Part shown: piece by piece, positions 1 through 64,000 of the stretch | Numbering within the stretch: position 1 is the first letter of the stretch | Layout: every line of letters begins with the position of its first letter | Assembly: GCF_053078305.1 (NCBI RefSeq) | Contig: NZ_CP166879.1 | Length of the DNA stretch: 64,000 bases | Strand: one strand, 5' to 3' | The notes under the pieces: model-generated | What the model was told of the DNA's origin: nothing | Database searches by the model: none | The model's input: the letters and a program-made list of their open reading frames with translations, nothing else | Program-made: the position numbers and the translations under genes

Positions 1-10163: not shown

Positions 10164-10385
10164 TCAGTTCAGAGTAACGCTCATCAACCGGACATACGGG
10201 CCAAAACTGTCCTTACGGCGTTCAGCAAACACGGCCAGCACACCGGGAATATCCTGCACTTCACGACCGGTATACGTTTCAGCACTGCCGTGCCAGCGGT
10301 ACTTACCGGTACAGAACGGAAAAAGACGGGATGCAGGATGCTGTTGGTGAATACGCATGGCTTCACCACGGGTGATAATTTTCAT
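10164..10385 (-). CDS. DUF987 protein (YeeT/YkfH family)
   Basis: 73 aa MKIITRGEAMRIHQQHPASRLFPFCTGKYRWHGSAETYTGREVQDIPGVLAVFAERRKDSFGPYVRLMSVTLN. Confidence 0.75.
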   Translation of the reverse strand: MKIITRGEAMRIHQQHPASRLFPFCTGKYRWHGSAETYTGREVQDIPGVLAVFAERRKDSFGPYVRLMSVTLN

Positions 10386-10453
10386 GATGGGATACCTCTG
10401 AAGACAGAAGATAAAAGTGAAAACAAGTGTGATGTGGTTGTGATGGTGACGGG

Positions 10454-10930
10454 TTAAAGCAGACCGTGTTCAGCAAAGGAGAAAACCTGGCTGCCACCGA
10501 TTATCAGATGGTCCGGCACCCGGATATCCACCAGGGCCAGTGCCTGTACCAGACGTTCCGTAATAAGGCGGTCAGCCTTACTGGGTGTGACTTCACCTGA
10601 CGGGTGATTGTGCGCCAGCACCACGGCAGCGGCATTGTGGTACAGGGCACGTTTAATCACTTCCCGGGGATGGACTTCCGTGCGGTTGATGGTGCCGGTG
10701 AAGAGGGTTTCACCGGCAATCAGCTGATTCTGATTGTTCAGATACAGCACCCGGAACTCTTCCCGCTCCAGTCCCGCCATGTTCAGAATCAGCCACTCCC
10801 GTGCCGCACGGGTGGAGGTGAAGGCCACGCCGGGTTCATGAAGATGGCGGTCCAGGGTTTTCAGGGCCCGCAGAATGAGACTGCGCTCGCCGGGCGTCAT
10901 CTCTCCGGGCAGAAAGGAAAGCTGTTGCAT
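10454..10930 (-). CDS. RadC-like JAB-domain protein (YeeS/YkfG/YfjY family)
   Basis: MQQLSFLPGEMTPGERSLILRAL... with JAMM motif HNHPSGEVTPSKAD; alternative start at 10945. Confidence 0.85.
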   Translation of the reverse strand: MQQLSFLPGEMTPGERSLILRALKTLDRHLHEPGVAFTSTRAAREWLILNMAGLEREEFRVLYLNNQNQLIAGETLFTGTINRTEVHPREVIKRALYHNAAAVVLAHNHPSGEVTPSKADRLITERLVQALALVDIRVPDHLIIGGSQVFSFAEHGLL

Positions 10931-10945
10931 TGTGCTTCTCTCCAT

Positions 10946-11428
10946 TCAGTCGATGATGCGCATAATGGCGCTGCATTCCGGATGCTGCAGGGCGTAATCC
11001 CGCAGCCGGTAATAATGGACCGTCATGGCATAACACTCCGTACGACAGGCATGATGACTGTACGTCATCAGACAGGCAGCAATGCCGGCAGCTTCCGGAC
11101 TCATTTCAGCGCGGTTACCGTTCATGGCATTGAACAGCACCCATGTTTCGTCATCATCATCCGGTTCGGGCGCCATAAATGCGCCACCGTTGTTCAGGGT
11201 GTACAGACTCCAGATACCACCGCAGTAGTCTTCACACAGACGGTCCATCCAGCCGAAGATACGGGGCTCCAGGGTCACCCACTGTGGAATGAGGCCAAAG
11301 TGCTGCGGCCAGAAGCTGATGCGCTGTTCATCAGGGACGGGAGTGGCAACCAGTTGAGACTGGTTATTCCCTGATGCAGCGGTCACGGAAACAGAAGGTG
11401 TGGTGGAATTATGCGAAGAGGTTGTCAT
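10946..11428 (-). CDS. Antirestriction protein (ArdB/KlcA-like; YafX/YfjX family)
   Basis: ATG at 11428 gives MTTSSHNSTTPSVSVTAASGNNQSQLVATPVPDEQRISFWPQHFGLIPQWVTLEP...; position in the array matches yafX/yfjX. Confidence 0.8.
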   Translation of the reverse strand: MTTSSHNSTTPSVSVTAASGNNQSQLVATPVPDEQRISFWPQHFGLIPQWVTLEPRIFGWMDRLCEDYCGGIWSLYTLNNGGAFMAPEPDDDDETWVLFNAMNGNRAEMSPEAAGIAACLMTYSHHACRTECYAMTVHYYRLRDYALQHPECSAIMRIID

Positions 11429-11516
11429 GAGATTATTCCTTATAAAAAGCAAATGAATGGAAGAAGTCGCGGGGCAGGGACGGACATGTCAGAACTGCGC
11501 TTTCAGGGAAAAGGCA

Positions 11517-12335
11517 TCAGCGCATACTCTCCAGCAGTGTTTCTGCCATCACCCACAACGCCCGGTTGAGCTTAATGTCGGTGTCGATGCTGTGAATGGC
11601 ACGGGTATGGATACGTTTCCCTCTGGCACTGCGACCGGAAATCCCGCCTTTCAGCATATTTTCCTGGATGGTCTGATAAGTACTCCACAGGTCCTTACCG
11701 TAATCCTCCCGGCGTCGTGGTGTCAGAATGTCGGCGGTGGTGACGGGCTGATGTTCGTCACCATAACGGTAAGTCAGCGCCGCCTGTGCCAGCGCCTGAC
11801 GTGCCGGTGGCGGTAAGAGCAGCGACTGCATGGCATCACGCTTTTCCTCAATCCGGTCAAAAACGCCCACCACTTCGTAAGCCCCTTCAATAACTTTCTC
11901 CACCACGTCTCCCCGGTGCGGAACACGCACCTCTCCCAGAGACTGACCGCAGACGCACCCGTTCTGACAAACGAATCTGAAGTAACCCGGCAGCATCTGG
12001 TAGCTGGAGGTACCGTCATGGGAATTGAGCAGGATGATTTCCGGGACATGCTGTCCGTTTATCTCTCCGGCCCGCCGCAGACGCAGCATGTGTTTTGTGT
12101 ATCCCCGGCGGCCCGGGTCACGTACGCGGGTCTGGCAGGCGAAGAATGGCTGAAAACCTTCCCGCTGCAGGCTTTCCAGTACGGTGATGGTGGGGATCCA
12201 GGTATAGTTCTCGCTTCTGGATGTGTGCTTATCTTCCCCGAATACGCTGGGGACGACTTGCATCAGTTCTTCGCGAGTTAAGGGGCGGTCACGGCGTATC
12301 TGGTTCGCATAACCAAAACGACTGGCTAATCGCAT
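11517..12335 (-). CDS. UPF0380/DUF932-type protein (YafZ/YfjQ-like)
   Basis: 272-aa ORF in conserved array position; family recalled. Confidence 0.65.
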   Translation of the reverse strand: MRLASRFGYANQIRRDRPLTREELMQVVPSVFGEDKHTSRSENYTWIPTITVLESLQREGFQPFFACQTRVRDPGRRGYTKHMLRLRRAGEINGQHVPEIILLNSHDGTSSYQMLPGYFRFVCQNGCVCGQSLGEVRVPHRGDVVEKVIEGAYEVVGVFDRIEEKRDAMQSLLLPPPARQALAQAALTYRYGDEHQPVTTADILTPRRREDYGKDLWSTYQTIQENMLKGGISGRSARGKRIHTRAIHSIDTDIKLNRALWVMAETLLESMR

Positions 12336-12434
12336 AATTTGCTCCTTATCGGTGGTTAAGATTTGCTGGTGTAATAAATGAAAAAGCCACGTCTCCCGGA
12401 GAAGACGCGGCCTGATGGGTGAAATGAATGACGT

Positions 12435-12668
12435 TTATTGTCTGAGAAGACCGTCACTGGCGAGCCGCGTATTAAGCACCTTTCCGGCATCGGGTTCAGA
12501 ATTCCGGCTGCGCCAGCGTCGCTGACCTTCCGCGTTGCGGATAACCCGACGGAAATGCATTCCCGGGTCATTCTGGATAAACACATTGCGGTAAGCGGTT
12601 ATGACAGCAACCGCCTGCCCGTATGAGAAAGATCCTTCAGCCAGGACATACTCTGTGTAACCCGGCAT
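12435..12668 (-). CDS. DUF905 small protein (YkfF-like)
   Basis: 77 aa [52 protein letters not shown]... Confidence 0.6.
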
Positions 12669-12746
12669 ATCTGTTTTCTCCTGATAAATAAAAAGCCTCT
12701 GCCACGCGTTGTGACAGAGGCTGAAGCATGAAACTGACTTCAGGGA

Positions 12747-13202
12747 TCAGTTAACGTTTTTTCCGGAAACGGTAATCAGCAGTGGATGGTAGTCCTGGGG
12801 ATCGAAAACCGATAACGGCAGACTGACACGATGGCCGTTACTTTCTTCAGTTGCTTTAATGATTTCGGTTGTGGCGATATTTTCCACGCACTCCGTTTCC
12901 AGAAATGCGTCTGTGGTTCGCGTGGCATTACTGTCACCAAAAGCTTCCGTTTCCATTTTTCTGGTCACCAGCGTCTGACCATATTTGTCTTTGAGTTGCA
13001 GAGTGATGGTGAGGGGGCCAAATCCTTCACCGTTTCCGCCATTATCCAGCCGGAACTGGTAAGCACAAATATTTCCCGGGAGCCATATCGTATCTGTATT
13101 GCGTATACTGATGTAACGATGATCCTGTGCCCGGAGTGGGGCAGACCACGTTAACCCCAGAATGAAGGCGGTAATCATGCAGGTTTTGAACAGGTGAATC
13201 AT
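12747..13202 (-). CDS. Exported protein with signal peptide
   Basis: 151 aa; N-terminal hydrophobic leader MIHLFKTCMITAFILGLTWSAPLRA. Confidence 0.5.
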   Translation of the reverse strand: MIHLFKTCMITAFILGLTWSAPLRAQDHRYISIRNTDTIWLPGNICAYQFRLDNGGNGEGFGPLTITLQLKDKYGQTLVTRKMETEAFGDSNATRTTDAFLETECVENIATTEIIKATEESNGHRVSLPLSVFDPQDYHPLLITVSGKNVN

Positions 13203-13277
13203 GGTATTTACCTCTCTGAGTCATGACGATGACACTGACAAATCAGGTGATAAAACGTAAAAGGCGCAGAATAGCCG

Positions 13278-15800
13278 TTATGCCGGTAACTCCGGAGGTA
13301 ATGCTTCTTCCAGTCGGTTAACCATATTGCCGAGATGGGATGCATCATATTCCATGACGGGGCGTTGCCTGATGATACTGACCACCAGTGGTTTGATTAA
13401 CATATTGGTCGCGGCCCGTTGTTGTATACCGGCGGCGAAAATGATCTCCAGAGCATTCTGATCGATAACACGGGCCAGATTCTCGTTCAGATTTTCAATC
13501 TCATGTCCGGTCAGCAGGAAACTGCCGGCAAGCCATGTCACCTGCTCCTGAATCATTGCCAGAATTTTGACGCGATCTTCTTCAACCAGCGCTCCGGCAA
13601 TTTTTCCTGATACAGCGGAGGCAATCATTCCCCCCAGAACACCGCCAACCACACGCCCTGTCAGTGCACCAAATGGTCCCAGTGGACTGAACAGTATCCC
13701 GCCCGCCACTGACCCGACAGCTCCACCTGCAACACCGGAAGATGCCACGGCAAGATTCCTGATGAACTGCGTACCGGAGATCCGTCCCCGCAACATTTTG
13801 ATCATGTCAGGGCCGGTTGTGACAGCTACCAGTGCCAGAGATGTCACCAGCGTACCCTTCATCACTTTGTTCAGGGCACTGATATTTCCTGCACCGGTCC
13901 CCTTCTGAAGAGCCAGTCGGACAGTCGGGCTGGCAGTCGAAAAATCAATGTGCTTCAGCATACCCTGAACAACACTGAGCCGGTGGAGTTGCTGGGTTGT
14001 GACGTAGACAGCCAGTGTGCGGGTGAAGGTTTTTCCTGCCTGGACAGCAGCTGTCTGCAGGGCAGCATCGCGATCGCCGGTGCTGAGCCAGAAGACCGAT
14101 GCCGTCAGGGCAAAACTGATCCCTCCGGCCGCCAGACTGACAACCGAACCCTCGGCAATATCATAAGTGACCGATTCGATGGTCCCGAACCGGGTGATAT
14201 TACGGGCCTGAGTATAAGTCAGATGTCCCCGACGAATCAGCCGGGACGCTTCTGCGGGATCGGTTACACCGGGTACTTTACCTTCGCGGATCTTATTCCT
14301 CATGGTTTCAACAGCGCCGGCATACTGATCACGGGGGACTTCCAGTTGCATGGGGCCATTATTTCCCATGTAACGATACTGTCCGTTTTGTCCGTCGAAT
14401 GCCGCACCGACGCTACGGGCTGCAGTTGAACAATATTTCGTCTGGATTTCTGTTCCGCTGACCAGTCTGTCTGCTCCATTTCTGGCATTATTATCACCGA
14501 GGATCCGTGCGTTTTTCAGACGGACTCTGTCGACAATATGGTTTCCCCGTTCAGCGGCAAACCCATGTCCCTGCCCTCCGGAAGCAAACATTTTCTCATT
14601 TGTACTCCAGGTTTCCGGCAGTTTCATGAGAATCAGACCATTCGCCGTTGCATCGGAAATAAAACCGGTGTAAGAACGTTCATAAATGTCCTGACACAGT
14701 GTTTCTGTTTCGCGACAAAGAGAGGAGCAGTACCATTCCGGATCCGGCTTATGATTTTCCGGGGCATGATGTACTTCTGTCAGCCCGCAGGAGGCACAGA
14801 TACGAAGCTCATCCACGTGATGGAATGATAAAAAACGGCGACCTTCTGAAAAGGGATACCAGTCACCGCCGTCCAGGCAACGATCGAGAAAATCGTCATT
14901 CGCTTCCGGTGATAAATTCAGGCGGTTCCGGAAGAGCGTTTTCAGTTCATCAGGTGTGAATGACAGGTTCTCTTTCAACTGTTCGTTAAACCCTGCCATG
15001 TTTCTTTCATACCAGGCATTGTTCAGTAACCAGTTTCCGTCTGCCAGTTCAAATTCCCTCAGCTCTCCCCGGGAAATCCGTTGAGAAATGAGCGTCAGCC
15101 AGATGCGCTCCGTCAGTGAGTCAGGAAGGCTGTAATCGTTTTGCAAACTGGTCAGCCACGATTTACTGTTGAGCACCGGTTGTTCTTCCAGTGTCTGGCT
15201 GATGGCACAGGTCAGTTTTTTCAGCGCCTGGATCTGGCTGGCCGCCCATAGCAGCGTCACTAATGCAGCCAGCCAGTACAACAACCCGCCCCACCACATC
15301 AGTGACGGTGAAATATCGTACTGTAACGCGATCAATGGTGCGCATGCAGAACACGCCATAAGGAAAAAGGCAGTATAAAAACAGCAGTAATACCCGTTAA
15401 TTTCCTTGCTGATATCTTCTGGTGTGATCCCGTTCTGCTGAATGTTTTTGATCTGCAGGGGAACAGCCAGCAGACCACCGGCGAGAGCAGTGGTCAGAAT
15501 AAATTTCACAGAGTCAAAGGTGTGAGCCTCCAGCGCGATATGTTTACCATCAAGTCCCCACATGAAGCTGATGATCATTCCGGCAATCGTCAGAAATACG
15601 CCTGCCAGCCAGCGAATATGGAACAACCGGGTTATGCGTTCGGTGATATAGCCAGCCAGTAAGGCCGGGCCGAACAGACACAGCAATATGAGCCCTGCCA
15701 GCGCAGAAGCCGTGCTGATTAATGCTCTGAACAAAAGGCGAAGAATGGCAAATCCTGCGATCAGCAGGATCAGCGCGCCGACTATCTGTAACATAGTCAC
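13278..15800 (-). CDS. Large inner-membrane protein (yeeR-position, Ag43-linked)
   Basis: 840-aa ORF; N-terminal third has multiple hydrophobic helices; immediately downstream of flu as yeeR is in CP4-44. Confidence 0.6.
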   Translation of the reverse strand: MTMLQIVGALILLIAGFAILRLLFRALISTASALAGLILLCLFGPALLAGYITERITRLFHIRWLAGVFLTIAGMIISFMWGLDGKHIALEAHTFDSVKFILTTALAGGLLAVPLQIKNIQQNGITPEDISKEINGYYCCFYTAFFLMACSACAPLIALQYDISPSLMWWGGLLYWLAALVTLLWAASQIQALKKLTCAISQTLEEQPVLNSKSWLTSLQNDYSLPDSLTERIWLTLISQRISRGELREFELADGNWLLNNAWYERNMAGFNEQLKENLSFTPDELKTLFRNRLNLSPEANDDFLDRCLDGGDWYPFSEGRRFLSFHHVDELRICASCGLTEVHHAPENHKPDPEWYCSSLCRETETLCQDIYERSYTGFISDATANGLILMKLPETWSTNEKMFASGGQGHGFAAERGNHIVDRVRLKNARILGDNNARNGADRLVSGTEIQTKYCSTAARSVGAAFDGQNGQYRYMGNNGPMQLEVPRDQYAGAVETMRNKIREGKVPGVTDPAEASRLIRRGHLTYTQARNITRFGTIESVTYDIAEGSVVSLAAGGISFALTASVFWLSTGDRDAALQTAAVQAGKTFTRTLAVYVTTQQLHRLSVVQGMLKHIDFSTASPTVRLALQKGTGAGNISALNKVMKGTLVTSLALVAVTTGPDMIKMLRGRISGTQFIRNLAVASSGVAGGAVGSVAGGILFSPLGPFGALTGRVVGGVLGGMIASAVSGKIAGALVEEDRVKILAMIQEQVTWLAGSFLLTGHEIENLNENLARVIDQNALEIIFAAGIQQRAATNMLIKPLVVSIIRQRPVMEYDASHLGNMVNRLEEALPPELPA

Positions 15801-15914
15801 TCCGTGATGAATATCATGTTATTGTTAATGCCAGCGAATGTGGCGTTGAAGATCCGTTGCGCCGGTCCGGGTCCCGGTCATGATGACCGGGACCACAGAG
15901 AGGCGATGGTTCTG

Positions 15915-18900
15915 TCAGAAGGTCACATTCAGTGTGGCCTGACCGTTATACCCTTCAGCGCTGCTGCCGCTGACGCTGTGGGCATAACCGGCCTGAACGC
16001 CCAGGGTGATATTTTCCCGGACACGGGCTTCCAGTCCGGCCTGCAGGTCCAGTGACGTGCCATTCCGGGACGGTGAGAACGTCATGTTACTGCCGGCTGC
16101 AGCTGTACCCATGCTCATGTCCCCCCGGGAGCTGAAGGTGCGGATAACAGAAGGTTGTACCCACCAGTTCACAGGCAGTTCACTCACACCGTGTTTTGTA
16201 CTGTCGCGCAGGGTGTCACGGGATGAGGTGCCTTCACCAAAGGTCATATCGTTGTGGCTGCCCAGACGGAAACCGGCACGCACATGTTGTGCACTGCCAT
16301 ACCCGAACTTCACATAACCGGCGTTATCCTGGCCGTCATCCAGGGAGAGTCCCTGCCAGGTGTACTGCAGTTGCGGCTCCAGCATCAGATTGTCAGTGAT
16401 ACTGAAGGGCAGACCGGTTTCCAGCGAACCCAGCCAGCCCCACCCCCGGGCGCGGAAGTCGTTATTGTCCGTTGACGCTTTCATGCTGTGGCGGGTTCCC
16501 AGGGCCACAATGTCAGCCCACAGGCCGGAGGATGTATGTGTCAGATTCAGGTATCCGCCAAGGCTGCCGGCATCATCCCGGACCGTGCCGGCACGGGAGG
16601 CGTCATCATCCTTAACATCAACGGAAGAATGGCCTGCAGCACCATATATCCCTGCGGTCACAGACATACCGGCAACCTCTGTTCTCAGCAGGTCACCCTC
16701 CAGGCGGACGAAGCCATAGCTGCCGCTGCTTTCCGGCGTGGCCCCACGGGCAATACCGCCGTTGTTATCGTGACCGAGATGGCCGCCCTGAATGCTGAGA
16801 CGGACGCTGTTATTTTCACCGTTTACACCGGTCTGATGGCTGCGTGAGCCTGCCAGAATCCGGTCATAGTCCATTGCCTGTGTCAGCATGGAGGCATACA
16901 GGGGGACTTCTGCACGATAAGCATTTTCACTGCGCAGATACCAGCTCTCATCACTGTCCCGGTTGAGGGAGTAGTTAAAGGCACCGGCCTGCAGCCTGTT
17001 CCCCTGGACAAAGGCCCCTTCCTCCGTGGTGGCACCGTTAATGGCTTCCACCACCTGAATACCCTTACCGCTGGTCGCCAGCCCCGACGCACTGTTGCCA
17101 GCGTTCACCAGGTTCAGGATGGTTTTTCCGGTTGCCCTGCCACCGTCAATGACCAGTCTGTCAGCATTGTTCTGTGCCATATCCGGGCGTACACGCAGGC
17201 TGATGGTGCCATTCTGTCCGTTCAGGTTTTTCACTTTCAGGGTTGCCGGTACGAACTTCCCTGTGCGGGTGGAGGTGAAATGAATCTGTCCGGCATGGCT
17301 GAGGTCATCCACCACCGACTGCACCGTGGCGTTATCGGGGATATTCCAGGTGGCACCGGAGGCGAGAGTGACATTCGTGGGGTCAATGGCACCGTTCAGC
17401 ACAGTGCTGCCGGTCAGCTTCAGGGCTGTACCGCGCTGAGCAATGACATCCGTGGTGACGGTACTGTCGTTCAGCGTCAGCGTGCCTTCATTCAGGTTGA
17501 CGGCTTTCTGGGTGAGTGTGGTGTTGCTGACAGTGAGTGTGCCACTTCCTGATTTTTCCACGCTGCCGTTACCGGTGAGAGAGCCTCCCTGCAGGAGTGC
17601 ATCGCCTTCACGGATGGTCAGGGTATCGTTGTTCACCGTCTTCCCGGAAAGGGTAAGTATGGCGCCGTTATTCAGCGTGGTGGTGCCCGCCAGTGTGCCG
17701 CCCCTGGCGGTGAACAGTCCGCCATTTACCGTGGTATCCGTGGCCGTATCACCGGCGTTCAGCGTGAATGAACTGCCTTTTTCCAGCATCAGGGCATCCG
17801 CCTGACCGCCTCCGATACTGAATGCCTTTCCGTCGCTCCGTGTACCACTGACAGCGGCACCGGAATCGGCCAGCAGTACACCGCCATTCCCCATGGATAC
17901 GGTGGTGGCGGCACCACCGTTGCGGACATCCAGCGTTCCGCCATCATCCACACGGGTATTAGTGGCTGTGTGTCCGCTCAGCACATCCAGACGTCCGCCA
18001 TTTTCCAGTACGACATTATCAGCTTTACCCTCCACAACAGAGAATGCTCCCTGGCGGTTTATGCCGGTAACGGTTGCAGCCGTACTGGTAACCAGTGCGC
18101 CGCCCTGCTTCAGGGTGACATTCGTGGCTGTACCACCGGCGTTCACCTGCAGTTTGCCTTTCTGGTTAACGGTGGTGAAATCCGCCAGACCACCTTCCTT
18201 GACAATCTGCCAGCCGTCACTGTTTACAACCGTGTCAGAGGCTGTGCCTCCGTTGTGCACATACTGGTAACCGCCATTCAGTGTGGTATCCAGCGCATGC
18301 CCGTGTACCGTCTGGTCGCCGCCGGCATAAACCACAGTGGTATTTGCTGTTCCTTCAGCAGCCACAATCTGACGACCATTTTTATTGATAGTGGTACGTA
18401 CGGCATTTCCGCGAACAAACTGCCCGGTATCACCATTTTCTGCATCTGGTCCCCCTTCCGCGCCGGTATTCACAACCGTGTCGGTTGCCATTGCGCCGGA
18501 TTTGACGGCCTGCCAGCCCTTCTCATTAATGACGGTACCCGTTGCAATCCCGCCTTCATGTACCCACTGCTCACCGCCGTTCAGAGTGGTGTTCACTGCC
18601 TGCCCCTGAAGGCTCTGTCCGCCTCCGGCACTGATAACCGTGTCTGAAACACTTCCGCCGGGATTCACTCTCTGAAGACCACCACTGGTGACAGTCGTTT
18701 TGTTGGCTGTACCGCCATCCTGTACCCATTGACCGCCGGTATTGGCCTCATTGTCCGGCCCGTACTCCAGCCCGGTACTGATGGTCATTCCGTTGGTCAT
18801 ACCGAAGACAATCTGGTTGTCATGATTTGTCAGTGTTCCGCCGCTCACGGTTTCTCCCGCCTGTACAACCGTGTCAGCAGCCAGTGCCGGGACTGATGTG

Positions 18901-19034
18901 ACAGCAGCAAGAGACAGCGCAACCGCCACTCCGGCGCGTTTTCCCCGTGAGCGGGCCAGTTCGGAGGCCACCACCAGGGTGCCCGTAATGTGATTCCATA
19001 CCAGCCTGTAGCTGGTGTTCAGATGTCGTTTCAT
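15915..19034 (-). CDS. flu: Antigen 43 self-associating autotransporter adhesin
   Basis: Internal ATG (plus 'cat' 19032-19034) gives 1039 aa starting MKRHLNTSYRLVWNHITGTLVVASELARSRGKR (extended autotransporter signal); repetitive passenger; C-terminal beta-barrel ending ...GQATLNVTF. Confidence 0.92.
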   Translation of the reverse strand: MKRHLNTSYRLVWNHITGTLVVASELARSRGKRAGVAVALSLAAVTSVPALAADTVVQAGETVSGGTLTNHDNQIVFGMTNGMTISTGLEYGPDNEANTGGQWVQDGGTANKTTVTSGGLQRVNPGGSVSDTVISAGGGQSLQGQAVNTTLNGGEQWVHEGGIATGTVINEKGWQAVKSGAMATDTVVNTGAEGGPDAENGDTGQFVRGNAVRTTINKNGRQIVAAEGTANTTVVYAGGDQTVHGHALDTTLNGGYQYVHNGGTASDTVVNSDGWQIVKEGGLADFTTVNQKGKLQVNAGGTATNVTLKQGGALVTSTAATVTGINRQGAFSVVEGKADNVVLENGGRLDVLSGHTATNTRVDDGGTLDVRNGGAATTVSMGNGGVLLADSGAAVSGTRSDGKAFSIGGGQADALMLEKGSSFTLNAGDTATDTTVNGGLFTARGGTLAGTTTLNNGAILTLSGKTVNNDTLTIREGDALLQGGSLTGNGSVEKSGSGTLTVSNTTLTQKAVNLNEGTLTLNDSTVTTDVIAQRGTALKLTGSTVLNGAIDPTNVTLASGATWNIPDNATVQSVVDDLSHAGQIHFTSTRTGKFVPATLKVKNLNGQNGTISLRVRPDMAQNNADRLVIDGGRATGKTILNLVNAGNSASGLATSGKGIQVVEAINGATTEEGAFVQGNRLQAGAFNYSLNRDSDESWYLRSENAYRAEVPLYASMLTQAMDYDRILAGSRSHQTGVNGENNSVRLSIQGGHLGHDNNGGIARGATPESSGSYGFVRLEGDLLRTEVAGMSVTAGIYGAAGHSSVDVKDDDASRAGTVRDDAGSLGGYLNLTHTSSGLWADIVALGTRHSMKASTDNNDFRARGWGWLGSLETGLPFSITDNLMLEPQLQYTWQGLSLDDGQDNAGYVKFGYGSAQHVRAGFRLGSHNDMTFGEGTSSRDTLRDSTKHGVSELPVNWWVQPSVIRTFSSRGDMSMGTAAAGSNMTFSPSRNGTSLDLQAGLEARVRENITLGVQAGYAHSVSGSSAEGYNGQATLNVTF

Positions 19035-19214
19035 CAGCTTTTCCTTAGATTGAGGGTGAATAAAAAAGCCGGTACCCACAAACGTGGATACCGGCAGGTA
19101 AAGGGTTACAGTGCCGGAGGTCCGGCTGTGGGAGTTTCTGAATTGTGGTTCTGTTGTTCCCTGAATGTCTTTCTGTACGTATCTGTGCATGTTACTGACA
19201 AAGGTTATTATTAG

Positions 19215-19260
19215 CTTATCGATCGATATAAACGATCGATAAAATAGGTATCGATCGTTT
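19215..19260. promoter_or_regulatory. agn43 phase-variation switch: three GATC Dam sites in putative OxyR operator
   Basis: GATC at 19221-19224, 19234-19237 and 19253-19256 within tcgatcgatataaacgatcgataaaataggtatcgatcg, about 190 nt upstream of the flu start. Confidence 0.7.
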
Positions 19261-19361
19261 TATTCTATTGTTTGGCTATTGCACGGACAAGAGAGACAGT
19301 AACGAAAACAGCGCTTTTGTGAGCAGACTCAGAGTCAGGGAGGGCATCAGTCACGACAGGT

Positions 19362-20234
19362 TCAGAAGAAAATCCAGTTCCATACCGCACGGGCAACAGA
19401 GACCACCGTGTTACGAACAGCGCGCAGGGCCGTACGGACAACAGAGGCAACACAGACGCTCTCCGCTGTGTCAAATATCCGGTCCACCGCACCGGTAAAC
19501 TGTTCACGGGCCTGAGACCGGACAGATTCCGTGCGCAGCTCGTCCTGCAGTCGGGTCATCAGGGGACTGGCGGCATGGTCGGGAAGCGCTGTCATGAGCG
19601 CACTGACCAGCGTATCCAGTTCCCAGCCGGTGCGGGCCGATACGGCCACAACCGGATGTACGGGCCGGAACAGACGGAATACCGCCTCCGTTTTTTCGCG
19701 AATATTCTGTGCCTGTGCAGGAGAAGGCTGAATACCGGCCATATCCCATTCATGGCAGGGCTCCGTTTTGTCGGCCTGCGTCACCACAAACAGCACCTGC
19801 TGATGTCCGCACTGCAGGATGTGTCGCCAGAAATACTCATCCACAGACAGGGCACGGTCATCGGCTTTAATCAGCCACAGTACCAGGTCAAGTTCAGGCA
19901 GAATGTCACGGTACAGGGCTTCATACTCAGCATCCCTGTCCCGGCTCTCGCCCACCCCGGGCAGGTCAGTGATAACCATGCTGTGACCATGGCCACTCAG
20001 ACGGAAGCGCTGCACTTCCCGGGTGCCAGCGTGAACATCACTGACCGGGGTGACCTCCCCCTGAAACAGTGCATTACAGAGTGAGGATTTACCGGCCCCG
20101 CTTTTACCCATAATGCCAATCACGGGTTCGTGGCTGGTGAGTTTGCGCAGATGTTCCAGGATGTGACGGGAAAGTGAATAAGGCAGGGAGGAGAGTGGTT
20201 TTTCAATTGCCTCAATGGCATCAGACGGATTCAT
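19362..20234 (-). CDS. GTPase of the YeeP/YkfA/YfjP family
   Basis: ATG at 20234 gives 290 aa with P-loop GIMGKSGAGKSS and DLPG motif; directly upstream of flu as yeeP is in CP4-44. Confidence 0.7.
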   Translation of the reverse strand: MNPSDAIEAIEKPLSSLPYSLSRHILEHLRKLTSHEPVIGIMGKSGAGKSSLCNALFQGEVTPVSDVHAGTREVQRFRLSGHGHSMVITDLPGVGESRDRDAEYEALYRDILPELDLVLWLIKADDRALSVDEYFWRHILQCGHQQVLFVVTQADKTEPCHEWDMAGIQPSPAQAQNIREKTEAVFRLFRPVHPVVAVSARTGWELDTLVSALMTALPDHAASPLMTRLQDELRTESVRSQAREQFTGAVDRIFDTAESVCVASVVRTALRAVRNTVVSVARAVWNWIFF

Positions 20235-20543
20235 ACATGTATTCCCGGTGAAAAAAAGACAAAACCCCGCGCACCGGAAAGGTGGCGGGGGACTCACGGA
20301 GATAATATATGTCTGAAATTATTTTGATTGTATGGTGTCATGAGATAGCTGAAACCGAGCTATGGATATGCAAATAATAACCTACAGTTTCCGGTTTGAG
20401 GATCGATGAAATCGTTGATTAATGTTAATATACCGCCAATTTTTCAGCGTTCTGATTCTTTCAGTGAATCAACGTATTGGGCTTCCCTGATAGCTGAACG
20501 CTTTAACTTACAATGCTCAGAATTGATAAGAAAAAAGGAATAT

Positions 20544-31000: not shown

Positions 31001-34000
31001 TGGTACTGGCACTCTGACTCTGCGTTGTCCCGGCCTCACGGCGGTCGTGCGTTGTCTTACTGCTGCCAGTGGTGAAACCAATACCACCGGTACCCATCAG
31101 ACCGGATTTCTTCGTTTCCTTAAAGCGCCAGGACGTATCTGTACTGGTGGCAGCAAGAACATCAACATGGTTACCCGCCGCCAGTGACACATCCCGGTCA
31201 GCCACCACATCCGAACCCTCTACCGTCAGGTTATTACCGGCGTTAACGGTCACGCGGTTTCCCGACAACAGGGAGCCCTTCTCACGGGTGACGCTGTCTT
31301 CCGTGATGGTCCGGGTGGTCTGATGGCTGAGGAGACGGTTACGGGTTTCCCCTGATTCACTGTAGTGATAATCACTTTCCGTGGCAGTACCCAGTACGAT
31401 GTCATGACCGGCATTCACACGGATATCGCCCTTTGCCGTTACAGCGGTCGCAACTGAGGTGATATCCCGTCCGGCAGTAACCGTGATGTCACCGCCACTG
31501 GTCATGTCTGTTCCCTGCTGCCGGACCGAATCATGAACCGTCTTCATGCTGAAAGTGCTGTCGTGGTCACCTGTGCCTGTGGACTCCGCAGCCATGTTCA
31601 CATCCCGTCCGGCGCGGATATCCATACTGTTTTCAGCCATAATACCGGCAGCCTGGCTGTTCACATCACGACCGGCGGAAAGCATCAGACTGTTCCCGGC
31701 AGTGACCGTGGGGGCCACGGCATGAGTTTCATACCACCCGGACCCGCCATAGCGACGACGTTCTCCGGCCTGTATCGCGTTCATGTTCAGGTCATTACCG
31801 GCGGACAGTAACACGCTGTCACCGGCAGAAACGGCGGCACCGGTGATACTGATATCCCCGGCTGCGCCCATAAACAGTGAGTCCGTTGCCCTGACAGCAG
31901 CCAGCGGACCGGTATCCGTTCCGCTGAAATGGTTATATCCGTTGTTCATCGCCCACTGTTCTGTACGGGTGAGGTTACTGATGTTTCCGGTGGCGCTTTC
32001 CAGGGATACGGTTTTACCGCTGATGACTGAGCTGATATTGCCAATATCCCCGATGGCCTTCAGGTTCAGTGCACCACCGGCGTTTATCAGTCCGGCATTC
32101 AGGTTGTCGATACTACCTGTGCTGTCGAGCAGGAGGTCATTCTGTGCGTTGATGCTGCCGCCGCTGTTGGTGATATTGCCACCCGCAAGCTGCACGTTGT
32201 TCCCGCTGATAACGCTGCCATTATGCAGAGTGATATCTTCCGGAGACAGATACAGTTTCGGAACCATGACTGTCTGTCCGTTGATGGTGACGGACTCCCA
32301 CCACAGTATGCTTCTGGTCAGTTGTGCAACCTGCCCGGCGGTCAGCGACACACCAAAGGTCAGTCCGAGCGCTTTCTGTTGTGCTGCCGCGCTGTCCATC
32401 AGGTATTTCATCTGCGCCAGGTCAGAGCCTGTGCCGTTGATATAACGTGAGCCCGTCTGGTTCAGTATGACGTTACTGACATACCGGGTATCAAAAGCCG
32501 CATCCCCCAGAAAGCGGTAATCTTTTTCCGGTTTCAGGCCAAGACGGTCGAGAATGTACGACGAGCCCAGAAATTGTTTTTCATCGGTATATGCCGGGTC
32601 TGTTTCTCGTGGTGCCTGTCCGGGTTGCATCCTGAGCAGGTCATACAGTCCGGCAAACAGACTGCTGTCCACCTTTCCGAGACCATCCAGTTTCGGGTTC
32701 ACCGTAATCAGATACGGACTGTCCGGGTCCGTGGACGGGACAAAATAACCATTGTTACCGGATGGCAGGGGATAGCTGCTTACACTTGCCCCGGACAGCG
32801 ACAGCGCACCCGGGATATCCTTCAGCGTATCCGGCAGCGCGTCATTCCATACAGGGCCGGTTATCCCGGTACCGCTTTCATTCAGCAGGGCTTCACCGCT
32901 CACCCCCTGACTGACCGTCGGTGGTGTCAGGGAGTTCAGCGAAGGCACCGTTATCGTGTTACCTGCACCACCGGCCCGGGGCATGACAGTGGTATTACCG
33001 GTGTCAGTGGCAAAGCTGGCAGACACATCACCGGCAGCGCTGATAACCGCCCGGTACTGACCTGCCGGAGAGGTGCCACTGGCTTCTGTCGCATCCGGTG
33101 AGACCTGGCGATAGACCTTATACCATGGCTCAGTAAACCACGCTTTGGGGAGTGAGCCGGAGGCAAGCCGCCAGACCGTTTCCTTTCCGGTGGTTCCCTC
33201 CTGCCAGCCCTGATTGTTCAGTGTGTCGCCACTCAGGGTCATATTGCCACCGGCGAGAATAAACGATGCCTCATTATCCAGTCGTCCTGCACGGATATGC
33301 ATATCAGCGCCGCCGGATATCCTGGCAGCATGGCCGGAGGCACTGACTGTCACCGTTTCCGTATCGCCCGTACGGATACGGTATTCATCAGGTACCGTGG
33401 CACCCTTACCCCAGTACACGGCCAGATATTCCACACCATCATGCCGGACAACACCCCACCACCGGTTATTTTCCGGAACCGGTGAAATCACCCCGTGACT
33501 GCTTCCAGGAATGACCTCATGGCTGGCCGAAATGGCATCCCAGGAATTCAGAAGATGCGCCGTATTCATGGTGATATCGCCACGTGTGGTTTCAATATTA
33601 CCGGAACGGTTAATGATTTCGCTGTTTGCCGTCCCGCTGCTGTCCTTCTGTACCCACAGACTGTTGCCGGCCAGGATATCACCATGCTGGTTATGCAGAC
33701 GGTCTGTAAACAGCTTCAGGTTATTCCCCGCATAAATCAGCGCACTGTTCAGCAGGGTACCGGCCACATTCATTGTCAGACTGCCTGCCGTGCCGGTAAA
33801 ACCACTGATGGTGATATCACTCCGGCTGTTCAGACTCACATCGCCACCGGCCTGAAGTGAACCCGGTGCGTTAAGGAAAAGACGCTGTGCGCTGAAAACA
33901 CTGTTGCCTTTACCGGCAGTCAGCGTTCCATTGTTGGTGAATGCCTCTCCGGCACTGAGCATTATGGCATCACCCTGCATCACACCGCCGTTGGTGATGG

Positions 34001-37000
34001 CGTTCTGCGACGTGACGGAAAGGGTTTTCCCTGCGGCCAGGGTACCGTAATTCGTGAGGGCAGCAATCAGTTTCAGTGTGACATCACCGGTGGCCACCAC
34101 CTGGCCCTGACCACTGAAGTCCTGAGCGTCAAGCAGCAGGTTGCCTGCACTGTACAGCCGCCCTGTACCATTTTGCAGCAGTGAACTGCCCTTGACGCCA
34201 AGCCCGGAGGTTCCCAGCAGGGTACCACTGTTGCTGAATGTGTGGTAATTCACCAGCAGGTCCGCCCCCTGAAGCGTACCGGTATTATTCAGCGTGGTTC
34301 CTTTAACGTCGGCACTGCCGGTGGCAAGTACGCGTCCGCCGTTGACAGTATTCACCACATCCAGCAGCAGGGTGGCAGCCTGTACCAGTCCGCTGCCGGT
34401 GTTCGCCAGCACCTGCGCCGTCAGCGTGAGGTTGCTGCCGGAGAGGATTTTGCCGTCGTTCTGCAGACGGTCTGTGGCGTTCAGGGAAAAACCGCCACCA
34501 CCCTGTATCGTGCCCTGGTTACTCAGGGTCGCAGTACTGACATTCAGTGCATTCCGGCTCATCAGAACACCACCGGAACGGTTGTTCACGCCACCGGAGG
34601 CGGCCAGCGTCAGCGTTTCGCCCTGCAGATGCCCGCCGTTTGTGAGTTGTCCTGCCGTGATGGTGGTGGCATTTCCCTGTAATTGCCCGTCGTTTGTGAC
34701 ACTGTCTGCCTTCAGCGTCAGCACACCTGCACTGAGCAGTTTTCCGTTCGCCTGATTGTTCAGCGTCTGATTCACCGTGAGCGTGAGAGTATCCACACCG
34801 GTGATGTCACCCGCACTGGTCAGTGAGTTCGCCTTCAGGGTCAGATTTTTTGCAATCCATTGTCCGCTGTTGCTTAAATTCAGTGCACTGAGCGCCATTT
34901 CACCGTTCGAGGTGACTTTGCTGCCTGCTGTGCTGACGAGCTCACCCGTCAGACGTGCAGTCAGGCTGTCAGCCGCCTGGATCGCCCCGCTGTTTGCCAG
35001 ACTGTCTGCGGTGATCAGCACCCGTTTGCCCTGCCAGTGTCCGGAACTGGTAATACTGCCTGCGGTGATTGTCAGATCGCCGCTGGTCAGCAGTGAACCG
35101 CCGTTATTCATCAGCGCAGGTTGAGGGGATGCCATATCCATACGGGCGGCAAGCGTCAGCGCGGCTATCCCGGTGAGCGTGCCACTGTTGGTGACACTGT
35201 TCTGACAAATCGTGACATGGTTACCCTGGACAGTGCCGCGGTTATCCAGTGAGTTTCCATCAAGAGAGAGCGTGCCGGCCGAAAGCAGACTGCCCCGGTT
35301 GTCCGTGGTGGCTGCGTTCAGCGTGGTGTCACCCTGGCTCATGATATCGCCGGTACTGGTCAACTGACCGGTTGCCGAAGCAGTAAGGTTACCGGTTGCC
35401 AGCACGGAACCACGGTTCGCCCATCTGTCCGCCTGCACGGTGAGATTCTGTCCCTGCGTGGTCCCTGCGGTATTCAGTGTTTTACCCCGGAGGGAGAGGT
35501 CGCCCGCCGTCAGCCAGCGTCCGTTACGGCCCTGTGAGAGGGTGTCGCCTGCAAGCGCCAGTGCACCGGCGCCCTGCAACAGACCATCACCATCCAGCGT
35601 GGTCGCCCTGACGTTCAGCGTGTCAGCGATGATTTTTCCCGGATTGCTGAGGGAGGCAGTGTTTAACGTTAAACCATTATCACCGGTGATAAGCCCGCTG
35701 TTGCGGATGTCCGGTATATCCAGCGTCAGGTCTGCAGCACTGTACAGCGTGCCGTTCTGCTGATTATCAAGCCGCTGTGTGTTAACGGTGAGTGAGGCCT
35801 TCCCCTGCAACAGACCGCTGTTGGTCAGGGTCTGTGACTGTGTATTCAGGGCGGAAGCAACAAGTACGCCGCTGCTGGTCAGTTCCGGCGCACTGAGGCT
35901 GAGCGACGGGGCGCTGCTTTTCCCGCTGTGGGTGAGCTTTTCACTGGCGTTCAGGGTGAGGATGTCTCTGGCAGCCTGTGTTCCGTCAAGCTGTGCGTTC
36001 TGCACATCCACGCTGACACTGTTGCCCTGCGTCTGCGCAGTGGTCGTGGTCTTCAGACTGTTGCCTTTTACAGACACCGTGCCACCCGCACTGGTTTCAC
36101 CCGCCAGCGTGGAAGACGCGCTGTTCAGCATGAGGTTACCGTCACTGTGCGTGACTGATTTTTCTGTGGTGGTCAGTGTGTCTGCAGAAGCCACAAGTTC
36201 CTTTGCCCCGGAGAGGGTACCGCTGTTGTTTATCTGCGTGGCACTGAGCGTCAGCACGTCATCGCTGACGAGTCTGCCGCGGTTTTCAAGTGTACCGCTG
36301 ACGGTAACGCGGGCACTGTCTTTTGCACCGGCATCACCGGACAGTGTGGCATTGCGGGCGCTGATATCGAGTGTGCTGCCACTTTTAATACTGCCGGTGC
36401 TGGTCAGGTCAGTGGCGGTGACTTTCAGGCCATTCCCCTGGACGGTACCGGTATTACTGAATGTCCCGGTTTTCACCGTGGCATCGCGCCCGGCAACCAG
36501 TGTCCCACCGTTGTTCAGGCTGCCGGAGCTGACGGTGAGTGTTTTCCCGGCAACGCTGCGGCCTTTCAGTGTGGTATCCCCCGTGGTGGTAAGGGTGACA
36601 TTTTCAGCTGCATTCACGGCCCCGGAAGTCTGGTTCAGGTGCTGTGCACTGAGCATGGCGTTCTGTCCGGCAGTCAGTTCACCACCGTTCTGTACAATCT
36701 GCCCGGATGAAGACAGCACCAGATTTTTATCCGTCACCAGACGGGACTGATTCAGTGTCAGTCCCGTTGTCCCGGTAACGCTGAGATTTCCTCCGGCTTT
36801 GTTATCCCCTGAAAGTGAGACATCCGTTCCGGTTACGGTGGTACTGCCGCCGGCAAGGCTGTTCTTCAGGACCAGTTTTCCGGAACTGCTCAGTATGATA
36901 TCGCCCTCCCGGGCATAAAGGTTACCAAGATTAACCCCGACACCATTTTCAGTGGAGGTCAGATGAATACGCCTGGCGTACATTCCACCGAGCGCGCCAG

Positions 37001-37733
37001 TATCAACGGCAACTTTCGGCACATCACCTTCGCCCTTCAGGGCACTGACACGACCATCTGCAGTTACACGGTTAGCACCTGCAGTGACAGTTAAATCCTT
37101 CGCATGAAGCGCGGCATTCACTTCCGTTGCACGGGCAATAATGGATACGGCATCGCTCCGGGTGCCGTCCAGGCCCGCGCCATTGATGGTGATACTGCCT
37201 TCAGTCACCTCCAGCGCCTGCAGGCTGCCGTCGGCATTCATCACAGGTCTGCCCGTGGTGAGCGTCGCGTGCGGCGTGTTGATAAAGCCACAGCCGTCAC
37301 AGGTGATACCATACGGGTTGGCAACCATCACATTCGCCGCTTTGCCGGCCACTTCCGTATAGCCCTGCAGCAGTGAACGCTTACCGCCGGTCACTTCGTT
37401 GATGATACCCTTCGCTTCCCCGCCCGCTTTCAGGTTCGGGTTATTCTGTATCAGTCCACCAAGCTGCGTCGGATTAAGCTTACCGGTGGCATTATTGAGA
37501 ATCAGCCCTTCCTTCCCGACGTTGTAATCCGTAAACCGGTTATGCGAAATCCCGGCCCCGTCCGGCGTGGCAATGTTCACGACCGGCACACCATTTGCCG
37601 CTTTATCCATTCCGGCCCCGTTTTGTGGGGTGATGACGGCCCCCACAGCCGGTAACAACGGCTGCCCGGCGATAATTGTACTGATAAGGTAACTCAGCAG
37701 GCGGTAAGTGAAGCGAACAGGAGGCTGATGCAT
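28023..37733 (-). CDS. cdiA: CdiA contact-dependent inhibition exoprotein (TPS family)
   Basis: 3236 aa; extended signal [48 protein letters not shown]; TPS domain [26 protein letters not shown]; long filamentous-haemagglutinin-type repeats; VENN motif at 28956..28967 followed by a 310-aa C-terminal toxin region. Confidence 0.92.
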
Positions 37734-37745
37734 GGTAATAATCCC

Positions 37746-39513
37746 TTAAAACGCGACGGCAACGCGCCAGTAAACCGTGAGATGGTCAGGGGCAAGCCAG
37801 TCCGGGTAAACAAGAGGCAGTCCGGCGGTGAACGAACCGGAAACATGACCACTGGTGGTGCTGAGCCCGGCAGCAGCACCCCACAGCGTGCCGGACGAGT
37901 ACGGGTCATCGCTGTCAGAGTGCAGCCAGCCGCCGTCCAGTGCAGTCACTGCACGGACTGTCCCCACATATGGCAGGGAGAACAGAGACCAGGACAGCTC
38001 ATTTCGCAGATAACCGCCGTTATTACCGGAGATATACTGCTCCTTAAAGCCACGCACTGAACTCTCACCCCCGAGGCTCAGTTGTTCCACACCATGAAGA
38101 CGGTCCGGTGACCACTGGGCATAAGCGCTGGTCAGCCACCACACCCTGTCCGTGACGGGGCGCTGAAAACTGGCGCTTAATGACCATTTCCGGAACTGAT
38201 TTACGGGCAGGTCTCCCCTTTTCCCGTGGTCGCTTTCTGCGCCGAACCAGGGCATCCCCCGTGTGAATACCGGATTCAGTGTTCCGACACCCCCCAGAAA
38301 CTTGTGTGTGTGATTCAGCCCGACAGAAAATGAAGTGAGTTTACGGCTGCTGCCCTGAAGCAGAACATCATCCAGATAATTGTGAATAATGCGGTGCTGC
38401 AGACCTCCGGTCAGTGCTGTCTTCATGTCCCCGTTACGGAACAGGACATGCGACAGTCCCAGCCGGTGAGTCTGCAGGTCTCCCGTGGAACGCCACCGCC
38501 AGCCCCGGTTATCAATGGTGCTGAGGTAGTCACTCCATGAATACGTGTAATCCACCAGGGTATAGCCATACGGCAGACTGACACCGGCGGCAAAATTCCT
38601 CGCATCATGTGACACCGAAAAGTCACTGCTCCGTCCTCCGCTGACAAACCAGTTGTCAGCCAGCCCCAGAGGATTATTAAAGGAAAGGACTCCATTTAAC
38701 TGCCCCGTACCGGTATTCTTCTGTCCGCTGTTGTCGATGCCCACGCTCCCTGTGACAGGCCATTCCGGCGATGCCGTCAGTGTCACCACCGACCATCCCT
38801 CACGGTCACCGGGCGATATTTCAATCTGTACCGGCTCCGTACGCAGACGGTTAATCTGCTCCATCCCCTGCTCAATATCCCGCAGGTTCAGAACCTTCCC
38901 CTCCATTCCCGGGAAAACCATCTTCAGGGTGCGGGCAGGAAGGTCAGCGCCTTCCGCCCGGATTTGCTGCAGCCTGCCTTCCATGACCGTTATGTGCAGT
39001 ACGCCCCCTGAAAGGTCCTGCTCTGTCAGAAAGGCCCGGCTGGTGATATATCCCCGGCGTATATAGCCGTCCGTCACGGCATCCGTGACCGCGGTCAGCC
39101 CCGTGATATTCAGACACTGATTCACCCACGGTGCCACCAGTCTGTCGGTTTCTGCAGACGTCAGTCGGGTGGCCCCACTGACAACAATGCGTGACACCGT
39201 AAAGCAGGGACCGTCAGTACCGGCAGACATTTTCCGGAGACGGTATGACAGTCAGCGGCGCACTGCGCTCCAGCGCATCACGCTGACGCTGGTTTTCATC
39301 CAGCAACTGCTGCTGTTGCTGCTGAATGGCACTGCGGTCACCCGGAGACAGCATGGCAGCCGGAGACGAAAACGAAAGAATGCAAAGGCAGGAGAGGAGG
39401 GGAAAATAGCGTGCCACCGGAGAGAAAGTGCGGAGCTTAAATGCGCACTGGCCGGAAACCATACCAGGCAACAACGTTCTGTTCGCCAGTAAGTTATCCT
39501 GCCGGTGCTGCAT
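37746..39513 (-). pseudogene. cdiB: cdiB (TpsB outer-membrane transporter) apparently split by a frameshift
   Basis: N-terminal 99-aa ORF (39214..39513, …PGDRSAIQQQQQQLLDENQRQRDALERSAPLTVIPSPE…) and 494-aa ORF (37746..39230, MSAGTDGPCFTVSRIVVSGATRL…) are in different frames and overlap at 39214..39230 around an A4 run. Confidence 0.7.
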
Positions 39514-39874
39514 ATTCTCCTCGTGGGGTATCCAGTGTAAATTAACGTAAGTGGAATGTCAGTGCTGAAATTTACACCCGATAAAAAACATACAGAAACA
39601 ATCCTGTTATGTAAAATCTGGAAAAATGTCAGAAATGTGATCGAAGTTGTGTTTTACGGAGGGGGAAAAGGAAAAAAGACATCCTTTGATGGTAAAAAAG
39701 ATGTTTCCTGCAGAGTAACAATCAGGAATGCAACACAAGTTCCAGTTCAGGTGTTGTGGATTTGAGTAAAAAAACAGTCATAACTCTCCTGAGAACCTGA
39801 AACTCCTCAGTGTGTTCTTATAAATGGAAAATGCGCAATAACGATGATTCCAGTCACTACTGATAACGCGTTTT

Positions 39875-39914
39875 GCGTATGCCGAACTGTGATCGATTCA
39901 GGTGTCATTTTGCA
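39875..39914 (+). repeat. Right copy of the imperfect direct repeat flanking the cdi module
   Basis: gcgtatgccgaactgtgatcgattcaggtgtcattttgca; see 26500..26543. Confidence 0.6.
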
Positions 39915-40100
39915 CGTTTCTCATCTTTGATGTAACCCACCATCCCTGACCTAGCATCGCAATAAAATTAAGTCTGAATAAAAATTACGACAATTTCACA
40001 GTTTCTGTCGATTGTGGCATTATCAGCAGCATCCACCTCCGGGGTTTACACCGGAGCCTGAACAGGTAAACTACCTGTTCATCCTGTTTATTATCCCTGA

Positions 40101-41000
40101 ATGCTTATGTCGCAGTTCGATTTTACCAGTCTGGATCCCTTTGCCCGAGCCGTTTCTCCTTTTGAGGAAATGGCGGCTTATGAGGCGTTATGGTCAGAAA
40201 AAGGCGCGACATTCAAAACTATTGCGGATAAATTTCGTGCAGCACCAACCGGCTCGCTTCCTTCTGACTTTGTCTCAGACAGCATTATTGCTGCTTTTAA
40301 AAACCGGCTGAAAGAAATTATCGCGCGTTACGATATTGACGATCTGGGGATACGTGTCCATGGGGCCGGAGAATATCCAGAAAAACTGCGGGATGCGCGG
40401 AACCCCATAGAACTTCTTTACTATCAGGGGTGGTGGGACCTGATTAACACTCGCTCGGTAGCTGTTGTTGGTTCCCGTAGAGTCTCTGAAGAAGGAGCAA
40501 AACGAACCCGCAAAGTCGTCAAATTTCTGGTTGAGGATGGTTTTACCATCGTTTCAGGACTGGCTGAAGGCGTGGATACCAACGCGCATCAGACGGCACT
40601 GGCTCTGGGTGGTAAAACGATTGCAGTTATCGGGACACCACTTTCACATCATTATCCCAGACAAAACAGTAATCTGCAGAAAAACATTCGCGACAACCAC
40701 CTGCTTATCAGTCAGGTTCCGTTTCATCGATACCTGGAGCAGGACTATCGGAGCAACCGAATATTTTTTCCGGAGCGAAATGTCACGATGTCTGCGCTGA
40801 CAGAAGCAACGATTATTATTGAAGCATCAGAAACATCAGGTACTCTGACTCAGGCACGTGCGGCACTTGCCCAGGGCCGAAAATTGTTTATTCTGGAATC
40901 CTGCTTTCGTAACCCATCAATTACATGGCCTGCCCGTTTTGAAGCGCAAGGGGCCATTCGGGTCAGGAATTACGAAGACATCAGGAGGCATCTCCGTTGA
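40101..41000 (+). CDS. DprA/Smf-like (DNA-processing protein A fold) protein
   Basis: 299 aa; VAVVGSRRVSEEGAKRTRKVVKFLVEDGFTIVSGLAEGVDTNAHQTALALGGKTIAVIGTPLSHHYPRQNSNL matches the DprA Rossmann-like core; stop overlaps the next gene's start (ATGA). Confidence 0.8.
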   Translation: MLMSQFDFTSLDPFARAVSPFEEMAAYEALWSEKGATFKTIADKFRAAPTGSLPSDFVSDSIIAAFKNRLKEIIARYDIDDLGIRVHGAGEYPEKLRDARNPIELLYYQGWWDLINTRSVAVVGSRRVSEEGAKRTRKVVKFLVEDGFTIVSGLAEGVDTNAHQTALALGGKTIAVIGTPLSHHYPRQNSNLQKNIRDNHLLISQVPFHRYLEQDYRSNRIFFPERNVTMSALTEATIIIEASETSGTLTQARAALAQGRKLFILESCFRNPSITWPARFEAQGAIRVRNYEDIRRHLR

Positions 41001-41623
41001 CACTTCGTCTGACTCTGATTGATGAACTGATACGTAAACAACATCATTATCTGGAGGATGGTGATCTGTGTTATTGCTTTGGCGAATACACAGCCCGACA
41101 AGGCGCTGCTTACAGCGAAACTAACCAGTTAATCATCAATCTTAAAAAGGGGTATGAACGTCGGGCATTCCCTGATTACCACTATAAAAAGGTTGCTATT
41201 GAGTATGTTGCTCAGATGCTCATATCAAATATCGGTAATCTTGAGGAATACACATTTGTTCCCGTACCACCATCCAAATGCCGTACAGATGCCGCTTACG
41301 ATGACCGTATGACAGAAATTCTGCGAATTGCGCAAACCTACGAACCCTGGCTGGATTACCGGGAACTGGTTGTGCAAAACGTATCAACAATTGCCTCTCA
41401 TACCGCAACAAACCGGCCCTCACCAGAAGCGATTATGGCAAACTACCAACTGGATGAACAATTACTGGAGGGATGCAGGCCCTGGATTGTTATTTTTGAT
41501 GACGTTCTTACTGCCGGTAGCCATTTTAAAGCGATGAAAAGCCTGATACTACAACATATTCCTGAAGCCTGTATACTGGGACTCTTTGTTGCCCGAACAA
41601 CCCGGGGAGCTCAAATTATTTAA
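40997..41623 (+). CDS. Phosphoribosyltransferase (PRTase)-like protein
   Basis: 208 aa; C-terminal WIVIFDDVLTAGSHF fits the type I PRTase PRPP-binding motif; translationally coupled to the DprA-like gene. Confidence 0.55.
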   Translation: MTLRLTLIDELIRKQHHYLEDGDLCYCFGEYTARQGAAYSETNQLIINLKKGYERRAFPDYHYKKVAIEYVAQMLISNIGNLEEYTFVPVPPSKCRTDAAYDDRMTEILRIAQTYEPWLDYRELVVQNVSTIASHTATNRPSPEAIMANYQLDEQLLEGCRPWIVIFDDVLTAGSHFKAMKSLILQHIPEACILGLFVARTTRGAQII

Positions 41624-41640
41624 AAAGGGTAAAGTACTCC

Positions 41641-44025
41641 TTAGAATGAAAGCCCTTCACCATCAGCCACAATCCTGTACCCCATCGCCTTATAACCCCG
41701 CTGGCGTTTATCCCACATTCTGAGCAGCACTGGATACGCGGTATCCACAAAATCAATGATCCTGACATCGCTTTTACCGGTATGCTCTCTGTGTAGACGT
41801 CCCGCATACTGCTGTAACGTCCCTTTCCATGACACAGGCATGGCAAGAATCAGCGTATCCAGCGGAGGGTGGTCAAATCCCTCACCAATAAGTCTGCCTG
41901 TTGACAACAAAATACGGGGAGAATCAGGAGGAAGAGCATTCAGCCCGGAAATCATCATAGTACGCTTTTTTTTCGATAATCGACTATGGAGAACAAAAGG
42001 CGACAATTTCAGTGTGTTCATCACTGAGGCTATATCATCCAGATGATCTGTACGTTCAGTCAGTACCAGAACTTTACGCCCCTGCCCAAAAGCTTTCATG
42101 GCTTCTTCAGCTATCGCCACCGTTCTGTCATGATCCAGAGCAATTTCTCTGAAAATATCCTGGATTCTCGCATCCGATGGTAAATGACCAGATGTAAAAC
42201 GGGAACGGGTCAGCACCTCCAGATTATGTGGGCTTTCCTTCGGGCGGGACGCTGTATGGCGAATGGCACCACAGTACATAAAAATAATGGGGTGCAGACC
42301 ATCCCGTCGGATTGGTGTTGCCGTCAGGCCAAGCAGATATCTGGCATTCGTTTCCTTCAGAATCGCAGAAAATGAAACCGCGCCAATATGATGGCACTCA
42401 TCCACAATGATTTGCCCATAATTCCTGACCAGAGGTTCAACTTCTCCGTGTCTGGATATGGACTGCACCACCGCAATATCAATATTGCCACAGGGTTTAT
42501 GTTTCCCTCCCCCGATAATACCAATACTGTCACCGGCCTGCAGAAACACCGCGAGACGCTCCTGCCACTGCTTCAGCAATTCAGTCCGGTGTACCAGTAT
42601 CAGTGTATTCACTTTCCGTCTGGCAATCACTGCCGCTGCGGTAACTGTCTTACCAAAAGCCGTTGGCGCACAAAGCACACCAGTGTCATAACGGAGTAAT
42701 GCCGAAACGGCCTCTTCCTGCTCCGCTCTGAGGTTTCCCATAAAAACGGCATTACATTCCGTCCCGGCAAATCGTTTATCGATTAATTCTGCAGCAATAT
42801 TGTTGTCCCTAAGGAAAGATAATACGCTGTCCAGACATCCCCGGGGCAACGCAATGTGTTGCGGGTAATTCTCCGCACAACCTATAACACGGGGCTTATT
42901 CCAGACTGACATACGCATTGCCTGAGCCTTATAAAACTCAGGGTTCGGAAATGCTGCCAGCCGAATAAGTCGGTTAATCAGCACCTGAGGTAATTGCGCT
43001 TTTTCGAAATAGATCTGATTTGCCAGCGTGATTTTCAGCGGTTCAGCAACAGCAAGATTCAGTCTGTTTCCTGATGATTTTTTCCCTTCCCATGGCGTAC
43101 CCAGGTCTTCTTCGTTGATAAAGTTCACATCCAGAGGATGGATACTTCCTGTAGCCCGTAATATCGTCGGTTCAATATCCTGCACATTCATCGGGAGCAC
43201 CGACGCAAGAAAAGCCCACTGATCAGGATGAGGCTGGAAATTCATATCAACAAAAACACTTCCCCCCGATGCACGCGGTCTTTTTTGCAGAGGTAACGCG
43301 ATAAGATTACCAAATCCTCCTTTTGGCATCGTATCCTGATTAGGAAATAATCGGTCATAAGAACTCAATTGCAGCTGTCGGGTCCGGCTGCACGTATAGC
43401 TAATAACAGCAGTCCCCAGACGGCGAGCTTCGCGGGCCGAAACTCGTGAAGCAAAAAATATCCAGACATGCGCTCCCTGACGTGAGCGGGATATTTCCAG
43501 CACAGCGGGTACACCCAGCTCATCACAGGCTCGCATGAACGCGGATGCATCCTTCTGCCATTCAGCTTCATCAAAATCAACAGCCAGAAAATAACAGGAA
43601 TCATCTTCCAGCAACGGATATAACCCGGCAGTATGCGTGCCTGCCAGATGCTGGTAGATGACAAGATCAGATACAGGAATCAACTGACGGTGAACGCAGT
43701 CCCCACATTTTATCCGGGGCTTACCGCATATTCCCAACTGCCATTCGTTAGCGCAGGCCGGCGAGTACCCTGATTTGCCGCTGGTTTTACTTTCCCATCT
43801 AAGTGCCCATACATCATCACGCCCACGAAACAACCGACGAAATAATGCAACCTTCTCGTCGGTGGATAATACAGAAACGCGCTGCACAGGAGTCTGCGGT
43901 TTACGTCTCCATTCAATCCCATGAGCTTCAAGTAATGAGACCAGACGGGCATTTTCTGCCCTCAATGCAGCTAATTCATCGCTGTCAGATTTATGAACCA
44001 TATTCGTTACCTGTATCCGATCCAC
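41641..44025 (-). CDS. Fusion protein: AEP primase-polymerase-like N-terminal domain plus SF2 helicase C-terminal domain (yfjK-position)
   Basis: 794 aa; N-terminal AVDFDE and SRSRQGAHVWIFF plus Cys cluster GICGKPRIKCGDCVH; helicase motifs CAPTAFGKT, VDECHH, TATP, QQYAGRLHR. Confidence 0.7.
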   Translation of the reverse strand: MDRIQVTNMVHKSDSDELAALRAENARLVSLLEAHGIEWRRKPQTPVQRVSVLSTDEKVALFRRLFRGRDDVWALRWESKTSGKSGYSPACANEWQLGICGKPRIKCGDCVHRQLIPVSDLVIYQHLAGTHTAGLYPLLEDDSCYFLAVDFDEAEWQKDASAFMRACDELGVPAVLEISRSRQGAHVWIFFASRVSAREARRLGTAVISYTCSRTRQLQLSSYDRLFPNQDTMPKGGFGNLIALPLQKRPRASGGSVFVDMNFQPHPDQWAFLASVLPMNVQDIEPTILRATGSIHPLDVNFINEEDLGTPWEGKKSSGNRLNLAVAEPLKITLANQIYFEKAQLPQVLINRLIRLAAFPNPEFYKAQAMRMSVWNKPRVIGCAENYPQHIALPRGCLDSVLSFLRDNNIAAELIDKRFAGTECNAVFMGNLRAEQEEAVSALLRYDTGVLCAPTAFGKTVTAAAVIARRKVNTLILVHRTELLKQWQERLAVFLQAGDSIGIIGGGKHKPCGNIDIAVVQSISRHGEVEPLVRNYGQIIVDECHHIGAVSFSAILKETNARYLLGLTATPIRRDGLHPIIFMYCGAIRHTASRPKESPHNLEVLTRSRFTSGHLPSDARIQDIFREIALDHDRTVAIAEEAMKAFGQGRKVLVLTERTDHLDDIASVMNTLKLSPFVLHSRLSKKKRTMMISGLNALPPDSPRILLSTGRLIGEGFDHPPLDTLILAMPVSWKGTLQQYAGRLHREHTGKSDVRIIDFVDTAYPVLLRMWDKRQRGYKAMGYRIVADGEGLSF

Positions 44026-44151
44026 TGAGGCACCACGGCAAAAATTCGGGTCCCCTACACTGATGACAAAGCCGCCCTCTGCTGCCTATTAACTCAAGCA
44101 CCTCCCAACAACTTACAGAAACTTAATTCTAATACCTAATACAGCTGTAAT

Positions 44152-44715
44152 TCAGTTGTGTCGTGGTCGGCCGCGGTTACTTTTTTCGGGAAGCCTGCTA
44201 CGGCCCAGAATAATACCGTGTTCTTTCTGATCTTGTTTAGCCAGGTAGCTGAGGGCGTAACGTAAGTCGTCTACCGCAGATTTATCACTATAGTGAATCA
44301 CGTGATCGATACGCACCGGGTATTTGTCTTTAGCCCGGCACAGATGAAAATAACCCTCCCCTTCCGTGATCCGCCTCCAGATATCCCCCAGTTGCCTGGA
44401 TGTCTGATAAGAGTTCTTGTGACGTTGTCCATCCAGATAGCCGATAAAATGAATATGAAGCCCTTTGTCTGGTGTATATTCCATTACCCAGTAATATCCC
44501 GCCAGCATCGTTTGGGTTTCACTAAGTAAACGGTATATTTCAATACACATACTGTGCTTACAGGAATGCCCGAAACTGGGCGTGTCTTTCCTGTAGGCAA
44601 AATCAATTCTGAAAGGTAACAGTTTAGAAAAACGTTGAAACAGACCTTCCATGTGTTCATTCACGTCTTTCAGAATCGTGAAATTCATTTCGTAATTGGG
44701 GTTAGCATTATACAT
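44152..44715 (-). CDS. YagK/YfjJ-family protein (inovirus Gp2-like)
   Basis: 187 aa; family recalled from CP4-6 yagK / CP4-57 yfjJ; lies between the yfjI-like and helicase genes as in CP4-57. Confidence 0.55.
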   Translation of the reverse strand: MYNANPNYEMNFTILKDVNEHMEGLFQRFSKLLPFRIDFAYRKDTPSFGHSCKHSMCIEIYRLLSETQTMLAGYYWVMEYTPDKGLHIHFIGYLDGQRHKNSYQTSRQLGDIWRRITEGEGYFHLCRAKDKYPVRIDHVIHYSDKSAVDDLRYALSYLAKQDQKEHGIILGRSRLPEKSNRGRPRHN

Positions 44716-45621
44716 TTTATAGTCCTTACTTTATAAAACTCACAGGAAGAGGAAATTACGTAAATGCTGAGGATACAGAAACGTCGTACCACGGCATTAA
44801 TAAACTGGGTAACCAGTATGCAGACAACCTGATAAAACTGTTTCGTATTACCTCATTACAGTAATGGGAGTAATACTTCAGAATACAGTGAGACTCTCTT
44901 AAACTGAGGACCAGTACGAATTACAATGGTAAAAACACACCTCATAGAATTAAGTTTAAGAAAGTACCATTCAATCACTTACAGGAAGTAATCTGATCTT
45001 CACAAAAGTCAGCTATCGAATAGCCACAGGCAACATCGCTATTAGTATTGCCGTACCATTAAGTAAAAACAGAGACTCTGCAGAGAGAGCCTACAGATAT
45101 TTAACCTCACAATAAGAAGATTATTTCATACAGAAAAGATTATATTTACCCATACTTATAAACTGTAACGGAGATATAACGTACGAACTAAAGACAATAT
45201 ACTCTAATAGTGTTCCGGTACGTAACTAGTGTTAAATACAAACCAGACATACATTTAGTGGATTAACTTTCTCAATATTACGCTATGAGTGTAGTAACAT
45301 AATTTACACATAACTAAACCCCATACACCACCACACTGTAGTATATGGGGATAGACGCATTACGCACATACAGAATACTCAGCATAAAGAGGAGTGACAT
45401 TACGATAAAAAGAGACAACATAACTCCCATTAATAATACTAATTAACCTAAATTATTTATTGAATACGAAAACAATGAGGGGGTCTCCTCATCCAAGACT
45501 AAAGCCAGCAATATCCTGAACAACACTCTATCCAATAGTAAACAATGGTTATACCAGTTATATTTGCTGACTGATCTGTACCAGAGTTCTGTAATACAAC
45601 AACGCTGACATGGTAAAAGCA

Positions 45622-45652
45622 TTAGTCTCCTCCGCAAGTAGCAGAGGAGACT
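45622..45652 (-). terminator. Candidate stem-loop terminator downstream of the yfjI-like gene
   Basis: Inverted repeat gtctcctc...gaggagac with 11-nt loop, just past the stop at 45678 on the minus strand. Confidence 0.35.
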
Positions 45653-45677
45653 ATATGTTACTCAACGATTAAGTCGT

Positions 45678-47132
45678 TCAGAGGTCAAAGTTAGGTGCGA
45701 CATACCACGTTTTGTCGTCAATAAACTGTACAACTCTGTTTTGCTCATACAGTAAATCCAGTAACCAGTTGAGTTTATCTTTTTTACGGAAACGGTTCGG
45801 ACCACGCTGTAAAATGTCATTTTTTCTCATACAGCGTATCCCCTTCTCAATGCAACAGCTTTTTATCCAGTTGAAAAGTTCAAGCTCCTCTGGAATGAGT
45901 CGCATAGGTACGGTCAGTGCAGAGTTTTCAAACGTTAACGGACTGGATAACCGAATATACTCATCGCCGTACCATATTGCTAATTCTCTCGCCATTTCAG
46001 CAGTGTAGGGGGAAATGTCACCTTCCTCACCGCTAAAATGGTGAATAAGCCCTGCCAGTCTTGCCATATACTCTGCATTTTTAGCAGCATATTCTCTGAA
46101 GTCTCTTAAAGGCCCCAGAACCGACATCTTCGATTCCACATTGTTGTAATAGTCCGTCCAGATTCTGGCTGCCTGAGGAGAAAAGTGAAGGCAACGCCGC
46201 TCTCCCCTCATAGCCAGGCTTTCATCAATGAGTTCATTTATCCTCTGTTCAAACAAATCCTGATACTGTGATGAATAATTATCTCCGGTTATTATTATCC
46301 TTGTCCCCTGCGTTGATGTTGGTTGACACATCAAAAACCTTGCATGATGTCCTGACGTTTTCACAAGTTCTTTTTTTCGTGTACAAAAACCTTTGTGGTA
46401 AACATCAGGCTGAACCATCACCGATATCGTCAGTCTTGGCTCCTTCAAAAAAATTCCGGGAGATGATTTCCTGTCGATGAAAAGAGAACCACCATCCCAC
46501 AAAGAGTTAAGTATTCCCAGTTTACTCATTGCCCGGCTGTCAAAAATTATCCCACCTTCACTGGATACAAGAGCAAAAGAGCGGTTGCTATCAGAATAAT
46601 ATTTTAACATTCCCTCTATCGTTGTATCATTAAAAATTGTTCGATGTATCTGTGGTGGAACAGGACACTTATTCAGATGTGTTTTAAGCTCTGATTCTGT
46701 TGTCTTATAATCTTTACCGGTACGAATCTCTTTATGAAGTTTTGACTCCAGTGCTTTTTGTTTTTGCGCCCATATTTCCTTTTCTGTACTGTAACTCTCA
46801 ACCAGTTTCGCGTATTCTTCCGCCAGGGCTTCATCCCTGAGATAAAATGCTTTCATAAACACTTTATCCACGGTCGTTTTCCTTTCACCAGAATCAGCCA
46901 GAATCATAGAGTAAATATTAGAGGACCCACGTAAATTTCCTGGTCTGCACACATCAACCTGATTCTGACAGGCAATTGACATCGCTGTTAATGCTGCAGT
47001 TATCGCCATAGCTATAGGTGTCTGTGTATTCTTTTGAGTTTCAATTATTGCATTTCTCGCCAGCGGTGGCATTGCATATATCGGACAAGGATTTTCTGGT
47101 GCAAGTAAGCACATAAATGCCTCTCTTTTCAT
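45678..47132 (-). CDS. DUF3987-type protein (YfjI-like)
   Basis: 484-aa ORF; follows alpA as yfjI does in CP4-57; family recalled. Confidence 0.6.
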   Translation of the reverse strand: MKREAFMCLLAPENPCPIYAMPPLARNAIIETQKNTQTPIAMAITAALTAMSIACQNQVDVCRPGNLRGSSNIYSMILADSGERKTTVDKVFMKAFYLRDEALAEEYAKLVESYSTEKEIWAQKQKALESKLHKEIRTGKDYKTTESELKTHLNKCPVPPQIHRTIFNDTTIEGMLKYYSDSNRSFALVSSEGGIIFDSRAMSKLGILNSLWDGGSLFIDRKSSPGIFLKEPRLTISVMVQPDVYHKGFCTRKKELVKTSGHHARFLMCQPTSTQGTRIIITGDNYSSQYQDLFEQRINELIDESLAMRGERRCLHFSPQAARIWTDYYNNVESKMSVLGPLRDFREYAAKNAEYMARLAGLIHHFSGEEGDISPYTAEMARELAIWYGDEYIRLSSPLTFENSALTVPMRLIPEELELFNWIKSCCIEKGIRCMRKNDILQRGPNRFRKKDKLNWLLDLLYEQNRVVQFIDDKTWYVAPNFDL

Positions 47133-47362
47133 TAATGGGTTAGTAAAGTAGCAGCAACTCCCGCTATAATAGCGAAATAGCTGCTGTTCAGACCTAATGT
47201 TCTGAGAAATACAGAATATCTGTAGATCTGATGTTTAATAAACCGATAAGGTTAATTCAGTTCATACTGTGTTATTTACCACGAAATATCATTCATGTTT
47301 CTCATTCTTAACACCTCCTAAAATTATTTCACTAACACCTTCCCCCCGGTCTTTTTCCTTTC

Positions 47363-47590
47363 TCAGGAATCAGCCAGAACCATAGTGTAAATATTAACGG
47401 GCCCACGTAAATTTCCGGGGTTGCACACGTCAATCTGATTCTGACAGGCAATTGACATCGCTGTTAATAATGATGTTGTAGTCATAGCCAGAGATGCTTT
47501 TTCATTGTGTTGAGTTTCAATTATTGCATTTCCAGTCATTGATGGTTGCGCATATACTGGATACGGAGTATCCGGTTTGATGTAAGACAT
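47363..47590 (-). pseudogene. Degenerate tandem duplicate of the 5' end of the yfjI-like gene
   Basis: 75-aa ORF aligns with residues ~7-80 of the 45678..47132 product; flanking DNA also duplicated (about 47330-47700 versus 46870-47230). Confidence 0.6.
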
Positions 47591-47695
47591 AAATATTTCC
47601 TTTTTTCGTAATAACTTTCGGTTATAGCAGCTATTTCCGCTACAATAGCAACAATAGCTGCTATACAGACTGGATATACTGAAAATACAGACAGT

Positions 47696-47944
47696 TCATC
47701 TGGTCTGTATCCAGCAGAGAAGGTCACTTAACAACCATCCGCAAGATTTCTTTCCGATAGACTTACGTGGTGGAAATGTTCCCTCCCGTTCAAGTTTCCA
47801 CGCTTGTGTACGAGAAATTGACGTGATCTCATATCGTTCCTTTTCACGTACCAGTCTGTCGCATTCAATCCCATAAGCTTTCAAAATGACCAGACGCTGT
47901 TCATCTGTTAATGGAAGCCACATACTACCCTCCTGATATATCAA
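47696..47944 (-). CDS. alpA: AlpA-family phage transcriptional regulator
   Basis: C-terminal ISRTQAWKLEREGTFPPRKSIGKKSCGWLLSDLLCWI matches the AlpA HTH pattern; true start may be an internal Met. Confidence 0.7.
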   Translation of the reverse strand: MIYQEGSMWLPLTDEQRLVILKAYGIECDRLVREKERYEITSISRTQAWKLEREGTFPPRKSIGKKSCGWLLSDLLCWIQTR

Positions 47945-48614
47945 TACTTTTTATTTCCGGCATGAGCATGAAATGACTAAGTTTCCCGGATAAACAATGA
48001 GTGAAAGTCACTATCATTCATCCAGTCAACACCTTGCAAATAAAATGTAATACCATGATTTTTATAGGTCAAAATACTGAATTACAATATTAAAATGGCT
48101 TTTAATAGAAAAAATAAAGACATATAGAGCCAAATAAAAACAAGCCGCGACCAATAAAAACAAAAAATTAATATTAAAAATCCATTATGACGATTTTTGT
48201 TGACTAAAATTAGGTTTGGATATATAAATAAATCCATGTAAAATTCAAACAAGGCATGGAGGAGTCGCAGGAAGGTGAAATATTTCCATCTAATTTGTGA
48301 TAATCATCACAAAAATAAGCTACAACAAGCGGAGGAAAAGACAATCTGTTGCTGAACAGACAGAAGCAGGCTACGAATGATCGGAAAATGAAGCAAATAC
48401 GCTTATACAGAAGACGCAGAGGTAACTGACGGAGACAATCACAATCAGGAGAAAATTATCGTAAATAATGTATAAAATCTCAGGATATAAACAAATGTAC
48501 ACAAGCTATCCACGTAATCAGCGGCTGGCTCAGGATTAACGTTTCATTTCAGTGGACAACATCGATTCTGTCTGACAGCGGACCAATATGTAGCAAGCAG
48601 AAACTTCTGACATC

Positions 48615-50252
48615 ATGGTAACTCGGACAATGCAACAAAAGTATCAGTATGATCGTGTTTTATCCGGCGAACTCCACCCATTCCCTGGCATATACGAGGC
48701 GGTTTCCGAACAAATCCTTTTGCTCATTTTTAAAGCACGTCAACTATATCAGGATCCAGAATATCGCCCCTGGTTTGAAGAACAGCACAGAGTACTCTCT
48801 GCATTACGTGCCAATACAGAGCTCCTGAGAATCTTTAGAGAACAAAGAAGCGCTGAAGAACCAAAGCTTACTATTGAAGAGTCTACCTCCCCCCAACCCA
48901 CTCCTTCTGCTCTTACAGATGCGCTTAATGTGATGTGCCATATATACAATGGTTTTGATGAAGGAAATATCAGTCTGAAAACCTGGGGGGCGATGCAAGA
49001 GGTACAGACAACATCAACCTTTATCAGCCCAGGACCGAGAACCTGGAAAACACCTGAACTGGCAAAGTTTGTAGGAGATGATTTATTTAATATTCTGACT
49101 GAATGTAAGGCCTGGAGTTCACCAATTCCAGCAGAAACCCGACAGGGGTATTGCCATCAGGATCTGTCTGTTGCACACTCCTGCACCTCAGAGTTACTGG
49201 CACACCTGAATCAATATCATGAAATTGATGAATCAGCAATACTTGCCAGAGTTATTGGTATAACAGTTAACGGATTCTACAAGAAAAATAATACAGACCT
49301 TCCAGAATGGCTATCCCCCTTTAAAGAGGAACATAAAATATTCAGAGATTGTCCGGAGCAAAATACCGGGGATGTAATCAGACGGAAAGAACAACTGTTG
49401 AAAACAGGACGTACAGAATTCGTGAATAATTTGTGTCGGGTCGCCAACTGGTATGAAATTGAGTCAATATACGATGAATACGTCCGTCTTTATGCCAATG
49501 AAATCATTGACTGGTTCAACAAAACCATGAAGTATTTTAAACCAACAGATTTTATCCGATATACATGGAAATTCGCAACAGTTACTCCGGATAAAGATAC
49601 AGAAACCGGGCATACAACTGCATGGGAAAAGGATTATTGCCAGATAACCATACAACGTGATGAACTTCTGAGGTTGATTCACACCAATACCCTTCAGGAT
49701 GCAGTAATTTATCTTTGTCATTGTCTGCAGAAGGAATACAAGAAATCATCCCAAAATGAGATAGAGTTCCCAGGAATAAAACCTCCGACATCAGAGAGTA
49801 AAATTAATATAACAAATAATATTAAATTTCATTCTCTCCTGGAGCTCAGTAAAGATAATGAGAAGCGTCTGGAAACATTTCAAAAATGGTATGAAAAAAA
49901 TAAAGTTTTGTTAGAAAGTCATAAACAAAAACGAACAGAGAAGATTGACGTTGCCGTACGACTTGTAGGGCTGAAAGCCTATGATCTGCATGAAGGGATT
50001 CCGGATAGTCCAAAACGAAAAGTTAAAGATGGCATAAATGAAGACATCAAAGCCGATACCAGTTTACGCCTGTCAAAGACAAATATAAGTGATACGTCGC
50101 TAAACCGTTATCGCCGCACTGTTAAGGAGATTATCAATAACGAAATTGACGCATTCCTGTTGGAACAGAAGAAAAAAAATAAAAGATTTCCCTACAGTGA
50201 AGATAGAGATGTGATTCGACCTTTATGGGGAAAATGCCTGACCGGGCAGTAG
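48615..50252 (+). CDS. Uncharacterised low-GC protein
   Basis: 545-aa ORF, A+T-rich, preceded by about 670 nt of AT-rich non-coding DNA; no recognised motifs. Confidence 0.5.
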   Translation: MVTRTMQQKYQYDRVLSGELHPFPGIYEAVSEQILLLIFKARQLYQDPEYRPWFEEQHRVLSALRANTELLRIFREQRSAEEPKLTIEESTSPQPTPSALTDALNVMCHIYNGFDEGNISLKTWGAMQEVQTTSTFISPGPRTWKTPELAKFVGDDLFNILTECKAWSSPIPAETRQGYCHQDLSVAHSCTSELLAHLNQYHEIDESAILARVIGITVNGFYKKNNTDLPEWLSPFKEEHKIFRDCPEQNTGDVIRRKEQLLKTGRTEFVNNLCRVANWYEIESIYDEYVRLYANEIIDWFNKTMKYFKPTDFIRYTWKFATVTPDKDTETGHTTAWEKDYCQITIQRDELLRLIHTNTLQDAVIYLCHCLQKEYKKSSQNEIEFPGIKPPTSESKINITNNIKFHSLLELSKDNEKRLETFQKWYEKNKVLLESHKQKRTEKIDVAVRLVGLKAYDLHEGIPDSPKRKVKDGINEDIKADTSLRLSKTNISDTSLNRYRRTVKEIINNEIDAFLLEQKKKNKRFPYSEDRDVIRPLWGKCLTGQ

Positions 50253-50338
50253 ATCACAGATGGGATAACATCCCGGTTATCCCCTGTTTGTTCTGCTTCA
50301 GGTTGCCAGAGCTCCAGGAACACGAGGCAATCGGCAAA

Positions 50339-50935
50339 TTATGCGGCTTTTCCATTAACAGATTCGACCACAAGAACAACACCGTGTTTGTTTCGATCAG
50401 GATGTTCACTCCAGATTTCTGATTCAGGAATACTTTCCCCATCATAGCAGATCCGATCACCATCAAACGGATAATACCGTGCGGAATCTGTATCTAAGAT
50501 AAACACCTTAAGATTCGTTGAACGACGCGCTATATGCTGCCAGAGGGCTTTACCTCCTTCATATTGCTCGTTATCACTTAATAGTATAACGCCTGCTTTT
50601 GTGGCTATTGTTTCATAAACAAACGTAGCAAGGCTAACATCACGTACAGCGCCATCGACAACAATCCCTTCAATCTGAGCAACGTCCTGTTCTTCCCAGA
50701 ATTTCCGGACAACCCCCCCTTCAAGCTGTGAACGACGCTGAAGCTCCAGAGTGGCAACAACCTTATAGCGAATATCACCATCAATAACAGAAGGTGCAGC
50801 TTCGATTACCGCAGCGAACGGAGTCTTTGGATCCCAGATGATCTGGTAAAGCACACCCTGAATAGTTACTCCATCCAGTATCGAAAAACGACGAGCTACA
50901 GTAGCAGGGGAGTAAGACATTGGAATGACAGCCAT
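50339..50935 (-). CDS. Uncharacterised protein adjacent to thrW
   Basis: 198-aa ORF convergent with the 545-aa gene; no recognised motifs. Confidence 0.45.
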   Translation of the reverse strand: MAVIPMSYSPATVARRFSILDGVTIQGVLYQIIWDPKTPFAAVIEAAPSVIDGDIRYKVVATLELQRRSQLEGGVVRKFWEEQDVAQIEGIVVDGAVRDVSLATFVYETIATKAGVILLSDNEQYEGGKALWQHIARRSTNLKVFILDTDSARYYPFDGDRICYDGESIPESEIWSEHPDRNKHGVVLVVESVNGKAA

Positions 50936-51235
50936 TTTATGGCCTAAAATTTGAAAACATCAGTATCAATACTGACCTCATCAGTCTGAGCATATATTGA
51001 TAAAGTTTTTATGTTTACACTCAATAAATACCTTGCTAAACAACTAATAGCGATGTCTACATTGCCATTCGACATGCTTACAATTTTTGTCAACAAGAAA
51101 GTGAATTTATATCAACGGTAAGAAGTAAACACGAGGACACCAAAACCAAATGTATACACTTTTGTGCTTTGTGTCCCCTGTGTGTACCCAAATGACAAAC
51201 TGCAAGAAAATCTAGGCACACACTTATCTAACTTA

Positions 51236-51291
51236 TTGATTTAAATGGTGCCGATAATAGGAGTCGAACCTACGACCTTCGCATTACGAAT
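51236..51291 (-). repeat. thrW-proximal att repeat (3' 46 nt of tRNA-Thr plus ttgatttaaa)
   Basis: Identical to 5333..5388. Confidence 0.85.
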
Positions 51292-51321
51292 GCGCTGCTC
51301 TACCAACTGAGCTATATCGGC
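51246..51321 (-). tRNA. thrW: tRNA-Thr (anticodon CGU)
   Basis: Reverse complement GCCGATATAGCTCAGTTGGTAGAGCAGCGCATTCGTAATGCGAAGGTCGTAGGTTCGACTCCTATTATCGGCACCA; 76 nt with CCA end; immediately downstream of proA. Confidence 0.95.
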
Positions 51322-51435
51322 CCTGAAAGGACATGTTCACGAACGTGAATCACGGTGGACAAGGTTAAAACTAACCGGGCGATGCGTCAATGGCCTTGTG
51401 AATCAAATGGCTACTTTTGCATCACCCGGTTTTAT

Positions 51436-64000: not shown

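What the first reader, a model, noticed from the sequence alone, without database searches (positions are those of the whole stretch)
19215..19260. Antigen 43 Dam/OxyR switch is intact
Three GATC sites at the spacing expected for the agn43 OxyR operator imply epigenetic phase variation of this island-encoded adhesin. This is expected biology, recorded to explain the structure.
Basis: partly seen in the sequence, partly recalled or inferred. Interest (0 to 1): 0.3.

Follow-up and report, generated by a model that had tools for sequence, protein, structure and literature searches.

The report
Intact Ag43 Dam/OxyR phase switch
The three GATC sites are the well-known methylation-sensitive OxyR operator that switches the E. 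coli adhesin gene agn43 on and off; here it is complete and sits in front of an intact gene, which is ordinary, expected biology.

Summary
Observation confirmed and interpretation supported; this is known biology. Three GATC sites lie at 19221, 19234 and 19253. Read on the minus (gene) strand, their 19/13 spacing equals that of the K-12-type agn43 regulatory region and 16 other sequences examined. A triple GATC cluster somewhere in 64 kb is not rare (P about 0.4). The evidence is the exact spacing (P about 0.002), the position just after a TTGTCC-17-TAGAAT promoter, and 95/101 identity to the K-12-type region.

The footprint-equivalent stretch is the best conserved part of the promoter region across alleles. 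Downstream lie a 222-nt leader (Rfam IS102/IsrC, 253 bits) with a conserved terminator-like hairpin, and an intact 1039-aa Ag43 gene. yeeR and irmA follow, with no terminator-like site until after irmA. This is the published OxyR-repressed agn43-yeeR-irmA operon, so the switch probably also governs IrmA.

Five substitutions versus K-12 lie near the operator, three of them inside the footprint. All five sites also vary among other natural alleles. Methylation, OxyR binding and switching cannot be tested from sequence.

Side observations: agn43 coding sequences are almost GATC-free, but so are other island genes. The same operator cassette precedes a non-Ag43 gene in Citrobacter and Enterobacter.

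The parts
19285..19290 (-). -35 hexamer TTGTCC of the agn43 promoter
   Evidence: Consensus scan, TTGTCC-17 nt-TAGAAT, 9/12. Identical in the K-12-type sequence.
19262..19267 (-). -10 hexamer TAGAAT
   Evidence: TAGAAT in 10 of 11 aligned alleles and TAGGAT in one.
19253..19256 (.). GATC-I (promoter-proximal). Its G at 19256 is the predicted transcription start.
   Evidence: Transcription start at the G of the upstream GATC is recalled from the abstract of Wallecha 2002, which is not held. In an ABU83972-type allele this G lies 228 nt before the ATG, matching the 5' RACE start reported at 228 bp for strain EC958 in PMC4807369.
19234..19237 (.). GATC-II
   Evidence: Invariant in all alleles examined, 19 nt after GATC-I.
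19221..19224 (.). GATC-III
   Evidence: Invariant in all alleles examined, 13 nt after GATC-II.
19215..19272 (-). Stretch equivalent to the OxyR DNase I footprint (-16 to +42). It overlaps the -10 hexamer, +1 and all three GATCs.
   Evidence: Footprint limits recalled from Wallecha 2002 and placed on the window through the alignment to the K-12-type sequence. 35 of 58 columns are invariant across 11 alleles, against 14-27% in the flanking non-coding stretches.
19222..19258 (-). Best match to the 37-nt OxyR tetramer consensus (ACGATCGATACCTAT-N7-ATCGTTTATATCGAT)
   Evidence: 14 of 20 specified positions, the same score and register as the K-12-type sequence. The substitutions at +5 and +9 fall on N positions of the consensus.
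19230..19260 (.). Perfect 12-bp inverted repeat AAACGATCGATA-N7-TATCGATCGTTT spanning GATC-I and GATC-II
   Evidence: The K-12-type sequence has one mismatch in this dyad, A instead of G at +5.
19035..19256 (-). 222-nt 5' leader of agn43 (IsrC / IS102 RNA)
   Evidence: Rfam RF00124 IS102 at 19258..19055, 253 bits against a gathering score of 46, model positions 1-206 of 206. Predicted fold -62.5 kcal/mol, z = -4.6. [quoted passage not shown]
19058..19095 (-). Terminator-like hairpin (12-bp stem, 8 G-C pairs) plus T run inside the leader, about 25 nt before the ribosome-binding site
   Evidence: 40 of 45 columns are invariant across 11 alleles including cah. The loop varies and the stem is kept.
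15915..19034 (-). agn43: intact 1039-aa Ag43 autotransporter adhesin
   Evidence: 95% identity to K-12-type Flu with no gaps. Pfam ESPR, AIDA, AC_1 and Autotransporter. NCBIfam auto_Ag43 1889.8 bits. PDB 4KH3 Antigen 43, E = 2.9e-239.
13278..15800 (-). yeeR-position gene, full length (840-aa ORF), second gene of the likely operon
   Evidence: Same position as the annotated 2517-nt hypothetical gene in STEC17-190. Operon described in PMC4807369. No Pfam or NCBIfam match.
12747..13202 (-). irmA (151 aa), third gene of the likely operon
   Evidence: Pfam IrmA PF18673, E = 2.1e-38. Published co-transcription with agn43 and repression by OxyR.
12694..12722 (-). First terminator-like site on the minus strand after the agn43 leader, just past irmA
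   Evidence: Scan of 12400-16100 found no other terminator-like site on the minus strand.
19362..20234 (-). YeeP-like GTPase gene immediately upstream. It ends 71 nt before the -35 hexamer and is the conserved left neighbour of the switch.
   Evidence: Pfam MMR_HSR1. Annotated 'GTPase family protein' next to agn43 in every genome fetched.

Best explanation
The three GATC sites are the Dam methylation targets inside the single OxyR operator of the agn43 promoter, on the minus strand.

How it works, by homology with the K-12 system: transcription starts at or next to the G of the first GATC (19256), from the TTGTCC-17-TAGAAT promoter. An OxyR tetramer bound to the unmethylated operator (about 19272-19215) covers the -10 hexamer and the start site. 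It represses transcription and shields the three GATCs from Dam, which is the OFF state. When the GATCs are methylated, OxyR cannot bind and the promoter is active, which is the ON state. Each replication produces hemimethylated DNA for which Dam and OxyR compete. Both states are therefore heritable but reversible.

The transcript carries a 222-nt leader (IsrC/IS102) with a terminator-like hairpin. It then most likely reads through agn43, yeeR and irmA to the terminator-like site at 12722-12694.

Shown here: presence, spacing, position and conservation of all sequence elements, and intact downstream genes. Inferred: OxyR binding, differential methylation, switching and co-transcription in this strain.
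For: - GATC positions.
- Identical 19/13 spacing and 95/101 identity to the K-12-type regulatory region.
- Promoter hexamers.
- OxyR consensus match of 14/20 in the same register as K-12.
- Across 11 alleles averaging 76% column identity, the three GATCs, their spacing and AAAACGATC are invariant. The footprint-equivalent stretch is 60% invariant against 14-27% in the flanking non-coding DNA. Three more alleles agree.
- The exact 91-nt promoter/operator variant recurs in 11 complete E. coli genomes.
- Rfam IS102 hit on the leader.
- Intact Ag43.
- No minus-strand terminator-like site until after irmA.
- Published mechanism and operon: PMC3764049, PMC4872104, PMC13337833, PMC4807369.
- The OxyR-repressed allele of strain 83972 also carries C at +9, and it shares the alignment of diverged alleles.
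Against: - Nothing in the sequence contradicts the explanation.
- A 14/20 consensus match is not discriminating. Four sites in the window reach it, two of them overlapping registers inside this operator.
- A triple GATC cluster is itself unremarkable.
- Three substitutions fall inside the footprint (-14 T>C, +5 A>G, +9 T>C), and their effect on OxyR affinity is untested.
- dam and oxyR are not in the window.
- The footprint limits and the transcription start come from my memory of Wallecha 2002, which could not be read.
- In EAEC strain 042 irmA has its own transcription start downstream of yeeR, so the operon reading may not hold in every strain.
Confidence: 0.9

Rival explanations
1. The operator is homologous, but in this allele the switch is biased or locked. 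The substitutions at -14, +5 and +9 change OxyR affinity or promoter strength. In particular, +5 A>G makes a perfect 12-bp dyad across GATC-I and GATC-II. The population might then sit almost entirely OFF or ON instead of varying at the K-12 rate.
For: Three substitutions lie inside the footprint-equivalent stretch. The perfect inverted repeat at 19230-19260 is absent from the K-12-type sequence. PMC2909390 notes that binding affinity and the number of GATCs correlate with switching behaviour at agn43.
Against: G at +5 is the majority state among the 11 alleles. C at +9 occurs in three other alleles, including strain 83972, whose operon is OxyR-repressed. C at -14 occurs in another allele. The exact 91-nt variant persists in 11 genomes.
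Confidence: 0.08
2. The three GATCs are a chance cluster with no regulatory meaning.
For: With 165 GATCs in 64 kb, some triple within 36 bp is expected about 40% of the time. One other triple exists at 62769-62802 inside a coding sequence.
Against: The exact 13/19 spacing has P about 0.002. The sites and their spacing are invariant in 18 sequences while the surrounding DNA diverges. The position relative to the -10 hexamer is fixed, and the region is homologous to an experimentally characterised operator.
Confidence: 0.01
3. The GATC cluster acts mainly as a SeqA or Dam landing site, or its methylation directly stimulates the promoter, with OxyR playing a minor part.
For: Three GATCs within 36 bp could be a SeqA target when hemimethylated. 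seqA mutants alter Ag43 switching bias (review PMC13337833). From memory, Wallecha 2002 reported that methylation itself raises transcription in vitro.
Against: [quoted passage not shown] These effects add to the OxyR model and do not replace it.
Confidence: 0.02

Closest known systems
[quoted passage not shown]
   Same: Same promoter hexamers, three GATCs at the same 19/13 spacing and the same distance from the -10 hexamer and the ATG (-222, -203, -190). Same OxyR consensus score and register, same leader length, same downstream gene at 95% amino-acid identity.
   Different: Six substitutions in the 101-nt core (-56, -18, -17, -14, +5, +9). It sits in an island at thrW, not in CP4-44 (the K-12 location is from memory; context). 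The upstream GTPase gene and the downstream yeeR and irmA are intact, whereas the K-12-type strain has a truncated GTPase pseudogene.
agn43-yeeR-irmA operon of uropathogenic E. coli (Moriel et al. 2016, PMC4807369)
   Same: Same gene order and an IrmA-family third gene. No terminator-like site until after irmA. The published transcription start, 228 bp before the ATG, coincides with the G of GATC-I in an ABU83972-type allele.
   Different: Co-transcription was not tested for this strain. In EAEC strain 042 irmA is transcribed from its own start downstream of yeeR (PMC9431211).
IsrC / IS102 RNA (Rfam RF00124), the agn43 leader
   Same: Full-length match at 253 bits, including the conserved terminator-like hairpin.
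   Different: None seen. The leader is identical to the K-12-type sequence from +10 to the ATG.
Other Dam/OxyR switches: Salmonella/P22 gtr and opvAB
   Same: GATC sites embedded in OxyR half-sites, and methylation that blocks OxyR binding (PMC2909390).
   Different: gtr has three half-sites, two alternative OxyR positions and four GATCs in two pairs upstream of the promoter. OxyR acts there as both activator and repressor. Here there is one repressor site overlapping +1, as in agn43.

Membership tests
agn43 Dam/OxyR phase-variation operator | Three GATC sites, spaced 19 and 13 nt start to start on the gene strand | tested here: met
   19253, 19234 and 19221. Identical spacing in the K-12-type sequence and all other alleles examined.
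agn43 Dam/OxyR phase-variation operator | GATC sites lie at or just after the transcription start of a sigma-70 promoter, so that bound OxyR occludes the -10 hexamer and +1 | tested here: met
   TTGTCC-17-TAGAAT ends 5 nt before GATC-I. The start site itself is inferred from the literature and from the -228 coincidence.
agn43 Dam/OxyR phase-variation operator | Recognisable OxyR tetramer binding motif covering the GATCs | tested here: inconclusive
   14/20 to ATAGnTnnnAnCTAT-N7-ATAGnTnnnAnCTAT, equal to the K-12-type sequence. The same score occurs at two unrelated places in the window, so the motif alone does not discriminate.
agn43 Dam/OxyR phase-variation operator | The regulated gene is an Ag43/Cah-family autotransporter | tested here: met
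   NCBIfam NF033177 at 1889.8 bits against a cut-off of 1200. Pfam domain set. 95% identity to K-12-type Flu.
agn43 Dam/OxyR phase-variation operator | OxyR binds unmethylated but not Dam-methylated operator DNA. The GATCs are unmethylated in OFF cells and methylated in ON cells. Switching is heritable. | not testable with these tools
   Requires gel-shift or footprint assays, methylation-sensitive sequencing and reporter switching assays.
agn43 Dam/OxyR phase-variation operator | The host encodes Dam and OxyR | not testable with these tools
   Neither gene lies in the 64-kb window. Both are core E. coli genes by general knowledge. The source genome is not given.
IsrC / IS102 leader RNA (Rfam RF00124) | Score at or above the family gathering threshold over the full model | tested here: met
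   253 bits against 46, model positions 1-206 of 206, at 19258..19055 on the minus strand.
agn43-yeeR-irmA operon | Gene order agn43, yeeR, irmA on one strand with no intervening terminator | tested here: met
   ORFs 19034-15915, 15800-13278 and 13202-12747. The only minus-strand terminator-like site is at 12722-12694.
agn43-yeeR-irmA operon | One transcript spanning the three genes, repressed by OxyR | not testable with these tools
   Shown by RT-PCR, Western blot and qRT-PCR for EC958, CFT073 and 83972 in PMC4807369, not for this strain.

The most novel reading that the evidence does not exclude
The switch may be a portable cassette tied to the YeeP-like GTPase gene of CP4-type islands, able to put whatever cargo lies downstream under Dam/OxyR phase variation, and not a private feature of agn43. 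In Citrobacter braakii, C. amalonaticus and Enterobacter wuhouensis the same TAGAAT plus three-GATC operator follows a YeeP-like gene. There it faces a 154-aa signal-peptide protein with no family assignment. A weaker add-on is that the near-absence of GATC from agn43 and the GTPase gene helps insulate the operator. That add-on is undermined because cdiA, cdiB and other island genes are equally depleted.
Probability: 0.2. Interest if true: 0.4.

Novelty: already known. Interest (0 to 1): 0.1.

Why it matters
It explains the local structure and predicts mixed ON/OFF expression of the Ag43 adhesin in the source strain. Probably the cytokine-receptor mimic IrmA varies with it, which matters for aggregation, biofilm and colonisation phenotypes and for interpreting single-colony experiments. 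It adds nothing new to the mechanism.

The intact state is worth recording. In close relatives the same locus is broken by insertion sequences: IS66 in STEC17-190 and IS100 in JML285. In 20KM2222 an IS1 sits between the GTPase gene and agn43.

Tried and rejected
- **Primary papers.** I tried to read Wallecha 2002 (PMC135096), Casadesus and Low 2006 (PMC1594586) and Wallecha 2014 (PMC4135670). None is held. The footprint limits and the transcription start are therefore from memory, cross-checked only by the -228 coincidence.
- **GATC clustering as evidence.** Rejected: P is about 0.4 for some triple in the window.
- **OxyR consensus score as evidence.** Weak: 14/20 also occurs elsewhere in the window.
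- **The 1091-aa ORF starting at 19190.** It would extend Ag43 through the leader. Rejected, because other alleles carry indels in the leader that are not multiples of three, and the annotated start and the match to K-12-type Flu begin at 19034.
- **A GATC-free zone as part of the switch design.** agn43 has 0 GATC against about 8 expected, in 8 of 9 alleles. However cdiA (5 against 35), cdiB and the CP4 backbone genes are equally depleted, while yeeR is not. The depletion is not specific to the switch.
- **The Citrobacter cargo gene as an IrmA relative.** Rejected: no Pfam, NCBIfam or PDB match and no similarity to the window's IrmA.
- **The cargo gene in E. coli.** I looked for it behind the same operator. 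Its E. coli homologues sit in other contexts without the operator.
- **Covariation in the leader hairpin.** Only conservation and one G-U to A-U change were seen, so there is no compensatory evidence.

Full report
**1. The observation**

No other GATC lies between 15854 and 20401. GATC is under-represented in the window as a whole: 165 found against 251 +/- 14 in dinucleotide-preserving shuffles.

A triple within 36 bp is not a rare event. With 165 randomly placed sites it appears in about 40% of simulations. A second triple exists at 62769-62802 inside an flhA-like coding sequence. What is beyond chance is the exact 13/19 spacing (P about 0.002), the position, and the homology described below.

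**2. What it is**

The gene is on the minus strand. Reading that strand, the elements come in this order:

- The stop codon of a YeeP-like GTPase gene, which occupies 20234-19362.
- A sigma-70-like promoter: TTGTCC (19290-19285), a 17-nt spacer, then TAGAAT (19267-19262).
- AAAAC, followed by GATC-I at 19256-19253, GATC-II 19 nt later and GATC-III 13 nt after that.
- A leader running to the ATG at 19034.

The ORF 19034-15915 encodes a 1039-aa protein. It is 95% identical, without gaps, to Flu/Ag43 of a K-12-type laboratory strain. It carries ESPR, AIDA repeat, autochaperone and beta-barrel domains. It scores 1889.8 bits on NCBIfam auto_Ag43 against a cut-off of 1200. It matches the solved Ag43 passenger 4KH3 at E = 2.9e-239.

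The 441 nt around the site match about 4480 of 5426 complete E. coli genomes, always between 'GTPase family protein' and agn43 or cah.

**3. Comparison with the characterised K-12 region**

From -59 to +42, counting the G of GATC-I as +1, the window differs from the K-12-type sequence at six positions: -56, -18, -17, -14, +5 and +9. The GATC positions relative to the ATG are the same in both (-222, -203, -190).

The best match to the OxyR tetramer consensus is 14/20 at 19258-19222. This is the same score and register as in the K-12-type sequence, and +5 and +9 fall on unspecified consensus positions. The score alone is weak evidence. Four sites in the window reach it, two of which are overlapping registers inside this operator.

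From memory of Wallecha et al. 2002 (J Bacteriol 184:3338), which is not held:

- Transcription starts at the G of the upstream GATC.
- OxyR(C199S) protects -16 to +42.
- A 101-nt region suffices for phase variation.

There is an independent cross-check. Moriel et al. [quoted passage not shown] In an ABU83972-type allele the G of GATC-I lies exactly 228 nt before the ATG. That EC958 has the same leader length is my inference.

**4. Conservation**

I aligned 11 regulatory regions spanning K-12-like, UPEC-like and cah-like alleles, with mean column identity 76%. The three GATCs, their spacing and AAAACGATC are invariant. The -10 hexamer is TAGAAT in ten alleles and TAGGAT in one.

| Stretch | Invariant columns |
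|---|---|
| Upstream spacer (GTPase stop to the -35 hexamer) | 14% |
| -35 hexamer and promoter spacer | 22% |
| Footprint-equivalent stretch | 60% |
| Middle of the leader | 27% |
| Leader hairpin and T run | 89% |

Three more cah-type alleles show the same 19/13 triple. The window's states at +5 (G), +9 (C) and -14 (C) all occur in other natural alleles. One of these is strain 83972, whose operon is derepressed in an oxyR mutant. The exact 91-nt promoter/operator variant is found in 11 complete genomes. One small difference: +5 G makes a perfect 12-bp inverted repeat across GATC-I and GATC-II (19230-19260), which the K-12-type sequence lacks.

**5.

The leader, 19256-19035 (222 nt), is a full-length match to Rfam RF00124 'IS102 RNA' at 253 bits against a gathering score of 46. 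This is the RNA also called IsrC. It contains a strong terminator-like hairpin at 19095-19068 followed by a T run. The predicted fold has z = -4.6. According to PMC5389530, citing Wallecha 2014, flu expression is controlled by antitermination of this upstream RNA. That is a second, known regulatory layer.

Downstream of agn43 lie a full-length yeeR-position gene (15800-13278) and irmA (13202-12747, Pfam IrmA E = 2.1e-38). The only terminator-like site on the minus strand is at 12722-12694, just after irmA. This is the agn43-yeeR-irmA operon shown to be co-transcribed and OxyR-repressed in UPEC (PMC4807369). In EAEC strain 042, however, irmA has its own start (PMC9431211). The switch here therefore probably governs three genes, not only the adhesin.

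**6. Context**

The locus lies in a CP4-type island bounded by an integrase gene (5518-6873) next to pao genes on one side. On the other side the boundary is tRNA-Thr(CGU) at 51246-51321, next to proA and proB. From memory, this is the position of CP4-6 in K-12. 'Island-encoded' is correct.

The island also carries a mod/res pair of the Type III restriction-modification kind (20406-25237), a cdiBAI contact-dependent inhibition system and a TOTE conflict-system gene.

In the closest genome, STEC17-190 (99.8% identity), agn43 is split by an IS66 element. In JML285 it is split by IS100. In 20KM2222 an IS1 sits between the GTPase gene and agn43. Intactness is therefore not automatic.

**7. Mechanism**

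The mechanism is the published one:

- OxyR bound to the unmethylated operator represses transcription and blocks Dam.
- Methylated GATCs exclude OxyR and allow transcription.
- Hemimethylated DNA after replication reopens the competition.

For this window the steps shown are the sequence elements and their conservation. Binding, methylation state, switching and co-transcription are inferred. dam and oxyR are not in the window.

**8. Side observations**

(a) The agn43 ORF has no GATC in the window, and none in 7 of 8 other alleles down to 71% protein identity. Synonymous-codon shuffles predict 6.4-10.1 per allele. The GTPase gene has 0-1 against about 3.3 expected. This is not specific to the switch. 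cdiA (5 against 35), cdiB (0 against 5) and the CP4 backbone genes are equally depleted, while yeeR (20 against 15.5) and the mod/res genes are not. It looks like a mosaic property of island segments.

(b) I scanned one genome for each of 100,044 species with AACGATC-N15-GATCGTT-NN-TATCGATCG. The scan found four loci.

- One is a short cah-like contig in a Collinsella MAG, probably contamination.
- The other three are in Citrobacter braakii, C. amalonaticus and Enterobacter wuhouensis. In the C. braakii locus, read in detail, ATGACA-17-TAGAAT plus the three GATCs follows a YeeP-like GTPase gene with 61% amino-acid identity.
- There the operator faces a 154-aa signal-peptide protein with no family or structural match, unrelated to IrmA.
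- E. coli homologues of that gene sit elsewhere, without the operator.

The operator may therefore be a cassette that can serve other cargo. This is untested.

**9. Verdict**

The feature is an already known system in its standard form. Interest is low. The side observations are modest leads.

Noticed in passing
window 15915-19034 (agn43) and 19362-20234 (GTPase); also L001, L018-L024: The agn43 coding sequence contains no GATC in the window and in 7 of 8 other alleles (down to 71% protein identity). Synonymous-codon shuffles predict 6.4-10.1 per allele. The upstream GTPase gene has 0-1 against about 3.3 expected. The three operator sites are the only GATCs in about 4.5 kb.
   Followed up: partly
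window 7223-12195, 28023-39230 (cdiA, cdiB), against 13278-15800 (yeeR): GATC depletion is mosaic across the island. cdiA has 5 against 35 expected (z = -7.3), cdiB has 0 against 5, and the CP4 backbone genes from DUF5983 to antirestriction have 0. yeeR (20 against 15.5), the mod/res genes and the core genes are normal. The cause is unknown. It argues against the agn43 desert being a design feature of the switch.
   Followed up: partly
L012 5015-5200 (Citrobacter braakii), L013 5578-5745 (Enterobacter wuhouensis), L015 (C. amalonaticus): The same promoter/operator cassette (ATGACA-17-TAGAAT, three GATCs at 19/13, OxyR consensus 14/20) follows a YeeP-like GTPase gene. It precedes a 154-aa signal-peptide protein of unknown family instead of agn43.
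   Followed up: partly
window 62769-62802: A second cluster of three GATCs within 34 bp lies inside an flhA/lfhA-like coding sequence in the core genome. Its spacing (9 and 21) is unlike the agn43 operator. It is most likely chance.
   Followed up: partly
window 19230-19260: A perfect 12-bp inverted repeat, AAACGATCGATA-N7-TATCGATCGTTT, spans GATC-I and GATC-II. The K-12-type sequence has a mismatch at +5. It might alter OxyR affinity or switching bias.
   Followed up: partly
L003 (STEC17-190), L002 (JML285), L023 (20KM2222): In the closest relatives the same locus is damaged by insertion sequences: IS66 inside agn43, IS100 inside agn43, and IS1 between the GTPase gene and agn43.
   Followed up: no
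window 20406-25237: A DNA methyltransferase (753 aa, N6_N4_Mtase) and a ResIII helicase (860 aa) look like a Type III restriction-modification pair. They are divergently transcribed from the GTPase gene, about 1.1 kb from the operator. The recognition sequence is unknown.
   Followed up: no
window 27611-39500 and 41641-44025: A cdiBAI contact-dependent inhibition locus (cdiA 3236 aa) and a TOTE conflict-system primase-helicase gene lie in the same island. tRNA-Thr(CGU) at 51246-51321 marks the island end next to proA and proB.
   Followed up: no
window 19035-19190: An in-frame ATG at 19190 gives a 1091-aa ORF that runs through the leader into Ag43. Indels in other alleles break this frame, so it is not coding.
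   Followed up: yes
L014 (contig JAIJJM010000733.1, labelled Collinsella sp. MAG): A 1.5-kb contig in a Collinsella metagenome-assembled genome carries a cah-type E. coli agn43 regulatory region. This is probably binning contamination.
   Followed up: no

Follow-up and report, generated by a model that had tools for sequence, protein, structure and literature searches.

Introduction

The closest described counterpart of the locus considered here is CdiB of Escherichia coli EC93 (PDB 6WIM), a TpsB/Omp85 protein of the type Vb secretion pathway. In the portions of its structural description that are drawn on here (Guerin et al., 2020; PMC7644211), plug helix H1 comprises the first 29 mature residues (AMLSPGDRSAIQQQQQQLLDENQRQRDAL), and is followed by a linker which extends to the first conserved cysteine; the crystal structure is disordered at mature residues 42-43. 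The same portions of that report indicate that release of CdiA-Nt into the supernatant requires the cognate CdiB, and that CdiB devoid of both H1 and the linker still secretes CdiA-Nt.

The present analysis concerns a contact-dependent inhibition (CDI) locus of the cdiBAI type within a 64,000-nucleotide stretch of E. coli strain 48 (contig NZ_CP166879.1 of assembly GCF_053078305.1; hereafter, the window), in which the first gene is divided between two reading frames. As written, this cdiB reads as a pseudogene of the CdiB/TpsB family. The initial annotation of the sequence had offered two explanations, namely a secretion-dead locus or a sequencing error. These prove to be the right pair of alternatives to weigh; the evidence, comprising a second record of the strain, a lack of homopolymer noise and lesions in related loci, leans towards a real lesion, while the likely PacBio-only origin of the data keeps the error alternative alive.

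Results

Layout of the disrupted cdiB gene

From its annotated start at 39513, cdiB proceeds through 94 native codons (...LTVIPSPE), and then through AAT GTC TGC CGG TAC TGA. A second open reading frame (ORF) begins with an ATG at 39230-39228, the first base of which is the last A of the A4 run, and continues for 494 codons to 37746, such that the two ORFs overlap at 39214..39230 (Table 1). This is the layout that the initial annotation had described as a +1 frameshift in the A4 run, and it had further predicted that the removal of one A would restore the frame. The repaired gene indeed encodes a continuous protein, of 588 residues (589 codons including the stop, as opposed to the approximately 589 residues anticipated), whose sole difference from the CdiB of STEC17-190 (WP_135256467.1) is E100D. 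The substitution responsible lies directly 3' of the TGA of the 99-residue ORF, 17 nt from the insertion.

The repaired protein shows close identity to an experimentally characterized CdiB, aligning with 6WIM_A at 1209 bits over residues 53-588. The break, between E94 and M95 (mature residues 42/43), interrupts the flexible linker that joins H1 to POTRA1. The 494-residue ORF, which starts 8 residues before the conserved cysteine, holds the last 8 residues of the linker followed by the arrangement typical of the CdiB/TpsB family, that is, two POTRA domains and then a ShlB-type barrel, all recognized by Pfam. The signal peptide, H1 and remainder of the linker, which in members of this family are joined to the POTRA-barrel unit, lie in a different frame. 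The insertion hence parts these N-terminal elements from the POTRA-barrel and leaves cdiA and cdiI intact, as had been proposed.

Table 1. Features of the cdi locus in the window, with positions given on the numbering of the whole stretch.
Feature	Position	Strand	Remarks
cdiB, ShlB/FhaC/HecB TpsB transporter, with 1-bp insertion	37746..39513	minus	1768 nt; intact orthologues 1767 nt
N-terminal fragment ORF, 99 aa	39214..39513	minus	ends ...SPENVCRY*, TGA stop at 39216-39214
Signal peptide, residues 1-52	39358..39513	minus	6WIM alignment begins at residue 53
Helix H1, residues 53-81	39271..39357	minus	H1 sequence from PMC7644211
Linker, first part, residues 82-94 of the 99-aa ORF		minus	followed by out-of-frame tail NVCRY and TGA
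A4 run (AAAA), holding the inserted base	39230..39233	minus	AAA in every relative
Second strain-private change, A>C on coding strand	39213	minus	GAA>GAC, E100D
C-terminal ORF, 494 aa, no signal peptide	37746..39230	minus	starts MSAGTDGPCF
POTRA_2	38976..39203	minus	Pfam, 2.7e-25, in 494-aa ORF
POTRA_3	38811..38969	minus	Pfam, 5.7e-19, in 494-aa ORF
ShlB beta-barrel	37860..38798	minus	Pfam, 2.5e-91, in 494-aa ORF
Promoter-like hexamers upstream of cdiB	39514..39615	minus	consensus matches only
cdiA, intact, 3236 aa	28023..37733	minus	TPS N-terminal domain (2.7e-50), then PT-VENN, DUF6862 and C-terminal TNT toxin
cdiI, intact Imm63 immunity gene, 136 aa	27611..28021	minus	Imm63, 2e-30

The remainder of the locus and its island

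In other respects the locus has the organization of a complete cdiBAI system. A cdiA gene encoding a TPS domain and a PT-VENN-delimited toxin lies directly downstream of cdiB, after a gap of 12 nt, and an Imm63 immunity ORF stands right behind it, 1 nt after cdiA. Both cdiA and cdiI are identical to the copies in relatives. An independent Logan assembly, SRR29740787, encodes the very same CdiA protein, there alongside an unbroken cdiB that has AAA. The CdiA C-terminus (28023-29225) that is paired with Imm63 belongs to the tuberculosis necrotizing toxin (TNT) family; the name given by PGAP to CdiA orthologues, 'contact-dependent inhibition effector tRNA nuclease', looks generic and unfitting for this domain. 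The exact Imm63 protein occurs in 2158 blocks of the gene index.

The CDI locus resides within an island of approximately 46 kb (~5340-51246), inserted at a tRNA-Thr(CGT) gene (51246..51321) next to proA; a copy of the tRNA 3' end (TGGTGCCGATAATAGG) is found near 5340, adjoining an integrase (5518..6873). Immediately upstream of cdiB, and divergent from it, is a TOTE conflict-system cluster (40101-44025) encoding a DprA-like protein (299 aa), a 208-aa protein without a Pfam hit, and an AEP-TOTE primase-helicase (794 aa). This cluster accompanies cdiBAI in most relatives, including the EC93 plasmid pCP127. Elsewhere in the window, an Ag43-type autotransporter ORF (15915-19190) that is split by IS66 in STEC17-190 is unbroken (1091 aa from the first ATG). 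A DUF3987/YfjI-family gene carries a private TTA triplet expansion at 46289-46291, resulting in a protein of 478 aa as compared with 477 aa in relatives, an exact copy of which is present on only two contigs of more than 1 Mb in the gene index. Finally, compared with STEC17-190, the window has a shorter prfH (59214-59771) and lacks the rtcB-family gene beside it; ET350 has similar remnants.

Distribution and polarity of the A4 allele

Only two columns of a whole-gene alignment against 13 annotated relatives are private to the window: the extra A, and the A>C at 39213 (20 columns, or 17 nt, apart). Comparison with intact orthologues, which had been proposed as a check of the frameshift, returned AAA in all 13 of these relatives and in 19 further loci found via neighboring proteins, the latter also having the ancestral base at 39213. 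ET350, the closest core relative, has an empty thrW site, and so carries no polarity information on the insertion; the closest relatives of the island are STEC17-190 and SI-NP020. When 5,426 complete genomes of E. coli were searched with a 55-nt probe over the A-run, each of the 63 records matched was one base shorter, leaving zero occurrences of the A4 allele in that set, and the 39213 allele likewise had no full-length match in these genomes. The index of 153 billion genes contained no exact copy of the 494-aa, 99-aa or alternative-start 463-aa product, nor of the repaired 588-aa protein, and a 31-mer containing A4 had no exact match in metagenome contigs or GTDB representative genomes. A literature search for frameshifted or pseudogene cdiB found nothing specific to E. 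coli cdiB, and no repeat of at least 9 nt that might have served as a template for either private change was found within 1.5 kb.

As all aligned relatives have AAA, the split in cdiB represents a derived insertion and not a chance pair of ORFs. These alignments indicate that the uninterrupted frame is ancestral and A4 a derived +1 insertion, and that the A4 allele and the 39213 substitution are, across the sequences compared, private to a single strain, E. coli 48.

The same data bear on whether the A-run could act as a phase-variable contingency switch, by which reversible changes in run length would alternately enable and silence CDI. The lesion does fall in a homopolymer, in the 5' part of the gene that opens the operon, which would suit such a role. 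True contingency tracts are long and length-polymorphic, however, whereas this run has three bases in all relatives and four only here, with AAA being invariant across approximately 30 aligned relatives and at every probe match in the 5,426 genomes. The presence of AAA in all relatives excludes a length-variable contingency tract, as it does a conserved recoding site, and we find such a switch scarcely credible.

Lesions in related CDI loci

Damage to CDI genes is recurrent among the relatives. According to PGAP, cdiB is frameshifted in 3 of 13 (SI-NP020, OkiPb01677 and the 2014C-3097 plasmid), at three different sites, and in 2 of 10 cdiA has a frameshift or a truncation. At least four independent assemblies (L029, L030, L036 and L038; positions 1-1907) share the same in-frame cdiB'-'cdiA fusion (...HVLFRN/PNLKAGG...), and in two other loci (L021 and L028) only a CdiA-CT fragment and cdiI are left. 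The four fusion loci also have a second in-frame deletion, of approximately 1.85 kb, in the cdiA repeats, and the fusion product is called at 2881 aa, with POTRA, ShlB and TPS hits. The cdiB of SI-NP020, the second-closest relative of the island, has its own private frameshift at alignment column 304 (~39209), 23 nt downstream of that in the window; here, too, an indel and a substitution lie side by side (GGTCCC to GGGCC). The SI-NP020 lesion is private, and the G-run lesion of the plasmid occurs in three records only; neither proves that such lesions are real.

Mutation or consensus error

A second record of the strain is available as JPQG01000002.1 (GCA_000736735.1); PMC5323612 assigns JPQG00000000 to E. 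coli strain 48, an STEC from roe deer that carries subAB2-3. The contig matches the window at 100% identity across 37607-43500 and 38615-60252, including A4 and the substitution at 39213, and differs once in 17611-38022, where it reads GGGG at 30194 in cdiA (position 7829 of the contig as extracted, L026) and the window GGGGG. This G4/G5 discrepancy is the only difference in the approximately 42.6 kb compared, and implies that at least one version of the strain 48 sequence contains a homopolymer error. With GGGG, the frame of cdiA would be lost in that contig, for which no cdiA product has been recorded. The two versions may stem from shared reads, in which case their agreement on A4 does not amount to independent replication.

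We favor the interpretation, to which we assign a probability of roughly 65%, that the insertion is a genuine, strain-private loss-of-function mutation (AAA to AAAA at codon 94/95). Two non-identical versions of strain 48 agree on A4, which is present in the version whose cdiA G-run reads correctly. Moreover, no other unpaired 1-nt indel was found in 23.4 kb of the island (compared three ways) or in 13.6 kb of the core (compared with ET350). As a contrast case for sequencing noise we used L037 (GCA_026135705.1), an error-laden assembly of the same island, which over 5.9 kb departs from the window by seven single-base indels, each within a run of at least five bases, and makes no call at cdiB. 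Weighing against a real lesion are the lack of an independent isolate with A4 among the data searched, and the proximity of the indel and the substitution, which could mark a locally poor consensus.

The principal competing explanation, which we consider unlikely though of appreciable weight, is that strain 48 truly has AAA and an intact 588-aa cdiB, and that an assembly made from long reads alone has left the extra A, and possibly the neighboring substitution, as uncorrected errors. The submitting group assembled five related or sister strains from PacBio data only, using SMRT Analysis without short-read polishing, and the platform used for strain 48 is deduced from a later paper of that group. 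The G4/G5 discrepancy demonstrates consensus instability in the strain 48 data, and no other dataset searched carries A4. In addition, the two private changes fall within 17 nt, and elsewhere in the 23.4 kb of island only three other private SNPs and one triplet indel occur, a pattern that fits a low-quality patch. Counting five other private events in the 23.4 kb (three SNPs, one triplet indel and the partner of this indel), we estimate the chance of two private changes lying 17 nt apart at approximately 1%; either a poor consensus or a complex mutation could equally account for it. Against an error, the insertion affects a run of three bases, whereas the long-read errors seen here occur in runs of four to five or more and are mostly deletions; the window is without other single-base indels relative to close relatives; and A4 is also found in the version with the correct cdiA G-run. 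Furthermore, a rough estimate from the sampled relatives makes a real lesion in cdiB several-fold likelier a priori than an error in a gene of 1.8 kb.

The substitution at 39213

The second private change falls within a local mRNA hairpin (39209-39253) whose loop holds both the A-run and the internal AUG, and it turns a G-A mismatch into a G-C pair. Of 240 possible substitutions, this one stabilizes the hairpin most when RNA energy parameters are used (rank 1; -5.5 kcal/mol); with DNA parameters it ranks 45 of 240. A quasi-palindrome template-switch origin of the SNP was accordingly set aside, being supported under RNA parameters only. The A insertion itself leaves the stability of the hairpin unchanged. 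As a further result of the substitution, the TGA that closes the N-terminal fragment is followed by C (TGA-C) in place of A (TGA-A).

From these features it could be argued that insertion and substitution form one coupled event, in which the weak UGA-C and the hairpin would permit low-level +1 frameshifting or termination-reinitiation, producing a little full-length CdiB with five altered linker residues, such that CDI would be throttled and not abolished. We judge this to be highly improbable.

Consequences for export and immunity

If the insertion is genuine, as we favor, then translation from the native start would stop after 99 residues, giving a product made up of the signal peptide, the plug helix H1 and some of the linker. 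The other 494 codons (8 linker residues, POTRA1, POTRA2 and the 16-strand barrel) would at best be translated from the ATG in the A-run, for which a GG two or three bases upstream is the sole ribosome-binding element. Translation of this ORF would rely mainly on reinitiation after the stop codon situated 14 nt downstream, which might limit polarity on cdiA, but would not be expected to restore CdiB function. From established type Vb biology, the 494-aa product could not reach the outer membrane because it has no Sec signal peptide; it would instead remain in the cytoplasm, without insertion into that membrane. Without CdiB, the 3236-aa, TNT-type CdiA should be unable to cross the outer membrane, and toxin delivery would be dead in cis, while cdiI could still protect the cell from neighbors armed with the same toxin. 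The outcomes predicted from the sequence are, then, that export and CDI activity are lost and that immunity persists. The idea of a secretion-dead locus retained for immunity fares well in its first part, given a broken cdiB with intact cdiA and cdiI; retention for immunity is the more conjectural part, and as the lesion is private and probably recent, selection for retention need not be invoked.

CDI might nevertheless persist alongside a real lesion if a second, intact CdiB were encoded elsewhere, for example on a pO113-like plasmid, or if rare +1 frameshifting occurred in the 17-nt overlap, at the cost of five altered residues. Many STEC plasmids carry a cdiB that is 99.6% identical over the 5' 561 bases compared, genomes have up to five cdiB places, and relaxed transporter specificity is reportedly claimed in the title of a Burkholderia study; the window, however, holds no second CdiB. 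With regard to frameshifting, the private SNP creates the TGA-C context that Poole and colleagues, in 1995, are said to have found to be the weakest stop context in E. coli. The replacement of MSAGT by NVCRY might also be tolerated, inasmuch as H1 and the linker are dispensable, and mature residues 42-43 disordered, in the portions of Guerin et al. (2020) cited above (PMC7644211). Yet the overlap (GAA AAU GUC UGC CGG UAC UGA) contains no known slippery motif, offers no P-site re-pairing of the CUU-UGA kind, and by inspection has no upstream Shine-Dalgarno stimulator; nor is it conserved as a recoding site, the frame being uninterrupted in all relatives. Both hallmarks of a programmed +1 frameshift, namely conservation, and a slippery P-site codon with a stimulator, are hence wanting, and we regard continued CDI activity by either route as quite improbable.

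Discussion

The disruption of cdiB in E. coli 48 is an instance of ordinary single-base gene decay in a well-known accessory toxin locus, and as such is not novel. The lesion is probably recent. Decay is seen repeatedly in the thrW-island CDI family, and we propose that the lesion in the window may represent an early step in this process. If it is real, then strain 48 cannot export CdiA via this CdiB, and would behave as an immune non-aggressor towards kin that carry the same TNT/Imm63 module. Its relevance is limited to users of strain 48, and to studies in which CDI function is scored from gene presence alone. In the latter respect, several of the thrW-island CDI loci sampled here have a disabled cdiB or cdiA and have kept cdiI, such that surveys of gene presence could overestimate active CDI. 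If, on the other hand, the insertion is an error, it serves as a reminder that false pseudogenes can arise from long-read-only assemblies.

Among known systems, the repaired protein most closely resembles CdiB of EC93, with which it aligns end to end. The two share the order of H1, linker, POTRA1, POTRA2 and barrel, and the position upstream of a cdiA with a TPS domain; in the window, by contrast, the frame is broken at mature residues 42/43, and the POTRA-barrel is detached from the signal peptide. The engineered CdiB lacking H1 and the linker, as presented in the portions of the structural report considered here (PMC7644211), has almost the same N-terminus as the 494-aa ORF and still secreted CdiA-Nt. 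That construct, which starts from the conserved cysteine, was able to reach the membrane fraction, presumably having retained an export signal. The natural fragment is without a signal peptide, so its likeness to the construct does not imply function.

A second likeness is to programmed +1 frameshifting of the prfB type, in that a +1 shift before the in-frame UGA-C would likewise restore the frame in the window. The window differs from this system in having neither a slippery CUU-U nor an internal Shine-Dalgarno element, in the lack of conservation of the site, and in that the ancestral frame is uninterrupted. The locus can also be compared with the degraded CDI loci and orphan cdiA-CT/cdiI modules of E. 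coli, in which the delivery genes have been inactivated and the immunity gene kept, as in the window. Relative to these, the lesion in strain 48 is the mildest possible, consisting of one base, in one strain only, with cdiA and cdiI fully intact.

Follow-up and report, generated by a model that had tools for sequence, protein, structure and literature searches.

Results

Two Overlapping Genes on an E. coli Island

The window, a stretch of 64,000 nucleotides, is E. coli DNA, and positions 39900-41700 are 100% identical to strain STEC17-190, in which the counterpart sits on an island inserted by the tRNA-Thr gene thrW, beside proA. Two open reading frames were followed up here, ORF1 (40101-41000, + strand, 299 aa) and ORF2 (40997-41623, + strand, 208 aa). 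The features of the locus are the following:

39995..40081, + strand: candidate promoter region, from a consensus scan only
40107..41000, + strand: shosA-like gene, encoding a DprA-like putative antitoxin of 297 aa (299 aa from the ATG at 40101)
40983..40988, + strand: AGGAGG Shine-Dalgarno of shosT, within the shosA 3' end and 8 nt before the TTG, read from the sequence
40997..41623, + strand: shosT-like gene, encoding a stand-alone PRTase-fold putative toxin of 208 aa, with a TTG start
41489..41527, + strand: PRPP-binding loop VIFDDVLTAGSHF, ORF2 residues 165-177

A preliminary description of this DNA had reported two overlapping genes joined by ATGA. The overlap of 4 nt and the coordinates hold, but the junction is gTTGA, in which the shosT TTG at 40997 overlaps the shosA stop TGA (40998-41000). 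The AGGAGG inside the shosA 3' end implies translational coupling of shosT. We regard the TTG start as secure because a start at the next in-frame ATG (M74) would lose the conserved N-terminus upstream of it (D9, H16, D23, C25, and Y31), because RefSeq annotates the same TTG, because the toxin also starts with TTG in 22 of 78 homologous loci, in similar context, and because the Shine-Dalgarno is well placed. For ORF1, the true start is likely the second ATG, at 40107 (297 aa), since M3 is invariant in the alignment of homologues and the RefSeq start lies there. In RefSeq the antitoxin appears as "DprA" and the toxin as a "hypothetical protein," labels that conceal the ShosTA system from readers of the annotation.

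Upstream of the pair, the consensus scan returned 8 promoter-like sites against 3.9 expected, among them two sigma-70-like sites at 39995-40023 (with an extended -10 TG) and 40045-40072. A perfect 10-bp inverted repeat (40059-40081) overlaps the second -10-like hexamer. This palindrome was considered as a conserved operator and discarded, as Lelliottia (L002, the nearest locus outside E. coli) keeps only part of it and Pantoea lacks it. A retron or RNA-antitoxin component was also rejected, there being no near-threshold Rfam match and no meaningful repeats within 39200-41900. On the other side, at 41641-44025, lies a convergent gene for an AEP (PrimPol)-SF2 helicase, in which Pfam detects the AEP domain of the "TOTE conflict system" (PF22548, 1.4e-97); a literature search on "TOTE conflict system" found nothing.

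The First Gene Encodes a DprA-like Protein of the ShosA Family

ORF1 matched Pfam PF02481 (DprA) at 6.5e-57 over residues 83-288, which bears out the DprA/Smf core attributed to it in the preliminary description. Its match to the PADLOC ShosA model PDLC03961 was far stronger still (4.2e-103), surpassing a weak match to PADLOC PsyrA (8.4e-27) by about 75 orders of magnitude. The AlphaFold (AF2) model of ORF1 (pLDDT 91) has a SAM-like helical N-domain at about residues 20-76, followed by a DprA Rossmann domain (83-298). Residues 1-14 form its sole disordered stretch, and the chain ends at residue 299 after a confident helix (291-298), with a mean pLDDT of 96 for the last block. In Foldseek searches with this model, the top PDB matches were Streptococcus pneumoniae DprA (3uqz, 1.5e-20) and E. 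coli ShosA (8zva, 2.4e-20, TMq 0.69).

The ShosA characterized by experiment, from here on the long form, depends on R139 and R234 for ssDNA binding and antitoxin activity (PMC12961424). The corresponding residues of ORF1, R126 and R226, are invariant in 77 of 77 homologues, and R253, the equivalent of long-form R261, is R or K in 73 of the 77. Conservation of the long-form RecA contacts is mixed: the counterpart of K200 is K or R in 66 of 77 short-clade ShosA proteins, and that of R206 is Gln in 76 of 77.

The Second Gene Encodes a Stand-alone PRTase-fold Protein of the ShosT Family

Although a Pfam scan of the 208-aa ORF2 gave no match even at E<=10, the profile check that had been proposed for this protein was positive, with a match of 2.2e-50 to the PADLOC ShosT model PDLC03962. 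PDB sequences searched with ORF2 (phmmer) and with the family profile (hmmsearch) yielded no ShosT match, only sub-threshold matches (E 0.3-1.5) to the PRPP loops of ordinary PRTases. The AF2 model (pLDDT 89) nevertheless adopts a type I PRTase fold, and its Foldseek search ranked the ShosT-PRPP structure 8zvc first (1.5e-5), another ShosT entry second, and Helicobacter pylori ComF (7p0h) third.

The PRPP-binding motif recognized earlier near the C-terminus is well supported by conservation. The DD..T.G.H core of VIFDDVLTAGSHF is invariant or almost so across 78 homologues, with D168 and D169 present in all 78 and T172 and G174 in 77. In alignments with the characterized ShosT, the two aspartates fall on D331 and D332 (canonical IDDFCTEG), and the D331A/D332A substitutions abolish toxicity of that long protein (PMC11961720; PMC12961424). 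K64, P89, P91, S93, and R104 are likewise invariant in the 78 short ShosT homologues, of which 76 keep R140 in the flexible loop. For the long-form PRPP contacts K280 and R285, mafft and hhalign placements differ by two positions in this loop, and only the conserved loop arginine (R140) is claimed here. Residue 204, given as "H204" by Yang et al., is Ala in the sequence used, and H240 was taken instead.

The Pair Is a Two-gene Cassette Conserved across Phyla

A pattern scan over 100,044 species genomes yielded 80 loci, which span Proteobacteria, Bacteroidota, Acidobacteriota, Chloroflexota, Dadabacteria, Myxococcota, and others. A shosA homologue (47-83% identity) lies directly upstream on the same strand in 78 of them. 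The toxin start falls -47 to +14 nt from the antitoxin stop, the genes overlapping in 70 of these 78 pairs; the toxin is 206-230 aa long (median 216, with one truncated copy) and the antitoxin has a median of about 300 aa. Hundreds of homologues of each protein, together with this synteny, show that the gene pair is no chance finding. When flanking ORFs of the 56 long loci were clustered, the two families of the pair recurred (in 54 and 52 loci), and the next family, an RmrA-like RosmerTA antitoxin, occurred in 5. The pair is thus a self-contained two-gene cassette conserved across phyla.

These flanks also bear on the idea that the pair and the convergent AEP-SF2 helicase gene form one three-gene system. 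The helicase adjoins the pair in every E. coli copy examined, and its "TOTE conflict system" domain would suit such a role. However, among the 80 loci it stands beside the pair only in L042, a 3.2-kb E. coli-like contig labeled Collinsella, with one distant helicase match in L012, and the flanks hold no recurrent third family. Being convergent, it would not be co-transcribed with the pair, and about 645 E. coli genomes keep it intact after the pair has decayed. Synteny and these genomes, in which the helicase lives on without the pair, led us to reject a three-gene system as extremely improbable.

The short-toxin family is large, with 812 clusters (50% identity) at E<=1e-30 and 1713 at E<=1e-10, and in a word-indexed search with clustering at 90% identity the short form gave 406 clusters against 111 for the long form. 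Short pairs are found on temperate phages of Burkholderia, Pseudomonas, and Ralstonia, P2-like phages being among the carriers (in phage Mana the pair lies between integrase and cos site), and on plasmids of several genera. The small size of the PRTase-like protein had been taken in the preliminary description as a possible sign of a divergent or uncharacterized variant. The second term is apt only insofar as experiments have dealt with the long form; with a median of 216 aa over 78 loci and 812 clusters at E<=1e-30, the short toxin is no local oddity but the constant design of a large clade.

Three short-form loci lie on contigs that are named in the ShosTA list of Millman et al. (2022, Table S10), and two further loci match it by strain. 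The table identifies entries by gene OIDs only, and the comparison concerns homologous loci:

L037, Thioalkalivibrio ALJ24 scaffold00003.3: same contig
L008, Arsenophonus nasoniae scaffold00166: same contig
L069, Chromobacterium haemolyticum scaffold00055: same contig
L051, Pedobacter steynii DSM 19110: strain match, contig name differs
L034, Bradyrhizobium manausense BR3351: strain match, contig name differs

Since homologues of the present pair are named in that table, the short clade had already been filed as ShosTA. A literature search, which left most subscription journals outside, retrieved no paper testing or discussing the short ShosTA architecture.

Distribution and Decay in E. coli

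Among 5426 complete E. coli genomes, full-length shosA was found in 39 and the shosT 5' part in 39, each with 36 chromosomal and 3 plasmid copies. An uninterrupted pair at >=80% query coverage was present in 37 genomes, and two more copies proved intact on inspection. In about 645 further E. coli genomes, typical O157:H7 included, all that is left of the pair is the 3' end of shosT (its final 453, 335, or 218 nt), which in O157:H7 directly borders a piece of IS30; the adjoining AEP-helicase gene is intact there. None of the 5426 genomes carries the shosT 5' half without shosA, a pattern that fits a toxin-antitoxin (TA) pair but falls short of proof.

The same pattern would be expected of any TA pair, including one that serves mainly for addiction, stabilizing an island, prophage, or plasmid, and not for phage defense. 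The constant location of the pair on mobile or variable DNA (the thrW island, plasmids, and temperate phages) is also in line with that role. On the other hand, enrichment in defense islands is what led to the discovery of the ShosTA family, whose long-form members confer protection from T7 and lambda. Other defense genes also occur in the flanks of the short pairs, such as RmrA-like genes (5 loci) and the "conflict system" AEP-helicase. In addition, the pair has decayed in the roughly 645 genomes in which the island backbone was kept, so it is dispensable for island maintenance. We therefore consider a function mainly in addiction rather unlikely.

Relation to the Long-form ShosTA

All four experimental papers deal with one near-identical E. 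coli P2-prophage system (Rousset et al., 2022, pFR105, APEC O1; Millman et al., 2022, SG210, KTE181; Pu et al., 2025; Yang et al., 2026), in which a ShosA of 327-349 aa is followed by a ShosT of 424 aa. The KTE181/APEC O1 system, from the P2-prophage hotspot (PDB 8zva, 8zvb-d, 9vzo), shares with the present pair the order shosA to shosT, so that the DprA-first arrangement, seen at the outset as unusual, is simply that of the tested system. Also common to both are a ShosA with SAM-like and Rossmann domains and ssDNA-binding arginines, a non-canonical PRTase toxin with an Asp-Asp PRPP loop, and carriage on mobile DNA.

Long ShosT consists of an N-terminal HAD-like pyrophosphatase (1-164) and a PRTase domain (165-424) (PMC11961720). 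The toxin described here has 208 aa instead of 424 and lacks both the pyrophosphatase domain and the C-terminal ~60 residues. Inspection of 78 loci revealed no in-frame N-terminal toxin extension compatible with a pyrophosphatase domain. When the short family was compared by hhalign with 22 long-form proteins (E 8e-4, probability 24%), the alignment was colinear over 179 columns, short residues 7-202 corresponding to long residues 157-363, which indicates that the short toxin is the PRTase domain alone. Against one long ShosT sequence the probability was 1%. Given these weak sequence-level scores, structure and the broad PADLOC model are the main grounds for homology to long ShosT.

The broad models PDLC03961 and PDLC03962 also match the tested long ShosA and ShosT (2.4e-85 and 1.8e-53), recognizing both forms about equally. 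The narrow models PDLC02997 and PDLC03012, in contrast, detect the long form at E ~1e-231 to 1e-294 and match ORF1 and ORF2 weakly or not at all, PDLC03012 (narrow ShosT) giving no match to ORF2. ShosA of the present locus is 31% identical to long-form ShosA over the Rossmann core, has Gln in place of the RecA-contact residue R206, and lacks the disordered C-terminal tail seen in the long form. That tail underlies the instability of long-form ShosA and its triggering by T7 Gp0.7 (PMC12961424). The two genes overlap here, whereas in phage 10W they are spaced by 1 nt. Compared with the long form, both short-clade proteins are nearer to the competence proteins ComF and DprA.

Relation to Competence Proteins and Other Paired Systems

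ComFC and DprA, represented by H. pylori ComF (7p0h) and S. pneumoniae DprA (3uqz), are the best or near-best structural neighbors of ORF2 and ORF1, and they too combine a PRTase-fold protein with a DprA that binds ssDNA and RecA. This likeness raises the question of a non-toxic accessory for ssDNA handling, derived from ComFC/DprA, that would promote the recombination or establishment of a mobile element or of incoming ssDNA. Several results argue against it. ORF2 scored 14.9 bits with the curated ComF model TIGR00201, against a cutoff of 233, and ORF1 remained below the cutoffs of the curated DprA equivalogs, at 165.8 against 191.15 for TIGR00732 and at 138.6 against 495 for PRK10736 (E. coli-type DprA). 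ComF proteins carry a four-Cys zinc finger at the N-terminus. The short ShosT family has one conserved cysteine, C25, and no counterpart of this zinc finger. The strong PADLOC matches to ShosA and ShosT point the same way. Moreover, the genes form a translationally coupled mobile cassette that is rare and strain-specific in E. coli; its presence in only 39 of 5426 genomes indicates that the pair is not housekeeping. The same scores and the same rarity dispose of a housekeeping DNA-uptake module, which the preliminary description had left as an alternative. An accessory role in ssDNA handling by a non-toxic pair is, in our opinion, very unlikely.

Two other systems resemble the pair in part. 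In PsyrTA (RqlHI), too, the antitoxin is DprA-like and the toxin contains a PRTase module, but the PADLOC PsyrT profile (689 positions) is far longer than ORF2 and gave no match to the 208-aa protein. The second is a SLOG (LDcluster4) and short PRTase pair from P2/P4 hotspots (Rousset et al., 2022, cluster 98), in which a 193-aa stand-alone ComF-like PRTase stands beside a Rossmann/SLOG protein. There, however, the partner is a 185-aa SLOG protein and not a full DprA, similarity to ORF1 and ORF2 is much lower, and the PRTase matches the broad PADLOC ShosT model only weakly (1.3e-8).

Discussion

The locus shows a DprA-like gene (PF02481) directly followed on the same strand by one for a PRTase-fold protein, matches of both products to the profile HMMs, an Asp-Asp loop, ssDNA-binding arginines, and homologues in the published list, all of them marks of ShosTA. 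It has neither the N-terminal pyrophosphatase domain nor the disordered ShosA tail of the long (P2-type) subtype. The ShosTA-type pair proposed from the initial reading is thus upheld by the PADLOC scores (4.2e-103 and 2.2e-50), the structure matches, the conserved pairing, and the homologues in Table S10 of Millman et al. (2022). We consider it probable, with good confidence, that the pair is a TA or abortive-infection module of the ShosTA family, belonging to the short-ShosT clade and borne as cargo by an E. coli island inserted at thrW. The system itself is already known; the locus falls in a widespread short-toxin clade, whereas the experiments in the literature searched have used the long form. 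By analogy with that form, the short toxin would be harmful to the cell, ShosA would neutralize it, infection would be the trigger, and the pair would defend against phages.

The pair most likely works as the long form does, only without the pyrophosphatase. It is reasonable to think so because mutation of the PRTase domain abolishes toxicity of long ShosT, while mutation of its pyrophosphatase lowers it only marginally (PMC11961720). ShosT would be a PRTase of the ComF/ShosT type that binds PRPP through its Asp-Asp loop and either uses it up or moves the phosphoribosyl group onto some acceptor. Such PRPP chemistry may disturb nucleotide metabolism and DNA replication, leading to cell death or arrest. 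The PPi produced would have to be cleared by a host pyrophosphatase, since the short toxin has no fused pyrophosphatase domain.

ShosA is predicted to be a dimeric, DprA-like ssDNA-binding protein, translated from the same mRNA just before the toxin. Following type IV TA logic, it would not bind the toxin but would offset the damage by binding ssDNA and by recombination or repair that depends on RecA. Phage infection might then free the toxin, either because host transcription is shut off or because phage ssDNA and replication intermediates occupy ShosA. Trigger and neutralization in the short clade may differ from those of the long form, as suggested by the missing fused pyrophosphatase, the Gln at R206, the absence of the instability tail, and the marginal similarity to long ShosT.

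A further departure from the long form is conceivable, in which the short clade is an exapted ComFC-DprA pair and its toxin acts unlike long ShosT, for example on ssDNA, on DprA-bound nucleoprotein, or on another acceptor, with no coupled PPi hydrolysis. We regard this as unlikely, but were it true, the PRTase-pyrophosphatase coupling model derived from the long form would fail to describe most of the family.

With a ShosTA module of the short clade as the preferred reading, the present work for the most part correctly recognizes a defense system that was already catalogued, and it changes little. Its interest lies in the short form itself, which bears on whether a PRTase domain alone is enough for toxicity and defense, and on how general the proposed triggers, an unstable antitoxin tail and ssDNA-sensitive RecA binding, may be.

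Genes flanking the shosA-shosT pair

The pair is followed, after a gap of 17 nt and in convergent orientation to shosT, by a gene for a large fusion protein:

41641-44025, minus strand, AEP-SF2 helicase fusion, 794 aa (Pfam AEP-TOTE PF22548, 1.4e-97)

According to Pfam, an archaeo-eukaryotic primase domain and an SF2 helicase (ResIII/DEAD/Helicase_C) are combined in this single protein, which PADLOC matches to a CRISPR-associated PrimPol model (8e-141). A literature search for "TOTE conflict system" found no paper. The fusion may serve in island replication or in defence, both being candidate roles.

Directly upstream of the pair lies a contact-dependent inhibition locus:

28023-39230, minus strand, CdiB/CdiA locus; cdiA product of 3236 aa

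In strain STEC17-190, whose corresponding region is identical, cdiA is followed by a small immunity gene in the RefSeq annotation. The same CdiBA-ShosTA-helicase layout is found on a plasmid of the rat isolate E. coli EC93 (NZ_CP061330) and likewise on plasmids of M11 and EcWJ, both isolated from mice.

In five loci from other genomes (L034 and four related ones), a different neighbour, located approximately 1-2 kb upstream of the pair, is consistent with a defence-island setting:

L034 5847-6941, RmrA-like gene (RosmerTA antitoxin; PADLOC 1e-49)

The region immediately preceding shosA contains a perfect 10-bp inverted repeat:

40059-40081, inverted repeat TGAACAGGTA-aac-TACCTGTTCA, upstream of shosA

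It overlaps a -10-like hexamer about 25 nt before the shosA start. The repeat might form a small hairpin or act as an operator through which the pair regulates itself. In Lelliottia (L002) its conservation is no more than partial, and it is missing from the Pantoea locus L024.

Additional ShosT-like and DprA-like genes

In three loci, including L010, the short shosT is immediately followed by a second ShosT-like gene (8663-9802 in L010), the product of which has 379 aa and matches the broad ShosT model of PADLOC at 1.3e-51. Three others (L065, L066 and L067) carry an additional, distant DprA-like gene (29-34% identity) downstream of the pair. The presence of these extra genes beside the pair suggests tandem or composite ShosTA-type modules. 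The metagenomic protein P0204 (566 aa) has a short-ShosT domain at residues 8-216, apparently fused to a C-terminal ParA/MinD-like ATPase with the Walker A motif KGGVGKTT; this joining may be a true fusion or a gene-calling artefact.

A further short-PRTase pairing, outside the window, is hotspot cluster 98 of the P2/P4 hotspots, in which a 185-aa SLOG (LDcluster4) protein is paired with a 193-aa stand-alone PRTase (Rousset 2022, supplement). For this PRTase the E-values are 1.3e-8 with the broad ShosT model and 1.5e-7 with PsyrT.

Decay of the pair in E. coli

Besides the genomes with an intact pair, approximately 645 E. coli genomes retain only a 3' remnant of shosT (its last 453, 335 or 218 nt), as in O157:H7:

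L084 6001-6453, shosT 3' remnant, E. coli O157:H7 F1273

In O157:H7 the remnant adjoins an IS30 fragment, and shosA is missing while the AEP-helicase gene is still intact. The remnant state is the majority among E. coli having the island backbone, and the intact shosA-shosT pair is a rare state in this species, present in 39 of 5426 complete genomes.

Follow-up and report, generated by a model that had tools for sequence, protein, structure and literature searches.

The open reading frame of a primase-polymerase fused to a helicase-like ATPase, located in the 64,000-nucleotide stretch of DNA analysed here (the window), is almost certainly iee, the gene for the IS-excision enhancer (IEE) of pathogenic Escherichia coli, carried on a thrW island. 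The gene is already known and is not a new entity: it was named in 2011, the activities of its product were published in 2023, and a specific PGAP/Pfam label exists. The strain carries an intact copy, which is useful for annotating the window; in STEC and ETEC, iee has been connected with genome plasticity driven by IS elements, including gene reactivation, deletions and operon formation.

Identity and limits of the gene

The window protein and the 786-aa protein of O157:H7 strain DEC4E are identical at 749 of 782 aligned residues (96%), and none of the 33 substitutions is catalytic. We take the DEC4E protein to be ECs1305, because its length, its residue numbering and its SpLE1-like context (an int-HTH-YfjI-Gp2 island) match. 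ECs1305 is the IEE of O157:H7 Sakai (AAG55274.1 in EDL933; AEP 'Z1568-like') and shares with the window protein the length, the two-domain plan, the positions of the catalytic residues and the upstream YagK/YfjJ-YfjI-HTH backbone of its gene; the O157 gene, however, lies on the SpLE1 element at serX/serW, whereas the window gene lies at thrW. Residues D142, D144, D216, H178, Y128, S171, Q175, G176, K451 and R735 carry the same numbers as in the published IEE (PMC9943667). An identity above 95% is common to 98.8% of E. coli IEEs (PMC9943667); the window protein falls within this group and has its architecture, a chain of 786 aa in which a primase-polymerase (AEP) domain at the N-terminus is fused to an SF2 DExH ATPase at the C-terminus. 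In addition, both homology arms published for the deletion of iee from O121:H19 strain 51104 recur in the window with 0 mismatches, at 43999-44028 and 41599-41627 (none expected by chance), and directly flank the coding sequence.

The reading frame is uninterrupted, as stated in a preliminary description of this DNA, but the GTG from which that description counted 794 aa is not the start. The ATG lies 24 nt downstream and is preceded at ~10 nt by AGG, while nothing resembling a Shine-Dalgarno sequence precedes the GTG. We consider ATG 44001 the true start, because the start annotated by PGAP for the identical SI-NP020 gene, the published length of 786 aa (PMC9943667) and the end of the published knock-out arm all agree on it. 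The features of the gene and of its surroundings are collected in Table 1.

Table 1. Coordinates of iee, its domains and motifs, and the surrounding island in the window
Feature	Position	Strand	Basis
iee (IS-excision enhancer) CDS, 786 aa, stop included	41641..44001	-	ORF, PGAP start, ortholog identity, knock-out arms
GTG-started extension of the mechanical ORF, outside the gene	44002..44025	-	no Shine-Dalgarno-like sequence before GTG
AEP domain, residues 1-290	43132..44001	-	Pfam AEP-TOTE, PADLOC PrimPol, PDB matches; limits per PMC9943667
Four-Cys cluster CANEWQLGICGKPRIKCGDC, residues 83-102 (C83/C92/C99/C102), inside AEP domain	43696..43755	-	candidate metal site
AEP motif A/I AVDFDE, residues 140-145, metal ligands D142 and D144	43567..43584	-	each present in 104/105 members
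AEP motif B/II SRSRQGAHVWIFF, residues 171-183 (S171, G176, H178)	43453..43491	-	H178 and G176 in 105/105 members
AEP motif C/III region SSYDRLFPNQD (D216)	43333..43365	-	D216 in 105/105 members; PMC9943667
SF2 ATPase core	41788..42735	-	ResIII lobe residues 423-565, Helicase_C lobe 639-738
YagK/YfjJ ('inovirus-type Gp2') backbone gene, directly upstream of iee	44152..44715	-	PGAP names
YfjI-family DUF3987 protein, island backbone, predicted helicase	45678..47132	-	43% identical to K-12 YfjI
AlpA-like HTH regulator, island backbone	47363..47590	-	PGAP 'helix-turn-helix transcriptional regulator' at equivalent place
ShosTA toxin-antitoxin defence pair, convergent neighbour of iee	40101..41623	+	ShosA DprA-like 40101-41000, ShosT PRTase 40997-41623
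thrW integrative island carrying iee, ~46 kb	5343..51321	.	tRNA, exact repeat, integrase, PGAP context
tRNA-Thr(CGU), island boundary	51246-51321		ARAGORN
Tyrosine recombinase of thrW island	5518-6873		integrase domain match

Domain organization

The N-terminal part of the protein matches the Pfam family AEP-TOTE (PF22548) with an E-value of 1.4e-97 over model positions 1-228 of 230 (nucleotides 43171-43857), the PADLOC PrimPol profile with 8e-141, DNA_primase_S of Pfam with 9e-8 and the PrimPol structures 7nqd/7nqf of the PDB with 2e-8. The profile match and motifs A (hDhD), B (sxH) and C (hD) place it in the AEP-TOTE/Z1568-like family. The AEP/PrimPol-like core that the preliminary description had recognized from AVDFDE, SRSRQGAHVWIFF and the Cys cluster is therefore real, but the ~400 aa assigned to it there are too many: the domain covers about residues 1-290, and in the AF2 model of the protein (pLDDT 87.5) residues 291-420 form a disordered linker and a small alpha/beta module ahead of the RecA lobes. 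In the ortholog, the double substitution D142A/D144A abolished the polymerase activity, and roles have been assigned to H178 and G176 of motif II (PMC9943667). The four cysteines, each kept in 101-102 of 105 family members, lie in a segment that is modeled with a pLDDT of 87-93 and has no regular secondary structure; they may constitute a metal site, and the biochemical paper on IEE (PMC9943667) makes no mention of them.

The closest solved AEP core is that of the CRISPR-associated PrimPol (CAPP) from Marinitoga piezophila (PDB 7NQD/7NQE/7NQF), with the same DxD / sxH / hD triad. The published domain analysis of IEE arrived at the same best templates as ours, the Marinitoga PrimPol of the 7NQE type (HHpred probability 100%) and T4 UvsW (2OCA). 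CAPP differs, however, in having no fused SF2 ATPase and in being linked to CRISPR adaptation genes, and the window protein scored 86 bits against the NCBIfam cut-off of 200 for CAPP equivalence, well below it. A further relevant pair is AgaPP/AgaPH, a pAgo-associated PrimPol with a PriCT-DUF3987 helicase, which is borne on mobile elements, has MMEJ (microhomology-mediated end joining) and terminal-transferase-like activities and, as here, has a DUF3987 protein nearby. AgaPP is nevertheless a member of the BT4734-like AEPs, whose motif II has a Lys in place of the His, and is a polypeptide separate from its ring-type helicase; AgaPH unwinds DNA.

The C-terminal half contains the full SF2 motif set described earlier, with motifs I (GKT), II (DExH), III (TAT) and VI (QxxGR) distributed over two RecA lobes. 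The first lobe matches ResIII of Pfam (E-value 5.7e-24) and contains K451 and DECH 534-537, and the second matches Helicase_C (E-value 2.9e-7) and contains Q731 and R735; the motif residues are kept in 103-105 of the 105 family members. In the ortholog, substitution K451A abolished the ATPase activity (PMC9943667). The closest solved relatives of this part (residues ~320-780), by sequence as well as by fold, are XPB/Rad25, T4 UvsW and E. coli RadD, which have in common with IEE a ResIII-type lobe 1 with the DExH box, but are devoid of an AEP domain; the IEE ortholog, for its part, hydrolyses ATP but does not unwind DNA. No PriCT, D5_N or primase zinc-binding domain of Pfam was detected in the window protein. 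We also considered the replicative primase-helicases of mobile elements (pRN1 ORF904, P4 alpha, PICI Pri-Rep) as a class for the protein and rejected them, given its SF2 rather than ring-forming SF3/SF4/MCM helicase part, the missing PriCT/D5_N and the lack of unwinding by the ortholog.

Function of the ortholog and expected function of the window allele

IEE is reported to promote the transposase-dependent excision of elements of the IS3, IS1 and IS30 families, as demonstrated for the O157 and O121 alleles only. Excision of IS600 from lacZ was tested by deletion of iee and plasmid complementation, and plasmid-borne iee, cloned with its flanking region, is sufficient to promote it in K-12. The AEP domain of the ortholog is a Mn2+-preferring, error-prone and distributive DNA polymerase that tolerates dislocation of both primer and template. 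In vitro, the full-length ortholog links 3' overhangs with 4 nt or more of common microhomology, and this MMEJ requires both domains; the SF2 domain hydrolyses ATP in a DNA-dependent manner and is required for the synapsis of ends. Since all catalytic residues are intact in the window allele, it should act like its ortholog and share these activities, as far as can be judged from the sequence.

In the proposed mechanism, a transposase would nick or cut the end of the IS element, and IEE would then align microhomologies, for example those of the target-site duplication, and extend from them, so that the donor molecule could be resealed without the IS element and, at times, without some of the flanking DNA. 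The mechanism in vivo is debated, and two models have been published that disagree on the substrate of IEE: in the model of Calvo the substrate is a resected double-strand break, whereas in that of Chandler it is a replication primer that switches strand in the copy-out step.

Distribution of the family and alternative roles

Matches to iee were found in 1721 of 5426 complete E. coli genomes, in agreement with the published presence in >30% of assemblies (PMC9943667), and the gene is full-length in 683; in ~1040 records it is cut down to a 5' stump, or it is interrupted by IS insertions. A word-indexed search for homologs gave nothing beyond near-identical E. coli proteins; the diversity of the family was taken from a search of representatives and a genome scan. 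Among 105 homologs (35-71% identity), the catalytic Asp and His residues and the helicase motifs are kept in 98-100%, and the AEP similarity thus withstood the check on variable catalytic residues that the preliminary description had proposed for it. No full-length homolog was present in 50,697 phage records, and a phage-borne origin was rejected on these grounds. Members of the family occur in the defence islands of Proteobacteria, Cyanobacteria and Chlorobi.

In other bacteria the homologs adjoin BREX PglZ/BrxL, type I restriction-modification, Dsr1, IetS and AbiE genes, and further gene types found directly upstream of them are LmuB-like, RhuM/PDC-S05, YhcG/PDC-S02 and SIR2-APAZ-like. Such neighbours fit a role against mobile elements ('conflict'), and they hint that IS excision is possibly not the only role of the family. 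All-against-all clustering of neighbouring ORFs yielded no partner family in more than 10 of 74 loci. In 9-10 of the 74 loci the gene immediately upstream encodes a 185-aa protein, seen in some Proteobacteria; E. coli iee has no such partner. Equivalence of the 185-aa protein to YfjJ was rejected (hhalign probability 0.1%). Phmmer searches with YfjJ, YfjI, AlpA, ShosA, ShosT and two unknown ORFs of the window likewise detected no relatives beside the homologs in these 74 loci, and literature searches for 'TOTE' returned nothing relevant on the meaning of the acronym or on its defining components. These neighbourhoods could be read as those of a general defence-island immunity enzyme directed against replicating mobile DNA, phages or plasmids included and not copy-out-paste-in IS elements alone, with the Cys cluster as a metal site for de novo priming or substrate recognition and the 185-aa protein as an accessory subunit, but we find this extended picture of the IEE/AEP-TOTE family doubtful.

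For iee itself, a corresponding proposal is that the product is mainly an anti-phage or anti-plasmid enzyme (a 'TOTE conflict system') whose polymerase and translocase serve to sense or act on replication intermediates of foreign origin, and that IS excision is a side activity. Pfam and PGAP both label the domain 'TOTE conflict system', the near-perfect PrimPol profile of PADLOC was drawn from a list of CRISPR-associated genes, and homologs lie directly downstream of defence genes such as a type I restriction enzyme and the other systems named above; E. coli iee moreover occupies the cargo slot that holds AbpAB and RnlAB in K-12 and adjoins ShosTA, and a different PrimPol, of Thermus, restricts the uptake of environmental DNA. 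However, residence in defence islands is circumstantial and fits an anti-transposon role equally well, PADLOC gives no system definition for iee, and no results of phage or plasmid challenge were found for this family, while the phenotype demonstrated needs a transposase and extends to certain IS families only. We therefore regard a primarily anti-phage or anti-plasmid function as unlikely; the defence role suggested earlier for this gene holds only if defence is taken broadly, to include action against mobile DNA in the form of IS elements.

The in vitro traits of the ortholog, namely MMEJ, primer/template dislocation and the preference for Mn2+, resemble those of repair AEPs, and the unrelated mobile-element PrimPol AgaPP raises the survival of E. 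coli after Cas9 breaks. A general Pol-theta-like polymerase for double-strand-break repair or damage tolerance, benefiting the host independently of IS elements, is nonetheless very unlikely, as the effect in vivo needs an active transposase and concerns certain IS families only, and as the gene is patchy, island-borne and often lost or IS-disrupted, unlike a core repair function.

The thrW island and the genes adjacent to iee

The island is bounded by a tRNA-Thr(CGU) gene and, at 5343-5374, by a 32-nt repeat that reproduces the 3' end of this gene exactly, with none expected by chance. The YfjI-family protein of its backbone matches phrog_2373 'DNA helicase' with an E-value of 2.7e-59, and a DUF3987 protein is known to be a 5'-3' helicase (PMC11724360). 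The YagK/YfjJ gene, which has weak Pfam matches to REP_ORF2-G2P and YagK_YfjJ_C, precedes iee in all examined E. coli contexts that retain the upstream backbone; in a Nissle-derived strain this backbone is gone.

The gene had been placed in the yfjK position of an alpA-yfjI-yfjJ-yfjK array. It does follow the homologs of alpA, yfjI and yfjJ, and K-12 YfjK (AbpB) is, like the iee product, a large SF2 protein encoded next after yfjJ in a CP4-57-type island. However, yfjK (abpB) is encoded on the other strand and forms a pair with abpA, of which no homolog adjoins iee, and YfjK has no AEP domain. The two proteins align with only 23% identity over 148 aa around Walker A (BLASTP E-value 0.011), and we rejected their homology beyond this region.

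The same backbone underlies the suggestion that the iee product is a primase-helicase that initiates replication of the thrW island, or of some satellite/PICI-like element, and would prime and unwind the excised element together with AlpA, YfjI and YfjJ. Although fusions of AEPs to helicases commonly replicate mobile elements, a PrimPol with a DUF3987 helicase is a demonstrated replication module elsewhere, and iee lies directly after, and is co-directional with, the alpA-yfjI-yfjJ homologs, this suggestion can hardly be maintained: the helicase part is of the monomeric SF2 type (XPB/UvsW/RadD-like) instead of an SF3/SF4/MCM ring, the ortholog does not unwind DNA in vitro, PriCT and primase zinc-binding domains are missing by Pfam, a YfjI or YfjJ neighbour is detectable at 0 of 74 homologous loci in other bacteria, full-length homologs are absent from the phage records, the gene is so often a 5' stump or IS-broken, and plasmid-borne iee yields the IS-excision phenotype in K-12 without the yfjI/yfjJ backbone. 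The gene is instead iee, whose ortholog stimulates transposase-dependent IS excision and carries out MMEJ in vitro.

On its other side iee converges, as described before, with a DprA/PRTase pair, whose end lies 17 nt away from the stop codon of iee. We identified the pair as ShosTA from the PADLOC matches of ShosA (E-value 4e-103) and ShosT (E-value 2e-50) and the 4-nt overlap of the two genes. ShosTA is a separate system, and its adjacency to iee does not look like functional coupling, because ~94% of the iee-positive complete E. coli genomes have only a 3' stump of shosT left and plasmid-borne iee, cloned with its flanking region, suffices to promote IS600 excision in K-12. Whereas most iee loci have lost ShosTA, the locus in the window retains it intact, as do just 39 of the ~683 iee-bearing complete E. 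coli genomes.

Identity of the gene convergent with ShosTA

The gene is iee, which is already named and biochemically characterised. The window protein is identical to its ortholog, IEE of E. coli O157:H7, at 749 of 782 residues (96%). The ortholog has 786 aa, with the SF2 domain at residues 291-786, and its functional residues comprise the metal ligands D142, D144 and D216, the nucleotide-binding residues H178, S171, Q175 and G176, Y128 (replacing the ribose-sensing histidine), K451 as the Walker lysine and R735 as the arginine finger (Calvo et al. 2023, PMC9943667); all of them occur at the same positions in the window protein. The gene has been deleted in O121:H19 with homology arms whose sequences were printed (Nishida et al. 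2022, PMC9397093). Both arms match the window with zero mismatches (0 matches expected by chance for either), TCAGTGGATCGGATACAGGTAACGAATATG ending on the ATG and AACCCGGGGAGCTCAAATTATTTAAAAAG lying just beyond the stop codon. Because the published residues, the overall identity and both deletion arms agree, we assigned the gene as iee. PGAP names it 'TOTE conflict system archaeo-eukaryotic primase domain-containing protein'.

The preliminary description had correctly recognised a single ORF, although its start, GTG 44025, had to be corrected to ATG 44001, which is used by PGAP and in the literature and gives 786 aa; AGG lies upstream of the ATG, and the GTG has no ribosome-binding site. The motifs quoted there are all present in the translation, and the fusion of a primase-polymerase to an SF2 helicase was an accurate call, the resemblance being real by profile searches. 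Pfam matched AEP-TOTE (PF22548; E 1.4e-97, 228 of 230 model positions) and DNA_primase_S (E 9e-8), and in the helicase half ResIII (E 5.7e-24), DEAD (E 2e-10) and Helicase_C (E 2.9e-7). PADLOC matched 'PrimPol' (PDLC01465, E 8e-141), and NCBIfam gave sub-threshold matches only, to CRISPR-associated PrimPol, RadD and XPB. Among solved structures, the N-terminal part matched the Marinitoga PrimPol entries 7nqd/7nqf and the C-terminal half XPB/Rad25 and RadD. The AlphaFold2 model, built with 38 homologs as input, was confident (pLDDT 87.5, pTM 0.80), and its best fold matches were T4 UvsW, XPB and other SF2 translocases.

Features of the window, with their positions
Feature	Position	Strand	Remark
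32-nt direct repeat of thrW 3' end	5343-5374 and 51246-51277		exact copies
Tyrosine recombinase	5518-6873		island end distal to intact tRNA
Methyltransferase/helicase pair	20406-25237	+	two large overlapping genes in cargo region
cdiB frame	37746-39513	-	split into 494-aa and 99-aa ORFs
ShosTA	40101-41623	+	intact, convergent with iee
iee deletion arm at stop codon	41599-41627
ORF	41641-44025	-	single ORF, start at GTG
iee	41641-44001	-	start at ATG
Cys cluster	43696-43755	-	residues 83-102, CxxxxxxxxCxxxxxxCxxC
iee deletion arm at ATG	43999-44028
ORF without assigned function	48615-50252	+	between thrW and AlpA-like gene
ORF without assigned function	50339-50935	-	between thrW and AlpA-like gene
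thrW, tRNA-Thr(CGU)	51246-51321		adjoins proA/proB; island boundary

Distribution of iee and ShosTA in E. coli

The gene has matches in 1721 of 5426 complete E. coli genomes and is full-length in 683. Its location in O157:H7 and O104:H4 is an island adjoining ycdU, with the order integrase, HTH, DUF3987/YfjI, inovirus-type Gp2 (YagK/YfjJ) and iee. The tail-to-tail DprA/PRTase neighbour reported previously was confirmed as intact ShosTA (PADLOC, E 4e-103 and 2e-50). The junction of the 3' ends of shosT and iee was found in 673 complete E. coli genomes, whereas only 39 retain an intact remainder of the operon (shosA and the first 300 nt of shosT); elsewhere IS66 or IS30 sequences have cut ShosTA back, and most lineages, O157 and O104 included, keep only a 3' stump of shosT beside fragments of these elements. 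The two were evidently acquired jointly and, since intact ShosTA is rare and the junction common, the window probably preserves the ancestral arrangement. As iee persists and works without ShosTA, we treat them as independent cargo.

In E. coli 2014C-4423 (NZ_CP027454.1; locus L091, 3001-9233) iee is interrupted by three insertions of IS3-family elements, two of them IS600 and the third a different member, and in published work on O121:H19 IS600 and IS1203 likewise accumulate in it; the elements removed by IEE thus appear to target iee itself recurrently. In about 1040 E. coli records all that is left is 250-370 nt from the 5' end of a diverged allele (84-87% identical); the surroundings of this remnant were inspected in two examples. 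In locus L005 (9997-10332) the remnant directly follows the YagK/YfjJ gene and precedes unrelated cargo (a 1652-aa AAA protein); in L004, from a Nissle-derived strain (10020-10230), it is surrounded by IS fragments, the aerobactin and pap genes are nearby and yfjJ does not adjoin it. The 5' end of iee marks a breakpoint at which deletion or recombination has recurred.

The wider family

When residues 1-412 were compared, without a profile, to 1.84 billion representative proteins, 1507 cluster representatives matched at E <= 1e-30; of those that are full-length, most have 780-830 aa. Scanning one genome per species gave at least 594 loci with homologs, the best 80 of which come from Beta-, Gamma- and Deltaproteobacteria, Cyanobacteria, Chlorobi, Gemmatimonadota and others. 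A homologous ORF could be called in 74 of these 80; the great majority are full-length fusions 54-74% identical to the query, and a few have a frameshift, are split or run off a contig end. Of 105 full-length members (35-71% identity), 98-100% retain the catalytic Asp and His residues D142, D144, D216 and H178, and likewise K451, R735 and the DECH box, in keeping with the AEP resemblance first proposed from motifs.

Four cysteines, C83, C92, C99 and C102, are each found in 96-97% of the same members. In the structural model these cysteines fall in a loop that lacks regular secondary structure and is predicted with confidence. The word cysteine is absent from Calvo et al. 2023 (PMC9943667), where zinc is mentioned for human PrimPol only, and the Cys4 cluster may be an uncharacterised metal site.

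The neighbouring gene families each occur in 10 or fewer of the 74 loci, and most neighbours that could be identified have defence or toxin-antitoxin functions: RhuM/PDC-S05, YhcG/PDC-S02, AbiEi/AbiEii, ParE, Fic, Schlafen-AlbA_2, BrxL, PglZ, HsdM, type I REase, Dsr1, IetS, an LmuB-like protein and SIR2-APAZ-like proteins. Full-length homologs are carried by 98 plasmids, and none was found in 50,697 phage records, in which the helicase half alone finds relatives of ~25% identity. This pattern of neighbours and carriers fits a host- or island-borne conflict gene, not a phage or satellite replication protein. A putative, primarily anti-phage role is supported circumstantially by the defence-island setting and by database labels, but the phenotype so far known needs a transposase.

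In 9-10 of the 74 loci (L022, L023 at 9331-9885, L024, L025, L037, L039, L063, L070 and L076) the gene immediately upstream of, and co-directional with, the iee homolog encodes a conserved protein of ~185 aa. Nine copies are 50-85% identical, with 45 invariant positions; Pfam gave a weak DUF6155 hint and nothing else, and PADLOC zero matches. Kinship with E. coli YfjJ was rejected, the two being unrelated. In some lineages this ~185-aa protein may serve as an accessory partner.

Activity and mechanism of IEE

[quoted passage not shown] Cloned iee suffices for the excision effect in K-12, and its deletion in O121:H19 abolished excision of IS600 from lacZ (Nishida et al. 2022, PMC9397093). In vitro, the AEP domain of the ortholog synthesises DNA distributively and in an error-prone manner, with a preference for Mn2+ and dNTPs, and D142A/D144A abolishes this activity; the C-terminal domain is a DNA-dependent ATPase, dead in K451A, without unwinding activity. 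Both domains are needed for the end joining carried out by the full-length enzyme, whose substrates are 3' overhangs sharing at least 4 nt of microhomology. Judged from its sequence, the window allele, since it keeps all catalytic residues, would be expected to have the same activities.

A general role in break repair is plausible from the reactions in vitro, but the effect in vivo is IS-specific. The replication initiator considered in the preliminary description is disfavoured, as the helicase belongs to the wrong class, the ortholog lacks unwinding activity, linkage to YfjI/YfjJ is missing outside E. coli and iee is often truncated. Two competing models have been put forward for the in vivo route of IS excision by IEE. 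Calvo et al. (PMC9943667) proposed that a transposase-made, resected break is joined through microhomology, whereas Chandler et al. argued that the affected families use copy-out-paste-in, which leaves no break, and proposed strand switching or primer slippage in the copy-out replication step. This mechanism, and a possible broader anti-mobile-element role of the family, on which the Cys4 cluster and the occasional 185-aa partner bear, are questions for specialists.

The thrW island

In the window, iee belongs to a ~46-kb composite island delimited by thrW and the distal copy of the 32-nt repeat. No integrase adjoins thrW itself; the integrase is distal to the intact tRNA, as in K-12 CP4-6. 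Leftward from thrW follow two ORFs without assigned function, an AlpA-like HTH gene, YfjI (43% identical to K-12 YfjI), the YagK/YfjJ protein, iee and convergent ShosTA, then cdiBAI, a methyltransferase and DEAD-helicase pair, and a CP4-type backbone (GTPase, Ag43, antirestriction, RadC, CbtA/CbeA). The likeness of the alpA-yfjI-yfjJ backbone to CP4-57 was rightly seen, but iee is not the equivalent of yfjK: K-12 yfjK (abpB) has abpA as its partner, is encoded on the opposite strand and matches in the Walker-A region only.

The split cdiB (ShlB/FhaC-type transporter) is intact (588 aa) in strain STEC17-190 and flagged as frameshifted by PGAP in SI-NP020. With cdiA (3236 aa, tRNA-nuclease toxin) and the immunity genes downstream apparently intact, the CDI system of the window may be non-secreting. 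The overlapping pair of the cargo region had zero NCBIfam matches at E <= 1e-5; their homologs are annotated by PGAP as site-specific DNA methyltransferase (753 aa) and DEAD/DEAH helicase (860 aa), and the two genes may form a type III-like or other restriction/defence module. Neither ORF beside thrW matched NCBIfam or PADLOC, and the 545-aa one had no match in any library tried. The 198-aa ORF matches phrog_7522 (unknown function; E 5e-124) and is broken by IS66 in SI-NP020.

Follow-up and report, generated by a model that had tools for sequence, protein, structure and literature searches.

A yagK-linked conserved element and a candidate control region in the non-coding gap between yfjI-like and yagK-like genes

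Genes and features of the locus

The locus lies within a 64-kb stretch of DNA that was analyzed as a whole (the window) and comprises a yfjI-like gene, a yagK-like gene, and the gap between them (Table 1). The gap spans 962 nt (44716–45677) and is bounded by the start codon of the yagK-like gene (44715, minus strand) and the stop codon of the yfjI-like gene (45678). Its GC content is 0.33–0.39, compared to 0.44–0.50 in the flanking genes; the plus strand is A-rich, with an AT skew of about +0.2, and the minus strand is correspondingly U-rich. The identical RefSeq record annotates the product of the yfjI-like gene as a “YfjI family protein.” The int-alpA-yfjI-yagK module adjoins variable anti-phage cargo, which is a TOTE primase-helicase in this island and Zorya or McrBC elsewhere.

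Table 1. Features in and around the gap, with positions in the window.
Feature	Position	Strand	Basis or remark
yagK-like gene, 187 aa, HUH-type Rep-like protein	44152–44715	minus	Motifs, fold, Pfam
Shine-Dalgarno sequence AAGGA of the yagK-like gene	44723–44727	minus	7 nt upstream of the ATG at 44715
Block 2, TTACGTAATTTCCTCTTCCTGTGAG	44739–44763	minus	A-rich/TTACR box and pyrimidine-rich anti-Shine-Dalgarno-like element
Remainder of the leader or spacer	44764–45238	minus	Diversity 0.07–0.115 within E. coli; moderate conservation
Hypervariable, indel-rich segment directly 3′ of block 1	45239–45425	minus	40% gap columns; diversity 0.08–0.115
12-nt unit GTTATGTTGTCT, single copy, overlapping the end of block 1	45413–45424	minus	Alignment with relatives
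Block 1, 32 nt, AATTTAGGTTAATTAGTATTATTAATGGGAGT (pattern AATTWAGGTTAATTARTATTATTA..GRAGT)	45454–45423	minus	Family-wide cis-element of yagK-like genes
Candidate –35 element TTCAAT (TTCAAA in the second E. coli lineage)	45459–45464	minus	17 nt upstream of TAGTAT (45436–45441)
yfjI-linked 3′ flank	45455–45677	minus	217–226 nt from the yfjI stop to block 1; length nearly fixed
13-bp hairpin, 25 nt past the yfjI-like stop, followed by AUGCUUUUAC	45623–45653	minus	Arms 45623–45635 and 45641–45653
yfjI-like gene, upstream neighbor of the gap	45678–47132	minus	Pfam DUF3987, E value 7e-84

Conservation and coding potential of the gap

The gap sequence was matched in 1,584 of 5,426 complete E. coli genomes (~29%, about three in ten) at 80–95% identity, and most of these matches had no annotated feature underneath. 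The initial annotation had described about 960 nt of AT-rich non-coding DNA at this position, and both its length and its composition were confirmed. The initial annotation had also reported no open reading frame (ORF) of at least 60 aa, which holds for ATG starts; under translation table 11, one 64-aa ORF with a TTG start is present (45443–45637, minus strand). This ORF had no Pfam match and was rejected as a gene, as relatives carry 1-, 2-, and 4-nt indels that break its frame. In dinucleotide shuffles of the gap the longest ORF measured 57.6 ± 16 aa, against the 64 aa observed, and the lack of ORFs is therefore uninformative in itself, because composition alone gives a similar ORF length. 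It is the conservation of the gap, and not the absence of ORFs, that exceeds chance.

Two shorter candidates were also rejected. A 38-aa hydrophobic ORF resembling a type I toxin (45314–45430) starts inside block 1; a 13-nt repeat puts it out of frame in most relatives, and it is missing in lineages L008 and L011. The other, a 35-aa ORF overlapping the yagK start, loses its GTG start codon in many variants. The suggestion that the gap might hold a degraded gene found no support in the comparison with relatives, in which these three ORFs (64, 38, and 35 aa) have either been interrupted or lost their start codon. Among the E. coli matches listed, none lay under a coding sequence or pseudogene, with one exception, a fragment of 98 nt next to an IS3 element, and no similarity of the gap to phage records was found. 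The gap tolerates an IS3 insertion in O157 SS17 and deletions of 150 nt in relatives. Overall, the gap is genuine non-coding DNA of composite make-up. A literature search found no paper describing the interval or YagK/YfjJ, and both belong to unannotated “y-ome” territory.

The yfjI-linked 3′ flank and its terminator-like hairpin

The first part of the gap behind the yfjI-like gene is conserved like coding DNA, with a nucleotide diversity of 0.02–0.06 and almost no indels. It contains the stem-loop that had been placed at 45622–45652 at the end of the gap, which was borne out with a folding energy of –25.6 kcal/mol (z = –7.0). Among 19–30 relatives the hairpin hardly varies; one of 19 sequences has a C-G in place of a U-G pair. 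Read on the minus strand (45653–45623), it has the features of an intrinsic terminator, namely a GC-rich stem (7 GC among 13 pairs), a U-tract in the tail ATGCTTTTAC, and a position downstream of a gene. It is likely an intrinsic terminator or a 3′-end stabilizer of the yfjI-like transcript, and its termination efficiency is uncertain, the U-tract being short and offset. A second, weak hairpin followed by a T-run lies in the same flank (45474–45493; z = –1.1), and its pairing survives A-U to G-U and G-C to G-U changes in relatives.

Block 1 is a family-wide element that travels with yagK

Every yagK-like gene examined had block 1 upstream in the same orientation, across 14 lineages of Escherichia, Citrobacter, Erwinia, Yersinia, Rouxiella, and Limnobaculum whose proteins share 34–100% identity. 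The DNA around it is unalignable across lineages, and block 1 is better conserved than the proteins around it. It occurs once in the window, where no copy is expected by chance. Metagenome contigs gave 90 matches to the block-1 pattern, eight of which were AT-rich chance matches; 67 of the 82 true matches had a yagK-like gene downstream on the same strand, 12 were cut by the contig end, and three were disrupted. Neither the YfjI protein nor, subsequently, the block-1 pattern gave a match when genome contigs were scanned. Block 1 stays with yagK where the upstream neighbor differs from yfjI, and in other island types DUF3987 lies 4 kb off on the other strand; the element travels with yagK and not with yfjI/DUF3987. 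It is also retained at distances to the start codon that range between 78 and about 960 nt, depending on the lineage.

The spacer in block 1 is a near-palindrome, AATTAA-GG-TTAATT in most lineages, with AT-only stems of 4–6 bp. It is perfect in six lineages and imperfect in the window lineage and five others, and in L108 symmetry is preserved through changes in both arms. The 12-nt unit GTTATGTTGTCT, which is single in the window, occurs as two tandem copies in most relatives, among them L005, with a third about 150 nt downstream in some; relative to most of them, the window copy carries a 13-nt deletion at this repeat. A two-ended rolling-circle transposon, which would have a second copy of block 1, was rejected, since nhmmer finds one copy per locus.

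A candidate promoter at block 1

Judged from its sequence, block 1 is a candidate core promoter with TAGTAT or TATTAT as the –10 element and a start near GGGAG. In the window the combination TTCAAT-17-TAGTAT is weak, with 7 of 12 consensus matches, and was not reported by the consensus scan, which found no sigma-70-like promoter in the window copy (five expected; none reaching 9/12). The arrangement TTCAA(T/A)-17-TAGTAT is nevertheless kept in both E. coli lineages. In the Yersinia loci L107 and L110 the upstream gene is divergent, and the promoter must therefore lie within the gap; the sole yagK-facing sigma-70-like site found there by the scan uses the TATTAT of block 1 as its –10 element (TTGATG-16-TATTAT and CTGACT-16-TATTAT, 9/12 matches). 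A further scan gave the same register, the block-1 TATTAT being the –10 element of the top-scoring site in L014 and of a top-scoring site in L114. At K-12 yagK, a related motif forms TTTAGA-16-TATAAT. The shortest version was observed in Rouxiella L111, where the ATG lies 78 nt past the start of a block-1-like motif with only an A-box and a Shine-Dalgarno hairpin between them, which looks like an ordinary promoter and 5′ untranslated region.

The ends of block 1 (ATTTAGGT...TATAGAAG / GGGAG) resemble SP6, T3, and T7 promoters. A promoter for a phage single-subunit RNA polymerase was rejected, as block 1 is longer than such a promoter by 8–10 nt and occurs at most once on any IMG/VR contig.

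The segment between block 1 and the yagK-like start codon

Directly 3′ of block 1 lies the hypervariable segment, which is missing entirely from the common 601-nt variants of the gap. It contains a 13-bp hairpin (45319–45350; –22.2 kcal/mol, z = –3.9) with one compensatory pair, C-G to U-A. The remainder (44764–45238), with weak terminator-like hairpins at 45077–45097 and 44804–44817, is partly common to a second type of E. coli island and does not occur in other genera. L008 keeps just the yagK-proximal ~390 nt together with block 1. The spacer as a whole is rich in indels, and its diversity is roughly double that of the flanking genes. On the minus strand of the gap, seven terminator-like hairpins were counted where 0.7 were expected. 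Two are strong and show compensatory or wobble-preserving changes. The terminator-like hairpins within the gap are restricted to particular lineages or have been deleted in relatives. Alignment-fold z-scores were modest and alike on both strands, the minus strand being not clearly better once composition was controlled.

Outside E. coli nothing 3′ of block 1 is conserved save the box close to the Shine-Dalgarno sequence (block 2), whose position 25–50 nt upstream of the start codon is conserved across lineages. In seven other lineages its pyrimidine box pairs with the Shine-Dalgarno sequence in a local hairpin, each time with different sequences, whereas the hairpin in the window is weak (~4 bp; z = +0.8, no better than shuffled sequence). 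Long-range pairing of the 3′ end of block 1 with the anti-Shine-Dalgarno box or with 44862–44874 was rejected, because the partners of these duplexes (–10 to –17 kcal/mol) do not covary and the register varies between lineages. A three-element switch seen in L110 and L059 was likewise set aside, as it is missing in L107 and L108.

The YagK-like protein is Rep-like

The residues H87, H89, Y157, K160, R36, D38, and E79 are invariant in YagK-like proteins, and catalysis appears to be under selection because the HUH and YxxK motifs that they include do not vary. The AF2 model (pLDDT 91) matches the folds of Inovirus Gp2, the parvovirus NS1 nuclease, and microvirus and CRESS Rep proteins, and weak Pfam matches to REP_ORF2-G2P and YagK_YfjJ_C were obtained. 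These results indicate that the protein is Rep-like in nature. Its C-terminus carries an AT-hook, an R-G-R-P core with basic flanks, which as RGRPR is near-invariant, occurring in 21 of 23 proteins aligned; K-12 YagK and YfjJ do not have it. A tblastn search for close YagK relatives found no small plasmid, ssDNA phage, or small replicon, the matches being confined to Acinetobacter phage records of ~82 kb, large plasmids, and islands.

A regulated promoter with a long leader as the favored function

On balance, we think that the gap, which follows the 3′ end of the yfjI-like gene, probably controls both transcription and translation of the yagK-like gene. Its anatomy, its conservation, the linkage of block 1 to yagK, and the Rep-like nature of YagK are observations; promoter activity, an operator, the identity of a regulator, and translational control are what we infer, as follows. 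The yfjI-like transcript would end at the strong hairpin 45653–45623. About 220 nt further on, block 1 would act as a promoter with a –10 element, a spacer between the hexamers, and a transcript start (GRAGT) that are conserved family-wide. Such conservation would reflect a sequence-specific regulator that binds the near-palindromic spacer, a putative operator. The YagK-like protein itself, through its AT-hook (autoregulation), AlpA, or a host or helper factor might fill this role. Transcription from block 1 would yield an untranslated leader of ~700 nt, which would be lineage-specific, prone to indels, and rich in hairpins, with the pyrimidine box and the Shine-Dalgarno sequence as its final part. 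In most other lineages, the hairpin formed by these two elements would sequester the Shine-Dalgarno sequence and limit translation. Block 1 may additionally be a nick or binding site of the YagK-like protein.

Several observations speak against this model. The near-invariance of 32 nt across proteins of about 35% identity is far beyond what a promoter needs. The –22 kcal/mol hairpin with its U-rich tail is expected to halt much transcription before yagK. In the window lineage, moreover, the consensus scan gave no sigma-70-like site, the –35 element TTCAAT is poor, and the Shine-Dalgarno hairpin is weak, and consensus RNA structure does not clearly favor the minus strand. A promoter-operator with a long leader accounts for more of the data than an origin.

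Alternative functions of block 1 and the gap

The proposal that the gap is an origin-like region of a satellite-type element was upheld in part: a conserved cis-element tied to a Rep-like (HUH) gene is present, but classical origin features are absent and the element follows yagK rather than DUF3987. In one alternative, block 1 would mainly be the target of the YagK-like HUH protein, namely a nick site, double-strand origin, or oriT for the rolling-circle replication or mobilization of the excised island, with the adjoining lineage-specific repeats as the binding locus and the rest of the gap as spacer. Such a role, which we regard as unlikely, is compatible with promoter function, and the two coexist in geminivirus and RCR-plasmid origins. 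It agrees with the invariant H87, H89, Y157, and K160 of the neighboring endonuclease-type protein, with its match to Rep nucleases, with the meeting of an AT-hook protein and an AT-rich site, and with a linked cis site that is conserved in 14 lineages and kept across 78 to about 960 nt of intervening DNA. The two-sided change in L108 and the sharp 3′ edge of block 1, followed by a hypervariable and deletion-prone segment, point the same way, as do direct repeats that start at or inside block 1 and vary between lineages (12-mers in E. coli; three 22-mers at 45–46 nt spacing in Citrobacter). However, close YagK relatives were found only on islands and large plasmids and on no autonomous RCR replicon or ssDNA phage, each locus and each 64-kb window holds a single block 1, repeated words in the window copy stay at chance level, and a stable hairpin presenting the nick site is not clearly conserved. 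A likeness of TAGTATTAT to the CRESS-like nonamer TAGTATTAC was rejected as non-specific because seven one-mismatch sites occur in the gap.

An origin could alternatively belong to the other neighbor, as an element of the PICI/SaPI or P4 type served by the yfjI-like (DUF3987) protein. In Gram-negative PICIs, the ori lies directly downstream of pri-rep or repA (PMC6092414), and the same holds for PIMEs (bioRxiv 10.64898/2026.01.12.698999). With this precedent, the place of the gap directly 3′ of the DUF3987 gene in an int-alpA-DUF3987 module, with YfjI as the putative initiator, would fit, as would the coding-like conservation of the first ~225 nt and the fixed distance from yfjI to block 1. 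Membership in the PIMEs themselves was rejected, since they carry trbJ/trbL and the island here does not. Against such an origin, the window copy contains no iterons, tandem or direct-repeat families, or enriched 5–8-mers, the gap has no P4 type I iterons (TGTTCACC) at up to one mismatch and no DnaA boxes, IHF consensus, or unwinding-element 13-mers, the yfjI-yfjJ interval of K-12 CP4-57 measures just ~150 nt, and the sole deeply conserved element follows yagK and not DUF3987. We consider this reading highly improbable.

Two further readings are small RNAs and filler. One or more independent small RNAs, for example an RNA of ~110 nt from block 1 to the hairpin at 45350–45319 or one derived from the yfjI 3′ untranslated region, appear improbable. 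The excess of minus-strand terminator-like hairpins, the two strong hairpins with compensatory and wobble-preserving substitutions, and the U-rich minus strand would suit such RNAs. The small RNA suggested by the initial annotation gained no support, as no Rfam family was recognized even at E ≤ 1, the covariance-model search of Rfam 15 returning two chance-level matches to eukaryotic models (E 0.2–0.3) far below the gathering score. Furthermore, the segment from block 1 to the hairpin is deleted in the common 601-nt variants and rearranged in others, the U-tract is sometimes lost, only the Shine-Dalgarno-proximal box is conserved 3′ of block 1 outside E. coli, and the modest alignment-fold z-scores are not strand-specific. 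Esr41, the small RNA of O-island 43, was rejected as a counterpart, since it sits between z1181 and z1182, far from the int-alpA-yfjI-yagK module. Equally doubtful in our judgment is that, with the exception of the terminator and a small promoter, the gap consists of AT-rich filler without a function, for example what an old insertion or a decayed gene has left behind, which is tolerated and probably silenced by H-NS. The variable, indel-rich, and diverse spacer, the tolerated IS3 insertion and 150-nt deletions, and the chance-level ORF content are in keeping with filler. A hint, and no more than that, comes from work in EAEC 042 on the AraC negative regulator Aar, which is said to modulate histone-like proteins; a DUF3296-family gene is listed among the genes evaluated there (PMC5570504). 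Filler leaves blocks 1 and 2 unexplained, however; some hairpins keep their pairing through compensatory changes, and no homology to an annotated gene or pseudogene, among the E. coli matches listed, or to phages was found.

Significance

The int-alpA-yfjI-yagK module occurs in ~29% of complete E. coli genomes, and block 1 offers an experimental handle on it for reporter, footprinting, and nicking assays, as well as a sequence signature for finding the family. It allows one to ask what switches the islands on, whether the Rep-like protein regulates or nicks, and whether replication or movement of the islands takes place. Should block 1 be nothing more than an ordinary promoter, regulated and followed by a long leader, the outcome would be a useful and unsurprising annotation. 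A further idea, which we regard as unlikely, is that YagK/YfjJ-type proteins form an unrecognized family of small HUH nickases with block 1 as the cognate nick site (dso/oriT). In that case, the common int-alpA-(DUF3987)-yagK cryptic prophage and defense islands of Enterobacterales (CP4-57/CP4-6-like, SpLE1-like) would be replicative or mobilizable; after AlpA-triggered excision, the island would be copied by rolling circle or passed to a conjugative or phage helper from block 1, and nicking would leave, as a by-product, the indel hotspot that adjoins block 1 on its 3′ side.

Comparison with known systems

The closest parallels of block 1 are the origin-promoters of HUH Rep systems, such as the common region of geminiviruses and the dso of the RCR plasmid pMV158, in which a conserved “nic” is accompanied by replicon-specific “bind” repeats. 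As in these origins, a short family-wide element lies just upstream of the Rep gene, overlaps a promoter (here putative), and is followed by lineage-specific direct repeats, and the YagK-like protein encoded next to it adopts a Rep fold and carries HUH and YxxK motifs. The locus differs from them in that a nick-presenting stem-loop is not clearly conserved, the window copy has one repeat unit, and no small autonomous replicon was found; the YagK-like protein, of 187 aa and with an AT-hook, has no helicase domain, and its nicking activity is putative. With PICI/SaPI and PIME origins the locus shares the module of int, alpA, and a DUF3987-type gene and the AT-rich non-coding stretch directly downstream; unlike in those origins, two iteron sets around an AT-rich core are absent and the conserved element segregates with yagK.

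For the presumed leader, the immunity leader of satellite phage P4, a long untranslated leader with several terminators, provides a comparison. Both have a long untranslated region, a P4/PICI-like module (an AlpA/Vis-like regulator and an alpha-like DUF3987 protein), and several terminator-like hairpins, on the minus strand here. Unlike the P4 leader, the gap has no similarity to phage records, conserved RNA–RNA pairing elements could not be shown, and it is a Rep-like gene, not the alpha operon, that follows the leader. Leaders that sequester the Shine-Dalgarno sequence differ in that the pairing in the window is limited to ~4 bp and that neither an antisense RNA nor a conserved leader peptide came to light; in common with them, seven lineages pair a pyrimidine box 20–35 nt upstream with the Shine-Dalgarno sequence, which constitutes covariation at the level of the family.

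Position, composition and coding content of the gap

The gap between the yagK-like and yfjI-like genes corresponds to positions 3980745–3981706 of NZ_CP075649.1, the chromosome of E. coli STEC17-190. Its GC content is 0.33–0.39 compared with 0.44–0.50 in the flanking genes, and its plus strand is A-rich. The initial annotation had described AT-rich DNA without an ORF of at least 60 aa, which holds for ATG starts; a single 64-aa ORF appeared when TTG starts were allowed. Because shuffled sequences of the same composition gave a similar longest ORF (57.6 ± 16 aa), the scarcity of ORFs is uninformative beyond "AT-rich non-coding DNA." The 64-aa ORF, a 38-aa hydrophobic ORF starting within block 1 (the conserved motif described below) and a 35-aa ORF that overlaps the start of yagK were not conserved in relatives.

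The gap was matched in 1,584 of 5,426 complete E. coli genomes at 80–95% identity, the majority of matches lying over no annotation, and phage records gave no match. No CDS or pseudogene was found under the E. coli matches listed, except for a 98-nt fragment beside an IS3, and a covariance-model search of the gap against Rfam returned nothing even at E ≤ 1; the suggestion of a degraded gene was not borne out, and that of a small RNA found no counterpart among known families. The stem-loop noted at the end of the gap proved to be real. A 98-nt spacer piece (L007 5001-5096; 91% identical) stands alone in strain PEC41, inside a lambdoid prophage, with a truncated P27-family terminase gene on one side and a fragment of IS3 on the other; it was probably brought there by IS-mediated rearrangement.

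Features of the gap and its surroundings (window coordinates)
Feature	Position	Strand	Description
Cargo gene	41641-44025	minus	First cargo gene past yagK-like; 794 aa
yagK-like gene	44152-44715	minus	Border of gap
Gap	44716-45677		
Block 2	44763-44739	minus	A-rich/TTACR box, then pyrimidine-rich box, TTACGTAATTTCCTCTTCCTGTGAG; just upstream of yagK-like start codon
Spacer piece	44990-45087		Counterpart in PEC41
Hypervariable segment	45425-45239		Indel-rich; 40% gap columns
Hairpin	45350-45319	minus	Terminator-like, strong
Block 1	45454-45423	minus	Upstream comparison across lineages
Stem-loop	45623-45653	minus	Terminator-like, strong; 13 bp, dG −25.6 kcal/mol, z −7.0
yfjI-like DUF3987 gene	45678-47132	minus	Border of gap
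75-aa ORF	47363-47590	minus	yfjI remnant
Hairpin	47624-47664		~18 bp, near-perfect (AUAGCAGCUAUUGUUGCUA...UAGCGGAAAUAGCUGCUAU)
alpA-like ORF	47696-47944		
Island edge	~47950-51240		
tRNA-Thr (CGU, thrW)	51246-51321		Adjoins island edge

A conserved block upstream of yagK-like genes

When the gap was compared with the regions upstream of ever more distant yagK-like genes, nearly all of the DNA became unalignable, save for block 1 of about 32 nt, AATTWAGGTTAATTARTATTATTA..GRAGT. This block lies upstream of, and co-oriented with, the yagK-like gene in 14 lineages with protein identity down to 34%, including Escherichia (two island types), Citrobacter freundii, C. braakii, Erwinia, Yersinia enterocolitica, Y. 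intermedia, Rouxiella, Limnobaculum and several metagenomic ones. When metagenome contigs were scanned with a degenerate form of block 1, 90 loci were obtained: in 67 a yagK-like gene followed on the same strand, in 12 the contig ended before the gene, three were disrupted through IS or rearrangement, and eight were chance matches in AT-rich DNA. Block 1 occurs once per locus and once in the entire 64-kb window, and it still accompanies yagK where the upstream neighbour is not yfjI. Where yfjI is the neighbour, the distance from its stop to block 1 is nearly constant (217–226 nt). The interval between block 1 and the start of yagK ranges between 78 and ~960 nt. The proteins encoded by K-12 yagK and yfjJ share only ~17% identity with the window YagK-like protein; both genes have a recognizably related motif (GATAGGTAWTATATA). 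This paralog motif, T(T/G)GATAGGTAWTATATA (L002 5470-5500 and L003 ~7150-7180), is related to the 3′ half of block 1. In O157:H7 SS17 (L004 6713-7925), a frameshifted IS3 element lies between block 1 and yagK and places the candidate promoter and the gene ~1.9 kb apart. No description of the block 1 element was found in the searchable literature.

Within E. coli, 30 distinct full-length versions of the gap were aligned. Block 1 and the ~225 nt next to yfjI match the coding flanks in conservation (diversity 0.02–0.06, almost without indels); past block 1, homology drops sharply into the hypervariable segment, and diversity in the last ~520 nt is about twice that of the genes. In most relatives, GTTATGTT(G/A)TCT is tandemly duplicated directly 3′ of block 1, and a further copy occurs ~150 nt downstream in some. 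One copy has been lost in the window gap, and all DNA separating copies one and three has been deleted from a common 601-nt variant. In Citrobacter (L011 5745-5857), the 3′ half of block 1 (TATTATYAGTRGAAGTAT) forms three direct repeats spaced at 45–46 nt, which could be iterons or tandem promoters. The minus strand of the gap holds seven terminator-like hairpins against 0.7 expected, two of them strong, and several stay paired through compensatory or wobble-preserving substitutions; alignment-level folding was not clearly strand-specific.

At the other end of the gap lies block 2, a second conserved feature. Its pyrimidine box pairs with the Shine-Dalgarno (SD) sequence as a local hairpin in seven other lineages, with sequences that vary by lineage (e.g. 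UCUUCCUC/GAGGAAGA, CGUUCCUC/GAGGAACG, UGUUCCU/AGGAACA, CCAUGAA/UUCAUGG); in the window lineage this pairing has decayed to ~4 bp. In the Yersinia locus L110 (3875-3882, 3990-3997), eight nucleotides of the SD region (CAGGAACA) recur without change shortly after block 1. This second copy could compete with the SD for the anti-SD box in a three-element switch. The arrangement is present in some lineages (L110, L059) and not in others (L107, L108).

The YagK-like protein and the island module

Alignment of 23 YagK-like proteins revealed invariant R36, D38, E79, H87, H89, Y157 and K160, which make up an HUH motif and a YxxK motif. The predicted product is therefore a small HUH Rep-like protein with its catalytic residues kept. 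A C-terminal RGRPR AT-hook is near-invariant and is missing from the K-12 paralogs. No small plasmid or ssDNA phage with a close relative was found, the matches being islands and large plasmids.

The gap is part of an island module that recurs in the order integrase, two hypothetical genes, AlpA-type regulator, (DUF3987 fragment), YfjI, gap, YagK-like and variable cargo. Its chromosomal site differs between strains, and K-12 CP4-57 has an identical gene order, yet a yfjI-yfjJ interval of only ~150 nt. The window carries a TOTE primase-helicase as cargo, L006 Zorya, and L005 a group II intron. The window protein fuses a TOTE-type archaeo-eukaryotic primase domain (PF22548) to a DEAD/ResIII helicase, and in sister islands the corresponding position is taken by Zorya type I, by McrBC or by a group II intron. 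The 75-aa ORF is 61% identical to residues 7–81 (N-terminus) of the adjacent downstream full-length YfjI-like protein. It is what is left of a second, truncated yfjI allele, which RefSeq lists as a DUF3987 pseudogene; its presence also in L005 and L006 suggests an old allele replacement through recombination within the module. The near-perfect hairpin just upstream of this remnant, overlapping the 3′ end of the alpA-like ORF, was detected solely as a spurious microRNA match in Rfam. L004, L005 and L006 have a tyrosine integrase beside the two hypothetical genes also present in the window island; the window island adjoins thrW with no integrase gene, and this copy may therefore be incapable of excision.

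In many genera, alpA lies directly 3′ of the yagK-like gene in the same orientation. Outside E. coli (L009, L107, L108, L110, L111, L112, L114), yagK-like usually heads a yagK-alpA pair diverging from a CP4-57-like gene block (DUF932, YfjP-like GTPase, RadC, CbeA). In this arrangement, block 1 would govern the AlpA regulator of the island.

Function of the gap

On the most economical reading of these comparisons, block 1 would act as core promoter for the yagK-like gene (or yagK-alpA operon), and its spacer would hold a conserved operator. In both Yersinia loci (L107, L110), the upstream gene is divergent from the yagK-like gene, and the gap must therefore hold a promoter. A consensus scan of these two gaps found exactly one yagK-facing site in each, built on block 1 (TTGATG-16-TATTAT and CTGACT-16-TATTAT). 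The same register was seen in two further lineages, TTCAA(T/A)-17-TAGTAT is kept in both E. coli lineages, and the K-12 yagK motif gives the near-consensus promoter TTTAGA-16-TATAAT. The shortest version, from Rouxiella, has 78 nt from the start of the block-1-like motif to the ATG with only an A-box and the SD hairpin between, and looks like an ordinary promoter and 5′ UTR. The window gap would then consist of a yfjI terminator region, a yagK promoter-operator and a ~700-nt lineage-specific leader terminating in the SD region. Since 32 nearly invariant bases exceed the needs of a promoter, a sequence-specific regulator would be expected on the near-palindromic spacer; the obvious candidate is the AT-hook-bearing YagK-like protein, with AlpA or a host or helper factor as alternatives. 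Two points speak against this model: the window copy has a poor promoter score, and within the long leader lies a strong hairpin followed by a U-rich tail.

An origin-like region had also been suggested for the gap. Its position has published precedent for a PICI/SaPI-type origin (PMC6092414; bioRxiv 10.64898/2026.01.12.698999), but an origin of this or the P4 type serving YfjI fails on its defining iterons, which were not found, and on linkage, as block 1 goes with yagK also where the neighbour is not yfjI. The window gap contained no tandem repeats, direct-repeat families or over-represented 5–8-mers, and no DnaA boxes, P4 iterons, IHF consensus or unwinding-element 13-mers. What stands of the proposal is a functional cis-element tied to a Rep-like gene. 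The gap is not a classical origin, a known small RNA or a decayed gene.

In the main rival reading, block 1 may instead, or in addition, be the nick or binding site of the HUH protein, as a rolling-circle origin or oriT. The conserved catalytic residues of YagK-like, the sharp 3′ edge of block 1 followed by a deletion hotspot, and the freely varying distance to the gene favour this. So do the lineage-specific repeats adjoining the family-wide block 1, a layout like the nic/bind arrangement of RCR plasmid origins. Against it, no autonomous replicon was found in the YagK-like family, block 1 is single-copy per locus, no nick-presenting hairpin is conserved, and the resemblance to the CRESS nonamer is non-specific. 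Overall, the block 1 element is most probably a regulated promoter-operator with a leader, an element of a known kind, which may double as an HUH target site.

Follow-up and report, generated by a model that had tools for sequence, protein, structure and literature searches.

Gene content of the locus

The locus described here lies in a window of 64,000 nucleotides (the whole stretch of DNA that was analysed, from contig NZ_CP166879.1 of assembly GCF_053078305.1) and belongs to an island at the tRNA gene thrW. Read along the minus strand, the order is thrW, two hypothetical genes, an alpA-like gene, a palindrome (palindrome B), a 5' fragment of a DUF3987/YfjI gene, a linker, a second palindrome (palindrome A), an intact yfjI-like gene, a YagK/YfjJ-like gene, and a gene for a TOTE AEP-primase/helicase. 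The coordinates of the features are summarized in Table 1.

Table 1. Features of the alpA–yfjI region in the window and the corresponding site of E. coli K-12
Feature	Position	Strand	Evidence and remarks
tRNA-Thr (thrW)	51321..51246	-	adjoins proA
alpA-like gene, 75 aa	47696..47923	-	PF05930 Phage_AlpA, E=1.7e-13; PGAP "helix-turn-helix transcriptional regulator"
Palindrome B	47623..47665	.	inverted repeat; nhmmer E=1.3e-7; unit cluster "-++--+"
Leader B	47591..47622	-	Shine-Dalgarno-like AAGGAAA ahead of the fragment ATG; read from the sequence
5' fragment of DUF3987/YfjI gene, 75 codons to stop, pseudogene	47363..47590	-	PF13148, E=1.5e-8
Linker between copies A and B	47216..47318	-	103 nt
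Palindrome A	47148..47186	.	more degenerate four-unit element; nhmmer E=1.3e-6
Intact yfjI-like gene, 478 aa (PGAP start)	45678..47114	-	PF13148, E=6.9e-84; PGAP "YfjI family protein"
K-12 palindrome site	NC_000913, about 2,758,903-2,758,943

The alpA-like gene is located directly upstream of copy B on the gene strand. Both DUF3987 reading frames score above the PF13148 gathering cut-off of 27, the intact gene with 282.5 bits and the fragment with 34.7 bits, and an alternative in-frame ATG upstream of the annotated start of the intact gene, at 47132, would give a product of 484 aa. The gene for the TOTE conflict-system AEP-primase and SF2 helicase (794 aa, 41641-44025, minus strand) lies downstream of yfjI and the yagK/yfjJ-like gene, so that the module couples a DUF3987 protein with a separate archaeo-eukaryotic-type primase.

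An 861-bp query covering 47100-47960 is 99.9% identical to the thrW island of E. coli Ecol_AZ146, in which the fragment is already labelled by PGAP as [quoted passage not shown]. The interval between thrW and alpA holds two hypothetical genes without a Pfam match, for proteins of 198 aa (minus strand) and 545 aa (plus strand), but no integrase (48615-50935 and 51246-51321); in the K-12 prophage CP4-57, the equivalent position is occupied by intA-yfjH. Elsewhere, the thrW island (in Ecol_AZ146, and in the window below about 41000) carries a complete myo-inositol utilisation (iol) cluster, a srfJ-like gene, an Rpn nuclease and insertion elements of the IS110, IS200, IS91 and IS66 types. It is a large mosaic island, not a compact satellite. 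Given the heavy rearrangement and the lack of an integrase beside thrW, the YfjI module in this strain may be an inactive relic.

Anatomy of the palindromes

An earlier note on this DNA had reported a perfect 10-bp inverted repeat between alpA and the fragment, together with a degenerate second copy ahead of the intact gene. Both are there. The 10-bp arm AGCAGCTATT occupies plus-strand positions 47626-47635 and its reverse complement 47653-47662, the sole other exact copy of the arm in the window is at 47176-47185, and the degenerate copy was located as palindrome A. A 10-bp inverted repeat alone is not rare in this DNA: about a dozen distinct sites in the window combine perfect arms of 10 nt or more with a loop of 20 nt or less, compared with about 1.2 in Markov-1 random sequence. 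Clusters of GCTAY/RTAGC units, by contrast, occur in the window only at the two palindromes and in 0 of 30 random windows.

The perfect arms of palindrome B can be extended to 11 nt (47625-47635 and 47654-47664), and they form part of a larger dyad with 20-nt arms (47623-47642 and 47646-47665) that are 85% complementary around a 3-nt centre. On the gene strand, the dyad resolves into two direct and two inverted units, each about 9 bp long: cAGCTATT, gtTGCTATT, a single g, TAGCGGaa and ATAGCTGc. Palindrome A has the outer arms AGCAGC and GCTGCT and an inner CGCTAT-A-ATAGCG. The two palindromes end at nearly the same distance from the start codons that follow them, 33 nt for palindrome A and 32 nt for palindrome B. 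There is no central spacer in the palindrome; the leader past it appears A+T-rich by eye, both in the window and in K-12. A unit-cluster scan of the window found no separate direct-repeat origin.

Two short reading frames that touch the palindromes were considered and set aside. A 63-aa open reading frame at 47536..47727 on the minus strand is an artefact of GCT/ATT repeats, and a leader peptide running across the palindrome in some Enterobacterales (an open reading frame beginning MFILLF) was rejected by eye, since its start codon is missing in K-12 and in one further locus (L010).

Duplication of the 5' region and decay of the fragment

The two palindromes belong to larger repeats. Copy A (46843-47215) and copy B (47319-47691) are direct repeats with a period of 476 bp, each consisting of a palindrome, a leader and a yfjI-like 5' end; copy A leads into the intact gene, copy B into the 75-codon fragment. 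Alignments thus bear out the earlier observation that each palindrome precedes such a 5' end. The similarity of the two regions, which that note had left to be checked, is far beyond chance: BLASTN of 46858-47215 against 47334-47691 gives 76% identity over 366 columns (E=8e-67), and the match is ungapped from 46843-47136 to 47319-47612 at the 476-bp spacing. The duplication is old, neither recent nor specific to this strain, because the copies are 24% diverged and the arrangement is spread over E. coli. The module was found in about 1,400 of 5,426 complete E. coli genomes, nearly all of which have both the fragment and the intact gene; a single-copy form occurs in a few. In these genomes, the module sits behind at least three different alpA variants and in several island variants, and both palindrome copies are kept in all of the duplicated island variants examined.

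The earlier proposal of a tandem duplication holds as far as the two adjacent direct copies are concerned, but not in its simplest form. A head-to-tail event predicts that the linker resembles the 3' end of alpA, and the best correspondence (47225-47318 against 47701-47794) was equalled or exceeded by 161 of 500 shuffles. A simple head-to-tail duplication was therefore rejected for want of an alpA-3'-like junction, as was the idea that the linker is a decayed alpA 3' end, whose similarity is not significant and which has no match elsewhere. The linker matches nothing else in any fetched locus and is seen in duplicated islands only, where it is 87-92% conserved between island variants, above the adjacent fragment (82%). 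It contains a nine-codon mini-ORF, MRNMNDISW* (47305..47276, minus strand), behind a strong AGGAGG (47319..47314); this mini-ORF is kept in UTI89 with a synonymous change.

The fragment is an old, decaying pseudogene that erodes faster than the intact gene. Its protein and the N-terminal 75 residues of the intact gene product are 61% identical, and its similarity to the intact gene reaches beyond the stop codon to 47319. Comparison of island variants gives 82% identity and 10-12 gapped positions for the fragment, against 86-91% identity without any gap for the corresponding part of the intact gene, and the reading frame of the fragment is shortened further, at differing points, in UTI89, O157 and MRE162. 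No full-length protein with the N-terminus of the fragment ("B-type") was found among 5.8 billion proteins, where the only relatives are 47-94 aa long, and in E. coli this N-terminus occurs as the fragment only. The fragment thus did not arrive recently from a living allele, and recombination with an extant B-type yfjI allele was dropped as an explanation. In short, the duplication is ordinary pseudogene debris that is already annotated, and it matters only if the second site is functional.

Conservation of the element across bacteria

Absence of the palindrome from homologous loci had been named in the earlier note as grounds for refutation; the palindrome is present there and strongly conserved. 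In CP4-57 of K-12, GCTATTTCCGCCATTAATAGCGGAATAGC lies between alpA and yfjI. The palindrome core also precedes YfjI homologues with about 40% identity to that of the window in Dickeya, Phytobacter, Mangrovibacter, Siccibacter, Brenneria, Pectobacterium, Buttiauxella, Yersinia, Kluyvera, Kosakonia and Citrobacter. In all Enterobacterales loci, it is found directly downstream of alpA and 30-60 nt ahead of yfjI, while the intergenic DNA that flanks the core differs among them. A profile built from eight palindrome copies and used in an nhmmer-type search gave further matches near YfjI homologues of about 30% identity in Pseudomonas, Shewanella, Providencia, Morganella, Serratia, Rugamonas and viral contigs.

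When the sequences are aligned on the palindrome, the consensus consists of four units of about 9 bp: N3-GCTATT, N3-GCTAYT, 1-3 nt, TAGC-N3 and AATAGC-N3. An extended form, found in Betaproteobacteria and others, consists of four direct units repeated every 9 bp and four inverted ones, with about 26 nt of spacer in between; in one locus (L060), divergent arrays surround an AT-rich spacer.

Under a relaxed criterion, 47 of 80 species-representative loci have an array no more than 2.5 kb from the DUF3987 gene, compared with 0-4 of 85 when the loci are shuffled, and the other 33 have none within that distance; under a strict criterion, unit clusters were absent from shuffled and random sequence. 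Among IMG/VR loci, a set that partly overlaps contigs already counted, arrays were detected in 20 of 43 (0-2 in shuffles). All of these loci were selected for YfjI, so the co-occurrence of array and YfjI is partly built in. In a scan that started from the motif instead, 10 of 15 matches adjoin a YfjI gene, and all 10 of these genuine matches also carry alpA. The position of the array relative to the genes varies: it lies at most 200 nt upstream of the DUF3987 gene in 15 loci, at most 200 nt downstream in another 15, and upstream of alpA in at least seven, at 80-300 nt in the Pseudomonas type. The palindrome is a genuine conserved cis-element made of GCTAYT-type repeats that accompanies YfjI/DUF3987 genes, whatever the type of AlpA and whatever the order of the genes. 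The literature searched, on yfjI/AlpA sites, DUF3987 origins and CP4-57 replication, contained no description of the element.

Several individual loci deserve mention. In Kosakonia pseudosacchari (L021), a different perfect palindrome, TATCAGTTGTG-N13-CACAACTGATA, occupies the usual place of the GCTATT element at about 2395-2440, between alpA and a YfjI homologue of 37% identity; it may represent an alternative specificity. A Magnetococcales metagenome-assembled genome (L037) carries a perfect 3+3 palindrome of CTGCTATTC units at 4125-4190, and the left half of it is repeated about 250 nt downstream (4403-4434), so that more than one iteron cluster is present there, as in the window. In two high-GC loci, extended arrays lie inside small open reading frames that overlap the end of the DUF3987 gene (L075, 3922-4260; L037, 4391-4603); the deduced peptides, rich in A-I-A-A-I-P-A, are probably artefacts of the GCT/ATT repeat. 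DUF3987 genes on plasmids belong mainly to large plasmids and to misassigned records of chromosomal size, not to sole replicons, so that plasmids say nothing as a natural test of replication.

Dyad symmetry and alternative explanations

The dyad symmetry of the element is held by compensatory changes. In 37 sequences with 18 pairs of positions, 86.5% of cells are paired and 9 of the 18 pairs show double changes; the covariation score is 0.245, compared with 0.127 in shuffles (0 of 500 reach 0.245) and at most 0.128 when the partners are slid. Such symmetry could reflect either a structure formed by a single strand or a double-stranded site, and a hairpin or cruciform was considered, either as a signal for RNA processing, RNA stability or attenuation that would act between alpA and yfjI, or as a priming hairpin in single-stranded DNA. 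The arms covary at positions without sequence conservation (the inner triplets and outer flanks), the stems predicted for sense RNA are stable (-23.4 kcal/mol for copy B, -18.1 for copy A), and in the window-type group the sense-strand hairpin is always the more stable one. Across the family, however, this strand preference disappears (20 sense, 12 antisense, 5 equal), and strand-specific RNA stability was rejected on that account. An intrinsic terminator or a known structured RNA was likewise rejected: neither copy was called as a terminator or has a U-tract, and the single Rfam match, a chance one with a microRNA hairpin model, stays below threshold (22.8 bits; gathering score 110). The element is found on either side of genes. 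A plain hairpin would not be expected to show the 9-bp periodicity, nor extended arrays whose units are symmetric but whose spacers lack complementarity. The absence of a U-tract, an Rfam family and a strand bias, together with the non-complementary spacers, favours a double-stranded, symmetric protein-binding array, and we regard a structural hairpin as quite unlikely. Loss of function is a different possibility, namely that both copies are relics in a degraded island and that copy B is merely part of a pseudogene. This would suit an island riddled with IS elements and lacking an integrase beside thrW, a degenerate palindrome A and a decaying fragment; moreover, palindrome B is 88-95% conserved and the fragment 82%, an excess that on 43 nt is not significant by itself. 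Yet the element has been kept across genera and classes while the adjacent intergenic sequence has not, and every duplicated island variant examined retains both copies, which makes a mere relic very improbable.

If the element binds a protein, as its conservation at homologous loci makes plausible, the question is which one. The earlier note had called it a candidate regulator-binding site with AlpA as a possible partner; the binding site remains a reasonable proposal, and AlpA as the specific partner is not favoured by the sequence comparisons. What can be said for an AlpA-family winged-helix regulator that binds the palindrome and activates or represses yfjI transcription is mainly a matter of position and company. 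In the Enterobacterales, the palindrome comes directly after alpA and shortly ahead of yfjI; the Pseudomonas-type palindromes lie upstream of alpA, and in at least seven loci the site could as well belong to a promoter under AlpA control; alpA and yfjI occur together in most loci, as they do in all of the genuine motif-first matches; and AlpA switches on its own operon in phage-inducible chromosomal islands (PICIs) of E. coli (PMC6092414). An AlpA operator would also be expected to track the type of regulator and to need the regulator, and across the array loci it does neither. The window-type and K-12-type AlpA proteins are alignable over their last 29 residues only (34% identity), with helix-turn-helix parts that cannot be aligned, and yet an identical palindrome core follows both. 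Conversely, L021 combines a K-12-type AlpA (63% identity) with a different palindrome beside a more divergent YfjI. Iterated profile searches found no AlpA homologue in 10 of the 47 array-bearing loci, and the 15 arrays just downstream of a DUF3987 gene are not where such an operator would be sought. No sigma-70-like promoter was predicted at either palindrome by a crude consensus scan, which would miss activator-dependent promoters. AlpA is disfavoured because the core is shared by two AlpA types, because of the 10 loci without AlpA and because of the arrays downstream of the DUF3987 gene, and we consider an AlpA operator unlikely. The analogy with AlpA of Pseudomonas aeruginosa, an antiterminator with a GGGACG element, was also set aside, as that protein is described as a larger, eight-helix, Q-like factor (PMC9371919) and is by description distinct from the 75-aa PF05930 AlpA.

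The YfjI protein and a proposed role for the array

The other protein that accompanies the array is YfjI itself. DUF3987 has been described as a predicted helicase that takes the place of MCM, RepA or DnaB in fusions with primases (PMC5862659), and replication of PICMI satellites requires a DUF3987 "prim" gene (PMC10803314). An AlphaFold model of YfjI built with 70 homologues (pLDDT 90.7) has an AAA+ core and a C-terminal winged helix at residues ~408-474, which carries the best-conserved C-terminal motif of the family, KNxIxQYGPNxxR. The nearest solved folds to the AAA+ core are MCM subunits, ORC/Cdc6 and ComM, all of them weak matches (Foldseek E ~1e-4, TM 0.3-0.4). YfjI is thus predicted, from its modelled fold, to be an AAA+ helicase or initiator-like protein. 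The idea that the "KN" motif of the winged helix tracks the presence of arrays was abandoned when relaxed detection showed arrays beside proteins without the motif.

We propose, with roughly even confidence for and against, that the palindrome is an iteron array bound by YfjI/DUF3987 and serves as the origin and/or the auto-operator of the island module. According to this proposal, a compact inverted array of ~9-bp iterons with a GCTAYT core would be the cis-acting hallmark of YfjI/DUF3987 modules, in integrative islands as well as in satellites. The AAA+ (MCM/ORC-like) protein YfjI would bind the iterons through its C-terminal winged helix, and the symmetric 2+2 layout of the units would position two oppositely oriented protein assemblies. 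The site might then act as the replication origin or helicase-loading site of the module and, in loci where yfjI follows directly, as in the window, as an auto-regulatory operator as well. Copy B and the 75-codon fragment would stem from an old partial duplication of the site, the leader and the 5' coding region. YfjI as the binder, and the site as origin and/or operator, are what we infer.

Two features expected of iteron origins are seen at these loci: the arrays are regular and built of short units (9-bp period, 2+2 in the compact and 4+4 in the extended form), and they adjoin an initiator or helicase gene, with 30 arrays within 200 nt of a DUF3987 gene. Against the proposal stand the compact palindrome, which has no obvious AT-rich melting region at its centre, the array-less loci (33 of 80), the weakness of the fold matches to MCM, and the compensatory symmetry at non-conserved positions, which would also suit a hairpin or cruciform.

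A bolder version is that the 9-bp GCTAYT iteron is a family-wide code of DUF3987 helicase-initiators, marking the origins of CP4-57-like islands and satellites, and that the two palindromes of the window, 476 bp apart, form a bipartite origin. We hold this to be doubtful. If true, the iteron code would span from Enterobacterales to Pseudomonas, Shewanella and Betaproteobacteria, and a bipartite origin, comparable to P4 ori plus crr, would account for the retention of the duplication by about 1,400 E. coli genomes despite the decay of the fragment.

YfjI/DUF3987 genes are used as a "primase/replication" marker in catalogues of satellites and islands, and neither the DNA target of YfjI/DUF3987 nor the origins of CP4-57-type islands were found in the literature searched. 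With a conserved repeat code beside these genes, origins could be sought by sequence in hundreds of islands. The code also advises caution: not every site that adjoins alpA should be credited to AlpA.

Comparison with known systems

In the iteron plasmids F (RepE) and pSC101 (RepA), an inverted half-iteron operator before the rep gene mediates autorepression. The layout alpA-palindrome-yfjI matches this, with an inverted repeat of a putative origin-type unit just before a putative initiator gene; the Rep proteins, however, are not AAA+ helicases, and the window has no separate direct-repeat origin. In satellite P4, the iterons of ori and crr, whose unit is TGTTCACC, are bound by the winged-helix origin-binding domain of the alpha primase-helicase. 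P4 and the window have in common an island protein of the primase/helicase type that ends in a winged helix; in both, the short repeats run in either direction and form two clusters at a distance from each other (476 bp in the window). They differ in the TGTTCACC unit of P4 and in the helicase domain of alpha, which belongs to a different family.

P4 alpha/ori is also mentioned in the study of PICIs (PMC6092414), according to which PICI/SaPI origins consist of two sets of iterons immediately 3' of the initiator gene. Here too, short iterons in two sets lie beside what would be the primase/initiator gene of an island, and the islands of this kind also have int and alpA. The 15 arrays just 3' of a DUF3987 gene and the arrays around the AT-rich spacer of L060 come close to that arrangement. 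The differences are that the protein here is a stand-alone DUF3987 protein in place of the PICI Pri-Rep, and that the Enterobacterales array, a putative origin, precedes the gene as a compact 2+2 palindrome and lacks an AT-rich segment at its centre; the GCTAYT unit itself was not found in the literature searched. A further analogue is PIME, in which int-alpA-repA is followed by an oriV of four iterons downstream of repA, as verified with a plasmid maintenance assay (bioRxiv 10.64898/2026.01.12.698999). The order int-alpA-replicase and an iteron origin adjoining the replicase are shared features, whereas PIME has conjugation genes and a DnaA box, and the term DUF3987 is absent from the main text of that paper, so that it serves as an analogue only.

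The closest relative is CP4-57 of K-12, a direct homologue in which alpA is followed by GCTATTTCCGCCATTAATAGCGGAATAGC, yfjI, yfjJ and a helicase gene. It differs from the window in having a single copy and no 5' fragment, and in the divergence of its proteins, AlpA being 34% identical over 29 aa and YfjI 42% identical to the window's.
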